Source: Dudresnaya verticillata (lineage: Eukaryota). Taken from it: a stretch of 64,000 nucleotides of DNA. The notes beneath the pieces are model-generated. The model did no database searches and had not been told where the DNA came from. It was given only the letters and a program-made list of their open reading frames with translations. The stretch lies in the NCBI GenBank assembly GCA_977862235.1, contig OZ374563.1, positions 1,240,001 to 1,304,000 on the forward strand, written 5' to 3'. Each line of letters opens with the position of its first letter. Position 1 is the first letter of the stretch. This document shows positions 1 to 64,000 of this stretch, piece by piece. The position numbers and the translations under genes are program-made.

Positions 1-2073
1 ATTCAGCCCTTGACCGCGAAAATCTGCTTGCAAGTCTGGCACGAATCTTATCCTTGTCCAAGATCATAAGCCCCGTAAATGCATCATGGCCTGTAGGAGC
101 ACCCACGCCTTCGTCCAGTCCCCGGCGGATACTGTGATTCCCTTCGATGATATCATCCTCAGGCCTTGCCACCATCGTTGCATCCTTCCGGGCTACAGTG
201 TACAATGTGATGGCGTCTAGGAGAAACTGCTCCATTTTGCTCAATTCCGATCCAAGGCTTGACAATATGATGGCACGGAAAGTAATTGCAATTGTATGCA
301 AAGCTCTCAGAGAAAGTTTGGTGGACCTCAGAACATTCTTCACTCTCTCCGCTCGTGACGCCTCCATTAGGACCCGAAGTGCAACTGCGTGGAGCGACAC
401 CTGCTCGTACTGGATCCATTTCCGTTCGATCAAGGGAGCTCTTTCCGAAGCCCTGTTTGATGTTTTCAACCTTTCCTCGTACACTGCCTCATACCATAGT
501 GTACAGGTTAAGGAAGGGAAATAGGATTGAAGTTTTATGAACTGGATTTCATTTGTCTTATCCACGTTCTCCTTCTCTGTCTCTCCATCCCCAATCTCAA
601 GTGTCGAAGCTGTACCGACAACTGTCACCAGGCTGAGCTTAGGCATGTACAATTGCATTTCTTCCGCAGAAAGAGGAGGGAGTTTTATTCCATACTCTTC
701 TGAAACAGTTGCCTTGTACTCATCGAAATATGCAAGGATGAAACCAAACGACTTAAATAGCACGTTTCGGACAGACATCCTTCCCGTGTTAATGGTCCTT
801 GCAGTTTGCTTCCGTAGAATCTCAGCGGAGCCCATAAACGTCTTCTCCGAAGACCAGTACTTCCTTTCGTCGCCACTCTGAGAAACAGTACAACGTAACG
901 GGTCTTCACGGGCGCGCTTATGACCGCCCTCCCTAGATTCATGGGCTTTCATGAAAACTTGAACCACCTGTCCTTTCATAGTCTTCTTCTCGAATGTGCG
1001 GACATGTTACATTTCTGTCCTGGATAAACTATTGAACAGTTCACCCATCATTTCCAGAGTGACTGTGTCGATTCTTTTTCCGTCAATGGAAAGTGAGGCA
1101 CAGCCGAGTCTAGAATTCCCTATTGCTCGCCTCGCAGAACGAAGGAAAAATACGTACAGCCATTCGGGCATTGAAACAGATGTGTGTGGTACATTCTCCC
1201 GGCCAGGGTAGGGCACGAAGAATAAAGCCTTCCCCGCCCTCGATGACAAAATCAAACGAAGGACCATTTCAGAGTAGCGCTCCCTCCCCCTGTGCTTGCT
1301 ATAGAAGATTTTTGCATCGTCTTAGTATCGACGCGCTTCCGGCAGAAGAGATACGAGGGAAAAGTGGGAATCGTTCTGAATCGAGATTCGATACCGACGT
1401 CATCACCAACGGAAGTCTCATGAGATGCAGCAGGTGTATCAAGCGAATCTTCCAGAGCTTCAGTTAAATCCGAGTCAAGGTTGGCAGTGAGTGTTCGTAG
1501 AATGATCCACGTTAACCGCGCCCGATCCGCAATGAGTGGTAGCCCAGGAATCTGTTCAAGCTTGTCGAATTTCACATCTTCCTCATACCCGAACTTCTTG
1601 CGCTTGCCGGTACCATCCTTTCGCGACTGCTTGCGCTGCGTACTCATGACATTTGCGTTGTCCATGCTTTGCTTCAGTCCATCAGCAATCGTAGATATCT
1701 TCTGCACTTCGTCTTGTACTTCTTTCTTCAAGGAATCAAACCGGGTGTTGATGAAGTCTTTGATTTCTCGCAACTCCCGTTGGACGACGGAAGCAATCTG
1801 GAGGTTGAAATTCACGTCGGGATCGGTGGTACGGGAACAAGCACGACGTGAGTCGTTAGCACAACACTTGTTCTACTGTAGCTGTATCTGCATGTTCATC
1901 GGACCAGAGCCAGTCCTGATTCGACCTCGCTCTTGCGATGCGGATGCTACTATTGCAGATTTTGTCATTTCGGATAGCACCGCTGTGGGGTCCGGCTTGT
2001 GTGCAATGTTTTCGATGGGACGAAAAGGACGGTCGTCCTTGTGCAAGGTTGCAGAACTGGAGTGAAGGAACAA
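1..2073 (-). pseudogene. Degenerate large gene of unknown function, running off the left edge
   Basis: Manual translation gives an unbroken frame from ATG 979 to base 1 (MKGQVVQVFMKAHESREGG..., absent from the ORF track because it has no stop). ORF 1007-1267 is in the same frame behind one TAA. ORFs 1252-1815 and 1873-2073 share a frame separated by one TAG, and a frameshift near 1255-1267 links the two blocks. No domain recognised. Confidence 0.55.
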
Positions 2074-2588
2074 CTACGCAGTGCATACTGAAGATTTATA
2101 AAGGTCGACTCAGTTCCCTTCCGTTTGTTACAATACGCATATTCCTTTACGATGTTACCAAGCTGTCGGCAGCCCGATGCATAGGATTCCTACACCTTTC
2201 TGTTCGTTCCGGTTTTCCCGCCACAACAGTAGCGTCCGGTAATGGCAATTCCAACCGCGCGGCATCTCCCAATGGAGAAAGGGTACTCGTCACACAGGAG
2301 ATTACACTTTCAGGTGTAATCATGGGTCCCATGGGTGACTCTACGGCTGAGAAGATGTCCCGATAGTGAGTGGAAGCGTGGGATATCCTCGTCCTTGCAC
2401 CCTTCCTCACAAAGGGTAAAATTAAAGTGATTGCCAAATTCACAAATAGACTGCAGTTTCAATCAGTTAATAACCCAATAGTCCTTTCCTATAAGGCATA
2501 TCTCGTCATGTCATTCGCCATGGACACTCAACATTGCACCACGTCTTCAGATGTATCTTCGAACAGTATTGCATGTGCTCAATGAACG

Positions 2589-2714
2589 AATACTATGCCA
2601 CGTTCACGTCACGAATTGAGGTGCGGTTTCACATCCGGGCATATATACCTATATGCCTATATGCCCGGATGTAAAACCACACCTCAATTCGTGACTTGAA
2701 CGTGGAATAGTATT
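2589..2714. repeat. Long inverted repeat (57-bp arms, 12-nt loop), hairpin or MITE-like
   Basis: Arm 2589-2645 (AATACTATGCCACGTTCACGTCACGAATTGAGG...GGGCATATA) matches the reverse complement of 2658-2714 with 4 mismatches. Confidence 0.9.
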
Positions 2715-3750
2715 TATACATACCAGATGTTCAAACATGCATGTTCGCAGCTCTGCATGCATGCATTCCAGGCGCCTGGAAGGCATGCAATTATAGAAAG
2801 GACAACCTTTTCTATGTACGTATCCTTTCCTGCAATGTGGATAAGGGGATGAAAGGAAGGAATATTGTTCCCAGGGATTGTTTTCTTGCAATTTCACTGG
2901 CTAACTAACTTGTCCGCCTACCCTGCAAGGCTATTGCCATTGGATGACCTCAACGGCGCGGGGGACATGCTTATCTCTGTCTTCTTACAGCGATTTTAGC
3001 TTCTCATCCCTCCCGCGCTTTTTATCTGTGAGGTTGTTTTCGTGGTTAAGCACTGGCGATCTTCAATCTTCTTAAGGGAGCGGGAATCCGACAGTGATGA
3101 TCCAGGAAAAGGGCTAGCCCGTCATCCCGTGATGAGAAGACCAACCGTTAATGTCGATTCGTCTCGGCGACGTCGCCGACTACAATGCACAAGAAAAGGC
3201 TACAAGCAATGAAAATCCCGTCGTTGACGGAAAGATTGTTCAATACCTCTCGTTGCTCGCCGTGACTGTCCAAGCCGTGTCTTCACAACGACTTCGCCCT
3301 AAGTTTCTAACCTCTCGCCCTACCATGAGTCTCCCTGCTCTCTGAGACTGCCAAGCCGCCGCGTCGCGATCGTAAGGCGTTAAAGCCTTTGATCTAAGGT
3401 AAGGAAATTAAATTCTTCCCACAGCTGAACTTGCATTACTTCTTTTCACAGCTGACCTTTCCTTGAAAGCTTGCAATTTTCATCCGACATGCTTGTCATG
3501 CAACAGGGCAATGATTACAGATCAGCTGAAGTCTAGAGTCATGGCTATCCCTGGCCTTTCTTTCGGCGATGAAAAGACTAAGCTGTTCGAGTTCTAGCCC
3601 TGTCACACGCCGGGGCCCCGTTCAAGCATGATAAGTGGAGCAGGTCTAGATCGCAGCTGCGTTCATTCCACTTTTGTGGAATGATGTTGCGGACAATTTT
3701 CCGCATATGAAGTTTAACCTTTCACGTGTGTGTAAATTCTCTGTGCTTAC

Positions 3751-3900
3751 AACCATGAAGGCAGAGTAACTTTAGGTGCAAGGATAGATTTTTAGAATAA
3801 GTTATAGAGTAGCGTAACCATTAAGGCACAGTAACTTTAGGTGCAAGGACAGATTAATAGAACAAGTTGTACAGTAGCATATACATGCAGAGGCAGTAAA
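3751..3900. repeat. About 65-bp tandem repeat, 2 copies plus a partial third
   Basis: AACCATnAAGGCAnAGTAACTTTAGGTGCAAGGAnAGATT... recurs at about 3752 and 3817. Confidence 0.8.
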
Positions 3901-5085
3901 CTACGGTGCGACGGGGTCTTGTGTACTGTTTCATACTGCGGCGGTCGCCGCAGTATGGGAGGGTAGACAAGGCCTTTTAGTAGGACCAATTTACTTGTCA
4001 TTTCATGAACGCGATATGCAGCAGCGATATGCTGCCGCGCTATACCGCGCCCGTGTAGGGTTCGGGGACCGGGATGCCGGTCGCGATAGAATAGGTCAAT
4101 CGCAAATGCCTCCACAAGGCCAGTAACGCTAGAGATCAGATTGTCTGCATTATACAATGAGGACAACTACAGTTCTATATGTAAGTGAAGTCTACTTCTA
4201 CAGTTCTTCCCACTGCGACAATAGAGATCGGGATGGACCTTTCGTCGAACTCACCATTTTCTAACTGTAGAGTTGCGAATTCTCATCATGTTAGGATGAC
4301 AGTTCTACAGGAAAAGAGTTGTTTCAGTTGCACCAGAAGAGGTAAACAATCTGCACTGGAGGAATACGGGAGGCTATGTGAGATGGAATCGGTTTACTAC
4401 ATTTCTCAGTACAACCGCAGCTGCGAAAACGGGAATCTCAAGTTCCGATAACGCAATGATGAGAGTTACTACGCAATGAGAGCCATGGCTCTCATTCCGT
4501 AATATCTCTCATCATTGCATTACCAACTTGCAAGTTATTCGAGCAAAGTTGAGTTTCAAGCGGCAGTAGCCGCTTGAACTCCTTTAGCTGTGATCGAACA
4601 ACTTGCAAGTCAATGGTAAGGGAAACTACAAGATCATAGTTGGTGAGGGTCACATGGGATGTAGATGTGAAGCCACAACCCTGCAATGAGTACAGTTCAT
4701 GAAATCACAACTACGCTGGCTCTAATATCAGAACTGCGCAGAACCAAGGGATTTGATTTCGGCAACTCTGATTTTACACCGTTATTCACCTGTAATTTTT
4801 GTATAATATTTTGCGCTGCACAGAGTACGGCGAGCTCTGATCTGGCCCGGCCAAATAGAGTTTCGGGCCCTCATTTGTCCCCCTGGTGTTCGCTAAGTCT
4901 CATCGAAGCCCACTCAGGCCAGCAACGCTCCTAGAAGGTTGAATCCTTTTCCGCTTTGCGGTGTTCGTTACCCAGAGTGAGGGGAGAGACGTACGCTCCT
5001 GTAATTGTCCACTAATACTTAGTTGAGCTTCTCATACGAAAAAGGGTTTCCGTATGACCAAAAGGCTGATATACAGACTGGTATA

Positions 5086-8000
5086 TCAGTAGTTAGGCGG
5101 GAAGGGGGATTCCCTTCTTACGGTGGTACCGCTTGACTAAGTTATCAGGGAGATGCTGTCATGGTTCCCACGTATCCTGCGATGCAGGGCACTGGTACCA
5201 GCGTACCTTGCACAGTTCCGACTCTGCGTCGTAGCCGACTAACTTGTCATAAACATACTCCCGAGGGGGGGCTTTCTTGAAGCATGAAAACTTATGGCGT
5301 GGAGCCGTTTCGTCTACTTCTGTAGCAGCTGGCTCGTCAACAGGCCGAGGAGGGCTATTGCCCTTGGATGCCGTTGACGCGCGATCGCCTGATCCAGGCG
5401 GTATGAGATCCTCACGAGCGGGTGCGGTTATGCAAGCCGGGCCAGCGTCATTATCGAGATTATCGATCTCTCGCCGTGGGGGCGAGACAGTCGGCGCATC
5501 TGCGGCCTCGACAATCGTTTCTAACAACTCACCGTCGGGTTGGGCCGGCGCCCTTTCAACATTGCTGGAATTTGGGGGTGTTACCCTCGAGGGTGGGCCT
5601 GCTGGTTCCGCTGCATCAGGCCCAGATTCCACAATAGGGGGCTCTTGCCCAAGGGCGCCGAGCTCATCGTTTGGTGATGGGGCCAATGTTACATGATCCA
5701 GAGAAACAAACTCTTTTTCGCCAGCTTTTTGCAGCACGACGGTGTGCGTTCCTCGTTCGAGCACCTTGAGGGGGCCTAGGACTATCGGGAAATTTTCCCT
5801 TCTCGAGACTCGCCTTTGGCGTCTTTCATCTTCGTTTCTCTCTCGAGAAATACCCATTGACCGCGGCGTACGTTCCGGTTAGTCAGACGAATACGATTGT
5901 TGAAGTTAACTTCATATCGGCGTTGGGCCACCCGCAGGCGTGGTAACGCTGTATCCATCAGCTCCTCGAGCCGGGTGGTCAGCCGTTTCTTCACGTTAGT
6001 CGCTGGAACGTTGTCAAAGTCTACTGTTTCGGCCTTTTCCATTAAGAGTGACGTTGGAGGGTTAGATAAAACCAGATCAACGGGCGCGAGACCCGTCGCG
6101 CGGTGAACGGTCGTGTTATACGCATACGTCAAGGCCGACGTGAATTCAATCCCAATCCTTCCTGGTCATCGGAGATGAAGTGTCTTAGCCCAGCCAACAA
6201 GGTTCTTTTAAACCTCTCAGTTTGTCAATTCGTCTGTGGATGGTACGTAGACGTGAACAGATTCCTGATCCGAAGTATGCCACAGATGGCTAGGAAAAAC
6301 TGCGATGCGAACTGCGGGCCGTAACGGTCCGAAGTTCGCATCGAAGTTTTTCCACGACAACGGTTGTCCGACAAAACATAGTGGGGAGGCCCGTAAGTGT
6401 ATATCCAATGTTCTCAGAACGCTCTTGCAACGGTACAAGCCGATACCGTTTTCAATGGGACAGCCCTAGTGAGCTTTGAGAAGCGATCGGGTATTACGAG
6501 AACGTACTCGTTACCTTTTCTTGGTCGGGATAGCGGTCCTAGGATGTCAATCCCCACGAACTCCAACGGCATCGTAGCCGGGAATAGCTTCATATAAGAA
6601 GTATGTTGTCGTAATTGGACTCGTTCCCGAGCGCATCTGACACAATTTCGAACGGCCGCGTATACGGTGAGAGCGATACCAGGCCAGTAGACCTGTCGGC
6701 GCAAGTTATGATACATTCTGGTGCCACCGGGATGGCCTGCCATCTCGGGATAGTGCGCCAGCTGTAGAACCCGTTCCTGAAGGACCCTAGGTATTACTAC
6801 CTGCAATGTATTGTCGATGTAAGACCGTCGGACTAAAAGTCCCGTTTCGTCTTGGAGGTAACAGCCTGGCTTTCCAGCTTCGATGTCAAGCTTAATACCC
6901 TTGCAGAATTGATCTGTCAATTGCGTGCGAAGGATTTCTTCCGCCGTAATTAGAGATAGACTCTTCTCTTCCACTTCCTTTTCAGCCACAGTGGCTATCA
7001 GCTGCTCATCCTCGAATTCAAACTCGGCTAATTGGTCCTCGGCTTCGACTTCCCAAACCTCCAAAGGTCGCGGCTCGGTTTCGGCTCTCGCTTCTCCTTC
7101 GGAAGGGCGATCGGGAAAGCCCTCGCGCTCGCTATCGGCGATAATGAAGCAAGGGATCTCTAGATCCGGTTCCCAACTGGTGAATCCATAAGTGGGCAGT
7201 CGCGAGACGGCATCCGCTATCTGGTTCTTGTTACCCTTAAGATATTGAACCGTGAAGTCGTACTCTAAGAGTCGCAAGCGCCAGCGCGCTAGACGACCTG
7301 ATACGTCAGTCATACTCATCATCCACTTGAGCGCTTCTTGGTCAGTATAGAGGTCAAAATGTGACCTCTCCAAATATGGTCTGAGAATTTGTGTGGCCCA
7401 GACTACAGCGAGACACTCCTTTTATCCAACGGAATAATTCCGTTCAGCGTGGGTAAGGCCTCGGCTCCAGAAACGGATCGGGTGGCGTGTGCCATCCGGC
7501 TCCATCTGCATAAGGGCACACCCTATCTGATAATCACACGCATCGGTATCTACTGAGAGAGGTCTATCTTCCTTAGGGAGCCGGAGGATCGGTAGCGCTA
7601 TGAGTGCCTTCTTCAACAGGGAGAAGGCTTCTTGTTGCCGTTCATCAAACGGGGGTAAGTTGAACCCAAAATCCTTCTGTAGAAGCCTATTAAGAGGAGA
7701 CGCGACCCTAGCGAAATTCGGTACAAAGCGTCTATAGACGTTACACAATCCAATAAACGACCTTAGTTGTGTCTGATTCGGGGGCTCCTTGAAACTTCAA
7801 TAGCTTGGGTGTTTTGGTAGCCACCTCTAGCAGCCCTGGTCGGATCACATGTCCGAGGTAGTCCACACTCTCTGTAAAGAAATAACATTTCTTGAGCTTT
7901 AGCGACACGCCTGCTTGCTTTAATACAGAGATTATCTCTGGAACGTGGCCTATGTGTTCGTCGATACTCTTGGAAAAGACTGCGATGTCGTCCAAATAGA

Positions 8001-9871
8001 CGGGACAGGATTTCCATCTGTATCCCGACAATAGAATGTCAACCGTTCGTTGAAACATCGCAGGTGCATTGAAAAATCCGAATGGCATTGGCAGAACTGA
8101 AAGCAGCTAGCATAACAGGGAAACGCTGTATTGAGCTTATCTTCAGCCGCAACTGGTATTTTCCAGTAGCCCGAATTGCAATCGAGGGCGGTGAAATACT
8201 GGGCGTCGCCCAACGAGTCCAAACACTCATCCATGCGCGGTAGAGGATAAGAATCCTTGATTTTAATCGCGTTCAGTTTCCTGTAATCGACACAGAACCG
8301 GAGGGATCTGTCAGGCTTCTTAACCAGTACCACTGGACTGGCGAATTCAGAGCGTGCTGGCTCTATGAATCCTTCCTTGAGCATATTATCGACCTCGTCC
8401 TGCTCCGCTTGTCGTGCTTTCGGCCCTGAACGATAGGGTTGTGCGGCTACAGGTTCGGAACCTTCTGTGAGCCCAATGCGATGCTCCGTGACCTTTATGG
8501 TCCCCAGTTTCCCGTTCCACATGTCGGCGAAAGGGCGCAATATTTTGCGATGGCGGCGTCTGTCAGACGGGGATAGGTGTTCTAATTCCAAGTAGTCGAC
8601 TGTGAGCTTCTCAGTGGCGGTATTGACGCCTAATTGGGAGTTGGCCGCGCCAAGAGCAGCAGCTAGCCCTGCCCCGGTACATCGAACGATATATCGGCAG
8701 GAGAACTCGAGTCATGTGGCTTTGGGTCCGTATTGTCGGGGAAATCGGTGATGGAAAGAGTAAAAACCGGCGTGGCCGTGGGACTTGGAACGGCGCGACC
8801 AATGACTTTGTTCTTGGTTAACCGTTGCACTCTGTGAGAGACGTTGGCAATCTTAACACGGAAGAGAAAGTTCTCTTGTATCTTGATGATTCCATTCGTG
8901 GCAACCACTTGCTGAAGATCGTAAAGACGTTGGAAAGAATCCAAGAAGTGTGTTCCTTTTGTGGTGCAGGATACCGCGACCTAGGTTTCAGAACCGGCTG
9001 TAAATAAGTTGTTTGAGCAACTCGTACGAGGCACGAAGTAGTTCGTGGAGGGACCTCCATGGATTCGCCAGAGCGTGTGGCTCTCGGGATTCCGCATCGC
9101 CGTCGTAGAATGGTATGTACCGAACCATCACGTAAGACTGCGTGTTGCTTGCGCACTCGAAGTTGTTCGACATGGCTATCGATAAAGGTGCATCCTAGAA
9201 TCATATCGACGGCTAGCGCCGAAACCACGACGAAGGGTTGACGGATCTTGTAGATTCCAATCCTGACGACGAGGGAGATCATTCCTAATGTTGGTAAGCG
9301 ATGGCTTGATGCCGAGGTGAGGTTGACAATCGACTGGGTCGAGAAAACCTTCTTCCGGTCGTCCAAAGAGAGAACGTCAGCTCTGATGAGATTGGGGCCT
9401 GCACCCGTGTCCAGGACTGAAAGTGCTTGAGTCAAAGTTTTAACAGAGGTCCCAACGGACGCGACAACTTATAGTTGTATCTCGATAGCGCGCACACTGG
9501 GTCGTTAATATACTCATCATACTTGTACCCGGGGCGTAAGCCCACGGGGCGTGCTAAAAGCTTCTTTGGAAGAGGAAGCGGGGGTTTCCGCGAGAAAGAT
9601 CGTTCGGGGGAGGAAGGACATTGGAAATGGCATTCCTCGGAGCGATCGGGGGTTTCGATACGACTGGAGTCGCCCCGTGGACCGAAACCGGTTCCCCCCT
9701 TGCTAGTTTTTCGGTATACTAGAAGGCGACTGCGGAAACGGTCGAGGCGGCGGAGGGCTTCTGCAGCCTGGTCTTAGCGACCGTGCCGCCGTCGGCGGCT
9801 GTCGCGGAGTGTCCACTGGATGATTGAATCCCCCTTGAAATTGGGCATGGCCATTTCGGCTTGAGGCAGAC
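5086..9871 (-). mobile_element. Ty3/Gypsy chromovirus copy A: degenerate gag end plus pol (PR-RT-RNaseH-IN-chromodomain), no LTRs seen
   Basis: Fragmented minus-strand ORFs carry protease LDTGAGPNLI, RT LRFCVDYRK/YPLPRMD/YLDD, RNase H DTDACDYQIG, integrase HHCC and chromodomain VRWYQ...DTWEP. Many frameshifts and stops. Nearly identical in protein sequence to copy D. Confidence 0.93.
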
Positions 9872-10562
9872 TGTAGTAGTATGGCGCGACGAGCCAGTAG
9901 CCCGCTAAACGGCAAGGACAGCTGTCCCGTGCGCGCACATACCCTAACGAGGGTAGCTCAATGGGGGAGTTGGTAGAGACTTTGAGGGAAAAGGGAAAAG
10001 GCTAACGTGCCTGAAAGAAAGGGAAAAAGGGGCGGCGCCACCCTAGCACTCGTAGAGTACAAAGCCGTACGAGGCTAAAGCTTGTAAAGCGCCTGGAAGG
10101 GGGAGTACGGTGAGCCCGTGTAGACCAAAGAAAGGGTACAGACCCGAAACCCACCGTGGGGTTCTATTCAGCCGACCCCTGCTAGTCAGGGGCGCAATAA
10201 ATATGGCGAATGCCGAAAGCGCCTTCGCCGCTATTCCTATTATAAGCTATTGAAGTTAGCGTTAATAATTACAATGAGGTAGTGAGCGGTAGTACTCCGC
10301 CCTGCGCACGTAAGGTGCTTATGACTCGGGCGCGCTCCTGCGCGTAAGGCCATGGTAAATCAGCCAATCACGGCTAGCCATCTCATTGGCGCCGTGCTGT
10401 TCCCAGCAATGCCATATGGAGTGGCCAGCAATGCACTGGGCCTTACAGGGCGGCAGTACGGGCGGCGCCTTACAGGCGCATGCCACGCGCAATATTACCC
10501 GCGCATTACAGGCGCAAAACACGTGTACGTGCTTACAGCCGCTGGCGGCTCATTGTACCACA
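9872..10562 (-). repeat. 3' LTR of element B (691 bp)
   Basis: TGTAGTAG...GTACCACA. Differs from the other LTR by about 5 substitutions and 2 small indels. Purine tract AGAGGGGCCG (minus strand, 10563-10572) abuts it. Confidence 0.95.
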
Positions 10563-11150
10563 CGGCCCCTCTGTAAAGCTGAGAGACCAGCGAAGCCAGC
10601 AAGGCTGTTTCCATTGGCCCTGTCGTGCGGACGCGTGTGGACGTCCCAAACGGCCGTTGAGGGCGGATGTAACCGCCACCAAAACGCCCGTCTCGCGACG
10701 TGCGAGGGCGACAACTAATAGCACGCCCCTCCGGCGTCGGGTTCCCCGTCTCGACGAGACCCCATTATCGCTTTCGCGCGAAAGCTGTGAGCGGCGGCCT
10801 ATTTCAAGCGCGTGTGGGCGCGGGCCTCTGCCGTCACCTCCGCCTATCTGGCTTACCACAATCCACGCCGTCGCTTCCTCCCTCGCCGCTGGTGGCTGTG
10901 TTTCCTTCCTCGCTTTTCGGGGACTCACTTCCGTCCCGCGCGCCAGGGCGCCTCATCCTCAAGCGTGTTCACGCGTCGTTTCCGCTTCGCGGCCCAACCT
11001 CTTCACGTGCCGTTGCGCTCTGTCTGAACTTGTGCGCCCTTCTGCCTGACCGTCGTCGTCCTGTGTGCCCGTTGAGGCGCAACTACGCTACCGTCACGGT
11101 TCAAGTTTGCAAGACGCTTCGACGAGGCTTATTCATCCAAGAACTCAATC

Positions 11151-13346
11151 ATGAAAATCAACCAGCAGATGGTCTTTGGAAACGCCGGTTCCAGCGTTGG
11201 AGTCCGTGGCTTCGAAATGGACGAGGCAGGAGTGCCGATCACAATCAAGAATAGCCGCGACTGGCGTGTGCGCACAGATCTTTCCCACATCAAGGCCAAC
11301 GCTGGAGCCGACCGTAGCGAGATCCGCCGTCGCCGGGCAAGACGTGCACAGCGCCGCACCTGGCATGCACACGGTCGTCACCGTCTTGGTCTCCTCACGG
11401 GACTCAACCGGGAGTTGCCTACCATCGAAGGCCCTTGGAAGTGGGACCTCGCTCATCCACGTTTTCGCCGTGAGGTCCTTTACACTTCAGCCTTAGCGAG
11501 GCTCATCAACTTCCGGATCGAGGAGGTTCAGGCCGTCCATAACGCTGGAGTTTTCGATCTGTCGATCGTATGCCACCAACGGCCGTTCATCCGTGCAGGA
11601 AGGGACAACTACCCGTATACGATGGCGAGGGTTGTCCGCTGGGACGATACGTCAAACTTTAAGTATGCCCTGGACAACCCTCAAACGGCCATGCCGTCGG
11701 ATTTGGTACGCTTCGAGCGTCGCCACCGCCATCGTACTGGCTGCTTCATTCCGGCTCATTGCCAGGAAGTGACCTCCATCCGTCCGGAGTTTTATCGGAT
11801 CAAGTATCCTCAAGTGCCTGACGACCAGGCTGGTTTGGAGGTCTCCTACTCGATGCCCGTGGGAACGCCTACAATTGTGGCTTATCTCGTTTTGGAGATG
11901 ATGAATGTGGCGTACGACGAGTCCCTACTCTGGACGATATTCCGGCACGAGTGGATCGTGATGGTGACACAAGTTTTCGTGTATGAGGCCCGTCGGGGCT
12001 TTCTGTACTTCATCGGGAAGCCCCTTCGGGTGTGTATTCGGTCCCTCGGCTCGTCTGCCTTTACCACCACAGCGGAAGACGCCTCCGACCTCGATGCGAT
12101 CCTTTCCTTCGTGGAACTTATTAGATGGAGTCGAATGACTAAGTGCAATCGCTTCTTACCCGAGAACACGGGGCATATCACGGCCGTCTTTGATCGGGGT
12201 GATTGGGTGGAGTTCGACCAGGAGAAATGGATTCCAGTCTTACCAGACTTCATATTAGTCGAGCTTCCCACCGAGGGAGGGTCCATTGCCTTAGAAGAAG
12301 GCGAACGCTGGACTGGTTACACCAGCGGTTGGGTAAGCGTGAAATGGCGCGAGGAAGGCCCGGCTAGCCTTGAAGAGGTGCCGCCGTTCGACGGCACCGT
12401 CGACGGCCAACCGCAAGGTCCGTACGCGCCTTCATTGGCTCACCACTATCGCGCAGGTGCGGAAATCCGCGACTTGTTTAACCGCCGAGGTCTGGCCATC
12501 CGACTGGCGGTACACTGGAACGTTCATAACCTCAACTTGGCGAGTCTGGCCGACTGGGTCGAAGACGTCTTAGCCGAGTACGAGGCGCGCTGGATCGAGA
12601 CTCCGGGTCCCGTGGAGCAAGCCCGCCTTCGGGCGCATCTTCAGGCGTTACAGCCTTTGGGTGGTGTCAAAGCTGAAGAAGCTGAGGAACCCACAGGTGG
12701 TGTTGGCAAGAAGAGCCGTAAGGGGCTTGGTCACCCACAGCGTCCATCCGCAGTAGCCCAAGGGGCGATTGGTGCCAAGTTAGGCCTTGACGCCCGCGAA
12801 GCCACCGAGGCTGATGCAAGCAAGATTCCCCGGGAGGAAAATGTCGAAGCGTCGGCTGGTCAGCCCGAGTTGGCTTCAGCGCCGTCCATACAGCCGCCTC
12901 CCCCGGCTTCCGCCAAGGTGGATCAAGTCACGAATGACCAAGGTCAGAAGGTCCCGATGCCGGACCAGTCTGCCGCAACCCAGCCCATCGGGGCTAAAGG
13001 GGGAACTACGGGGGTCCCCGCTACGGCCAGAGAGCCTTTGCCGTCAGACCCTATGGCTTCGGAAGTCATCGTGAAGACGGAGCTCCTCCTCAAAGAGGAG
13101 GAGGAAATAGAACCCATGGAGGGCGAGGGTGAGCGCGGTGGCTCGCCCATGGATATCGAGGGGCAGGGTTTAGGCCGTGATGGCGCAGCCAGTGAAGGCT
13201 TTGGTGGACGCCGAGGTCGCGGCCCTCGTCGTGGGCGTGGAGCGCGCATTGTGCGCGAAGTGCGCCGCGTCACGACGACGCGTGCGCCGTCTGGGCCTAA
13301 CCCTCCACTTGAGGAGAATGAGGTCATTGACCTTCTTTCCGATTAG
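11151..13346 (+). CDS. Extra antisense ORF of element B, 731 aa, unknown function
   Basis: Uninterrupted ATG-to-TAG frame between pol and the 3' LTR, opposite to gag-pol. Aromatic-rich, globular-looking N-terminal about 490 aa, then a Pro/Ala/Glu-rich tail with Arg-Gly repeats ending EVIDLLSD. Confidence 0.8.
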   Translation: MKINQQMVFGNAGSSVGVRGFEMDEAGVPITIKNSRDWRVRTDLSHIKANAGADRSEIRRRRARRAQRRTWHAHGRHRLGLLTGLNRELPTIEGPWKWDLAHPRFRREVLYTSALARLINFRIEEVQAVHNAGVFDLSIVCHQRPFIRAGRDNYPYTMARVVRWDDTSNFKYALDNPQTAMPSDLVRFERRHRHRTGCFIPAHCQEVTSIRPEFYRIKYPQVPDDQAGLEVSYSMPVGTPTIVAYLVLEMMNVAYDESLLWTIFRHEWIVMVTQVFVYEARRGFLYFIGKPLRVCIRSLGSSAFTTTAEDASDLDAILSFVELIRWSRMTKCNRFLPENTGHITAVFDRGDWVEFDQEKWIPVLPDFILVELPTEGGSIALEEGERWTGYTSGWVSVKWREEGPASLEEVPPFDGTVDGQPQGPYAPSLAHHYRAGAEIRDLFNRRGLAIRLAVHWNVHNLNLASLADWVEDVLAEYEARWIETPGPVEQARLRAHLQALQPLGGVKAEEAEEPTGGVGKKSRKGLGHPQRPSAVAQGAIGAKLGLDAREATEADASKIPREENVEASAGQPELASAPSIQPPPPASAKVDQVTNDQGQKVPMPDQSAATQPIGAKGGTTGVPATAREPLPSDPMASEVIVKTELLLKEEEEIEPMEGEGERGGSPMDIEGQGLGRDGAASEGFGGRRGRGPRRGRGARIVREVRRVTTTRAPSGPNPPLEENEVIDLLSD

Positions 13347-14604
13347 AGCGTAGCGCGTCGACTCCAGGCTCCATGCCTTAGACTTGCGAGCGGCTGGTCC
13401 GCTAAATAAATTCGTCTTGTATGCTTGACCCCCTTGCCTGTGGAAGGCGTGCGCGGTGGCGTTATGCGACTTGGCGACTCCGTCCTATCCCATCGGGTAC
13501 TTAGCGGATTTCATCGCATCGGGCAGTGCCAGCGTAATAGCCGGAGCACCTACAGGTAGGGAACCTCGCTCCACGCGACGGTGTCTTCGCCACGCGCCGT
13601 GGGACAACCCCCTTATTGGGTAATCAATCCGCCTCTCTGGTGCCACTCGAGGAGTGAGAGGGTGCCAGCAATGCGGCGTAGTGCCCGAGAGGGGGAGACG
13701 CTGGCCCACAGTAGCATCGGGAACACTGTACTTTCTGCGTCTCGCGCCCAGTTAGCGCGCCCTCATTGGGCATTTCATTCCGCCTCCCAGGCTATGAGGG
13801 CCTATCAGCGACGGAAATATCTCTCTACAGTAGCGAGATGATGCACTGCAGAGGTTTTTGGCGCCAAGGCAGTCTTCATCGCCGACCAGCCATCCTATTG
13901 GCGTGCATGCTGAGACGCATGCGTCTTACGCGCTCCTTGCTTCTCTCATCCTGTCGAGGGTGGGACTAAAGGCGAGAGGCTCACGTGAAGCACGTTTTCA
14001 GCCGGTGGTCAGGGCTCATCAATGTTTAGGCGATGGCCCCACGGCCGAGTTTTAGGCGATCTGATAATAGCCTCCATTGGCCTTAGCCAGGGTTGCCATC
14101 AGGGGGGGTTTCCCCCCTGCCAACGCGTCGGTAGCGCCGGAGGGTGCTGCTGGGTTATGTGGTGGCAGCCATGCTTCTAGGCACAGAATCTCGATTCTCC
14201 CTCTTGTTAGCACGACCCACTTACTCGGGTTTCCCCTCGATTCACACATATATGTGTTCGACTTATGTACACGTCTTCTATCCAAAATCTTGATTCTTCC
14301 ATGTCTTCCTTTCCACATCTATCCATTTCCAGAGTCTTGACTCTTCCAATTTCATCTATATAGTTTGTTGTTAGTCAGCTCAAAAGCTTAAAGGGGGAAT
14401 GGTCATTCCCATTCCCTACTGTTATACACAGGCCCATTGGCCGTTCTTGTTATCGCCACTGCAGAGCGTAGTGCTTGTCATCCACAATGGGTTAACCTCG
14501 TTAGGCGCTTATTCGCAACTGCCACCTGAGTCTGCGGGGCCAGATCTAGCCTCTTCTCGGCGCTCTTGCTCTTCTTGAGCGATTGGTCTAGCGTGAGACG
14601 CTTA

Positions 14605-17600
14605 TTACAGGAGAGTGACCCATTTGACTCGATGGTATCTTGCCACCAAGTTATGAGGAAGATGTTCCTTGGGCTCCCAGGTGTCTTCGGAGGCTGGGAG
14701 CTGAAACCACCGAACACGGTAGAGGCGTAGATCAGCGTCGTAAGACACAATACGGTCGTAAACTCGCTCGCGCGGCGGCGCTTTCTTAAAACGGGAAAAC
14801 TTCCGTTGGGAAGAGGGGTCGTTCCGCATTGTCACCGAAGTGTTGGGCGCGGCGGTTCTAGGATCGCGATCCGGATCGGGAGGGGCCGCAACCACTGTCT
14901 CTTCGAGACTTGGTATGGATGTCCCATCAGCAGGCGGCACCGCGAGAGTCGGATTATCTGTAATATCGGTAACTTCCTGTCTCTCGGGAGTGTGAGGATC
15001 GCTATCCGCATTTGCGCCTCGTGGCGTGAGGTCCACTACTGAAGGGTCTTGACCCTGCGCGCTTGGTTCTTCATGCGGCGAGGGGGCCAAGGTAACACGG
15101 TCCAGAGATATCGTCTCTCTATCTCCTTTTATTTCTAGAACGACAACGTGTGTTCCACGTTCTAGAACCTTATATGGCCCGAGAGCCTTAGGGAACAACT
15201 TCCCTTCGCGGGCCACACCTGAAGCGTCCTTCACCTTCGTTTCCCTCTCGAGGAAAACCCAAGACCCAGGTCTCACTTTCTGGCTAGCCGGTCGAATCCG
15301 ATTATTGAAATTCGTTTCATAGCGCTGTTGTGCTAACTTCATCCGCGGTAAGGCCGTATCCATCAGCTTCTCTAAGCGTAGAGTCAGCCGCTTCTTAACA
15401 TTAGTCACCGGTACGTGGTCGACGTCCACTGTCTCGGCTTGTTCCATTAAGATGGATGTCGGGGGGTTAGATAACAGCAGATCGAAGGGCGCCAGGCCTG
15501 TAGCCCGATGCACAGTAGTGTTATACGCGTACGTTAACGCAGAGGTAAACTCGTCCCAGTCTTTCTGATCTTCGACGATGAAGTGTCGCAAACCCGCTAG
15601 GAGGGTACGATTAAATTGTTCCGTCTGACCGTTCGTCTGCGGATGATAGGTTGACGTAAACATATTCCTAATTCGAAGGATGTCGCACACCGCGAGGAAG
15701 AACTTGGACGCGAATTGCGAGCCATTGTCCGAAAGGACGTAACGGGGTGGACCGTATATGAAAACCCAATGCTCGCAGAAAGCCGTGGCCACCGTATAGG
15801 CCGTCACTGTCTTCAACGGATTGCTCGCGTGAGCTTTGAGAATCTGTCAGTCATGACTAGGAGGAACTCATTTCCTTTGCCTGAACGGGACAGGGGCCCA
15901 AGGATGTCGATCCCTATGAATTCCAAGGGCAGTGTTGCCGGGAATAAGTTCATGTGGGAAGTATGTTTTCGAAGTTGGACGCGCTCTTGAGCGCACTTGA
16001 CGCAATTCCTTACTGTCGCGTACACGTCCAGAGACATCTCAGGCCAATATACCTGTCGTCGAAGGTTGTGATACATCCTGGTGCCACCAGGGTGGCCGGC
16101 CAACTCCGGGTAGTGCGCTAGGTGTAGAACCTTTTCTTTCAGCGATCTAGGTACGAGTACCTGTAGCGCATGGTCTACGTACGACTTGCGCACAAGGAGT
16201 CCTCTCCTATCCTCGAGATAGCAGCCGGGCTTATTCGTCTCGAGGTTCCGTCGGACCCACATACAAAAGTCATCGGACTTCTGTTCTCGGAGCAGCTCCT
16301 CCACCGTGATTAGGGAGAGACCCTTCTGTGGTGATTCCTTGTCGGTCACCTGAGCTATTAGCTGTTCGTCGTCCGAAGGGTTGTCGTCCCGAGGCTCGAC
16401 TTCCCAAACCTCTAAGGGTCGGGGTGGTGCACCCGTTCGCTGTTTCGGCGTTGGCGACCGTTCGTCGCAGGCGTCCCTTCGATCGTCTTCGATTACAAAA
16501 CAGAGGATCTCGAGGTCCGGTTCCCACTGGGTAAAGCCGTAGGTTGGCAGCCGAGAGACGGCATCAGCGATCTGATTCTTCTTTCCTTTTCGGTATTGTA
16601 CCGTGAAATCATATTCCAACAGGCGTACCCTCCAACGGGCCAGTCGCCCTGAAGCATCGGTCATGCTCATCATCCATTTTAGAGCTTGGTGGCCCGTATA
16701 CAGGTCGAAATGGGACCGCTCCAAATATGGACGAAGCATCTGCGTTGCCCAGACCACTGCTAGGCATTCTTTCTCGCCTACCGAGTAGTTCTTTTCCGCC
16801 TTCGTTAGGCCGCGGCTCCAAAACCCTATGGGATGTCGGGTGCCATCTTCTTCCATTTGCATCAATGCGCACCCGATTTGGCAATCACAGGCGTCCGTGT
16901 CGACGGAGAGAGCCTTACCTTCTTGAGGGAGCCGCAGTATCGGCGGAGCGACTAACGCTTTCTTGAGAAGTTCAAACGCTTCTCGCTGACGTTCGTCGAA
17001 CGTTGGCAACTCGAAGCCCTGATCCTTTTGTAGGAGTGCGTTGAGCGGGGCCGCCACGCGCGCGAAGTTAGGCACGAAGCGCCTGTACACATTACAGATT
17101 CCAATAAATGACCGTAACTGGGTCTGCGTCTTCGGCTCCTTAAACCCTTCGACGGCTTGGGTATTCTTGGTTGCCACTTCTAGCAATCCTGGGCGGATCA
17201 CGTGCCCTAAGTAATCAACGCTCTTCGTGAAGAAGTTGCACTTCTTTAGTTTCAGCGAAACGCCTGCTTCTTGAAGTACTTCTAGAATGTCCTTCACGTG
17301 TTTGAGGTGCTCGTCGACCGTCGTCGAGAATATAATGATGTCGTCCAAATAGACTAAACAGGTTTTCCACCTGAATCCGGAGAGTAGGATATCAACCGTA
17401 CGTTGAAAGGTCGCGGGAGCGTTACAGAGCCCGAAGGGCATTCTGCAAAACTGGAAACATCCGGCATGGCAAGTGAAAGCCGTTTTGTGCTTGTCATCTT
17501 CCTCGACTGGAATTTGCCAATACCCGGAATTACAATCCAAGGTTGTAAAGTATTGGGCGTTTCCCAGCGAGTCCAGGCACTCGTCCATCCGCGGGAGAGG

Positions 17601-18801
17601 GTAAGTGTCTTTCACTGTGATAGCGTTGAGCTTGCGGTAATCGACGCAGAAACGTAGGGACCCATCGGGTTTCTTGACCAGCACTACGGGGCTTGCGAAC
17701 TCCGTGCGAGCAGGCTCGATGACGCCTTCTTTTAGCATCTTGTCTACTTCGTCTTGTTCGACTTGTCTAGCTTTCGGGCCCGACCGATAGGTTTGCGAGA
17801 ATACAGGTTTCGAACCTTCTTGTAGTTCAATTCGGTGCTTCGTCACCTTGATTGTTCCCAGCTGGCCGTCCCACATACCGACGAACGGTCGGAGCATTTT
17901 TCGTACTCGACGACGGTTCGGCTCGGACAAGTGCTCCAGTGCCAAGTCATCGACTGACATTGGAGATGGTGTAGAGGTTTCTGTTTTAATTCCAGGCTTT
18001 GCGCCTTCGCTACCGAGAGCAGCAGCAAGTCCCGCCCCCCACATCGGGGAATGTGTGCGTTCCTTGGGCCGAGCAGGTCACGGCGACCCATGTTTCACTG
18101 CCCGGCGGTAAGTAAGTGCGTGCGGCGACGCGTATTAGTCGCGAGGTAGTTAAAGGAGGGAAATCCATTGGTTCTGAGGGTGGACCTTCACGGGGTATGC
18201 CGCAACGGCGCCTTAGGATAGGGTGTATCGACCCGTCTCGGAGAACGATATTCTGTTTCCGAACGCGTAACCCCTCGACGTGGGTATCGATAAACGTGCA
18301 TCCCAGGATGGCGTCCACCGCAAGTGCCTTGACAACAACAAAAGGTTGTCGAACCGTGTATGAGCCCACGCGTACAACCAGCGAGATGGTTCCCAGTGTA
18401 GTTAGTCTATGACTTGACGCAGACGTCAAGTTGACGATCGACCTGTTCGTCGAGATGCGCTCCTTTTCTTCCGGAGAAAGAACGTCCGCCCGGATCAGAT
18501 TAGGGCCAGCCCCTGTATCCAATACGGATAGTACTCGAGTGAGTTTTTCCACAGAAGTCCCGACGGACGCAGCAACTTTATAGTTGTAGCGTGACAGGGA
18601 ACAGACTGGGTCCTTACAATACTCGTCATACGTACGCCCACGGGGCAAGCCCATGGGGCGGGTTAAGATATTCTTTGGAACAGAAGCGACATTCTCATGT
18701 GAAACCGGTCGATCCGTGAAGAAGCTGTCGAAGCTTGTGCTAGTGAAGCTGCGTTCAGCGAATCGATGGGGGTTCCGATGTAACCTGAGTGATCGGGTCA
18801 A
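14605..18801 (-). pseudogene. pol: Element B pol (protease, RT, RNase H, integrase, chromodomain), broken into three ORFs
   Basis: LDTGAGPN, YLDD, DTDACD, H-x6-H...C-x2-C, SDNGSQF/HPQTNGQTEQFN and YRVRWFQ...DTWEP motifs. Frameshift near 15815 and an internal deletion with frameshift near 18045 relative to D. Confidence 0.92.
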
Positions 18802-21490
18802 CCGAAACCGGTTCCCCCCTCTCTAGTTTTCGCGTTGAGCGCGGGCGACCGTGGTAACGGTGGTGGTGGCGGGAAGGGTCGTGACCCTGGTCTTGGTGAC
18901 CGCGGCGCTTGCCTTGGAGCGTCGATGGGGTGATTCAGACCCGGATGAAATTGAACTTGCCTATTTCCGCCGGCGCCCGTCCCCATATTTTGACGCGTGC
19001 CTGTCGGTGGCCCAATCGCTTGGCCTGTCGAGGCCGGTCCTTTTTCGAAGTAGGGCAGTCGCCCCACGGTTGCCAACCATGCCTTCTGCTCATGCGAGAG
19101 CTATTGGAACTGCCTCCTTTTTAGAGTCTCAAAAGACTGTTCGTCCGTACGCGCCAGGTGAGGGCAATTTGGCCTTTTATGGCCGACGCCACAACACTCA
19201 AAGCAGATGTCGTTTGGTTGGTCCTCGACCGTCTGCCATCCAGGACGCTGCGTCCTTGTTGGCTGAGCCCAGGCTGGGAGCCTATGGTTGTAGTTTTGGA
19301 TGACCGCATCCACTTCGCCATAATATGGCTGGCCAGAGGGGTACTGCCCGGAGGACCAGCTGTCTGATTGGGTTGCCGTCGATGGTGGGGCTTCCTCATC
19401 TATAGCCGCGACGACGGCATCTTCGTTGTCATCCTCAGAGTCGCTACTCTTTGAGGATTCGGAGTCAGATGCTCCCGACCGCCTCGACTGGCGAATGAGC
19501 AGTGCCCGACCAGGTTTGTGCGTCCGTACCTTCGCGAGGATTTTCCTGTGCAGCGTCGAGGTCGCTTTCCTCGCTCGGCTACCACCCACTAGGGCACGAT
19601 GAGAATCTCCCTGGGCGGTGGCGAGCTCGACATAATCTGCCAAACGGGCGGTACGTGGATCCAGAGAGGTAGTGCTCAGCAGCGGCTTCACCGCGGGGAG
19701 AGACCCCTAATAAAGCGTGTTATTAAGTCTTGCTCTGTGTAGACCCCAGCGACTCGTCGCGCCTGGTTTTGCAACCGTCGAGAGAAGGTGACCTCGTCCT
19801 CATTCGGCTCTTGTGCCATCGTGTCCATATCAGAGGCGATCCTCTCGATGTAGACGTCTTTCGCATACATGCGAAGAAGGTAATTGACGGCCTCGGCCCA
19901 TTCGGTGAATCCACCATTATCATCTCCTGCAGCGTCGAAGTTCGCTTCAAACATGTCTTTGGCATCTTTCTCCAGAAATTCTGGGATGACAAGGATAGCT
20001 GCTCCTTCACTAATGTGAGCTTGGTCCAGCTGTCGTTTCAGCGTTGCGAGAAATCCAATAATGGATACTGGGTCACTTCCGTCGAACCGGCGACTTCTTA
20101 TCACGGTCTTCACCCGTTTTATCTTCTTCGTCGTAGTCTCCGTGACTTCGGGTCCCCGATAGTCATCCAGGTTCAACAACCTATACCTCCTGTATGAAAG
20201 TACGGGTATGAAGGCAGGGCTCCTCGGAACCAATTCCTTCAAACCGGAACGCCGGGGTCCCTTCCAAGAAGACCAGGAGGGTCTGGAGAAAGTTCTTGAC
20301 TGTGGCGCTTCGTCCTCGGACGGACCTGAGGTAGGATATGCTTCCTGATGGGGGTCCCCGCCATGTTGATGGCTAGAATGCCTATCGGGGCGAGACCGAA
20401 GTTGACTCGGTCGGCTGCAATTACACCCCCGGTGATTTGGACACCGGGCCATTTCCTCATCGTCTTGAGATTCGGGGCCTGACCCGAGGTGGGGTAACCT
20501 TCTGCGACGGTCTCGCGTGCCTCGAGGCACTGGCGAACGACGCCGCATTATCTCAGGGACGACTTCCCTCTCGCGGTTGAGTCGCCGCATTTGTGCTGCT
20601 ATCACAGCGACTCGACGCTTCTCCGCATCGAGTTCCTGTTGGAGGAGCTCGATGCGTCTGTCTTGTTCAACACAACGAGTGTTGTCTACGCCCAACTGGG
20701 CGTCTGAAATAGCCAAAGCGGCTTCTTGTCTTGAACGGTCGGCGTCCGTTGTAACCTGGTCTAATTCCTGGTGGACCAAGTCCAATTGGTCCCCCAAGGA
20801 ATCGACCTGGGCTTGTAGGGTCTCGACCCGTTCTTCGTCTACTCCTCGAGAGGAGGTTTGTCGATATCGAGAATCGATCTCTTCTTGGACCTTTGCCAAC
20901 AATTGATCGCCCCGGCGGGCTGTTGAGTCGTCGAAATAACGCATCACCCTCGAGAGGGTTTCGTCCGCTTGACTCTCGAGCAACGCTCGGACGCTCGTGA
21001 CGAGAGCATTTTCGATGCCCAATTCGACCATCTGGCCTATCTCGCGTTCGGAGAAACACCGTTGGTCGGTCGAATTGGCTTTCGTTCTCATTGGCACCCC
21101 TATGTCCGGGGGCAATGATGACGTCGTCACATCTTCTAGGGCCTGTCCGCCCGTCCCGTGCTGGCTAGCCCGACTGATGGGCGGCGGCGGCATACTAGGG
21201 TCAGGACCCTCATTCGCGCCGTAGTTGGCGGCGCTTGCGGAAGCGGTCCTGACCGTGTTTTCTTCATTCGGGACCTGTCCCTTCTCTGGAACAGGTGGTT
21301 CCTCATCTCCTGGCGCGCCCGCCATTCGGGGCGGGCGTTCCACTTCTCCTACTAAAGGATTTTGGGCAAGAGCGGCGACGGCCGCACGGGTTCTCGTCCC
21401 AATTGTCCTCACGGAGGAAAGACTGCCGGAACGGCTTCCACCACGACTGGTCAATCCCGGTCGGGTGGTTTCGCCGTTGGAAGTCGGCAT
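18798..21490 (-). pseudogene. gag: Element B gag with CCHC zinc knuckle
   Basis: Homologous to D gag, knuckle CFECCGVGHKRPNC. One-base deletion near 19700 and premature TAG at 19101-19103. Confidence 0.88.
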
Positions 21491-21960
21491 GTTCAGGTCG
21501 GTCTTTTCGACCTAAACGAAGGATATCGGTCCTGTGGTTGCCTGACGGGAAGTTTTTCCAAGTGGGCAATCTTCTTCAGAACCGTCGTTCTCGGGGTTAC
21601 GGGCGATTCTGGCCACGCGGTCTTTCCGCAATGCGCGCCCGCACAGTCCGTACAAGGACGTATTTTTTTGTACAGGTATTACGATAACCTGTTCAGGTTC
21701 TCCCGGAAGGGGCGTCAATCCGCGACTAGGATGTGCTCGTTGAACGTACTAAACCACCACGGCGGTAGGGGTGCTTGCACTAGATTTGACGTAACTCCAG
21801 CGCTTGATATGAAGCTTAGGGACCGTCGTTACCCGGACGACTAGGGTTTCAACGCCAGGTAGTCGAACCTTGAGATCTTGCAGGGAGAAAACTCGATCCT
21901 TGAAAATTCCAAAGCGATGGACTGACGTTGAGGTAATAAAGGGAGCCGACCCAGAACCGA

Positions 21961-21978
21961 TTCTAGGTCGGGAGACCA
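21961..21978 (-). promoter_or_regulatory. Primer-binding site TGGTCTCCCGACCTAGAA of element B
   Basis: Starts with TGG 1 nt after the 5' LTR end. The identical 18-mer follows the 5' LTRs of C, D and E. Confidence 0.9.
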
Positions 21979-21979
21979 C

Positions 21980-22676
21980 TGTAGTAGTATGGCGCGACGA
22001 GCCAGTAGCCCGCTAAACGGCAAGGACAGCTGTCCCGTGCGCGCACACACCCTAACGAGGGTAGCTCAATGGGGGAGTTGGTAGAGACTTTGAGGGAAAA
22101 GGGAAAAAGGCTAACGTGCCTGAAAGAAAGGGAAAAAGGGGCGGCGCCACCCTAGCACTCGTAGAGTACAAAGCCGTGTGGTACGAGGCTAAAGCTTGTA
22201 AAGCACCTGGAAGGGGGAGTACGGTGAGCCCGTGTAGACCAAAGAAAGGGTACAGACCCGAAACCCACCGTGGGGTTCTATTCAGCCGACCCCTGCTAGT
22301 CAGGGGCGCAATAAATATGGCGAAGGCCGAAAGCGCCTTCGCCGCTATTCCTATTCTAAGCTATTGAAGTTAGCGTTAATAATTACAATGAGGTAGTGAG
22401 CGGTCGTACTCCGCCCTGCGCACGTAAGGTGCTTATGACTCGGGCGCGCTCCTGCGCGTAAGGCCATGGTAAATCAGCCAATCACGGCTAGCCATCTCAT
22501 TGGCGCCGTGCTGTTCCCAGCAATGCCATATGGAGTGGCCAGCAATGCACTGGGCCTTACAGGGCGGCAGTACGGGCGGCGCCTTACAGGCGCATGCCAC
22601 GCGCAATATTACCCGCGCATTACAGGCGCAAAACACGTGTACGTGCTTACAGCCGCTGGCGGCTCATTGTACCACA
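21980..22676 (-). repeat. 5' LTR of element B (697 bp)
   Basis: Direct repeat of 9872-10562, bordered by the PBS and the TSD. Confidence 0.95.
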
Positions 22677-22782
22677 CAGACCCCAAATGTTGAGGAGGCC
22701 CCCTCGATGGCCCTCATCCACGTCCTGACGACGCATAATCGGGTTGTTCCCTACGGATATTCCCCGGGACGAAATCAGGAAG
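22677..22782 (-). mobile_element. Short continuation of copy A gag, truncated
   Basis: Matches the reverse complement of D gag at about 56185-56290. Homology stops abruptly near 22782. Confidence 0.85.
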
Positions 22783-23395
22783 CGTGGAAATACCGGGGGC
22801 CGGAACATGTGGGAGGGTGGCCGGAGATAATAGTCGGTAGTGGAAGAGGGAGCGCCTCGCTCGGAGGAGAAGTGGACCGTTCGAGTCTCATGACAGCACA
22901 CGACAGCGTTATGCGTGTGACCGTTACTGCCAACGCCGCCAGCCACCGCCGACCGTGGCTGCTGAAGTAAATGACACAGCACTGCCAACTAGTGACAGCT
23001 CCAGGGCGCATGCGCTGAGGGAGTGTAGTACGATGATGTGGCAAGTGGGATGTGCCACACGCGCCGCGTTATGCCAGCTGCGGCACCATGACTGTAAGAC
23101 TTACAGAGTTGCGCGCACGCAATTTGCTGCGCGCCGCCGCCGCCGTGCTTCTCCCTCTCCGAGCTCCGAGCACACCCACGCTCCGAGAGTAGTGCCAAGC
23201 CGATTGCGTATCGTATTCCGGCACTCCGCAGGCGGTTGGTAAAGGTCGCTCCATGCGGGAACCAAACGTTTGCAGTCGTAGTGTAGAGGATTATCAGCAG
23301 TAAACACGAGCGCAGAGCTATGCATAGCACCTAGAACAGCGTTAGTTTCGCTCACAGTTGCAAGACATAGGTGTCTGAAGCAGATCTGGCTTTTC

Positions 23396-23435
23396 ATTGG
23401 CTTAGAGGGGCCGTTAACGGCCCCTCTAAGCCAAT
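23396..23435. repeat. Perfect 40-bp palindrome
   Basis: ATTGGCTTAGAGGGGCCGTT|AACGGCCCCTCTAAGCCAAT, about 150 bp upstream of the orphan ORF ATG. Confidence 0.95.
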
Positions 23436-23584
23436 CAAATTCCAGAAAGCGTTTTCTCGTCAGAAGCCCTTCACTCGACATATATGTTTCTTGTTGCGTG
23501 CAGCCGTCCTACCGTCCCCGGGAGTATCACCGCAGCTCATTCAACATACTGCGCTTTCCTTTTTGGTCCTTCGCTCGCCGTGAC

Positions 23585-25291
23585 ATGCCGCCCCCACCCG
23601 CCAACATCCCTCGTACAATGTCTACAGTGTCTGAGAGAGTTCGTGAGTGTGCGGATCGTCTAGTTATCAACCCGAGTCATATCAAAGGGGATGACTGGCA
23701 GTACGTATCTTCTACTCTCAACTCTATTGCGCACATGGCTGCCGTTCTCGAACGTTTTGTGGAAGGAAGTTCGCAGCTGGGAAAGCTTAGGGTAGCAATA
23801 TTTGCTAAACCCATTGCTCGGACGGATGGCACTGTGCCAGCAATAATGTTATGGGGACCTAATACTTCTGTTGTGCCCCACGGTACTGAAGATAACACTC
23901 GAGGTGCGAATACTACGGGCCCAGTTGTTGAAGGCAATTTGCAAGACAGAGATGTCCTACTCCCAAGATCCATCACTGGTCCAAGTACTTCTCGAGACAG
24001 AGGTGTCCTACTCCCAAGACCACTATCGTCACCGATTATTTCTCGAGACATAAATGTCCCACACCCACCTCGAGATGATCAGGAACAAACCGGAGGCTCA
24101 ACAGTAAGGATAACCGAAGAGGCTGCAGCCAAGTGTATGGCACTTCTACTAGATGCAAGTGCTGTGACTAAGCATACTTCATCTAATATTGCAAGGATAA
24201 TAGAGAGCATCAACGGAAAAACCGTGGAGACCGTGTATGGCGCAGTGTTCGCCCTATATAACGAGCGATTGGGACGGGTAGGGGGAGATATATCTGGTAT
24301 GTCTTATCTTTCACTACTCCCAAAAGAATTGCGCGATAAGACTGTTTCTTTTCCGCAGCTAGAGCTGGGAAGATATGGACCGACGAGCACGTACCAGATA
24401 GTTGGAAGACCGAAGTTGGTGAAGATGCGAAACATCCGCAAGGCCAGCAAAGCTACGAAGCTGGAGTCCATCACTCTACTATCTCTTCTAGTAATGATAG
24501 TTGACGATGAGACAATTCGCTCCAACATCGAGGCGGGAGATGGAACAAGTAAGACACGCTATGCCCTACTTCGAGAAGTTGTAGAAGATGTTATGGTTAG
24601 CAAAGCCAAGGATGGGTTTTCTGGAAACTGTACAAATCTAAAGGCTTGTGCAGCAGTATGTGCCGATAAGCCTAAGCCGTTCTGTGATATATACGTTGGG
24701 ACTAGACACGACGAGGAAGAGAAAATGGGAAAGGGGTGCGTGGATCCCTTCACTCCGTATTTGTATGGGAAGAAGGTTCCGGAGGATAGCCTCGTGTTGC
24801 AGTTTACCAGCGTGGAGAAACCTCAGTTACTTTCGCAAACGCAGTACGGCACTGAAGAAGTGGCGAATTTACTGACACTTCCAGTCGTATGGAAGAAGGA
24901 AGCTATTGGGCGTGTAACACTCACCGAATATCCTAATGATATCGGGTCCGCAATTGTTGTGCGAACGGGAGTGGACATCAACAGGGGGCGGAAGAGGAAC
25001 ATGGATATGCGAAATGCTTCTGAACTTTGCGACTTTAAGCCTCCTGCAGGAGGAAACACAGCTGTCCAGCAAAACAGCGGTTCAGGTGGTATTGGGACAG
25101 ATATGTCCCGCAGTCGTGGGAGTGGGATGGAGAAACCAATTTACCCGTTCGCCGAGTGGTACTCTTCTTGCAAGGACAGGAACGTGCTAAAGCGGAAGCA
25201 CTTCGTAGCATTTCCAAAATTTATGCCTGACTTGGTTACTTGTCGGGGTTTCCTCTGGGACGGAGAACATCTACGCTCTATTCATGAATAA
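23585..25291 (+). CDS. Orphan protein (about 568 aa from the first ATG)
   Basis: Long open frame (track 23498-25291) with first ATG at 23585 and an internal 17-aa repeat (DRDVLLPRSITGPSTSR). No domain recognised. Confidence 0.75.
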   Translation: MPPPPANIPRTMSTVSERVRECADRLVINPSHIKGDDWQYVSSTLNSIAHMAAVLERFVEGSSQLGKLRVAIFAKPIARTDGTVPAIMLWGPNTSVVPHGTEDNTRGANTTGPVVEGNLQDRDVLLPRSITGPSTSRDRGVLLPRPLSSPIISRDINVPHPPRDDQEQTGGSTVRITEEAAAKCMALLLDASAVTKHTSSNIARIIESINGKTVETVYGAVFALYNERLGRVGGDISGMSYLSLLPKELRDKTVSFPQLELGRYGPTSTYQIVGRPKLVKMRNIRKASKATKLESITLLSLLVMIVDDETIRSNIEAGDGTSKTRYALLREVVEDVMVSKAKDGFSGNCTNLKACAAVCADKPKPFCDIYVGTRHDEEEKMGKGCVDPFTPYLYGKKVPEDSLVLQFTSVEKPQLLSQTQYGTEEVANLLTLPVVWKKEAIGRVTLTEYPNDIGSAIVVRTGVDINRGRKRNMDMRNASELCDFKPPAGGNTAVQQNSGSGGIGTDMSRSRGSGMEKPIYPFAEWYSSCKDRNVLKRKHFVAFPKFMPDLVTCRGFLWDGEHLRSIHE

Positions 25292-25874
25292 CTGTACTAC
25301 TCCGCGATTTTCATTTGAGAGCGGAATTAAGTCTCTTCAAGTCTGTTGGGTCTTTCTTTAACAGTCTTAAGTGGTTGTGATTTCATTCAACAGGTTGAGA
25401 AATGCCAGACAGATATGTCCAACTACCAGTTAGTCTGTCGTCGACGAAGAAATAGGTTTGCATATTGGAACCAAATCTCTACTATCTACTGTCTTGTCTC
25501 TTTCGACACTTCTTAAAACGTTGGTGGTAGATGCCCTACTGTTGTAGTTGTGAACCCCCGTGGTGTCCAAATTTCAAGCCTAACTTTCCAGGAAGACATT
25601 CAGTAGGAATGCTTTTGATATAATGTATTTATTATCTGAGCTCCTAGATATCTAAACATATCTGAACATATGTTCTAGAACATCTACTCCTGATTTAATA
25701 AGTAGAAGTGTTGAAGAAGACAAGTCATTAGACATTACTAGTTCACTATCCCATGGGATATAAATTCATTTATTAATGTTAGCACAAGAAATCTTATTTT
25801 CCATGTTTCCTCTTCACAGATGATGATGGACTTAGTCACATGATATCAATTCATATATCTCCTGTTTGTTTGTT

Positions 25875-25978
25875 GAGATTGTTGAACACCAATTGCTATT
25901 GAAAAGCCGATTCAGTAGCTACTCATGAGATTGTTGGACACCAATTGCTATTGAAAAGCCGATTTAGTAGCTACCCAT
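25875..25978. repeat. 52-bp tandem duplication
   Basis: GAGATTGTTGrACACCAATTGCTATTGAAAAGCCGATTyAGTAGCTACyCAT at 25875 and 25927. Confidence 0.9.
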
Positions 25979-26024
25979 AATAGCGGTGACCATTAATGAC
26001 TAGTCATTAATGGTCACCGCTATT
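25979..26024. repeat. Perfect 46-bp palindrome
   Basis: AATAGCGGTGACCATTAATGACT|AGTCATTAATGGTCACCGCTATT, extendable to 25974-26029 with one mismatch. Confidence 0.95.
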
Positions 26025-26552
26025 TTGGGACTGAGTCATCAAGATTCTGTCTACATTCATTTCCTGTTAGATTCAATATCGATATCGGGTATGGGAAAGG
26101 TAATGAATGTGAATCTTTACCTCATGCGTTTACTCAGTATTTATTCGTGAACTCATGAGAAAACGTATACAACAGCAGAACCTCTATGACCAACTTGATA
26201 AGAAGCGTTGTGGCAAAGTCTACCCTATGACAATTTGTTATAGTCCACCAAGTCATGACTAAGAAACTAACAGGACGTATATGTCTTACTATCAAGACAG
26301 TATCTGGTCACATGTGATGTCGCATATGTCATATATGATGCATTACATGACATGCGATTAGACGCATCAAGACGTATATGTCCTGTTAGTTTCTGACTTG
26401 GTAATGGTAATAGACTCATAAGAAGTTTCAAGAAGGACAACCCAGTAGATTTTATCTGAACCCAAGTACTAACTACCTATTTTGCTTGCTGTAGCTGCAT
26501 TAATACTATAGACGCAACAGGTGCATCTCAGTCCTAGACAATCAAAGAAAGA

Positions 26553-29500
26553 CTACTCCAAGTCATGTTCCGAGAAGAGGCTGGTCCTTTCCTTGAATTT
26601 CTGGGAGGCCTTTGTTTTGGCTTTGATGTTGGCCACAATTGTGTGGTATGCCAAGAGAGAGATATATTTGACATGTCCAGAGTTTCGTAGTGATGCGCGA
26701 ATTGTTTGAATACGACTGTTTCGCTGCTCGTGGGACACCGTATTGCTTGAGTCTAACTCCGAGTAAATCTTCGGGTTATAGGAGGGAGAGCAGGACTTGT
26801 GATTCCCTATATGAAACTTGTCGCTAACGATTGTGGTTCCCTCCAAAGCCCACCAAAGGGAGTTGACTGCACTCGAAAAAAGACCGCACGAAAAGTCATA
26901 GACAATGAACCGTGGGAAAGAAGCAAAACGTGCTAGTACCATATCCAACACAACCTTCGGTCCTTCGTTTCTGTACAAGACCTTGGCCCCGAAGGTTACT
27001 GGACTCCGGCATGAGCAGGATATCGTCATGGCTCCTGGTGTAAAGCCCTTCGTTTTCTGGGAGTAGTCTTTTGAGCAAGGTCCCAATAACTCCGCTTTGG
27101 GAGAAGTTATTTCGTCTCTGTTGAACGGAAGCGGCCGAACTTGAGGGCGACCAGGGAAGTAATGACCAGTACACAAAGCCTCCTGTAGTGATGAAGGCCA
27201 ACCGTTGGAGGTGTGCGGGTACCTTTCAGCCATCCGTTGCTTTAGGACATGTATGTCCTGAGAGTTCCACCGTTGAGCGTATGTCACAGCTGTACTCTTA
27301 AGCACAGGGGAGTCATAGTACGAGTAGAATTTTGATACGCAGCGCGCTGTGCATATAAAAACAGAACCGAACGCGTTTCTCAGCTTCTTCCCGACCTCTC
27401 CATTTCTATTCAACTCAATGTGTCGAACACTGGCGAGAGCTGACTGGAGAAGACGGCAGCTATCTAGAAAACTTGTTTCACCAGTCTGGGAATTACCCAG
27501 GCCTTGAGGTGTCTTCAGTGCATTGGCCAGATCTTCAGCTTCTTGATAGAGACATATATGTCCCAGTGCCACTAAAGAAGTAATATCTGACCGTCGAACA
27601 AACTGGCAAACAGGACCTTGTACGAGCATTCGATATACGTTCTGTAAATCCTTGCATACGTCCCTGTCCCATTCGGTCAGCACGGTAACAAAGGATGCCC
27701 AAGGCACACCCTGTCTTGCAACACGCCTTTTTGAGGCATGTGTACTTTCCAACTCAGAAATCTTCGTATTCGTCCGGCTGATTACTTCTGAATGCCTTCC
27801 ATATTCTGATATAACACTCTGCGAAAGAGTGGAGAAGAAATATTGAAGAGATTTCAAAAGTCTGTAGAGCAAAGTACTTGTACAAAAAAGGCTTTCCGTC
27901 AGATTACGGAGAGGGAGCACGTAGTTGTGCTCTCCAACATCATTTGAATAGTCATTCCTTCCATTTCCACACATGGCTTCTAGACAGAATTTATCTAGCA
28001 CATCTTCACCAGAAATCAAACGAATGAACGTACATGTATCTGTGAGTGATGTTGTTGTACATGATAGAGAATCTCCCTTTTGACAAGATAGTATCATCTT
28101 GATTGTCTTCTCTCTGCGGAATAACCCTGAGAGCGGGCGATGAAGAGAACCAACTCGCGCCCTTGATACCGGAACTGGGTCACACGGTTCAGCAATATTT
28201 TTTAACCGCACTTGCTTGTTTTTCAAGTATCCAAGTTCTATCCCGTCAATGCAAAGCGCATGAATATTATCTCCAATATGGTCATCTTGAGACATACATG
28301 TCTCACAAGCAAACAAACTCTTCTCTGGTTCCATGGTCATCAGCTTCAGCATCAAGGTACAAAGGTCTTGCAGTGTTCGAGTTGATCTTACCGCAGTGTC
28401 GTTTGCAGAAGGGATAACACTACTCCTCACAATTCCCATAACCTGCGAGTGGTAGTGCCTCAGTCGACTGTTAAGTGTTCCATTGCCACTTACAACTCCA
28501 GTTAGTTCACGCCGTAAGAGGGCATGAGTAGCCCCGCTTGTCATGTTCATTAAGAGTATACAATGATCTCTACCATCGGCATGTACCTTTCTGGCACAAT
28601 GCTTATTGGAGCAGTCAAATTCCTCGACATGCATTCGGCAAGGACCGAGTGTGCACATAATGACACCACCTTTCCACAATTTCCTAGTCTTCGGGTTCTT
28701 GGCCTCCCCGCACGTACAATGCGAAGGGACCAGGATAAGGTAAATCTCCTTTCGCCTTGCAGTATCAGCAACCTCCTGATCCACAAAAATGGACCGGAGA
28801 CAATTGACTGGTGCCAGTGGCAGACGTGAAAGACAGTGGGACATATCTGTCTCAAGGTTTGTCGCTGGATGTGGAGTTATTTCTACTTCCTCCTCCTCTC
28901 CAATTGTACCAACGCATGAGTAAAGCTGACGTGTGTGCATACATCCACCGGAACACACTGTATCACAAAATGCACACACGAAGAAAGAGTTCTTCACGAT
29001 CCGAATGGGAATAAAATGTATCGTTCCGGGGACTGGGAAGTCAACGGACGTCGAAAGCAAGAAGTGTTTCCTTCCGAACATATCCTGGGCGCTTGGGTAC
29101 TCTTCCTCATTCGTTGCCCCTACGGCATGTAACATAGTCTGACATAGGTGCGTTATAGCTTTTCCGCAGTCTCTCACACTGGCACCACATAAACTCGCGA
29201 GATTAGACAGAACCTTCTTAAATCCTTGTACATAAATACACATATCGTCAAGATCTGGCATCCCATTGTGTACACGGAATTGGGTTATGCCCACACATGT
29301 GCAATACACAATCCCGTCTTTTCCTATCCACGTACTCACCACGTGACGGTCCATTGATTTTGCTCCTGTAGCTCCAACTTGAGAGAACGGTAAACGAGTG
29401 CAAATACACAGGGTTGACGTTTTTGACAACACATGAAACCACTTCTTCTCGTGCTTGGCTATTGGGAGCAACCCTTCGAAGTGCTGAGACATACTATGTC

Positions 29501-30017
29501 CCCACGTCGACGGAGACACATTCGCAGCGGGAACTCCTACGACAGCAATCGATGATGAGTTAAATTGGGACACCAAACGTTCCCTCTTCCCAACCCCTTC
29601 AAACAATCCCAAAAGTGTGCGGCATGCAAGGGATTCGAGAAGAGGTGGGACCCGGGCTCTCTTCTCGTCCACGTTTCCAGTGTACTTGCGACGTCCCATT
29701 CCTCTCTTCGAACCTGGCCTGTCCTGGCGCACAACATCCAATGTGAACGTCATATTCGAAGCACCAACCGTCAAGGGTGCATTTTCAGTGGACTGGACCT
29801 GTTCTTGCGACCGTTCCGCGACGCAGGAAACACTTTCTGCCATTTCTCGCAATGTTTGCTCTTTAAACTCATTGCTTTCCGAATGGCTCATGGAATATTG
29901 AACGTCGGGGACACATATGTCTCGCGGGTTACATTCTTCCGCTGCACCTTCAAGGGTAGAGAGGTGGTCCTGTAATTCCGAATTGGTCCAATCCGGTGAA
30001 GGGTCTTGTTGCGACAT
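26553..30017 (-). CDS. KDZ (Kyakuja-Dileera-Zisupton)-type transposase with Cys-rich zinc-binding clusters, 1154 aa
   Basis: C-terminal signature CSK...TPGAMTISCSC...EGP...IVYDFSC...VSDKFHIGNHKSC...NTVSHEQRNS. Upstream LCIDG is a candidate first catalytic Asp. Several Cys clusters (YCTC, CAFCD...CMH, HCTCG...CTLG...C-x4-C). Frame intact. Confidence 0.8.
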   Translation of the reverse strand: MSQQDPSPDWTNSELQDHLSTLEGAAEECNPRDICVPDVQYSMSHSESNEFKEQTLREMAESVSCVAERSQEQVQSTENAPLTVGASNMTFTLDVVRQDRPGSKRGMGRRKYTGNVDEKRARVPPLLESLACRTLLGLFEGVGKRERLVSQFNSSSIAVVGVPAANVSPSTWGHSMSQHFEGLLPIAKHEKKWFHVLSKTSTLCICTRLPFSQVGATGAKSMDRHVVSTWIGKDGIVYCTCVGITQFRVHNGMPDLDDMCIYVQGFKKVLSNLASLCGASVRDCGKAITHLCQTMLHAVGATNEEEYPSAQDMFGRKHFLLSTSVDFPVPGTIHFIPIRIVKNSFFVCAFCDTVCSGGCMHTRQLYSCVGTIGEEEEVEITPHPATNLETDMSHCLSRLPLAPVNCLRSIFVDQEVADTARRKEIYLILVPSHCTCGEAKNPKTRKLWKGGVIMCTLGPCRMHVEEFDCSNKHCARKVHADGRDHCILLMNMTSGATHALLRRELTGVVSGNGTLNSRLRHYHSQVMGIVRSSVIPSANDTAVRSTRTLQDLCTLMLKLMTMEPEKSLFACETCMSQDDHIGDNIHALCIDGIELGYLKNKQVRLKNIAEPCDPVPVSRARVGSLHRPLSGLFRREKTIKMILSCQKGDSLSCTTTSLTDTCTFIRLISGEDVLDKFCLEAMCGNGRNDYSNDVGEHNYVLPLRNLTESLFCTSTLLYRLLKSLQYFFSTLSQSVISEYGRHSEVISRTNTKISELESTHASKRRVARQGVPWASFVTVLTEWDRDVCKDLQNVYRMLVQGPVCQFVRRSDITSLVALGHICLYQEAEDLANALKTPQGLGNSQTGETSFLDSCRLLQSALASVRHIELNRNGEVGKKLRNAFGSVFICTARCVSKFYSYYDSPVLKSTAVTYAQRWNSQDIHVLKQRMAERYPHTSNGWPSSLQEALCTGHYFPGRPQVRPLPFNRDEITSPKAELLGPCSKDYSQKTKGFTPGAMTISCSCRSPVTFGAKVLYRNEGPKVVLDMVLARFASFPRFIVYDFSCGLFSSAVNSLWWALEGTTIVSDKFHIGNHKSCSPSYNPKIYSELDSSNTVSHEQRNSRIQTIRASLRNSGHVKYISLLAYHTIVANIKAKTKASQKFKERTSLFSEHDLE

Positions 30018-30594
30018 AGTGCACGGACTCCAGAAAGGCTCACCGTATACCGTATTGTATACGGTAGCACAGACGATGTGGTAGCCTCGCTATGCTCACC
30101 GGAGTCATTCCAACTTTTCTCAGTGTTCTGTCAAGGATAGCAACGATAGTTTTCAAGGATTGTAAAACGGCTTAGAAATGTTTTCATTGTTGCCGTAACG
30201 TCTGTCTCAGCTGCGTGGTCATATTGCATAATCCGTATATTGATATGCATATCAGTGTCTTTGGCCCGGTTTCTAGGCTATTGTATAAATACACAAAAAT
30301 CTGCAGGACATATAAGTCTCACTCATTGGCTACATGCATCATAGGATGCATCCCATGCATGCATCTCGCGAGTGTGGTACCTGATACGTATCAGAAGCAC
30401 GTGCGAGATGTCCGTCTCCCGCCATTTACTATGGAACCGAAACACTTGCGCACCCCGCGTCCCCGGCAGAGGTATATTTCATTTCGACAGCCAGTACGGG
30501 AGCCATACTCCTTAGCCTTCCCACCGCGATGCTGCAAATTCCCCAACACCCCTTGTGTCCCATGCTTGCCAGGTCGCATATTTTACGGGCAGTC

Positions 30595-32124
30595 ATGGCT
30601 TCCAACGACGCTTCCCTTGACCCCACGCAACAGCGAGCATTTCAATCCTTCAAGAAAGGTTTCTCTCTTGCCCTACTAGGAGGTGCTGGAAGCGGGAAGT
30701 CGTTCTTGGTGGAGAGAATCTTGCGACATGCTCGAAAAGAATACGGTGACGAATTGGTTGCTGCATGCGCGTACACCAACAACGCTGCCTCGAGCATGGA
30801 TGGAAGGACTATATTCTCACTGTTCGGAATTCCTGCTAACTGGCCGCCCACGAAGGAAATATTTTGTCGACACGCTCTTGAAAAGGCTTGGAGGCGGGCT
30901 GAGCTGGCTCGCTTGGAAGTATTGGTAATAGATGAAGTGTTCATCCTCACCTCAGAGATTTTAGAAGGAATCGATGAGGTATTGCGTCGTACGGGCACAG
31001 CGGGCCTGCCGTTCGGCGGTAGGCAGGTGCTTTTGGCTGGTGATCCACTTCAACTTGGACCAATTGAGCAGGATTGTTCTCATCCACATGAGAATAGACC
31101 GGTTCATCTCTCGCGTCCTTGGCACTTAACCTTCGGATGTTTCGGCACCGGAGTTCTTTGTATCCTGAAAGACAATCATCGACAGAATGGCGATCATATC
31201 TTCTTTGACTTGCTGCAGCGCATTCGGGATGGGACGTGCACGGAGCAGGACATACAATGTCTCAACGAGACGGGAGTTGATCCACAAAATGAATCGCCGT
31301 CTCTGATCCCTACGCACACGCAGTTGTTCTTATACAGGAAAGATGTATCTGCCTATAACCAGTCTGTTCTGCAGCGTATCGAGTCGCCACTCCACACGCA
31401 CAAAGCCCAGGACATATATGTCTTGTCAAATGCGGACTGGGTAGTGAAGCGGTTGCGAAGCGCTGCCTTAGATGATGTGCATATGAAAGTCGGTGCCCTG
31501 GTAATTCTGACTCGCAAGGCGGGCCCTTATATGCCTGGAACTGCAGTTGTGTTAACCGAAATCGAAGTGACAGGAAGAGGGGACGTGCAACACTTAAAAT
31601 TCAGGCTTCCGGGAGATGGAGAAGAGGAATACCAGTTGCGCCCATTGCGGTTCTCGGTGCGAAACAGATCCGCACAAGTCGTCGCGATTCGTACCCAATA
31701 TCCGTTCATCCCTGGTTACGCTGTGACAATTCACAAATGCCAGGGACTCACTCTGCAGAATGTATGGGTGGACTTCAGTAACGCGCAATGGAAACCTCCT
31801 GGACTGGTCTACGTCGCACTGTCACGTTGTACTTCATTCAGAGGGCTGAGAGTTACAGGTTTGACAAAAGAACACGTCACCGCACGCCCGGAAGCACTGC
31901 ACTACCTTAGAAATTTCGTCAAGGGTTTTCGAAGTCATTACCCACACCGATTTGTGTCCATCCACGGAGACGACCCCAAAAACAGCGAAGACATTGCAGA
32001 TGATGGCAACGGCGAAAATAAAACTCCTCTGCGAGGCACTATTCGAGTTCTACGATCCTCACGAGGACCGCTCCACGCAACACAGCCACTTGCGGAGCAA
32101 GCCCGAAAGAGGCCACGGATTTGA
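30595..32124 (+). CDS. PIF1-family SF1B 5'-3' DNA helicase
   Basis: Motifs GGAGSGKS, GRTIFSLFG, LVIDEV, PFGGRQVLLAGDPLQLGPI, NHRQ..D..F, RTQYPFIPGYAVTIHKCQGLTL and GLVYVALSR. Start placed at ATG 30595 (track ORF begins 30529). Confidence 0.93.
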   Translation: MASNDASLDPTQQRAFQSFKKGFSLALLGGAGSGKSFLVERILRHARKEYGDELVAACAYTNNAASSMDGRTIFSLFGIPANWPPTKEIFCRHALEKAWRRAELARLEVLVIDEVFILTSEILEGIDEVLRRTGTAGLPFGGRQVLLAGDPLQLGPIEQDCSHPHENRPVHLSRPWHLTFGCFGTGVLCILKDNHRQNGDHIFFDLLQRIRDGTCTEQDIQCLNETGVDPQNESPSLIPTHTQLFLYRKDVSAYNQSVLQRIESPLHTHKAQDIYVLSNADWVVKRLRSAALDDVHMKVGALVILTRKAGPYMPGTAVVLTEIEVTGRGDVQHLKFRLPGDGEEEYQLRPLRFSVRNRSAQVVAIRTQYPFIPGYAVTIHKCQGLTLQNVWVDFSNAQWKPPGLVYVALSRCTSFRGLRVTGLTKEHVTARPEALHYLRNFVKGFRSHYPHRFVSIHGDDPKNSEDIADDGNGENKTPLRGTIRVLRSSRGPLHATQPLAEQARKRPRI

Positions 32125-33002
32125 GAATTATCGAGCTGGTGGGGGAAAACATGAGACAGATAAGTCCTACAAGGAGCTATCTCATTTTTTCAAGTAAGTG
32201 TAGGGGACAGTAGTATAGTATGCAGAGGTAGCGTAAAACAAAATTGGTAACGTCTAGCGAGGACATAACTGACGGCTCTGAAAACTTCACTGGAGAAGGA
32301 TCCTTTTGTGGTACTGGGATTTTCTGTTTCCGTTTTATATCTGAACCTCTTCAACTGCGTCTAAACGGAGCAAGGAATCATCTCGGCTCCGCACGTAGAC
32401 GTATATACTGCGAAATAAATTTCAAGCAACTGCAATACATGTAGTAATTGCTTTGTTAGATAGGGAAATATTTATGTTTACGGTCAACGAAAAATGCTTA
32501 TGTTCCTATATTTATTTTTACGGCCAACAAAGAGATAAACACAATTGAACGCAGAAATATTACAGAAAGAAACAATGGTTTTAGAAGCATGGGCATATAT
32601 TTATTTTTGCGTTCAACGCAGAAATAATTACCTTCAAACAAATGCGTTCGAGGCAGAAATAAATATATGCAATTCGGAAATAAATATATGGCCAAATTAC
32701 AAGCGTAGGCACATATGTATTTTTGTCTTCAGCGTCAGCGTAGAAATAAATATATGCAACCCGGAAATGATATATTTCAAGTTGTTTCTTAGAAACAATT
32801 TATTTATGCGTTCAGTGCATAAATAAATATGTGTCGAATCCTACCAAGCTGCTGCGCACATCTGTACGCATTCACAATTCACAAGTCAAATGGCTTTCTC
32901 ATTTATCACGGGACATATATGTCCTACATTCAAGTCAACTTGGTTGCAAGCAGGTAAATCCATGGATCAATTGACGATCCACGTTGTAACCTATAACGTG
33001 TC

Positions 33003-34982
33003 TCACTGATGACGGTCGGAATCACGGAAGCGACGCGGCTTCTTTCTGGAACGTTTAGGATGGCCTCCACTTCCTGCACTTCCGTCCGTGCCTTCGGGAG
33101 CACTTCCGGACTCGGACGCGCTCGCAGTTTCCGGAGGGGCACTCGTATTAAGCTCCTGCGTGGTACTGTTTGGCGCACCCGCTCCGCTGCTGGCTCCGAG
33201 TGTAGCACCCAATTTCGAGTCGTCTTCGGGAACCGCTGAACCAACACGAGAGGGTACCATCTTACCTGAGACCTTCTCTGTCTCAGAGTTCATGGTAACC
33301 GGTTGGCTCTCGGCGCCTGCAGCTGCAAGGCCAGGGGCAGGTTGACGTGTACGAGCGCTACGCCGCACGACCGGTGCCATAGCAGGGTTGGGCGTAGCTG
33401 AACCCGGAAGAGAGGTCGCGGACAACATATTTCCCCTTTTCTTCTTCCTCGGCGGAGATGATGTTCCCGAGTCAGCGTGCGACGGCGTAGATGCCAAGGT
33501 ACCTGTACCTCTCTTATTCTTCCTCGGCGGTGATGACGTCCCAGAGTCTGCCGGCGGCGTAGATTGCTTTTCCGTCGGGACCTCTTCGTGGGACTTATCT
33601 GCTGCTCCGTGGACGACTGACACAGCGGGCTTATCACCACGAGGCGCAGCACCCTGGGCCAAGACGGGAATGTCATCACGCTTAGAGTCGCATTCGGTGT
33701 CGGGGATGGCAACTTTTTCCTGAGACTTGTATGTCCCATTCTCGGGCTTAGCGCCCTCGTCAGACCCCTCTTCTGTCGGCATTTCCGCATTGGCTGCCGT
33801 ATCCACCTCCGGCATTCTGATGCTGCCGTTGTGGTCCTTTTCTTCGTCAGTGTCGCGGTCTTCCTTGACGACATCCCCACTTGTGGTTTTGTTTTCGTGA
33901 GACTTATGAGTCCTACGAGTGGCCGCGATGTCGGCTTTCCCAGCGGTCTGAGTGCGACTGCTGTCCGAAGCAGTATCAGAGGGATCCACATTATCTTCCT
34001 GGGACACATGTGTCCCAGAAACCTTGGACACATGTGTCCCAGGAACCTTAGACTTCTTCTCAACATTTCCTCCGCTACCTTCTTCCAAAGGCCCTTCGCG
34101 CTTTCCGGGTTCCTTCTTCACCACAATAGGTGGTTTCCATGATAGCGGCACAACTTCGTAGCCTCGAAGGAAAAGTTCCAACCTTAGACGAAGTTTTAGC
34201 ATATCGCTTTGCTCAAACTTCGGGACTGTGCCGCGCTCCAAGAATTCCATCACCCACAGTACGAATACTCCGCAAGAACCTGTGTCCTTCTGACGGGGAT
34301 AGTTAGCGCGAACTATAATTGGGAAGTCCACTGCATCGGTGTTGCAGGTGTCGCTGATGTACTTCTTCAAGTTTCCCATTGCCGCGATATACTCCTTCGC
34401 GACGGAGTTGAAAGAGTCGTACACGATGAAGAACTTGCGGCGAATATCAGCGACGAACAGAATCCAGTGGTTATGTTCTTCAGCATAGTAGGGGACGAAG
34501 AGGACATCAATATCCTCCGGTTTCCAGACGGCGCCCCTTGCCAGCCAGCGGCTCACGCTTGAAAAGTTGTATCCAAACTTCAGCTTCGTCAGCAGGAAAG
34601 GAGAAATGATGTGGATCCTGTTACCAGCACCGTCGGCCTTCATCCGACGCTTGTTCCTCTGGCAGAGCATGTGCCAAAAGCCTTCGATGATGTTGTCGGT
34701 TATCCAGTCAGAGTTTCCATAGGAACCGGGACCCATGGCTCTAACGCGCGAAAAGTCTGTCTCGGCGATGTGAACTGTGCCACACCTGACAGGACCGCGG
34801 TGGGACCTGAGATAATTCTTCTCATTCTCCCTGAAGACCTTCAAAACAGGGTCATCACGGCCATCTCCCTCCAGCTCGAGCTCGTGGGACATATCTGTCC
34901 CGCCCCCCCATAGAACAGAGTTGTACGCACCGTGAGCACTGCGGTTCACGGTGGCCTGGCTGGGGCGGGAGGATTGAGACAT
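33003..34982 (-). CDS. Ulp1/SENP-family (peptidase C48) SUMO protease with a long disordered C-terminus
   Basis: WITDNIIE, VP...HNHWILFV, YDSFN and RQKDTGSCGVFV give an intact His-Asp-Cys triad plus the oxyanion Gln. Start is uncertain: ATG 34982 was preferred because the track's longer N-terminus is translated tandem repeat. Confidence 0.9.
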   Translation of the reverse strand: MSQSSRPSQATVNRSAHGAYNSVLWGGGTDMSHELELEGDGRDDPVLKVFRENEKNYLRSHRGPVRCGTVHIAETDFSRVRAMGPGSYGNSDWITDNIIEGFWHMLCQRNKRRMKADGAGNRIHIISPFLLTKLKFGYNFSSVSRWLARGAVWKPEDIDVLFVPYYAEEHNHWILFVADIRRKFFIVYDSFNSVAKEYIAAMGNLKKYISDTCNTDAVDFPIIVRANYPRQKDTGSCGVFVLWVMEFLERGTVPKFEQSDMLKLRLRLELFLRGYEVVPLSWKPPIVVKKEPGKREGPLEEGSGGNVEKKSKVPGTHVSKVSGTHVSQEDNVDPSDTASDSSRTQTAGKADIAATRRTHKSHENKTTSGDVVKEDRDTDEEKDHNGSIRMPEVDTAANAEMPTEEGSDEGAKPENGTYKSQEKVAIPDTECDSKRDDIPVLAQGAAPRGDKPAVSVVHGAADKSHEEVPTEKQSTPPADSGTSSPPRKNKRGTGTLASTPSHADSGTSSPPRKKKRGNMLSATSLPGSATPNPAMAPVVRRSARTRQPAPGLAAAGAESQPVTMNSETEKVSGKMVPSRVGSAVPEDDSKLGATLGASSGAGAPNSTTQELNTSAPPETASASESGSAPEGTDGSAGSGGHPKRSRKKPRRFRDSDRHQ

Positions 34983-35103
34983 ATCTGTCCCACGCTTCTG
35001 TGTCGCCGACTTCTCCGCTTTTGGTGCGATGTTTTTCACCTCAACTACGGTTATCTTCTCGGTATCGGCGTGAGTAGTATTGGTCGCGGCTTTTGTGTGG
35101 CAT

Positions 35104-35340
35104 AGCTGTAAGACCAGCTGTGCCACGCACGCGCAGCTGTAAGACCAGCTGCGCCACGTGTGCACTGCTGTGCGCACGCTGTCAGCCGGTGGCGCCGAAG
35201 CCCCGCTGAACTGTAAGGAAGTGCACAGTGGCGCGCGCAGCTGTAAGACCAGCTGCGCCACGTGTGCACTGCTGTGCGCACGCTGTCAGCCGGTGGCGCC
35301 GAAGCCCCGCTGAACTGTAAGGGAGTGCGCAGTGGCGCCC
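35104..35340. repeat. 104-bp tandem duplication upstream of the Ulp1 gene
   Basis: GCGCAGCTGTAAGACCAGCTGCGCCACGTG... at 35131 and 35235, with a partial copy at 35104. Confidence 0.9.
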
Positions 35341-35829
35341 ACGTGTACACGCGTTCGCGTGTGACACTGAAACTCCCATGTAACTTCTACGTTTATTGTT
35401 TTGTAAGTGTACAGCACCCTCTAGTGTAAGCGGCGGTCGAACGCCCTGCTGTCCCGCGCGCTGTGCGCACGCACTCCGGCGCAGAGCCGTTGAGTGCGTG
35501 ACACGCGCGCGCGCACTCCGGCGTCGAGCCGTTGAGTACGTGTGGACCGTTCCGCCTACGCGCGCCCCCGGGTTACCGTTACCCGTACGCGTCGACGCGT
35601 GTTGGGGCGCGCCGGCGCACCTCCCGGGTTGGTGCCGCCGCAGGCCCTGTAGTATATCTATTAGTCGCCCCTCTGGGCTTCAGTAAACCAAGGGAAGCCA
35701 GTCTACGCCAGGCTTGCCCTTTCTGCTTTGCGTTTCTTTCCCAGTCCTTCGCCCTACGGCTTCCCTCTTTCCCTAGCCGTCTAGGCTTTCCTTTTCCTTT
35801 CCCTATCGTCGGCTTCGTGCCGCCCCACG

Positions 35830-35890
35830 AAACCCCTAAACCCCTAAACCCTAAACCCCTAAACCCCTAAACCCCTAAAACCCCTAAACC
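35830..35890. repeat. Interstitial telomere-like tract (AAACCCCT)n, 7 units plus a partial
   Basis: Five AAACCCCT, one AAACCCT and one AAAACCCCT, flanked by an exact 67-bp direct repeat (35764-35830 and 35889-35955). Confidence 0.9.
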
Positions 35891-36230
35891 TCTTTCCCTA
35901 GCCGTCTAGGCTTTCCTTTTCCTTTCCCTATCGTCGGCTTCGTGCCGCCCCACGACGGGGACGCAGGGATCCGGCCGCTGCCGCCCGCGTACGGTACGCC
36001 CCGTGCACGCTCAGGCTTCGACGCCGTTGATCCGCGACCGTCGACGGCGCGCGCGGCCGACACCACCGCTCTACCACCACAGCTACCACCCTTCGACGGG
36101 TCTGGATGCGACTGACCGACCAGCGCAGCTAGACGTCAGTTCGACCTGACGTCTATGCCACACTGGTCTCCCGACCTAGAAGTCGCAGAAGACCCTATCA
36201 CCTCTCGCGTCGACGCGATCGAGGCCAAGA

Positions 36231-38651
36231 ATGCCGCCGCTACCTACTTCGGCCGCTGCCGGTCCGGCAGACGCCGTGGCAGGTGAAGTTGGCGGTCGAC
36301 GCACTTCCTTGCTGAGTAACGTCGGCGTCTCAGGAGCTCCCCTAGAGGAACCGCGCATCGAGCGCAGGGCGGCTATAGCCAAGGCCCTAGGAGGGACAGC
36401 GGTCTCTGCGACCGACCTCCAGCTACTCTACGAGGAGACGATGGACTCACTTTCGGAAGTGTACGACACCTGCATGGCCTCAGTCGCAGACGCGCGGGCA
36501 CAAGGTCAACGTGACCTGGAGTCGCTTCGACGCGGAACTCTCGCCTCCGTCGAGGAAGGATTAACCCGAACTCAAGGGCTCCTCGACGAGCTACGCCAAC
36601 GCGTTGAGTTGATTGAGCACGCACCGGCGCGGTATGACCGACGGGCGCCTAGCCCGTCGCCGGTGCGGAGCCGTCCTCCGCGATCGCCGTCTCAAGCGGA
36701 TCCGGTTCGCGAACTGGCCAAAGCCCTCCTCGCTGAGCGTCGTGCTCAGCGAAACCCTTTTTATCCACCGGCCTCTCCGCCTAGGAGTGGGCAAGGGTCC
36801 CCTCGCCCTACAAGAGATGACGACCCCTTCTACGGGGTCGACCCCAAGCTACTACAACGCGCCCTCGACGGGTGCGGGGTTGGAGGGGCGTCTAGCCCCT
36901 CACCACACGAAGGTCCCGTGTCGGCCTACTGGCACTGGGGGCCATTGATGCCGGGCGTCGAGCCGCTGAGCACCTTGGTACCCGAATTCGCGAAGGCGAT
37001 CGACTACCGCTCCTATCGTCTAGACGACATAAGCCAGCGGGACAATCAGCAGCAAGTCTGCAATGGCAACACCGCCAAGATTGTCAGCCGGATGAAGGCT
37101 CTCATGCCGCGGCTAGATCGCTACGACGGCAAGGAGTCCATCCGCTTGCTTGGCCTGCTTAGACAGCTACGCCAAGCCTTCAACGGCGTCGGCCTGTCGG
37201 AAGGCGCAGCAGCGCGAGTGGTGTCCTGGTTCCTAGACGGAACGGCATCCCAGGTGTATTCGACTCACCTTTTCTCGGGGTTCCGGGCGACTAGTCGCGG
37301 CACCCCCCCGTGCTGGGCCTCGGTAGTCAATACCCTCGTCGAGAGGTTCGTCACCGACGACGTGATCGCCGACGCGCACGACCGACTGACGACCGCCCGG
37401 CAGCGGGACGCCGAGTCAGAACTCGAGTTCGCCTCTCGTCTAGAGGGCTACGCAGATGACTGTGCCGGCGTCTACTCCGACGAGAACGTGACGCACCAGT
37501 TCCTGCGTGGTCTGCTTCCGACCACCCGACCCGCAGTAGCGGAGAAGGTAAGGCAGATGCCAATGGTCGAGCAGACCAACTTCAGTACCGTTCGTCGGAT
37601 CGCCCACAGTGAGGGCACAACCTACCGCGCCCGCATGGCCAAGGCGTCGACGCCGGCCATCGTTTCGGGGCGCGGTAGGGGAAGCAGTTCGCCAAGCGGC
37701 CGCACGCTGCTTATCGAGGGACCACACACACCCGATAGGGAAGCGGCCTTCGACGGCACGATGTTGGTGGCGCCCGATGACGATGGTTTCGAACCCGTCA
37801 TGGTCGTGCCCGCGCTGTCGACAGCCGGGGCGGCGCAAGTCGAGGAGACCCTCGACATCTCAGGACGCATCGACGCCGTCCTGCCGAGGAGGATCCCTCC
37901 GCTCACACCGGCGCAAGAGGCCATGGCCCGCGCTGTCACCCCTGATCAACAGGGGTGGTACATCTGCTGGTTCTGTCGAGAACTTGGGCACATCATGTAC
38001 TCGTGCCCATTCCTGACTAAGGAACAGCAGTTGTACTGCGCGTATGCGAACTGCAACCATAGACTGGAGACGCAGCCGCACGCGCGCAACAACTTGCAGC
38101 AGCTCATCGACGAGCGCATGCCGGCAGGCGCCAAGGCAAGTTACCCCGCAAGACGCTTCGACGCGCAGCGGGGTGGGGCCCGACGCTTCGACGATAGGGG
38201 TCCCCCGCAGCGCTTCGACGCGCAAAGGTATCGCGGGGAGCCGCGACAGTACCGCGGGGATCGTCGAGATCCGCGCCGCGAATACCGAAGGGCAGACGTC
38301 CCGCGGTTCCTCACTCGCGACAAGCGGGTCGGGTTTGACGACCAAGCCGGTCGCCAACCTCGGGCGTCGACGCCCTCGAGGCCCGACCCGCAGCGCGAAC
38401 TGCTTCGGGCAGTGATGACCGTGCAGGAGCACACCGGGCTAGCAGCCGACGAGTGGCTCCCGCGAGCGCTCGACGCGCAGAGCAAGGGCGAGTCCGCCAG
38501 GGGGCAGGTCGAGCAGCCCCCGCTCCTTTTTGACACGCCGCCGCGATCGACGCGAGGCGCCGGCCCGGCCCCTAGCCAGCCAATGGGATCCGAGGAAGAA
38601 AGCTCGGATTCCGAAAATAATTTTGACCGGATCGAACCGGAAAAAGAGTAA
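36231..38651 (+). CDS. gag: Element C gag, 806 aa
   Basis: Intact ORF after the PBS. DYRSYRL...YDGKESI...GLSEGAA block is shared with the other gags here, knuckle CWFCRELGHIMYSC. Confidence 0.88.
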   Translation: MPPLPTSAAAGPADAVAGEVGGRRTSLLSNVGVSGAPLEEPRIERRAAIAKALGGTAVSATDLQLLYEETMDSLSEVYDTCMASVADARAQGQRDLESLRRGTLASVEEGLTRTQGLLDELRQRVELIEHAPARYDRRAPSPSPVRSRPPRSPSQADPVRELAKALLAERRAQRNPFYPPASPPRSGQGSPRPTRDDDPFYGVDPKLLQRALDGCGVGGASSPSPHEGPVSAYWHWGPLMPGVEPLSTLVPEFAKAIDYRSYRLDDISQRDNQQQVCNGNTAKIVSRMKALMPRLDRYDGKESIRLLGLLRQLRQAFNGVGLSEGAAARVVSWFLDGTASQVYSTHLFSGFRATSRGTPPCWASVVNTLVERFVTDDVIADAHDRLTTARQRDAESELEFASRLEGYADDCAGVYSDENVTHQFLRGLLPTTRPAVAEKVRQMPMVEQTNFSTVRRIAHSEGTTYRARMAKASTPAIVSGRGRGSSSPSGRTLLIEGPHTPDREAAFDGTMLVAPDDDGFEPVMVVPALSTAGAAQVEETLDISGRIDAVLPRRIPPLTPAQEAMARAVTPDQQGWYICWFCRELGHIMYSCPFLTKEQQLYCAYANCNHRLETQPHARNNLQQLIDERMPAGAKASYPARRFDAQRGGARRFDDRGPPQRFDAQRYRGEPRQYRGDRRDPRREYRRADVPRFLTRDKRVGFDDQAGRQPRASTPSRPDPQRELLRAVMTVQEHTGLAADEWLPRALDAQSKGESARGQVEQPPLLFDTPPRSTRGAGPAPSQPMGSEEESSDSENNFDRIEPEKE

Positions 38652-41600
38652 AGGCGGCGCCGTTCGTGCGGTCGCGCGCACCGTCTCTCTCTACCCCAGA
38701 CCCACCATCCTCCGCCAAGCCGTCGGCGGCAGGCAGGACGTCGAGTCCCAACCAACGAAGGACCCCCTCGCCAAGCAGCGCTGAGGGGCCGCTTTGCGAC
38801 GAGCCGTCGAAAGCCACGCGCTCCAGGCCACCTTGGCCCCCGCGGCGTCGACGCAAGCGACAGGCACGACGCCGAGCGTATAGGGGTCCGTCGACGGATC
38901 ACGAGGCACCCTCCGCTCGACGCAAAGGTGCCATGGCTCACTGCGTCGACGCGGAGCCGGCCACTACCCCCGACGGGTATGTGTTCCTCTTGTCCTAGGA
39001 GATATACCGCGTGTCTGGGTCGCTCGGCGCTGACCCAGGGGTAATGATACCCCACACCATTGCGGTGGACACCGGCTCCGGGTACAACCTCATCGCGAAG
39101 CGGGCGCTGCCGCCCGGATGGGATCAGCACGCGGCGGCGATGGAGTCGACTCCTCGCCTCGCCGGGGCTGATAAGACCCCACTGAGCCTATCAGGGGTGG
39201 CGCACCTCTCGATGAGGTTGGGGAACACGACGTTCCGCGTGCCATTCATAGTGGCAGACACCTTGGCCGTCGACGTCCTGGTGGGAACGCAGTTCCTCAA
39301 TGCGCACGTGCGAGGCATCGACGTCGAGTCGAAACGCCTATCGCTCCGACGTGGGGGCTCGGTGCCCCTCCTCAAGCGCAGTAGACCTGCCGAGGACCGC
39401 AAGCCAGCATCGAAGCCGAAGAACCCGTCGACGGGTTTGTCGAGGAAGCACCAGAGGGAGCTCCTCGACTGGGATCACGACACCCACACCATCCGCCTCT
39501 CTAGGCAGATGGTGCTCCCAGCCTATTCCCAAAGGCTCGTCTACGTGACGTCAGGAGCAAGTGGGCTGATCCACACCGAACCCAAACCCTCGTTGCAGTT
39601 CCGCCACGGCGTGAGACTTACCAACGGGGTGCACGACGTCGAGTCGATGCGACCTTTCGGGGTCATCGTCGGGAACTTCACCGACAAGCCTCGGACCCTG
39701 CCTAAGGGTACCGTTGTCGGCTACGCGGTTAGGGACCCGGTGGCACTGATAACTCCAGACCGCAAAGTCGCGGAGGAGTTTGGGCGGGTGATGAACATCA
39801 CCACCCTACCACCACGTGGGCAGAGGCCCCCGGTCAATCAGGGTGCCGTGGAACCATCCACCTCGCCGTCGACGGCGAAGGGCACCGACGCCCAGCCGCT
39901 GCAGGGCGCAGCTACCGCCGCAGCGAAGGCCAACCCGTCCGTAGAGGAATGGGAGGCGCAGGTCGATCTCTCGTCTATCGAAGACGAGGTGACCCGCACG
40001 GAGGTCCTCTCCATGCTCAGGAAGCATCAGTCCATGTGGGACGGGAGGCTGGGCACTATTGCCGCCACCCGACACCACATCGACGTGGAACGGGGCACTC
40101 GCCCATCCGCTCCATGCCCTACCGACAGGGCCCTGCCATGCGCAAGCTGGTGCAGGACGAGGTGGATAACATGCTTCGTGCTGGGGTTATCGAACCCGCC
40201 ACCTCGGAATGGGCATCGCCAGTCGTCCTGGCGCCCAAGAAGGACGGCACACTTAGGTTTTGCGTGGACTATCGACGTCTCAACACGAAAACACTAAGTG
40301 ATGCGTACCCTATACCGAGGATGGACGACTGCATCGACAGTCTAGGCGACGCAGCCGTCTTCTCGACGTTGGACTGCAACGCGGGGTACTGGCAAATCCC
40401 TGTCGCAGAGGCTGACAGTGATAAGACCACGTTCACTTCGTTCTTAGGGACGTTTCGCTACTTGCGAATGCCCTTCGGGCTGAAGAACGCCCCCGCGACT
40501 TTCCAGCGCGCACTGGACATCATCCTCAGCGGAGTCCGATGGCAGTGCTGCCTGATCTATCTAGACGATGTGATCATTTTCTCGCGGTCGATCGCGGAGC
40601 ACGTTGGTCATCTAGACAAAGTGCTGACTCTGTTGCACAAGGGAGGAGTATCCCTGAAACTGAAGAAGTGCCACTTCTTTCAGTCACGCGTTGGCTATCT
40701 CGGCCACGTCATCGAACCGGGGAAGCTACGCATGGCGCAGATGAGCAGCGACGCTTTCCGCCATGCGCAGTTCCCGACCTCCCTGACTAAGGTGAGGTCG
40801 TTCCTCGGCGCGTGCAATGTCTATCGCCGCTTCGCGCGCAACTTCGCGAAGATCGCGCGTCCTCTGACGAACATGACCCGCAAAGACGCGGATGTGTATT
40901 TCGACAATCCAAGCGCCGACGCGCTCGAGGCATATGAGACGCTCAGAGCGAAGCTCATATCGCCCCCTATCCTACGGCTCCCCAAAACGGGTACACCCTA
41001 CGTCCTCGATACGGACGCATCGGCTTATCAGCTCGGATGCGCCCTACTGCAGGAGCAGGAGGACGGCCAGCTACACCCAGTCGGGTACTGGTCCTACTCG
41101 CTCAACTCGGCGGAGCGCAATTACTCCGCCACTGAGCGTGAGTGCTTCGCAGTGGTGTGGTCGATCACAACCCTGCGGCCATATATCGAAGGCACGCGAT
41201 TCACGGTTCGAACCGATCACGATGCGCTTCGATGGCTGATGTCGCTGAACGACTCTTCGGGTCGACTGACCCGGTGGCGCCTGCGGCTCGCGGAATTCGA
41301 CTTCCAGATCGAGTACCGCCCCGGGCGGGTACACCAAGTCCCGGATGCCTTGTCCCGCTTGGTTCGACCCCAGCGGAAACAGGAGGAGGTTGACGACGAC
41401 GTCCCTACCTTTGACCCCCCGGCGATCGACCGCCAGCAAGGGGAGTCCTCGGCTGAGACGCCGGTGGCACGTTCGGGTACAGAACCCGCGGCTCCCGTCT
41501 TGGTAACCACACGCTCGCGGGCCAACGCATCTACGGGTTCGGCCCCAGCGCAGCCCATCCCGAAGCCAGTCCCGGGAAGCATCACCAGCACCGCGCCCAA

Positions 41601-43269
41601 GACGGTCGCGGCAGACGAACCACCGGACTTGGCCCACGAAGCGGCGTGGGACGACACCGACGACGTCGACCTCTTCGATCTCCTCCGCGTCGACGCGGGA
41701 GACGAGCCATCGGACTTGACGTCCGTGGCGCCAGTGAAGCTCCCTTCACCTATTTCCGTCGAGGAATTTGTGGACGCGCAGCGGCACGACTCCTTCTGCC
41801 AGACCGTACTGGCCAGGCAGTCCCGTCGACGGGATAGCCATTTTTACGAGGACGGGGATGGACTTCTATGCCGCCATCATCCGGTCATAGCTTCGCTAGA
41901 CCAGATAGTGGTGCCCGAGTCGTTACAGCCTCGGCTGCTCACGCTCGCGCACCACTCCCTCCTCGCGGGCCACCCAGGGCAGAACAAGATGTTCTATTCC
42001 CTGCGTGAGACCTACTACTGGCCGCATATGGCGGCCAGAATCGCCATGACAGTAAGAAACTGCAGGCACTGTGCCCGTAACCGCATTCGACTGCGCAGAC
42101 ACCTTCATAGACTGAAGCTGTTCCCGGCCACCAGGCCGCTGGAATCCGTCGCTATCGACATACTGGGCCCCTTGCCCAAGACCAAGTCTGGTCGCAAATT
42201 CCTCGTCGTCATGACGGACCGCTTTACTAAGCTGACGCAAGTCGCGCCTCTGCGCACCATTACGGCTTACAACGTCGCAGTTGTCTTCTGTGAACAGTGG
42301 GTCTTCCACTACGGGCCGCCTAGGTCCTTGCTTTCCGATAACGGAAAGCAGTTCACATCGAAGTTCTTCCAAGCCGTCTGCCGGTATTTAGGTTTGAACA
42401 ACGTGTTCACCTCCGCGTATCACCCCCAGTCGAATGGGCAGGCTGAACGCTACAACCGGACCGTCATGGCCATGTTGAGGAACTACGTCAACGATCACCA
42501 AAACGATTGGGATCGATACGCCTCTGCGTTGACGTATTCCTACAACTGTCACGTGCACCGCTCGACACGGACGACTCCATTCAGCTTAGTGCTGTCACGG
42601 CCTCCGCCGGAATTTACTAAGTTTCACTCGGCGGTCGACCGCCCGAAATCTAGTGAGGATGTCCGAACGGACTTCCTCAAGCGGTTAGACACCGCTATGG
42701 GCCTGGCTTCTGCCGCCCTGGCCAAAACGCAGAGGCGTTACAAAAAGGACTTTGACCGACGGGTCCGGAAGGTCAACTCCCGCATCAAGGCCGGAGACTA
42801 TGTCTTCATCGACGCAACTGATGGGGTGACGAAACCACCGAAGTTGCAGAGCCCGGCCATCGGGCCTTATCGCGTGCTGCTCAACGACGAGCGCACGTTG
42901 TTTATCGACAGAGACGGCTTGGTCGAACGCATCGCAGCGGACCGAGCCATCTTCTGTCCCCCGCCTCTGCGGGAAGACACCGCGCGTCGAAGCGCGTACT
43001 TGCCCACCGCCAACGATCTCGCGTCCAAGGCCGTCGACGGCCCGCGGTTCGTGGTGGACAAGGTACTTGACCATGGCACGGCCGAAGACGGCACGATGCT
43101 CTTTCAGGTCAAGTGGACCGGCTACTCTAAGCCGACTTGGGAACCTCGATCCCATTTGCCGGAGGAGATGGTGAGCCAATACTTCCGCGCGCAGAAGCGT
43201 CGGAAGGGCTCTGGGCTCGACGCCCCATCCCCTCCACTCGCCCCCTCGGCGGGGGCGCCTCGTGCTTAA
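38642..43269 (+). pseudogene. pol: Element C pol (PR-RT-RNaseH-IN-chromodomain), nearly intact
   Basis: In the -1 frame to gag. VDTGSG, YLDD, LDTDAS, HHCC, SDNGKQF and FQVKWTGY...TWEP motifs. One TAG at 38996-38998 and one frameshift near 40102. Confidence 0.92.
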
Positions 43270-46200
43270 GGAGGGGGCCCCAGGCATTCTTTGCCTCAGG
43301 CATTCTTTGCCTGTTATTACCCTCATCCAGGCACCCTTTGCCTTTTTCCCAGCGACGGGAACACGTGGGGCCTAATCCCCACGGTAAGGGCATGAATTGC
43401 GGCTGCCTAAGCCGGCGGCCCAAGCCGAAAGCACCCCGCGCCAATGGCAGAGGCCAAGGAGCAGGGGTGCTCTGCGAACTGCGCATCGCAGGGACGCTGG
43501 GCACGACGCCCCTCGCCACTACCGGCTCGACGCCCGGCAGTAGCGAAGTCCCGCTACGCGGAAGACAACCCGCACCGTCGGGGGTTGTCTGACCAACGCC
43601 GCCGCGAAGCCGCGCACAGGTGGCGAAGGGCAGGCGTCGACGCCCCCTTCTCCACCGCCACGCGGCAGAAGCCCAGGCAAAAACGAGGGCACGCGCACGC
43701 CGAGTCGACTCGGACGGAGGGCCCTCGCCGTATGCGCACGCGAAACGAGCGTCGAAGCTCGACGCGACCAGGCTGGAGAAACCACTGAGCCATCCAAGCC
43801 GAAGCGCCACCGACGTCGACGTCAAGTGGCAGCTGCACGCAGATGGCGGAGGGCAGGCGTCGACGCCCCCTTCACCAACGCCGCGCCGCGGCCGCGCGTA
43901 ATATTCGGCCAACACCCACCGCCCTGGCGCCTAGCCGGGCGGGGTGCCAACGCGCACAGCCCCCACGTCGATGTGGGGCGCCAGAGCCAAGAAGGCCGGC
44001 GTCCTTCGAGTTGCACCGCTGCGCTTCGACGCGTGAGCGGCACAACCACCGCGACGATGGGAAGGCCGAGGGCACCGCGGCAGACGACCGGCCCCTGCCA
44101 AATACAGGCGCGCGCTTACCCACATTTGGGACGCGTGCGCCACACCCACAAGCGCAGAGGCGCAGATTTGTGTTCAGGCTACGGTGTCTACTGTAGCCAA
44201 AACACAAATAATTGGGAACGCCCAATGGGGTCCGACACCCCCGGGCCTCTGCCCACTCATCCAGGGGCATCGACGCCCCTGGCCTGGGGTTGGCTGCACA
44301 AGCCGCCGCCACGCTCGTGGCTACTCCCGGCGGAGGGGACCCCGTCGACGCGGTCACCTCCGGCGCAAAGCCGCGACGCCACTAGGGGCACCCGCTCCGC
44401 GTTGACGCTCCGCATCGACGCGGCGTTGCGCGCGCTGGCAGCCCCTGTATGGCGTCGACGCCAGCACTGCGGACCGCCACCCGCTTCGACGCGGGTCAGG
44501 CACAATAGCACCCATGAGGAGGTGGGCCGTCGAAGCCCCACCACCTGCTACAGCGAGCATAGCTCACACGCAGCCGCGCGGTCGAAGGCGCAGCTGTTGA
44601 AAACGCGTCGACGCGGACCGAAGTCTTCGCCCACCCCTTGACCTTTAATGAACCAGACACGCAGCGGCGGTCTAAAAACTAGCGAGGCGATCGACCGCCT
44701 CGAACTAGGATGCTTCTACAGCATAAGCCACTACGGCATAACTACTGGGCGGCCTCGCCCCCAGGACCCACGCCGGGAAAGGCGGACGCAGAGCCCGCTG
44801 CCCCCGGCGCCGGGGGCACGTAGCCCTCAACCACCGTTGTGGTTGCCGCTGGCGCTGGTGGAAGACCCCCGGCGGGAAGCGGAGGCGCCGAGCCTCCGTG
44901 CGCGCTCAGGCTTCGACGCCGTTGATCCGCGACCGTCGACGGCGCGCGCGGCCGACACCACCGCTCTACCACCACAGCTACCACTCTTCGACGGGTCTGG
45001 GTGCGACTGATGGACCAGCGCAGCTAGACGTCAGTTCGACCTGACGTCTATGCCACACGTTTGCCGGAGTGGAGTGGGTGGCACTGTATCCTTTTCAGGC
45101 GTAGTATCCGTTTCGGTGTCTCCACTTTCAACGCCTAGGACAAGGCTGCTTGCGGCATCAGGCTGCTGAGTCTGTTTCCAATTGGTTAGTCGCACACCAT
45201 GTTGCACTACACCATTAGGAGTCGATTCCATAACGAAGCAAGGCACTTCTTCATCCAGTTCAGCTTTGTCAGCACCACCTGTTCGGAGTCTCGACATACC
45301 GTCTGCGAGTTGGTGCTTGATACCAGGGCGGTATTGTACTTCGAACTCAAATTCCGATAGGCGTAGGCGCCATCTTGCCAAGCGTCCAGACGCATCGGCT
45401 AGACTCAATATCCAGCTTAATGCGTCGTGATCCGTACGGAGTATAAACTTTTCACCGTAAAGGTAGGGGCGTAGCGTTAGCATACTCCAAACTACAGCAA
45501 GGCACTCCTTTTCAGTGGTTGTGTAATTCTTCTCCACATCGGTTAGGCTTCAGCTCCAGTAACCCACTGGTACATTATCTCCACTAGGTTGCTCCTGGAG
45601 AAGGACACACCCAACTTGGTAGTCACCAGCGTCGGTATCCAAAGTATAATTGAAACCGTGACGGGGTAAAACCAATATTGGAGGGGAGATTAAGTGTCTC
45701 TTTAGCTCCTCAAAGGCGTTAAACGCCGTTTCGGTGAGAGTTCCAAACTCGAATACCAGACCCTTGCCGGTTTTCTTATTGAGTGGCGAAGCAATACGTG
45801 CGAAATTAGGAACGAAGCATCGATAGACGTTACATAACCCTAGAAAAGAGCGCAACTCCGTTTGGTTTGTAGGTGGCTTAGCCTCCTTAACGGCGAGAAT
45901 ATTCTTCCGTTCCACTTCCAGTTGGCCCGGGCGCACTATGTGGCCCAGATACTGTACGGAAGTGTCGAAGAAGGCACACTTTGATAATTTCAGCGTTACA
46001 CCTGCGGAACGGAGTAGCGTGAGTACCTCCTTAAGGTGTTCGAATGCTCCGTGACGGTGTTAGAATATACAATCACATCATCCAGGTAGACTAAGGCAAA
46101 TTGCCATTTCACCGTAGATAGGATGATGTCAACCGCCCGTTGGAAAGTAGCCGGTGCGAAAGGCATTCTCCGGAAGCGGTATAATCCATAATGACTGGTG

Positions 46201-47699
46201 AAGGTAGTTTTGTCACGCTCCTCCTCGGGGATCTCTACTTGCCAGTAGCTACTATTACAATCGAGAGTGGTGAATACTGTAGCTTCTCCAAGGGAGTCGA
46301 TACATTCATCCATCCGGGGTAAAGGGTATGAATCCCGAACGGTGACAGCGTTAAGACGCCTGTAATCGACACAAAACCGCATGGAGCCGTCCTTTTTAGG
46401 AACAAAGACCACAGGGCTGGCCCACTCCAAAGCGGATGGCTCGATCACCTTAGCGGACAACATACGATCCACTTCTGCCTTCTCCAGCTCGCGCTGTTTA
46501 TGTCCTGCCCGATATGGTGCTTGATACACCGGTTTGGCACCAGGCATTAATTCAATACGGTGTTTCGCGGCAGTTATATTTCCTAACTCGCCGTTCCACA
46601 TAGTGCTGAACTCCTCGAGGAGTGTAACCACCTTAGCGCGGAGTTTTTCATCCTTGGCACCAATATGGATGTTTTCTTTCCAATCGGTGTTAGGGGTTGT
46701 AGTTGATTCCGATGCGGTGTTTCCTTTGAATCCATCTTGGGGTGTAGCCTTACTGATTTCATTAGGAGGAGTAGGAAAGGAATTAATATGTCCTCCCCCT
46801 CCTTAAATGGAGGTACACCGTTAACGGTGAGTATGGCAGAGGGAGCAGCAGTAGCGAGGCCCAGGACGGTAGACTTTGGTAACCGCACCGGTTTGGGGAA
46901 AAAGTAGTCAGCCACACCTTAAAGGGTTTGTTAGGGATTATATCCATAACTCCATTAGCCATAAGGGTGAGGTGCTTATGGATGGGTTTGGGATGGTTTT
47001 GAAGAAAACAAAAACCACCGGTAGGAGTGGTGACCAATGCAAGGGATTGGGTCATAGGGGGGATAATAAGGGATTTTGCTAGTCGGAGCTTTTGCGATAC
47101 CGAAGCGGATGGCACAGGGGGGCCCTGAAGGGTAGAAGCAGCCACCGTTTTGGAGTGTCTGGTTTGTCCCATTAGCGAAACCGGAGAGTGGTGATGAAAA
47201 ACAACTTTCCGTGCCGGTGGGAGGATCGCCTTGACATGGCGATCAATGAAACTCGTTCCCAGGATATACAGAGCAGCGAGGTTCGCGACCACTAGGAAGT
47301 GGACTCGAGTACGTAATTCTCCGATACGGACAAAAAGCTGAATGACACCAAGCGGGCGTATCGACCTATTGGACGCATCCCGTAAAGGTGGACTGGCAGC
47401 GGGGCGAATCAAAGACAACCAGTGGCGTGGAAGCCGTCTGGCGTTAATGAGATTTGGCCCAGCACCAGAATCCAATACGGTGATGAGAGGTAACATGAGG
47501 TCATTACTCCTTCCCACGGTAATCTAGATTTTATAATTCTGCCGTTGTAGAACACAGACAGAATCAACGGGTGGTGGAAATTCAAGGGGAATTTCTGGAA
47601 CAAAATCAAGGGGGTACTCCGTAATGGTGGCAGACTGACAGTCCGGCAAAGCCCGTATTGGTGGGCGTACCACGTCGCATTGAGGAGACGGGGACGCCC

Positions 47700-50298
47700 T
47701 TACACGTCTCCTGCGACGTTTTCCGAGTCGGGGTGCGCCATGAGTGCCTCCTCCACCATATCAGCTGGGGGCTCGCCAACCACACCACCATCGACAGTCA
47801 GCACCCGTGCGGAGCGTTGCTGGTAGTTGCCCGGCGGACGATTTCCCGTATTGGAGTTGGCGAAAGACTGTCGCTTGAGGAGGATCGCTTGATAGTTGCG
47901 CTCGCACTCTTCCATCAGGGGACCCCTTTCGGTGTCGCTCAGATACGGACAAATTACATGGTCCGGGGAGAGGCACAAGCGACAGTAGCCGCTTCCATTG
48001 AGGCGTTTGACCTCCAGTGAGGTGTGGTCCGTATGCTCTGCGGCAGGGGATTGTGTTCCAATACGGTGTTCGCCCTGCCCTTGACGGGGAGGCGTGTTGC
48101 CGTGGGGGTGTCCAATATGGCTGGGATGCTGCCCAGTGGTTCCCTGACGGTGTGTGGCGGGGCCGTAGCGGCTATCAGCCGGTCCGTAGCGGGGTTGGCG
48201 GGGTAGTGGCATCCGTTGGCATCCGTGGCCCTGGTGGGCGAAGGTTGGGAGTCCGAGGCGGAGTAGGGTAGACACTACTCGGTGGGGAAGAGTACGCTGT
48301 AGTAAACGTAACCCCCGACGAGGTGCCCGCGCTTTGACCCGCGCCACCTTCCAGAGCGAGCACGTGCTCCTCCGATTCAGCGGGATACTCCGAGTAGGTA
48401 TAATCCGATGGAGAACCAATCCACAGAACGCCAGAGCGTCGTGACTGGCTCTTAGGTTTTCCGTCGAAGACGTGCACCGCTGAGGTTTGGCGTCTGGTTG
48501 CCCGATGGGATTCTCCAAGCCCTTTAGCGTAGCGGCTGATGGCTTGGTAATCCATGTGGGGGTGTGTTGCTAGATAATTGCGCATCTGCTGACACGTTCC
48601 CGGTAGGAGCCCTTCCACAAACAGCGACTTGAGGGACCTGTCGGAGAATACTGTACCGCATCGGAGTGCCTTAGTCCAAAGTTGGTTGGAGAATTGCTCT
48701 TCCGTTAAGGCCGACGTTTGTCGAAACGACGTTACGTCCGAATACCCTTCGGCAATCACCTCATCTGTAGCATAAGTCCTTAGCAAAAAGTTCACCACCT
48801 CGGTATAGGTGCGAAGCATCTCTGCTTGCTCCTCGTCGACCGCCATGGTGCCACCAGCGAGACGGGCCTGAAGCAAAGCTTCAGCCTGTCCACTCAAGAA
48901 AAACTGGAAACACCACAGTGCGGTTCCTTCCGAAATGGAGTTGATGTTACACGCATCCTTGAACTTCGCGAGAAATCCAAGGACCGTGATGGGGTCTGTA
49001 CCGTTAAAGGAGTGGGACTTCATTTGCACCTCCAGCTTTTTGCGGATACGTCCCATATTCTGGGACAAGCTAGAGCTGTAGTATGAACTCTTTTTCTCCA
49101 GTCGGTATGTTCGGAAATCCAGCGCCTTCACGAACCTGTCTTTCAAGGGCCGGATCACCTTTGGGAGTGGCCTGTCGACCTCTCGGTGTTTGGCGACGTG
49201 TTTTCTGGCCCGACGCCGCTCGTCCCTATCCGTATCGGAGTAGCTCGTATCAGAGCCAGAGGAATGGGAGTAGTCATGCCCTTTTCGTCGCCTATGGCGC
49301 GACTTGCGCTTATTATTCTTCCTATTGCGGTGTTGGCTATCATCAGATTCCGTACTGGAGTATTCTTTGTCCCGTCGCGAAGCGCGTTTGCTCCGTTGCG
49401 AACGGTCACGTTCCTTATCGGAGTGGGAGTCCTTGGCCTTTCTGTCGGCACTGTCTCTACCACTCCGGTCTTGGTTTTTCTTGGAGTCACCATCGGAGTG
49501 CTCACTGCCTCTACGCGAAGCCACCGGCACGGTGATACGTTCCCCCGCAGGCACTTCTGCGGGTCCAGGGACCGTACTCCGATTCGGTTGGGGTTGTTGT
49601 GTTGGATCCAATTCGGTGTATTGAGCTTGGGTAGGTAACCCAGGGGCTGCCGTTGTCCTTACCGGATCGGGCGGAAACACCTGAGTGGGGATTTCTGGCA
49701 TATACGTCGTTTCTCCCTTGACCGGGAAGTTATTCCGTATCGGTGTAGGTCCAGAAAAGGGCGGCTCCTTGGGTCCCGTTAGGGGTTGTCCGGGGATGAG
49801 CATCTGCTCGATCTCCGATGCCTGACGCTCCTGACGGATGAGCGTCTGTACCAACTGCGGAAGGTGCTTCTCCAGGTAGGAGCTAACAATGACCGGAACG
49901 GTGTCGGCGAGCGTGGTCTCAACCTCCTTGACCATGTTGGGTTGCACCTCTATACGGAGATGCTCCAACAGCCGTGGGATGACCTCCGAAAGTATCCAAT
50001 GGACACGACTGGAGTCACCTGGCTTGGATACACCCTTGCGGGAAGTGTCTGAACCAGGTCGGGATCTAGCGAGCTTACTGGCTACACCTTTAAGGAGTTC
50101 TTCGGGGTTCTCCATACCGGGGTTCAGGTCGGCAGCATCGCCACGGCGTGTTCTCGTGGCTGAGGCTACCTCCGGTTCGGTGGGCTCACTGCGGCGTGTT
50201 CTCGCAGTAGAGGGCACCTCCGGGATGGTGTTATCGTCACCGCGGCGTGATCTCGCGGTTGACGGCACCTCACCTTGATCCGATACGGTAGGGTACAT
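47700..50298 (-). pseudogene. gag: Element E gag
   Basis: DFRTYRL...FNGTDPI...ISEGTA block. A frameshift near 48200-48300 leads to the knuckle-like CRLCLSPDHVIC. Confidence 0.82.
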
Positions 50299-50466
50299 GT
50301 GTTCTTCTATTCGTAGGTTACCAAAACGGAGTCAACGAGTGTTTTGCCTTGTCCTGCCTTTACACCAATACGGAGTTGTCACGAAGCTGACCTCCTACCG
50401 AAGCGGAGTCCAACGGAGATTCTTCTACCTTGACGGCCTTCTAGGTCGGGAGACCAAAAAGATGTG

Positions 50467-51243
50467 TGTGGCGCAAATCGCCTTGGCGCCCTGCTGAAGA
50501 ATTCTTCATAATGCCGCCACCCGCGGCTCACGCGACTGCGGACGACGGACGCACAGCGGCCGGTTCCTGCGGATCAACCGCTGTGCGGGTGATTGAGCTC
50601 AGAGCCAATTTCTATAATGAGCTCGGGCACCACGCGCACGCGCCAGCAATGATACTGGGGAAATGCCTCTGTAAGGCGCCCGGCCTGACCGTGCCCGGCG
50701 CCCTCTGCCAGCAAGGATGGCCCCGCAAGACGACAACGCGTACACGTGCACACGTGCGCCCCCTTGGCGCACACCGTTCAGCCACACTGCCACTAGGCTG
50801 ACAGTTGATATTTTAGTAGATAATTATAGAATTGCGGGCGCCACGTAATGCCAGGTGGCGCGCCCCCTTCCCTTACCTTAATCCGCCACCAAGGCGCACT
50901 CGCCTCCTACATAGTATATTAGGGCCCTGAGGTGCGCCCTCATACAGTAAACGGCTAAGCTTGGGCCCAGCGAGACGTACCCTCCTACCCTATCGACTCC
51001 CTCTCTAGGCTGGACTCCAGTACATACGCTACCCTTCTTCATCGTACAGAATCCTGTTTTTCTCTTATTTTTCCCTTGTTTTCTCTTCCTTTCTAGGGTA
51101 ACCCCCTTTCTCGGTCTTGTAGTGTTTTACAGTCGCACTACGGGGCTACTACCCTGCTCTACCGCTACTACCTCACCTGCTACCGCCAGGCCCCCGAACC
51201 GCCTGAGGTGCATCCTCGATTCTACCAAGTGGATTGCACCACA
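50467..51243 (+). mobile_element. Solo LTR (777 bp) of another family inserted at the tip of the E LTR
   Basis: Ends TGTGGCGCAAATC / GATTGCACCACA, TSD ATGTG at 50462-50466 and 51244-51248. Removing it restores the PBS-AAAAGA-TGTGGTGAAG junction of E. Confidence 0.88.
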
Positions 51244-53743
51244 ATGTGGTGAAGTGAAAGGCACACCTGTAAGGAGAGCTGATCAGGCAATCCCAATAAG
51301 GAGTGATCTCACACGGCACCGGGGTGGTAGAGCTTAGTTCGTAGACCGATGGGAGTACCTCGAGCGGCAACACCTGTTAGGAGTAAAGGGACGCAACAGA
51401 CAAGGGGGACGGTACAGTGCCAGGGCAGCTACACCGGGACGGAGGTAGGAGGAATCCGTGCACGGGGCTGGCGAGGGGAAACCGTAAAGGAGATGAGGGT
51501 AAGGCTTAGGGTAAGTCACTTTGCCCAGGGTTGCGTACCCGTTTACTGTAGGACTCGCGGTGGCCACCCATTAATATACTGGGAGATACGCCCCGCGGTC
51601 CGGTCCGTGTGGGCCAGACCCCAATGGGTCTGGGCCACCAGGTGGGTCCGGCCCTACTGGTCCCGGTCACCGTTGCGGACATGCTCGGCATTCTCATTGG
51701 CCGGCTGACACTACGTACTGTACAGCATCATTACAATTACCTAATTACAAATAAATCAACTACTTGGCTCCTATGGGTGGTGCGCGCAGACTCCAGCAAG
51801 GCGTACAGTGCTACTGTGTCGCTGCACTCCCGTTCGGATTTTGGCGCCAGCTCACCGGGGCGCCGGTCGCAAGTCGGCTCAACCGTCGTCGGCACTCCAC
51901 AACGGCCGCTTCACCACAGGAGCGACTAATCCCGATGCGGCCAGAATCCGCCGTTGAAGGCACCCACCCCGGGATCTTGTTCATATGGATAGCACGTGAG
52001 ACCGAGTTCCTTGTCGTCCTTACACCGGCGCGAGATACGTGCATAAGCCCTCATCCACTTAGGCTCGATCCCCGCCTCTGCCAATGACTTGCCCTTCGCA
52101 ACTTCCTTGGCCTTGGAAAGGATGTCCTCAGCGACAGTAACACTGTTTGGCAAATCGAATGTAGACATTGCGTAAAGTCTGTGCCGCACGTGCAGCACTT
52201 GGTCGAGCGACGTTTGACTGGACTAGAAACAGCCTACCGCCAGAAAAGTTCCGGGGACTCTCTTTCTAAAGAAAGAGAGAGGCATGGGAGAACATCTTGT
52301 TCCCCCGGCGGGTGATCTCTTATCGAGATGCGACGGCGGCTGCGAGAACAGAACAGAACCGTCTCAAAGAGCTGGATCACAGAGCCATTCGTACGTGTCG
52401 CGCATCGCCACCTTGTGTGGCCAGCCTTGCTATTTTGGTGATTACAGTTCCATCAGCATAAATGAATCAGCATGGGGTTCCCAGGGTCTACACAACACGA
52501 AACATGGCCTCTCCAGGCAGAAATCCTGTGTGCCCAGCTCGGTGAATGCGTGCATGCACCATTGCTCTGCGTGGAAAATGGCTGGTGGGCGTCCGCGGCA
52601 AAGGGGTGTTGGAAGCTGTGGTACAACGGGCGTTGACGCCCTGTAAGGAGCCACGTGGACACGAGTCCTCTGTAAGGAATGACGGGCGCACAACTGCCCG
52701 GATGATATGACGGGTGCTCCGATTGATTTCATTGCTGGAACGCTCATGCGCTGTAAGGCAACACGTGTACAGAGTTAATCTGTAAGGCACACTGCTGATA
52801 TGGCACTGTGCCATTTGGGGATTAACTATGGCCGCACCATCGCGCCATGCATTGCTGGCGGATGTTTGCCGCACGGCGCCTGACAGTGGCGCCGCGCCCG
52901 CCTTGTGGCCTGACCACTCATTCCTACCTAAGGACATATCCTACCTGTATTGTACAGTATTAGCTAAGTATTAGCCATAGAGCTCTAACTGAGCGAGGAG
53001 CACCTTTTCGGCTCTCGCCGTATTTATGGGGCCCCTGAGTAGCAGGGGCCCGGCACTAAACCGGCAGCGGTCTGTGCCTTGGGTTTTCCCCTTTTTGGAC
53101 GCTTACGGTGCTACCGCTACAACTTCCCTTTGGGCGTCTACAAGCCCTGTCGTTTACGACGAATTGCTCTATTCAGCAGGGTTCGTCTTTCCTTTTTTCC
53201 TTTGTAAGGGCTTTAAGCCCTTTCAAGTCTCTACCACCCCTTTACCGAGCTACCAACCACGCGAGTGGGATTGCTCTTTGAGGACAGCTGTCGTTCCGTG
53301 TCGCCGTCTCTGTTGGCTTCAAAGCCATTCTACTACAGTGGTCTCCCGACCTAGAACAAGTTCTCAGGGTCGGACCCTTTTTCTACCGTACCCTCGACGG
53401 GTCGAGTCAAGATATTCAAGACAGGACGTTGTCCGTTGAAGTTTCAAGAATCTTCCTTCGAAGGGTAAAACCCTAGTCGTCTAATTGTCGACGGTTTCTA
53501 CGCTTTATATTAAGCTCCGGAGTGACGTCAAATCTTGTGAGCAAGCAAACTACATTTAACGGTTTTAAAACCGTCCCCAGAAGTGCCCCTCAACGGCGGA
53601 TTGACGCCCGGGTTGAGCCCGCTTCAACAGGTTTTCCGTGCAACCTGAGAAAACACGTGTAATCTTACGGTTCTGGACCGTCGAGAAGCTTGGGAAGGAG
53701 TCCCCGCTACCTCATCGGCAGAGCCGAGAACAAGAGTGGCAAT

Positions 53744-56454
53744 ATGCCAACCTCTAATGGCGAAACTACCCGGCCCGGATTATCGAGCCGGGGAGCAAGC
53801 CGAACAGGCAGTCTTGCCTCCGTGAGAACAACTGGGCCCCGCACCCGCGCAGCCTCAACCGCTCTCGCAGTAAACCCCGTAGCGGGTAAGCCGGGACACC
53901 CTCCTCGATTAACGCGCGCCCCGGCTGGAGAAGAAACACCTGGACCAGGTAGGGACCAGGTCCCGGAAGGAGAATATACGGTTCGAACCGTGCAAGAAGT
54001 CCCCACCAACATCGGGGAGAATGAGGATTCGAACCCTGGAATGATGCCGCCGCCTCTGGCTTTAGCCAGCCAGCAAGCCATAGGCGGACGAGCCCAATAT
54101 GATGATACCACGGCCGCCCCGGACGTAGGGCTGCCGTCAAGAACGAAGTACCATTCGTCGGACGTCCGCTGCTTTACAGAGCGCGAAATAGGACGGATGG
54201 TCGAATTGGGAATCGAGAGATCATTGACGACGAGTGTCGTGGCGCTTCTGGAGAGTCAAGCCGATGACACCTTTCTAAAGGTCAAGAGATATATCGACGA
54301 GGCGTCGGCGCGCCGTGACGACCGCCTTTTGGCTAAGTGCCAACAGGAGATGGAATCTCGATTCCGGCAAGTTCCTCTTAGAGGATTAGAAGAAGAGAGG
54401 GTCAAAACCTTGCAAGCGCAAATGGACTCACTAGGTGACCAATTGGACGCCGTCCATGGAAACCTCCATACGCTTACAAAGGCCACCGACCTAACTCGAG
54501 AAGAAGCCGTAATGGCTATAGAAGACGTTCGTAGAAACGTAGACGACACAAGGTGTGTCGAACAAGACAGAGCGATCGAGCTCTTAAGACAAGAGCTTGA
54601 TGCAGAAAAGCGGAAGGTTTCATTGCTGGAAGCAAGGATGTGACGACTCAGTCGCGAGAGGGATTTAATCCCTGAGGTCGAGCGGCGACGCTCCCCCGTG
54701 CCCGCGGCACGAGAGACCGTCGCAGGACGTCCCCAAGACGTGACTCGGAGGGGGAGTCTGGACAGGACGACCTTAGTCGTAGGAAGTCCACACACCCCCG
54801 GTGTGATTGCCGATCATCGCACGGTCCCACTGTATGTCGAAATACACGGGACGCCCGTCAGGACCGGCTTTCAAGCCGTAATGATGAGGGGCAGCGTCGA
54901 AACGCATCATACCCAGCGCCGATGCAATCGGACGAGGACGAGCCAACGTCACGAGGTCTTTCAAGACCCTCTTGGAGCTCCTGGCGAGGACCGCGTCGAG
55001 CGGGAATCAAGGAGTTAACTCCACGAAACCCGGCGTTCATACAGGTACTTTCGTATCGGAGATACCGATTATTGAATGTCGATTCATATCGTGGGCCCGA
55101 GGTAACGGAAGCCACCTCGAAAAAGATCAAGCGGATCAAATCCGTAATGAGGAGTCGGAGATTCGATGGGCGAGATCCAGTTTCCATCATAGGCTTTCTA
55201 GCCACCTTGAAGAGACAGTTGGACCAAGCCCAAGTGAGCGAAGGAGCGGCCATTCTGGTCATACCTGAATTCCTTGAAAAGGACGCGAAGGACATGTTCG
55301 AAGCAAATTTCGACGCGGCCGGAGACGACAATGGCGGATTCAATGAGTGGCCCGAGGCCATAAATTTCCTCTTGCGGACTTACGCCAAAGACGTTTACAT
55401 TGAACAGATTTCTTCTGAAATGGATACGATGACCCAAGGGTCAGAGGAAGACGAAGTCTCTTTTTCAAGACGTCTACAGAATAAGGCGCGAAAGGTCGCG
55501 GGAGTCTACTCGGAACAAGACTTGATAACGCGTTTTATACGCGGGCTACTACCAGCAGTGAAACCGCTTCTAAGTACGTCCTCTCTGGGCCCGCGCTCCG
55601 CGCGACTAGCCGACTACGTCGAGTTAGCGACAGCTCAGGGAGATTCGCACCGCGCCCTTGCGGGTGGTGCTCGTCTCAAGAAGGCGAGCTCCTCGTTACC
55701 TCGCAAAACCCTGGCACGGGTCAAGATACACAAGTCTGGAAGAGCGCTCCTCATTCGGCAAAACAGGACTCAACAGTCCTCAGACACCGATTCCTCGAAG
55801 AGCAGCAGCTCTGAGGCCGACAGTGAGGACGCAGTGGTTGCAGCCATTGATCAAGAAGCGCCTCCGTCCACCGTAACCCAATCAGACTCGTGGTCTGCGG
55901 CGTTGAGTGACCATCCATACCATGGCGATGAGGACGCAGTCCTTCAGAACTACAACCACAGGATGCCTGCGTGGGCTCAGCCCACAAGGACACAACGTCC
56001 CGGTTGGGTGGCTGTCGAAGACAGGCCAAATGACATATGCTTCGAGTGTCTGGGCGTGGGCCATAAAAAGCCGAATTGCCCATATCTGGCTCGTACGGAT
56101 GAACCGTCATTTGAGGTACTAAAACGCCAGCAGTTTTATCAACTGTCTCGAGAACAGAAGGAATGGTTAGCCACCATAGGGCGACTGCCTGATTTCGCCC
56201 CGGGGAATACCCGTAGGGAACAACCCGATTATGCCTCGCCAGGACGTGGAGCAGGGCCATCGAGGGGGCCTCCTCAAAATTTGGGGTCTGCCCCAAGCCG
56301 GAATGGCCATGTCCAATTTCAAGGGGGATTGAATCATCCAGTGGACACTCCGAAACATACGCCGACGGCGCCACGGTCGCCCAGACCTGGCTCCCGAAGC
56401 CTTCCGCCGCCTCCACCACTCCCGCAGTCGCCTGCTAGTAGGCCGAAAAACTAG
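53744..56454 (+). pseudogene. gag: Element D gag
   Basis: MPTSNGETTRPG start as in B, premature TGA at 54641-54643, a frameshift before 54922 and knuckle CFECLGVGHKKPNC. Confidence 0.88.
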
Positions 56455-58021
56455 CAAGGGGGGAACCGGTTTCGGTCCACGGGGCGACTCCAGTCGTATC
56501 GGAACCCCCCGATCGCTCCGAGGAATGTCATTTCCTATGTCCTCCCTCACCCGAACGATCGGTCTCGCAGGAACTCCCGCTTACTCTTCCAAAGAAGGTT
56601 TTAGCACGCCCCGTGGGCTTACCCCCCGGGTGTAAGTATGATGAGTACATTAAGGACCCAGTGTGCGCGCTATCGAGATACAACTATAAAGTTGTCGCGT
56701 CCGTTGGGACCTCTGTTGAAAACATGACTCAAGTACTTTCAGTTCTGGACACGGGCGCAGGCCCCAATCTCATCAGAGCTGACGTGCTCTCTTTGGACGA
56801 CCGGAAGAAGGTTTCCTCGAACCAGTCGATCGTGAACCTTACTTCGGCATCCAGCCACCGCTCACCAACCTTAGGAATGATCTCCCTCGTCGTCAAGATT
56901 GGAATCTACACGGTCCGTCAACCTTTCATCGTGGTTTCGGCGCTAGCCGTCGATATGATACTAGAATGCACCTATATCGATAGCCACGTCGAAAAACTTC
57001 AAGTGCGTAAGCAACACGTAGTCTTACGTGACGGTTCGGTACATCCCATACTACGACGAAGACGCGGAATCCCAAGAGCCACAAGCTCTGGTGAAACCAT
57101 GGAGGTACCTCCACTAACTACTTCTCGCCTCGTGCGAGTTGCTCACACAACTAACTTACAACCCGGTTCGGAAACCTGGGTCGCAGTATCCTGTACCGCA
57201 AAAGAAACACACTTCTTGGATTCCTTCCAACGTCTTTACGACCGTCAACAAGTGGTCGTCACGAATGGAATCGTCAAGATACAAGAGAACGTTCTCTTCC
57301 GTGTTAAGATTGCTAACTTCTCTCACCGAGTGCAACGGCTAACCAAGAACCAAGTTATTGGTCGCGCCGTTCCCGCTCCGACGGCCACGCAGGTATATAC
57401 TCTTTCCATCGACGATGTCCCCGACAATACGAACCCGAAGCCACAGGACTCGAGTCCTCCTGTCGATACATCGTTCGATGTAGGGGGGGCAGGGCTAGCT
57501 GCTGCTCTTGGCGCGGCCAACTCCAAATTAGGTGTCAAAACCGCCACCGAGAAGGTCACAGTCGACGACTTGGAATTAGAACACCTATCCACGTCTGACA
57601 GACGCCGCGTTCGCAAAATGTTGCGTCCGTTCGCCGACATGTGGAACGGAAAATTAGGAACCATCAAGGTCACGGAGCATCGTGTTGAGCTCACAGAAGG
57701 TTCCAAACCTGTATTCGCACAACCCTATCATTCAGGGCCGAAAGCGCGACAAGCGGAGCAGGACGAGGTCGATAAGATGCTCAAGGAAGGAGTCATAGAG
57801 CCAGCACACTCTGAATTCGCAAGTCCAGTGGTACTGGTTAAGAAGCCTGACGGATCCCTCCGGTTCTGTGTCGATTACGGGAAACTGAACGCGATTACCA
57901 TCAAGGATTCGTATCCTCTACCACGCATGGATGAGTGCTTGGACTCGTTGGGCGACGCCCAGTACTTCACCACCCTCGATTGCAATTCGGGCTACTGGCA
58001 AATACCGGTTGCGGCGGAAGG
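56451..58021 (+). pseudogene. pol: Element D pol, 5' part only (protease and start of RT)
   Basis: The -1 frame is open from 56442. LDTGAGPN, LRFCVDY, YPLPRMD and LDCNSGYWQIP are followed directly by LTR sequence. Confidence 0.9.
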
Positions 58022-58705
58022 TAAGCCCTTTCAAGTCTCTACCACCCCTTTACCGAGCTACCAACCACGCGAGTGGGATCGCTCTTTGAGGACAGCTGTC
58101 GTGCCGTGTCGCCGTCTCTGTTGGCTTCAAAGCCATTCTACTACAGAAGCATGCACCCAATCGTGGTGTAACTAAATTAGTAATTAGGTAATTGTATAAT
58201 TAGAAGCATTACAGTTGCTGGCCGGCCAGCGTCAAGTGACGGCGCGTTCCAGCACGGGGTGGAACCACGTGTACACGTGGTGCACAGCTGGATGGCATGT
58301 GGAGTTCGGGCCTTGCACGTGTGGCGCAATGTGCGGTGTGGTGCATTGGAGCGCAGGCTGCGCAGCCTGATCACCCCTGGGGCGCATGGTGGCCTGGGGG
58401 CTGTTTCGCAAAACTCGGCGCATGTACCCTTCTCCAGTAAGATTCTCGGCGGCTGCAGTTTAATGTATTGGCAGAAGGCATCAGCTGCGGGTCTGCGCGC
58501 GGTGTTTAATGCTGATTTTCTACGGACCAGTCAAGGGGAAGCCGCTCTGTCGGTATTGCTCGGCTTGCGCCGCGCGCCGCGACAGTCGCATCGCAAAGTA
58601 TCTGGCGCGCCGCCAGCGCCCCGGACAACCCAAACCCCGCTGCTCTGCTACACTGCAGCCGCACCGCTGACGCGCCGACGCGCCGATGCCGCGCGCGGCG
58701 CTTCT

Positions 58706-60439
58706 ATGGATGTGTCGCACGCCCTGTCGCCGCGCTTATGGGAGCTGTCGGATTCCCCGTCGTCGTCGGACGGCGAGCCGGCCGTCCTTTCTCGCCCGAC
58801 CTCCATCCACACCCTCTCCTCGGACGACGGCCCCGCCCCGCCGTCCGGCCCGCCCACGGCCGACTCCATCCCCGCGGAACGTCACGACCCAGCCTACTCG
58901 GACCCCGGCGTCCCGCTCCCGCTCGCCCATCTCGACCTCGACCTGGACCCCCTCCGCTTTAGTCCTGCCAGGGTTGTTGACTTAGATGACCTTTGCGCAG
59001 ATGAGGATGGCGAGGCGTCCGAATCAGACACCGGAAGCTGCGGAAGCTCTTCTGGCGGCGTGTTTGCCCCGTTTCGCTCGGAAGGAGGGGCCGACTCGGA
59101 CGACGATGACGGCGACGATGACGGTGACGACGACGGAGGGGACGACGCGGACGACGCTGACGACGAGAGGCAACCTGGCTCTTCCTGCGATAATGTTAAC
59201 GCCACATCCACCAGTTCCCGCTCATCCCGGTCAACGGCGTCATCAAAAGCCGTTTTCACGTCTCTCAAAAAGAGCTGGAAGAAGGTGAAAAAGACTGGCG
59301 CCCGAGGCACTTCTTCGGCGAGCAAGTCACTTTCGTCCATATCTTCGACCTATTTTTACGCGTCGCGCTCTGACGCAACGCGTGAGACCTGGGAGGAGCG
59401 TCATTCGCGCATGGGTGACGAATGGCTCACTTCCATCATTCCGGCATGGGGAAAAAAGAAGAAGACGGCGCGCGTCCGCACACTGGTTTTCCGTGGGATT
59501 CCAGCAAATGTGCGCGGAAGGGCATGGCAGTGCGCTATTGGTAATCCGCTCAATGTTTCCGAGGAGCTTTTCAATGTCCTCAAGGAGCGTGCATTCTCTG
59601 GGAGGATGGAGTATCTCCGTGGCAAGGAGACGGTAGCTCTGGCTGATGGAGATGTCGGTGGCGATGGCGGCAGGGCAGAGGGGATGATGGAACATGAACG
59701 CAGCGCACACAAGGCTATTATGCTGGACTTGCCGCGTACATTTCCAGAGCTCACCTTCTTTCACGCGGAAGGGAGTCATTATGAGTTTGCACTACGAGAC
59801 GTGCTCGAGGCCTTCCTTTACCTGAAGCCGGATGTAGGGTACAGTCAGGGCATGTCATTTTTGGCGGCTGTCCTTCTGCTATACATGGACCCGTATGATG
59901 CCTTTTCCTGCTTCGTTAACATGCTACTGCACAAGAGCTGCTTCTTGCATTTCTTTAAGATTAAGATGCCGGAGGTTCGTTTTTACCTTACTGTACATGA
60001 ACGTCTGCTGAACGAGGAAATGCCGGCTCTGTACTCCCACTTCAAGCAAGAGGGCATCGAATCGGACTTATATATGATTAACTGGGTGATGTCTCTATAC
60101 TGCCGTGCGCTTCCCCTAGACCTGGTAACCAGGATATGGGATCTCTACGTTTTGGACGGGGATGTCGCCATTTTCCGGGCTGCACTCGGCATTTTGAAAC
60201 TTTTCATGTCTAGACTGCTCAAGATGAAGTTTGAGGAGCTGGCTTATTTTCTGAGTCACCTCCCTGCTGATGATATGGAGCCTGACGCACTACTGCAGTC
60301 AATACGAACCATCCGAATTGTAACTCGCAAGCGGTTCCGAGACTATTTCAAAGAATGCGAAGCAGATCATAACAAAGCAGAAGAGAGGACGATAGACTCG
60401 GATCCTGCCGGCAAAAGCCGAAAGGCAGATCAACGATGA
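58706..60439 (+). CDS. TBC-domain Rab GTPase-activating protein
   Basis: GIPANVRGRAW, IMLDLPRTFP (Arg finger), GYSQGMSFLAA (Gln finger) and RIWDLY motifs, with an acidic low-complexity N-terminus. Start placed at ATG 58706. Confidence 0.92.
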   Translation: MDVSHALSPRLWELSDSPSSSDGEPAVLSRPTSIHTLSSDDGPAPPSGPPTADSIPAERHDPAYSDPGVPLPLAHLDLDLDPLRFSPARVVDLDDLCADEDGEASESDTGSCGSSSGGVFAPFRSEGGADSDDDDGDDDGDDDGGDDADDADDERQPGSSCDNVNATSTSSRSSRSTASSKAVFTSLKKSWKKVKKTGARGTSSASKSLSSISSTYFYASRSDATRETWEERHSRMGDEWLTSIIPAWGKKKKTARVRTLVFRGIPANVRGRAWQCAIGNPLNVSEELFNVLKERAFSGRMEYLRGKETVALADGDVGGDGGRAEGMMEHERSAHKAIMLDLPRTFPELTFFHAEGSHYEFALRDVLEAFLYLKPDVGYSQGMSFLAAVLLLYMDPYDAFSCFVNMLLHKSCFLHFFKIKMPEVRFYLTVHERLLNEEMPALYSHFKQEGIESDLYMINWVMSLYCRALPLDLVTRIWDLYVLDGDVAIFRAALGILKLFMSRLLKMKFEELAYFLSHLPADDMEPDALLQSIRTIRIVTRKRFRDYFKECEADHNKAEERTIDSDPAGKSRKADQR

Positions 60440-60593
60440 CGTCGTTGTCTTGTGCGGAAGCGCGCTGGTCCATATGTACCGACAGTGAGAACAAGGGAAG
60501 ATGTGTACGTATACATGGCCATGGTTGCTGTAACTGTAGAATACTAAAAGATGATGTAATGACTCTATCACCATCACTGCTTGTGCAGAGCAG

Positions 60594-61872
60594 TTAATCC
60601 CAAATCCTTACCTCATTCTTCCCTTGCCAGTTGCGACATGCCCTGAACATCCCCATGGAGTTGAAATCCATGACGATTTCTCCTGATGGCGTTACACATA
60701 CAAAACCACCCGTATCGGCCGGGAATACCTGATGCACGACGTCGTAAACTGCGTCCTTGACCGACGCTCCGCCATACTCTACAGCGAAACACACTCTGCT
60801 TGCTGCACTCAACCTGATAAACTGTTCCCCCCATCCAGTTCCGCTCACGGCACAAGACTTGTTTGACGCATAGGAACCAGCGCCGATTAGCGGGGTATCC
60901 CCAATTCGACCTTCCCATTTGTTCGTTACACCGCCAGTTGACGTCACACAGGCGACATTGCCTTGCCCATCACAAACGGTAGCCCCCACAGTTTCACCTT
61001 CACCGCCCACGAACTGTTTATCACTCTTCGGGTCTACTGCAGCATCTCGCGGGTTCGGCTGGCTTGCCGAGTTGCCGCCAGCATCGAAAGCCTTAGTGAC
61101 CGTCCCAGCTGTATGGTCCAGGAGCGCTTCCTGACGAGCTTGAGCTTTCGCAAGACTCGACTTTCGGCGGTCAGTGATAAACCAAGTTGGTTCCTGACGT
61201 GCTATCAACGAAGAGAACTTGTCAGCGTAGCGTTCTGCTGCGGCGAACCCCAAGAACTGAAAATCAGCATTTCTGTAGATCAAAGCAGCCAATCTCGCAG
61301 GATGCACAACAGTGCGCACTGCTCCGGTTCTCAAACATGTGTTTGAGACTGGTTAGCAGCGAAATGGAAAGACTCATGGCAGCGCAGAAAATGTTCTGTT
61401 TAGCACTTACATCCGCAAGCTGCCCCGGTCCGCATCGAGCTTCCGTCCATAACTGAAGCCTCATTCTCCACAAAGGCTCTAGAATTTAGGACAGCACCTC
61501 TTCCTATATCGTGGCGTCGGACGCAGGGTCAGAGAGGGGTACGAGATCATCGATACCGTAAGACTTCTCGACGCGTTCCACTGTTTCCATGCACGAAGTA
61601 GTCGTTCTTGCCTACTCACCTGCATTGAATAATGGACATGTCTCCATGGACTCAACGGCTGCAAGAGCGGCAGCGACAGCAGTGGGAAGAAACTCGACGT
61701 TAACGGCATCCCAGGGGGCCGCCATGTCACTTCCTTGTCCGGAATCGAGCACCGTGTACGCGGCATCGATCGCCGAGCTTAATGCCTGCTCGTAAGGTCG
61801 AGGCAATGTGCTCTTCGAGATGGCGCCTGCCCCTCCGTGTAGGGCTATTGCCCACCGCCCGGAAGGTGGCAT
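60594..61872 (-). CDS. Isoaspartyl peptidase / L-asparaginase (Ntn-hydrolase), 3 exons: 61872-61620, 61503-61411, 61318-60594
   Basis: IALHGGAG, FNAG|RGAVLN...EASVMDG, ETVGA (nucleophilic Thr), TSTGG..NK..GRIGDTP and SGTGWGE motifs. Introns GTGAGT...ATAG (116 bp) and GTAAGT...GCAG (92 bp) have CTGAC/CTAAC branch-like sites and restore the frame. Confidence 0.92.
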
Positions 61873-62219
61873 GATGCTTGGGATGACTTCGGAGTAAGCT
61901 TTCCACGTAGATGTGAGCAGATCCGTGGACGGTCGTGCTTTCAGCTTCGTTGATATGTTCAAAAACCTCCCGTGAAAGAGATGACAGATGCAAGAAGGGA
62001 TAAGGCGAAAATAATCTCAACTGGCAGTTACTGGCTCGTGGTTGAATGGGTGACTTGGCTGCAGCGCTAGCATTGATTATGTTCCAACCCACTCGCGAGC
62101 GTGCCACAATGGTGGCACGTGCGGTGCCAGCGGTTTGTCAGAACCGCCGAAGTCTATCAGCATTACGCACGAGTAATTCAATGCAGTTTGTCACACCTTT
62201 CCTGCTGATTGGTTATTGG

Positions 62220-64000
62220 TTACTGCTGCTTGCTTTTTGTGCGAAGCGCGTTGATCTTATTCATCACCTGTTTCTGTTCCGGGAAGTCCGGGGGCAATAG
62301 GCCTTGAGCGTCGCGAAAGAAGTCAACAAAGTCCTTGTACATATACCTTGGTTTTGGTCGCTTGATCTCGGGAATCTTCAGATACTGCTCATGCATATCC
62401 GTGATCTTCTTGCTGTACAGAGGATTCATTCGTGACCTGCCACTAGATGCATTTTGCGGGTCTTCTTCATAGGAAACAATAGGCGTACCATCCTTTCCGA
62501 TCATATAGAAGCGCTCGATATTTTTTCCGGCCTGATACAGCTTGTACCAGTATTGAAGCCTTCTCTCACTCGGAATATCACTTTTTTCCGGATGTCGAGA
62601 GCGGAGGATGTTCTGCAGTTCAGCAGGACTGACTTCTTGCCCTTCTTCCCGTGAATCTAAGAGCTTAATCACTTCAGACCGGTACTGAACAGCAGCTGCG
62701 TTCTCAACAAGGCCTTCTAGCATTGATGAGCGACGTCGGACTACTGGCTGTCGAGCCCACCCGAACACTAAGCTCCGAACAGTAAACTTTGCTGGCCCTC
62801 TAAAGTCAAGTGCTGATAATGATAGCTGGTCGGAAGCGTCACGGAAGACAGGAAGCTTGCCGACTCGTAACATTTCAGAAACAACAACACTTGCTCGAGC
62901 AGAGACATCCTTATCCACAGGCGGGCCTTTGCAGGCATGAGATCTTAGGCAGCTTTCGTTCTTGAAGCTCCGTTTGCAGCCTGAGCAGGTTGGGCCAGCC
63001 GTAATACTGCCGACAACGTTAGAGCCCTCTTCTTCCGGGACAGACTGCTTGTCGTCTTCAACATCACCACGTGCGACCGAGTACAGCTCTCTCATCGTAT
63101 CCGCAACCACTCCTCCAGTCACCCCATCCTCTTCTGCTGTCTTCCATTGCTGAAATGGCTTCAGCCTTTGCGCACAAATGCTCACCCTTACACCTGTAAC
63201 AGAACCAATCCAGGCTGCGCCTTGCAGTGATCCCATCCTTCTACCTTCAAGCTGTACATGTGCCCGTAGAACATTCAGCATCGAATCCTTTATCTCGAGG
63301 GATTGACCTTTACCAATCCCCGCATAATCATGAAGCCGTGCGATGACGCTGAGATTCCCCATGTCGCCTGAAGGATGGGCATCAGAGGCCGTCCATGCTT
63401 GGTACACAACGTCATTCTTGTGCCCAATGGATGGAAACATGGAGGCATCACTCTGCAAAGAGTTGGAAAATACATCATACTCGGGACCGAGGACAATGAG
63501 CTGGGCACCCATGCTCGCAAGACTTTGCTGCGTGTTGACACCGTGGACTATCTGCTCGGGGTTAACAACATTTTCAGGCAGAAACCTGCCTACAACGCCA
63601 AACTGGGCCTCTGTGAGGAACTGACAGACCTGAGAGCATGAGTAGATATACCTGGCTGCTCGAAAACCTGCACTCCTCGCTAAATGGGGAAGCAACGAAG
63701 GCAGGATGTGGTTCTTATAGCTGGGAGAGTTGTCACTGACAAACACCACTTCAGTTGCGCGAGGGAGATCCGCATGAATGCGATGGAGCAGCGCTTCCAA
63801 TACAAATGCCACGACTCTCAAATCTTTGTCGCGATCATTGCAAACCACATGGTTATAAAACAAAGTTTCAAAGTCTGATCCTGATTGATCTCCACCATTC
63901 GCCAAAGAGAAGACAACGCTGCCATGAATGCTGACGTCTTCCAGAGCAGGCGGGACGTGGGTTTGGGTTTTGTCGTCACGCAAGACGTCAGCATAGCTTG
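62220..64000 (-). CDS. Uncharacterised protein, 5'-partial, with a zinc-finger-like motif; possibly transposase-derived
   Basis: Frame appears open to the window edge (over 587 aa). VFVSDNSPSYKN resembles a DDE second-Asp context, CSGCKRSF...LRSHAC is zinc-finger-like, and the C-terminus looks helical. Confidence 0.7.
   Translation of the reverse strand, partial: SYADVLRDDKTQTHVPPALEDVSIHGSVVFSLANGGDQSGSDFETLFYNHVVCNDRDKDLRVVAFVLEALLHRIHADLPRATEVVFVSDNSPSYKNHILPSLLPHLARSAGFRAARYIYSCSQVCQFLTEAQFGVVGRFLPENVVNPEQIVHGVNTQQSLASMGAQLIVLGPEYDVFSNSLQSDASMFPSIGHKNDVVYQAWTASDAHPSGDMGNLSVIARLHDYAGIGKGQSLEIKDSMLNVLRAHVQLEGRRMGSLQGAAWIGSVTGVRVSICAQRLKPFQQWKTAEEDGVTGGVVADTMRELYSVARGDVEDDKQSVPEEEGSNVVGSITAGPTCSGCKRSFKNESCLRSHACKGPPVDKDVSARASVVVSEMLRVGKLPVFRDASDQLSLSALDFRGPAKFTVRSLVFGWARQPVVRRRSSMLEGLVENAAAVQYRSEVIKLLDSREEGQEVSPAELQNILRSRHPEKSDIPSERRLQYWYKLYQAGKNIERFYMIGKDGTPIVSYEEDPQNASSGRSRMNPLYSKKITDMHEQYLKIPEIKRPKPRYMYKDFVDFFRDAQGLLPPDFPEQKQVMNKINALRTKSKQQ

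Follow-up and report, generated by a model that had tools for sequence, protein, structure and literature searches.

A probable KDZ-type DNA transposon with a stand-alone PIF1 helicase gene and a candidate accessory protein

Gene content and limits of the unit

The window, by which we mean the whole 64-kb stretch of DNA that was analysed, contains four long open reading frames (ORFs) lying as two convergent pairs, as the first-pass annotation had described (Table 1). The divergent gap between the transposase and helicase genes, put there at about 580 bp, measures 511 bp to the first ATG of the PIF1 gene and 577 bp to the second, which aligns with the point where the closest relative starts. 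The description of the frames as uninterrupted was overstated: the transposase carries an early stop and has lost a His of a SWIM-like finger to Tyr, and the Ulp1 frame, open for the 113 bp upstream of its ATG, is cut there by the LTR of a Gypsy-type element. The 5' region of the Ulp1 gene adjoining this LTR may itself be cut.

Table 1. Features of the unit and its flanks (window positions)
Feature	Position	Strand	Basis
Candidate accessory protein (the 'orphan' of the first-pass annotation), 568 aa	23585..25291	+	ORF; family profile search
KDZ-type DDE transposase, 1154 aa	26553..30017	-	ORF; conserved residues; ESM Atlas
Stand-alone PIF1-family helicase, 531 aa	30529..32124	+	Pfam; likely start 30595
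Ulp1/SENP-family (C48) cysteine protease, 659 aa	33003..34982	-	Pfam; SENP1 alignment
Dispersed palindrome RGAC-N6-GTCY, 23 copies	23363..34990	.	motif count
Near-perfect hairpin, 62 bp, adjoining the first palindrome copy, close to the presumed left end	23385..23446		
Second hairpin, convergent spacer	25974-26029		
AT-rich repeats, convergent spacer	32460-32833		
5' LTR of a Gypsy-type retrotransposon, in place of the unit's right end	35096..36162	+	
Left flank: retroelement A LTR; truncated gag remnant from a different retroelement	21978-22683; 22677-22782	-	

The cassette had been extended to 35400; since the Gypsy LTR begins at 35096, the segment 35096-35400 lies outside it. Its placement among broken retroelements held in so far as LTR retroelements flank the unit, one of which, however, keeps long gag and pol frames. 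The 5 bp preceding the 5' LTR of the Gypsy element do not match the 5 bp following its 3' LTR (45057), and the right junction is thus rearranged. The left end of the unit falls somewhere between about 23090 and 23363. A comparison of both flanks gave 25 direct repeats of 8-9 bp, none of them backed by an inverted repeat, a search of the window with the termini of high-GC relatives (see below) yielded no credible match, and no termini, target duplication or second copy of the element were located in the 64-kb window. Nested ends or duplications were not found between the four genes. The window copy is damaged, with an early stop in its transposase and its right end replaced by an LTR.

The transposase

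The 1154-aa protein carries two SWIM-like Cys/His clusters, a CxC4-like cluster (aa 425-529), D591, a long insertion, D1041xxC1044, H1069-x3-H1073-x2-C1076 and E1097. Across 46 sequences D591, D1041 and C1044 are conserved at 1.00, and H1069/H1073 and E1097 at 0.98; the D-D-E residues, the DxxC and the H-x3-H are what we take to be the KDZ catalytic motifs. The His to Tyr replacement affects the first SWIM-like finger, and the stop is a TAG at a position occupied by Trp in the relatives, beyond which the conserved C-terminal Cys motif continues.

The first-pass annotation had named this protein a KDZ transposase, and held that failure to match KDZ profiles would speak against it. By HMMER, the Pfam KDZ profile PF18758 indeed matched neither the window protein nor its C-terminal 215 aa, and it also missed 9 close and 44 further relatives; the 1154-aa protein matched no other Pfam family. 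The assignment is upheld by other evidence, namely the invariant D-D-E, the neighbours of the protein in the ESM Atlas and sub-threshold CxC4 matches in relatives. With residues 930-1154 as query, 25 of 30 Atlas matches were clusters in which 47-50% of members carry PF18758, the match score being 0.97 (202-205 of 256 features) on a scale uncalibrated for parts of proteins. The CxC4 profile (PF18717) gave matches in 11 of the 44 relatives, the best at E 2e-5 and none reaching the curated cut-off of 26.9 bits, and did not match the window transposase; the matched region maps to the CxC4-like cluster of the window protein, where four Cys are invariant. As to an RNase H fold, both AlphaFold models were poor (pLDDT 39), and Foldseek returned no match at E<=0.001, most of its top rows being retroviral integrases. 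A PDB sequence search with the transposase profile found no usable match, and 138 pattern matches in viral contigs included no relative of the transposase.

The helicase and the protease

The identification of the PIF1 helicase was confirmed by Pfam (PF05970, E 1e-22). Walker A and B and the later helicase motifs are intact, the protein aligns with element-borne relatives, and it is closer to yeast and human PIF1 (E 5e-34 and 4e-31) than to the Helraiser helicase (1e-13). No Helitron Rep (HUH) domain was found in any window ORF. In yeast, PIF1 supports long-tract repair synthesis.

The Ulp1 identification was likewise correct (Peptidase_C48, PF02902, E 2e-19). Alignment with SENP1 (E 7e-11) places the His-Asp-Cys triad and the oxyanion Gln; SUMO is the putative substrate, and the protease domain is followed by a low-complexity tail of 390 aa. 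In fish Zisupton elements Ulp1 occurs as a fused domain.

A protein family around the 568-aa protein

The 568-aa protein had been called an orphan, a description that no longer holds: an exhaustive profile search, the only one through which the family surfaced, found 58 representatives at E<=0.001, counting two pieces of the related locus L001 that formed part of the query. In L001 the homolog adjoins the transposase gene (E 8e-16). Alignment identified H197, Y241, P246, C349, C355, C359, W436, Y520, Y526, H539 and W558 as conserved throughout the family, and the four named members are hypothetical proteins of Gracilaria domingensis. Pfam gave no match for the 568-aa protein and none below E 0.01 across 50 scanned family members, the family had no match in the PDB, a word-based search that used only the 568-aa protein returned nothing, the ESM Atlas gave no usable match, and no homology was seen to the extra ORFs of the neighbouring retroelements. 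An unannotated protein family is thereby defined and tied to these elements.

The family may extend to gene Y of the high-GC loci. Its profile matches the same last exon of gene Y in 14 of the 16 high-GC loci whose PIF1 is complete, and a profile-profile comparison with that exon gave a probability of 74% (E 2.7e-5), for exon peptides that had been chosen with the family profile itself. The gene Y exon profile did not match the window protein, and pairwise and first profile tests between the 568-aa protein and gene Y were negative. Direct homology between the 568-aa protein and the long ORF of gene Y was considered and rejected as not significant, leaving the last exon as the sole link. This weak link hints that the 568-aa protein and gene Y are homologous, and that a distant homolog may lie inside the three fully delimited elements described below.

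Related elements

Three relatives (L015, L017 and L014) could be delimited in full; they belong to a distant high-GC lineage with about 40-48% identity to the window in the catalytic region. They measure 11.2-12.2 kb and are bounded by imperfect 26-bp terminal inverted repeats (TIRs) and by perfect 7-bp target duplications in all three. The TIRs match at 19 of 26 positions in register, with the terminal base mismatched and ends reading CA...TC. A duplication of 8 bp was also considered; it is perfect in only two of the three and throws the TIRs out of register, and 7 bp is preferred. L015 and L017 represent one element of 11,215 bp, 99.65% identical between the two, with flanks just 26-27% alike.

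PIF1 lies downstream of the transposase in all 17 loci where the downstream DNA extends for at least 3.4 kb (18 of 27 over all loci), covering seven high-GC families and L018. Among the low-GC loci, L001 carries the 568-aa homolog and the transposase, and L018 the end of the transposase, PIF1 and an Ulp1 homolog; the two overlap by 277 bp at 99.6% identity, and a second low-GC family thus has all four genes. The Ulp1 families are this one and the window. In the high-GC loci the best Ulp1 match had an E of 2.5, and the three fully delimited relatives have none. The lineages vary in how their genes are ordered and oriented; the order in L001/L018 is unlike that of the window, and the window order is unlike that of all relatives seen. 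The fixed four-gene cassette that had been proposed is thus not borne out, and since Ulp1 is optional and gene order varies, the core consists of three genes, not four.

These genes have been retained across lineages only 27-40% identical. Between families, dN/dS is about 0.04-0.11 for the transposase, about 0.10-0.27 for PIF1 (estimated with dS close to or above 1) and about 0.05-0.31 for gene Y, and all three core genes of the relatives are under purifying selection. Transposase and PIF1 trees of seven families have three of four splits in common, the fourth being unsupported in PIF1. A separate transposase tree comprises the new lineage alone; searches returned no reference KDZ sequences with which to place it in Kyakuja, Dileera or Zisupton. 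Co-occurrence, the TIRs and duplications of the relatives, purifying selection and the largely matching trees support the earlier proposal of a single mobile unit, based on a KDZ-type transposase and having a stand-alone PIF1.

A dispersed palindrome

A single 14-bp motif, RGAC-N6-GTCY (consensus about YRRGACATATATGTCYYR), spans all four genes and their spacers, with 23 copies over the unit against 3 in the remaining 52 kb of the window; for GAC-N6-GTC, 25 were observed and 3.1 expected. Fifteen palindromes fall within the four ORFs, in differing reading frames, whereas 1000 synonymous shuffles gave 2.3 and never reached 15. We infer that the palindrome is a candidate docking site for a protein. 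Dyads dispersed to a comparable degree were not found in any of 11 related loci tested, though their genes are the same.

Four neighbouring LTR retroelements have dispersed dyads of their own. Since the relatives lack the motif and the retroelements carry such dyads, the palindrome may reflect a genome-wide process instead of element proteins. A still wider proposition joins two claims, that PIF1 and the new protein family are obligatory in an old red-algal KDZ lineage, and that every transposon family of the host, whether DNA or retro, writes a palindromic tag of its own along its full length, coding DNA included, which element-encoded proteins would read as a genome-wide self-marking code; we regard it as doubtful.

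Discussion

The reading we prefer, with a probability of roughly 0.6, is that the window holds a damaged large DNA transposon of KDZ type, likely red-algal, with a core of DDE transposase, PIF1 and the 568-aa protein, joined by Ulp1 in some families, which likely moves by cut-and-paste with the helicase likely aiding gap refilling. The transposase would use GAC-containing subterminal repeats to pair the ends, and would insert with a 7-nt stagger. PIF1 would then power refilling of the donor site on the sister template, so that the host restores the 11-12 kb element in the excision gap, and copy number would rise as a result. The palindrome may be where an element-encoded protein, most likely the 568-aa protein, docks as a dimer and, by analogy with VANC for VANDAL, could mark the element against silencing. 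Ulp1 would strip SUMO off chromatin or element proteins, and would be dispensable. The first-pass annotation had proposed, as putative roles, that the helicase aids transposition or gap repair and that the protease counters SUMO-dependent silencing.

PIF1 could instead work within transposition, unwinding the element after a single-strand cut in a copy-out, replicative DDE route, with the 568-aa protein as an obligatory structural partner without an anti-silencing role. Such a role would suit the retention of PIF1 and the unannotated protein, and not of Ulp1, in every sufficiently long family, as well as the asymmetric ends with their mismatched terminal base, and helicases are also kept by other DDE lineages, AcademH and KolobokH (available text of PMC10799480). 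Clean 7-bp duplications, however, suit ordinary staggered integration, a Rep/HUH domain is absent, and helicase-less KDZ elements are mobile according to the accessible portions of PMC12730594 and PMC12477816; we judge this route unlikely, if the best of the alternatives.

Less probable by a clear step is passive capture, by an ordinary KDZ transposon, of a host PIF1, Ulp1 and another gene as Pack-type cargo of no use to the element, the palindrome being a mutational by-product. The variable gene order, the patchy Ulp1, the dyad excess of the neighbouring retroelements and the frameshifts or stops in several related PIF1 copies would fit such capture. Against it stand the low dN/dS of PIF1 and gene Y, the retention of the genes across lineages and the agreement of the trees, and for PIF1 passive capture is largely refuted already. 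That the four genes are host genes domesticated as a cluster, or fragments of several elements nested in one place by chance, is very improbable: the window lacks termini and a duplication, both flanks of the unit are rearranged and its gene order departs from that of every relative seen, yet one motif runs through each gene and spacer, L001/L018 combine members of the same four families, and no nested ends or duplications came to light between the genes.

Comparison with known elements

The lineage resembles KDZ elements (Kyakuja, Dileera, Zisupton) in its transposase, which exceeds 1100 aa and has Cys clusters and a widely spaced D-D-E, and in its large size with accessory genes, although it falls below Pfam thresholds. 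Target duplications are 7 bp in Kyakuja and 8 bp in Zisupton and Dileera (available part of PMC12730594), and the 7 bp of the delimited relatives is within this reported range. Whereas Kyakuja has CA..TG ends and no TIRs, the relatives join a 7-bp duplication to imperfect TIRs and CA...TC ends, and in place of TET/JBP or PAG2/PAG3 the accessory genes are PIF1 and the unannotated protein, with Ulp1, where present, as a separate gene. Zisupton elements with accessory genes are described from Bangiophyceae in the accessible text of bioRxiv 2025.02.11.637652, in the main text of which the words 'helicase', 'SUMO' and 'Ulp1' do not appear. The open literature yielded no description of a KDZ element that carries PIF1; Repbase, Bohne 2012, Iyer 2014, Kojima 2020 and closed supplements may contain such families.

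AcademH and KolobokH are likewise DDE transposons that keep a helicase gene (PMC10799480, in the part available), but theirs is a DEAD/Helicase_C enzyme of superfamily 2, whereas that of the window lineage is a PIF1 of superfamily 1B beside an unrelated transposase. If the preferred reading is true, a PIF1-dependent branch would join the helicase-bearing DDE transposons, which so far have superfamily 2 helicases. Helitrons (Rep-Hel) share a PIF1-family helicase with the lineage; here, in contrast, HUH Rep is missing, the helicase is a separate gene, and the relatives have TIRs and target duplications. Delimited, compact and recently copied (99.65%), these relatives allow the retention of a helicase by cut-and-paste elements to be tested directly.

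Red-algal giant Plavaka/Mutator elements with PAG1-3 are also multi-gene and carry a conserved but functionally uncharacterized accessory protein (bioRxiv 2025.02.11.637652, as far as accessible); unlike in these, no methylase, SET, ParB or 2OG domain was found in the window unit. The same accessible text proposes the inverted repeats of the giant elements as self-binding sites. The Arabidopsis Mutator-like VANDAL and KAONASHI elements combine a transposase with accessory genes including Ulp1, and repeat a short family-specific motif, partly via tandem duplication (available portions of PMC5735166 and PMC13317346). Pfam gave no sequence link to VANC, and VANC motifs are non-palindromic and lie in non-coding DNA, whereas the 14-bp palindrome also occupies coding sequence, where it offers a testable candidate self-recognition tag.

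The four genes and the identity of the transposase

The four long ORFs described in the first-pass annotation were recovered at the positions and on the strands tabulated below, between Gypsy-type LTR retroelements, and the identities proposed for PIF1 and Ulp1 were borne out by their Pfam matches, with the helicase motifs of the former and the His-Asp-Gln-Cys set of the latter intact. We put the probability that these genes form one KDZ-type mobile unit at about 0.9.

Features of the four-gene unit and of neighbouring sequence (window positions; copies of the dyad in excess, with expected number, for the retroelements)
Feature	Position	Strand	Observation
ORF, 568-aa protein	23585-25291	+	no Pfam match
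ORF, transposase	26553-30017	-	no Pfam match
ORF, PIF1	30529-32124	+	Pfam E 1e-22
ORF, Ulp1	33003-34982	-	Pfam Peptidase_C48 E 2e-19
LTR retroelement A	9870-22683		GCC-N6-GGC, 30 (6.5)
LTR retroelement C	35096-45057		GTCGAC, 29 (5.5)
LTR retroelement	45058-53200		CCG-N3-CGG, 26 (3.5)
LTR retroelement	53214-58146		TGG-N7-CCA, 12 (1.5)
731-aa ORF in element A	11151-13346	+	antisense to pol, no Pfam match
Telomere-like array in 5' LTR of element C	35830-35890		AAACCCCT, 7.6 copies
Long hairpins and 65-bp tandem repeat	2582-2721, 3751-3974, 4439-4619		no GAC motif
Rab-GAP TBC gene	58292-60439	+	E 1e-49, likely host
430-aa ORF	62220-63512	-	weak C2H2-like finger

The assignment of the 1154-aa protein to KDZ was not reproduced by HMMER, Pfam KDZ matching neither the window transposase nor any of 44 relatives, but three other lines of sequence evidence point to it. 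The ESM Atlas clusters nearest to its last 225 residues were KDZ-bearing (25/30 matches, 0.97); the KDZ-associated CxC4 domain was found under cut-off in 11 of the 44 relatives (best E 2e-5), in a region mapping to window residues 425-529, where cysteines are invariant; and D591, D1041xxC, H1069-x3-H1073 and E1097, which include the D-D-E residues, were conserved at 98-100% across 46 sequences. Named relatives came from Porphyra umbilicalis and Pyropia yezoensis; taken with the Gracilaria domingensis relatives of the 568-aa protein, they make a red-algal host likely. Structure prediction of the transposase gave nothing informative.

The description of the ORFs as uninterrupted proved too strong. 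A TAG truncates the window transposase at a position occupied by Trp in relatives; a conserved terminal Cys motif is located past this stop, and one of the enzyme's finger His residues is replaced by Tyr. On the Ulp1 side the unit is cut at 35096, where an LTR starts 113 bp upstream of the ATG of Ulp1. The frame of this gene stays open as far as the junction (38 codons, on its own weak evidence), and no duplication is shared by the two ends of the LTR element; together these observations indicate that the right end of the unit has been lost. The left end was bracketed to about 23090-23363. The first two in-frame Ulp1 ATGs (34888 and 34978) both lie within copies of the palindrome described below, and the motif may thus have produced the annotated start incidentally.

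Co-occurrence and mobility in related elements

One metagenome-contig scan yielded 27 loci with transposase relatives, which are not independent but represent seven high-GC families plus two low-GC loci, L001 and L018. In every locus (17/17) that extends 3.4 kb or more beyond the transposase, PIF1 was the next gene; among the 10 shorter loci its start was visible in one, and L020 (3.2 kb) diverges before PIF1. In L001 the transposase adjoins a homolog of the 568-aa protein split between frames (E 8e-16, 1e-13), and L018 carries PIF1 (40% identity, E 1e-95) and Ulp1. A 277-bp overlap (99.6% identity) joins these two loci and so places all four genes, differently ordered, in a second low-GC family. 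In the high-GC elements the transposase and PIF1 are followed by a gene Y in convergent orientation, and no Ulp1 was detected (best E 2.5).

Among the relatives are elements with defined ends and recent copies, which encode a DDE-type enzyme and whose passenger genes are under selection. The high-GC loci L015 and L017 hold the same 11,215-bp element, 99.65% identical, in unrelated flanks, and L014 holds one of 12,204 bp; all three have perfect 7-bp target duplications, ends of the form CAAG...TTC and imperfect TIRs matching at 19/26 bases in register. Reading the duplication as 8 bp lowered the TIR match to 7-8 of 26. In comparisons between families, the transposase had a dN/dS of about 0.04-0.11, PIF1 of 0.10-0.27 and gene Y of 0.05-0.31; pairs that were nearly identical differed too little to be judged. 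PIF1 and transposase trees of the seven families (window and L018 left out) had 3/4 splits in common, well supported, an agreement that reflects co-inheritance rather than function, as kin share history.

Upstream of the delimited element, L014 contains a further PIF1 together with a partial gene Y (669-3572), which is another copy, either adjoining that element or interrupted by it. In L018, related AT-rich repeat blocks (6444-6640 and 8540-9200) flank a 2-kb insert downstream of Ulp1, and the end of this element may lie past the contig edge.

The 568-aa protein family and gene Y

The 568-aa protein proved not to be the orphan it had been called: exhaustive profile search gave 58 family representatives (2 of them L001 query pieces), and its named relatives are from Gracilaria domingensis. 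The alignment shows a conserved arrangement of His, Cys and aromatic residues; no Pfam family was found among 50 members scanned, nor any relative of the family in the PDB. In 14/16 high-GC loci with full PIF1, the family profile matched, weakly (E 0.003-0.4) but at identical profile positions, a last exon located after ORF Y, and profile-profile comparison with this exon gave 74% (E 2.7e-5). In a reciprocal exon-profile search of 137 proteins, 27 family members, the window protein not among them, outranked any transposase, a test that is not independent because the exons were picked with the family profile. Homology tests against the long ORF of gene Y were negative. Judged from these sequence comparisons, gene Y is likely a distant homolog of the 568-aa protein; on this reading and the co-occurrence data, the core comprises transposase, PIF1 and a 568-aa-type protein, with Ulp1 optional. 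A further hint is the single longest-contig figure, 11,845, shared by a member of the family (P0136) and a transposase (P0007).

A dispersed palindrome

A further feature, absent from the first-pass annotation, is a palindrome: within 23300-35095 there are 25 copies of GAC-N6-GTC where 3.1 would be expected, the top result among about 960 dyads tested, while other spacers gave 0-5 copies. Of the stricter RGAC-N6-GTCY, the unit contains 23 copies and the other 52 kb of the window 3; 15 lie inside ORFs, in differing reading frames, whereas 1000 synonymous shuffles gave 2.3 there, with a maximum of 8. Some copies were produced by tandem duplication. The palindrome marks all four genes as one unit. 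Contrary to a simple motif reading, each of four neighbouring retroelements has a different dyad in excess (table), several of which resemble interrupted restriction-modification sites; family-specific dispersed palindromes may be a genome-wide trait. Also at odds with such a reading, no dispersed dyad was found in the related elements, although L001 has four GAC-N8-GTC within its first 270 bp and the termini of high-GC elements carry repeated TTGAC.

Proposed mechanism and relation to known systems

The element would move by cut-and-paste with a 7-nt stagger. PIF1 very probably serves the element; yeast Pif1 acts in break-induced replication, and by this precedent the helicase might help to refill the donor gap by long repair synthesis, a role with odds close to even against other roles. 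Ulp1 would be an optional de-SUMOylase, its role in Mutator-like elements being stated as unknown (PMC13317346). In VANDAL elements, short motifs multiplied through tandem repeats are bound by VANC (PMC5735166); by analogy, the palindrome might serve to dock a protein of the element, though the transposase may equally well be its reader, or no protein of the element may read it.

Brown and green algae are known to contain giant KDZ elements bearing accessory genes (PMC12477816, PMC8226300), and Zisupton carrying PAG2/PAG3 is described from Bangiophyceae (bioRxiv 2025.02.11.637652). The Kyakuja duplication is 7 bp, without TIRs, and those of Zisupton and Dileera are 8 bp (PMC12730594). DDE elements with helicases are already known, but their helicases belong to superfamily 2 (PMC10799480), in contrast to the PIF1 of the window unit. 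The accessible portions of PMC9297572, PMC6431247 and PMC5751038 contain no KDZ-PIF1 or KDZ-Ulp1 case, and a literature search, with Bohne 2012, Iyer 2014, Kojima 2020 and Repbase outside its scope, found no paper on KDZ/Zisupton with PIF1, helicase or Ulp1. The unit is thus likely a new form of the known KDZ superfamily, undescribed in print, with an unexplained motif.

Neighbouring sequence

The 731-aa ORF of element A, whose LTRs are 98% identical, sits where the element is richest in GCC-N6-GGC and is a candidate accessory gene of the retrotransposon. In element C the telomere-like array is flanked by two 67-bp direct repeats, the LTRs (35096-36162 and 44896-45057) have only their last 163 bp in common, and a 1.6-kb non-coding stretch lies beyond pol. 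The hairpins and tandem repeat near the start of the window resemble those in the unit's spacers, and this region may be where another large DNA element ends.

Follow-up and report, generated by a model that had tools for sequence, protein, structure and literature searches.

Comparison with described systems

VANDAL elements are Mutator-like DNA transposons whose vanB gene encodes an Ulp1-like protein. The motifs recognised by their VANC proteins are described, in the accessible text of two reports, as non-palindromes of 8-9 bases located in non-coding tandem repeats (PMC5735166, PMC10398659). TnpA of Spm and the transposase of AtMu1 are reported to be element-encoded, sequence-specific activators with family-specific motifs, and the transposase itself can be the reader; according to the available part of that report, these motifs cluster at the termini and the internal DNA is largely methylated (10.64898/2026.08.24.746577). 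In red algae, giant DNA transposons of the Plavaka type carry the genes PAG1-3, of which PAG3 is ParB-like and occurs with inverted repeats proposed as self-binding sites; the accessible text also reports PAG genes with Zisupton in Bangiophyceae (10.1101/2025.02.11.637652). The cyanobacterial highly iterated palindrome HIP1, GCGATCGC, is described as occurring within and between ORFs, apparently under selection at the DNA level (PMC5861425). An account of KDZ elements does not mention, in its accessible text, dispersed internal palindromes (PMC12730594). Our search, mostly of openly accessible literature, returned no description of coding palindromes specific to transposon families, nor of a cassette combining KDZ, PIF1 and Ulp1, and curated Bostrychia elements may bear on this novelty.

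The palindrome described here, GACA-N4-TGTC, is found in a four-gene cassette within a window of 64,000 nucleotides, the whole stretch of Dudresnaya verticillata DNA that was analysed. As far as the accessible reports go, VANDAL and the cassette have in common a large DNA transposon, accessory genes, a short family-specific motif and a proposed effect on the whole element. The analogy with VANDAL drawn in the preliminary description stands for this logic only, the motifs of VANC lacking palindromic symmetry and being placed in non-coding tandem repeats (PMC5735166). The cassette is KDZ-like, no Mutator-type transposase having been found in it, and its palindrome, unlike the VANC targets as described, is 16-18 bp long, mostly coding, largely built site by site and evenly spaced: 14 of the 17 copies touch ORFs, and the five that lie in tandem repeats are coding. 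The sites run through all four genes, unlike the reported terminal motifs of TnpA and AtMu1. Plavaka differs, in the available description, by its EnSpm-type transposase, its methylase/SET and ParB/oxygenase genes and its tandem arrays beside PAG3, and Pfam detected none of the PAG cassette domains in the four ORFs. HIP1 is reported genome-wide in bacteria, whereas the present motif is confined to 12 of 64 kb and to one eukaryotic transposon family, each neighbour having another word. The likeness to KDZ elements consists of C-terminal transposase motifs, a match to a CxC4-linked KDZ profile and a possible Kyakuja-like 7-bp duplication; unlike known KDZ elements in the accessible account, the cassette has no TET/JBP gene; its accessory genes are PIF1, an Ulp1 that stands alone and an orphan.

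The cassette and its genes

Judged by its sequence, the cassette is a KDZ-type DNA transposon of ~12 kb with four genes. These are an orphan ORF (23498..25291, + strand; an open frame of 597 codons with its first ATG at 23585), a transposase (26553..30017, - strand; 1154 aa, with N-terminal and central Cys-rich clusters), a PIF1-like helicase (30529..32124, + strand; 531 aa, PF05970 at E 1.3e-22) and a protein of the SUMO-protease family Ulp1 (33003..34982, - strand; PF02902 at E 2.9e-19) with a long low-complexity tail. Of the four ORFs, Pfam recognised just two, PIF1 and Ulp1. Inverted repeats with arms of 31 bp (23385..23446) and 28 bp (25974..26029) lie upstream of the orphan ORF and between the 3′ ends of orphan and transposase, respectively; no Rfam family was matched in 22.5-36.5 kb. 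The gene set KDZ/PIF1/Ulp1/orphan is conserved as a cassette at a homologous locus, and the PIF1 compares at 40% with that of locus L003. No relatives were found in the viral or prokaryote contigs searched.

The window transposase itself has no Pfam match, MULE included; for its homologue P0002 a hit to PF18758 was obtained at E 8e-5, which does not reach the curated cut-off. The KDZ assignment is further backed by a profile comparison, in which alignment A1 matched a CxC4-linked (fungal-type) KDZ protein of locus L010 with 99.2% probability (E 1.7e-19). The protein carries the C-terminal motifs YDFSC / DKFH..NHKSC / NTVSHEQRN, and its acidic and His/Cys motifs are conserved. The closest named relatives are proteins of Gracilaria domingensis, which form the sister group (support 89/87).

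The ends of the element are tentatively placed at a pair of 7-bp TAGTGTA candidate target-site duplications (23279..23285 and 35422..35428, + strand), so that it would start with GAGG and end with CCTC; this pair is the best of a broad end-pair search and a single copy, and may be due to chance. An alternative left end lies near 22783, where the homology to gypsy A stops. The same search revealed no convincing terminal inverted repeat beyond the candidate GAGG..CCTC. Duplications are reported to measure 7 bp in Kyakuja and 8 bp in Zisupton and Dileera, with CA..TG termini without terminal inverted repeats in Kyakuja and with such repeats in Zisupton, according to the accessible text (PMC12730594).

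The orphan has a homologue in locus L001 (26-27% identity, split over two ORFs) and none beyond it in homologue searches that included the Atlas. It matched no Pfam family, PDB sequence or Atlas entry and gave no confident fold match, and no homology to VANC emerged from these searches; the full structure model was unusable (pLDDT 33) and that of the N-terminal domain weak (pLDDT 60). The N-terminus has a helix-strand-strand pattern that we take to resemble MADS, a lead that was dropped as unsupported after Foldseek and a PDB sequence search gave no match and VIA-align a best Z of 4.3.

The palindrome in the cassette

All 17 perfect copies listed in the preliminary description were recovered at their coordinates by a scan of the window (23364..34989; starts at 23364, 23945, 23996, 24047, 25096, 25408, 27246, 27551, 28291, 28840, 29910, 31411, 32912, 34003, 34027, 34888 and 34978), the only further copy being that at 3486. 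Dinucleotide shuffles of the window (n=100) contained on average 1.06 copies and at most 4, against these 18. The spacer is specific: between 23,000 and 35,600, GACA-Nk-TGTC occurs 17 times at k=4, whereas no other spacer length tested (k from 0 to 12) gives more than two copies. The motif is mostly coding and present in all four ORFs, as had been claimed, with four copies in the orphan, five in the transposase, one in PIF1 and four in Ulp1; three (23364, 25408 and 32912) are intergenic. The supposed overlap with the Ulp1 start was also borne out, one copy straddling the first in-frame ATG (34982); the first and second in-frame ATGs each lie inside a copy.

The consensus extends to YRRGACA-BATV-TGTCYYR, i.e., YRRGACA(T/G/C)AT(A/C/G)TGTCYYR, over 16-18 bp. 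Outside the searched core, the symmetrised flanks are R in 34/34 and Y in 32/34 cases. In 17/17 cassette copies the core follows a purine and precedes a pyrimidine, which is not the case at 3486, so the other 51,864 bases of the window contain no flanked copy; nor does any of the 17 other loci scanned. Within the window, with 17 of its 18 copies in the cassette, the motif is confined to the element, as proposed, and at this scale it is specific to the element family.

The near-matches noted earlier exist (23477..33735), but they are of two kinds: cores with one mismatch at 23477, 26274, 26371, 30307, 32155 and 33724 (the last had been placed at 33723), and variants with a five-base spacer, rather than mismatches, at 29488 and 31249. 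One-mismatch cores with R..Y flanks number seven, against a null mean of 2.3 and a maximum of 6 in 40 simulations. Five perfect copies lie in tandem repeats (51-bp x2.4 and 24-bp x2.3) and those at 34888 and 34978 look duplicated, which leaves ~13 independent sites.

Constraint on DNA and imprint on proteins

Shuffling of synonymous codons yielded on average 1.04 ORF copies and at most 5, and 0 of 1000 shuffles reached the observed 14. The motif has reshaped the cassette proteins: positions able to encode it number 25, against 5.8 in shuffled proteins, and 10 in the transposase, against 0-3 in five homologues. Conserved transposase blocks show no indels at the sites (ETCMS, GHICL and DIHV). 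Together with the different palindromes enriched in the coding DNA of the neighbours, these shuffles and this excess of codable positions uphold the earlier view that the constraint acts on DNA.

Pairing of free positions between half-sites amounts to 51, against 47.8 +/- 4.3 by chance. The two halves thus change without regard to each other, which fits a dimer site on duplex DNA and not a hairpin, and the behaviour predicted from sequence in the preliminary description is retained; one flank position shows excess symmetry (12/17 against 7.5, P 0.009 uncorrected). The sites recur every ~720 bp, more evenly than random ones (maximum gap 1104, P 0.0027; cluster CV 0.39, P 0.0019, with a score cut picked after the sites were seen).

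Homologous loci

The G. domingensis transposases contain peptides able to encode the motif, for example ETYMS, GQICL and QDMCVL in KAI0566664.1 and KAI0560124.1. In a comparison of 94 proteins they rank second to fourth by the number of strict sites that could be encoded, some of these sites being at different positions. When a weight matrix is used as a stricter test, this imprint falls to two sites in P0184 and one each in P0012 and P0013, with 21 sites spread over 121 proteins. A codability scan of all palindromes in 27 homologous proteins, which had low power, gave no clear signal outside the proteins of the window itself.

Absence from homologous cassettes had been named beforehand as a result that would speak against a self-marking role, and it was found in part: a more distant four-gene homologue, orphan included, has no copy of the motif and no dispersed palindrome of any kind, and carries a 17-bp repeat five times in non-coding DNA. 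Eight KDZ loci from elsewhere also have no dispersed palindrome, the single match (L010) being a local cluster at 32-360. The candidate TATC-N4-AATG in L003 (nine copies) was set aside, as it is partly a non-coding repeat and absent from L001.

Palindromes in neighbouring gypsy elements

Among the Ty3/gypsy neighbours, every element has a coding palindrome of its own, largely restricted to that element. Gypsy B (9870..22683, - strand), with LTRs 98% identical, is enriched in GCC-N6-GGC / AGCC-N6-GGCT; it also has an antisense extra ORF (11151-13346, 731 aa) that matched neither a family nor an Atlas or PDB entry and does not resemble the orphan. Gypsy C (35590..44941), with a chromodomain integrase and no clear extra ORF, holds 21 of the 24 window copies of its palindrome CGTCGACG, whose flanks extend symmetrically in a hairpin-like manner (52 vs. 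27). The 3′-truncated gypsy D (45108..51940) contains 26 copies of CCG-N3-CGG, against 3.5 expected, with independent half-sites. A weaker and partly hairpin-like enrichment, of TGG-N7-CCA, is seen in gypsy E (53737..57961, + strand; 12 copies against 1.7 expected). Even spacing is not seen for the palindromes of gypsy B, C and D. These palindromes of the neighbours, which are new here and were missed in the preliminary description, indicate that the trait is not special to the cassette, and a driver at the level of the host becomes just as relevant as one specific to the cassette.

Possible functions of the palindromes

At a probability of about 0.45, we propose that the ~0.7-kb-spaced palindromes are selected binding sites of a dimeric, element-encoded protein that would coat the whole element and probably prevent its silencing by the host. 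VANC, TnpA and the AtMu1 transposase serve as precedents, as does the proposal made for PAG3. Candidate readers are the orphan and the Cys-rich transposase region; Ulp1 could strip SUMO and PIF1 could aid transposition. Sites would have to recur at less than 1.1 kb because the anti-silencing effect would be short-range. A different motif in each neighbouring family is what family-specific readers lead one to expect. Counting against the proposal are the similar pattern in gypsy retrotransposons devoid of any of the four genes, the four-gene homologue without the motif, and an orphan that shows neither a DNA-binding family nor a confident fold. CpG is not depleted in the cassette (o/e 0.92), so demethylation of CG in the manner of VANC finds no support in the sequence. 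In a wider version, members of both transposon classes in this red-algal lineage (KDZ and several Ty3/gypsy families) would each write a private palindromic barcode into their genes despite its amino-acid cost, and a protein particular to each family would recognise the barcode and protect the element over its full length from body-wide silencing. This would amount to a general self-recognition code embedded in coding sequence and not to a peculiarity of one family, and we regard it as rather doubtful.

The five unrelated window elements with different motifs, and the eight KDZ loci elsewhere that have no dispersed palindrome, would also suit host transcription or chromatin factors, if each family had separately co-opted a different dimeric factor to stay transcribable, with no reader of its own. 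The homologue that retains the orphan and not the motif points the same way, as does CCG-N3-CGG, which we presume to resemble Zn2Cys6-type sites. This explanation is a serious rival, though less likely than an element-encoded reader: flanked copies are absent from the other 51.9 kb, host TBC and asparaginase-like genes included, and a consensus of 16-18 bp would be long for a general host factor. Possible sharing of the motif with the Gracilaria transposases tracks the phylogeny of the element, which a conserved host factor could also explain.

A role in transposition, with transposase or orphan compacting the element, synapsing its ends or blocking self-insertion and no anti-silencing role, agrees with the even coverage, which extends close to both ends of the element, and with the lack of a convincing terminal inverted repeat, reported likewise for Kyakuja in the accessible text (PMC12730594). 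It is improbable, as it leaves the duplex-type palindromes of gypsy B and D unexplained and the homologous cassette has no internal sites, though it has the repeated 17-bp sequence. Very little weight is given to a neutral process, in which near-palindromes would be perfected by biased repair or template switching, as considered for HIP1, or a small element would have left footprints by repeated insertion and excision. Short perfect hairpins are in 1.2-3.6-fold excess in 8/8 window segments, against 0.94-2.1 in nine other loci, and the extended symmetry of gypsy C fits such a process; however, the cassette half-sites are not over-symmetric, near-matches are enriched rather than consumed, and a host process should not yield a different word per family. 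Insertion footprints were rejected, the conserved transposase blocks being free of indels at the sites. The least credence goes to sites that would function by folding into small hairpins, whether in RNA or in single-stranded DNA, e.g., as packaging or helicase-loading signals. Uncontrolled local folding paired the GACA:UGUC stem in 9/13 of the + strand sites tested, as any palindrome would; the element encodes a PIF1 helicase, and gypsy C, perhaps E, would be better suited. In the cassette, A..C mismatches often flank the sites, no co-variation is seen at the free positions, the loop carries a sequence consensus and Rfam gave no match.

Significance for red-algal transposons

Self-recognition motifs are known from flowering-plant transposons, where they are found at the termini or within non-coding repeats; for red algae such motifs had only been proposed. 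Evenly spaced palindromes within transposon genes, differing between neighbours that include retrotransposons, would mean a distinct strategy of anti-silencing or self-marking. The palindromes supply defined sequences with which binding can be assayed, as well as a route to the functions of orphan transposon ORFs, and they make it testable how red algae police transposons without CpG depletion in the elements studied here.

Palindromic sites in the cassette

The palindrome GACA-N4-TGTC has 18 matches in the 64-kb window (mean 1.06, maximum 4 in shuffles of the window). Seventeen lie within 23364-34989, in the cassette, where the preliminary description had placed 17 perfect copies, each at the correct coordinate; one further match was found in the window. 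A scan of GACA-Nk-TGTC showed enrichment for the 4-base spacer only. R..Y flanks surround 17/17 cassette copies and are absent from the single copy outside, and the symmetrised consensus is YRRGACA(T/G/C)AT(A/C/G)TGTCYYR, with R at the adjacent position in 34/34 and Y at the third in 32/34, both standing outside the search pattern. Discounting a few copies due to tandem duplication leaves approximately 13 independent sites. The four open frames contain 14 copies compared to 1.04 expected under synonymous shuffling (0/1000 shuffles reach 14), and the ATG-bounded frames 13 compared to 0.96. The previously claimed DNA-level constraint follows from this enrichment, and the steps to this point are demonstrated.

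Codable motif positions number 25 in the cassette proteins (5.8 in shuffled proteins) and ten in the transposase (0-3 in five homologues), while no indels were found at motif sites in conserved blocks; the proteins have been reshaped to accommodate the motif. The largest gap among the 22 best sites is 1104 bp and 17 clusters have a mean spacing of 720 bp, with P about 0.002-0.003 in spacing tests whose score cut was set after the fact.

Genes and boundaries of the element

All four ORFs are uninterrupted, and the element is nested among Ty3/gypsy elements. They comprise an orphan ORF (23498-25291, + strand), for which family, homologue and fold searches returned no family, no fold and no homologue beyond the fetched locus L001, a transposase of 1154 aa (26553-30017, − strand), a PIF1 helicase and a Ulp1 protease. 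The transposase has no direct match in Pfam; a homologue weakly matches PF18758, and a profile of the transposase family aligns with a CxC4-linked KDZ protein at 99.2% probability. Named relatives occur in Gracilaria domingensis, Porphyra umbilicalis and Pyropia yezoensis, which makes a red-algal host probable. The candidate target-site duplication TAGTGTA (7 bp, at 23279 and 35422), the best of a wide search, has the length given for Kyakuja in the available part of PMC12730594, although the candidate termini differ from the CA..TG of Kyakuja. AT-rich imperfect GCAGAAATAAATATAT-like repeats lie between the 3′ ends of PIF1 and Ulp1 (32460-32830).

Palindromes of neighbouring elements

All spaced palindromes were searched, with 10 simulated sequences per segment as calibration (null minima −3.3 to −4.9 for the cassette and gypsy B-E). 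The log10 P reached −14.7 in the cassette and −14.5 in gypsy C (CGTCGACG), followed by gypsy D at −9.0 (CCG-N3-CGG), gypsy B at −7.7 (AGCC-N6-GGCT) and gypsy E at about −4.5 to −4.9; gypsy A was borderline. This search found nothing in the two end segments of the window nor in seven of eight foreign KDZ loci, the signal of the eighth being a local cluster. In coding DNA each gypsy motif exceeded all 500 synonymous shuffles in its own element only: CGTCGACG in gypsy C (8 vs 0.90), CCG-N3-CGG in D (20 vs 3.61), GCC-N6-GGC in B (16 vs 3.67) and TGG-N7-CCA in E (11 vs 2.63), the last being mildly raised in gypsy B too (4/500 shuffles). Overall, CGTCGACG occurs 21 times in gypsy C (35590-44941), where its half-word TCGACG has 85 copies (19.5 expected), and CCG-N3-CGG 26 times, 20 of them coding, in the truncated gypsy D (45108-51940). 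Since neighbouring elements carry different motifs, the trait tracks this genome or lineage as much as the cassette.

Halves vary independently in gypsy B and D sites; the C and E sites show excess symmetry and could be RNA hairpins. As flanks around gypsy C sites extend symmetrically, these suggest dispersed RNA stem-loops, e.g. packaging or dimerisation signals. All eight window segments tested exceed Markov expectation 1.2-3.6-fold in short perfect hairpins (arm ≥ 6, loop ≤ 8), also after removal of family motifs. Gypsy B contains an intact 731-aa antisense ORF (11151-13346) between pol and the 3′ LTR, without family or structural match, a candidate reader of the GCC-N6-GGC sites.

Upstream of gypsy C, LTR-like DNA holds a telomere-like CCCCTAAA array (7.6 copies, 35764-35955) between two identical 67-bp repeats; the gypsy C LTRs match over only 163 bp (36001-36163 vs 44896-45058), the rest of one being missing or replaced. 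The word CTTACAG/CTGTAAG turns up repeatedly in several different elements, in non-coding DNA resembling promoters (22556-23106, 35104-35338, 50700-52800), and may be a host signal that they share. A 587-codon open frame (62220-63983), with no family assigned and a weak C2H2 zinc-finger match, adjoins host TBC-domain and asparaginase-like genes.

Homologous cassettes and Gracilaria transposases

L001 and L003, which overlap by 277 bp (99.6%), encode homologues of all four genes in a different order, so the gene set moves as a unit. Conservation of the motif in homologous cassettes, previously proposed as a test, was not borne out in these loci: L001-L003 have no core copy and, by palindrome search, no other dispersed palindrome. 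Flanked copies are absent from all 17 loci fetched. L003 carries five non-coding copies of a 17-bp repeat, TCAG-N5-GACCTCAG (6446-9091), beyond the Ulp1 gene and flanking an apparent insertion on both sides; these are nearer the VANC/TnpA pattern and are a candidate part of the homologous element.

The G. domingensis transposases share 36-42% identity with that of the window and form its sister group (support 89/87, unstarred). When 94 proteins are ranked by peptides that could encode the strict motif, they take 2nd-4th place (ETYMS, GQICL, QDMCVL, ADTDVH), with some of these peptides at positions differing from those in the window transposase. In a stricter weight-matrix test P0184 had two near-maximal sites (0/100 shuffles) and P0012 and P0013 one each, of 21 in total over 121 proteins. 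These peptides, rather than DNA, provide a lead that the motif was inherited within one subclade with site turnover.

Possible function of the palindromes

An element-encoded dimeric protein would bind the dispersed palindromes and coat the element, and this coat would counter silencing; we judge this reading the most likely, at a probability of roughly 0.45, with binding, reader identity and anti-silencing purpose inferred from precedent. The orphan is a candidate reader; the transposase is equally possible, because the AtMu1 transposase activates its own copies, according to the part of bioRxiv 10.64898/2026.08.24.746577 available. CpG o/e is 0.92-1.15 across all segments measured, which does not point to heavy CG methylation. 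A separate host factor for each transposon family is rather unlikely, and a function of the palindromes in transposition improbable.

Cassette sites show 51 symmetric free positions compared to 47.8 ± 4.3 expected, with symmetry excess at a single free position (P 0.009 uncorrected). Because the halves thus vary independently, a dimeric protein on duplex DNA fits better than a hairpin or symmetry repair. Single-strand hairpins are the least probable explanation. A neutral process, against which the independent halves also speak where symmetry repair is concerned, is very improbable too: one-mismatch sites with correct flanks are commoner than expected (7 vs 2.3), a pattern that suits degenerate binding better than a drive consuming near-matches.

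Comparison with known systems

The VANDAL analogy holds for the proposed logic; however, as far as the consulted portions of PMC5735166 and PMC10398659 describe that system, the cassette is not a member, having a different transposase and a palindromic site, with motifs in coding DNA rather than in non-coding tandem repeats. Red-algal Plavaka elements, proposed in the accessible text of 10.1101/2025.02.11.637652 to encode binders of their own inverted repeats, differ in gene content. HIP1 is the closest sequence-level analogue, yet genome-wide (PMC5861425). Passages of PMC9297572 and PMC6446971 contribute general background only. No description of family-specific coding palindromes was found in the literature searched; supplements and subscription papers may contain relevant curated elements.

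The cassette palindromes are a real and strong finding, partly under-called in the preliminary description. Functionally, they likely represent a novel form of transposon self-recognition. A general coding-embedded barcode system spanning transposon classes is conceivable, if doubtful.
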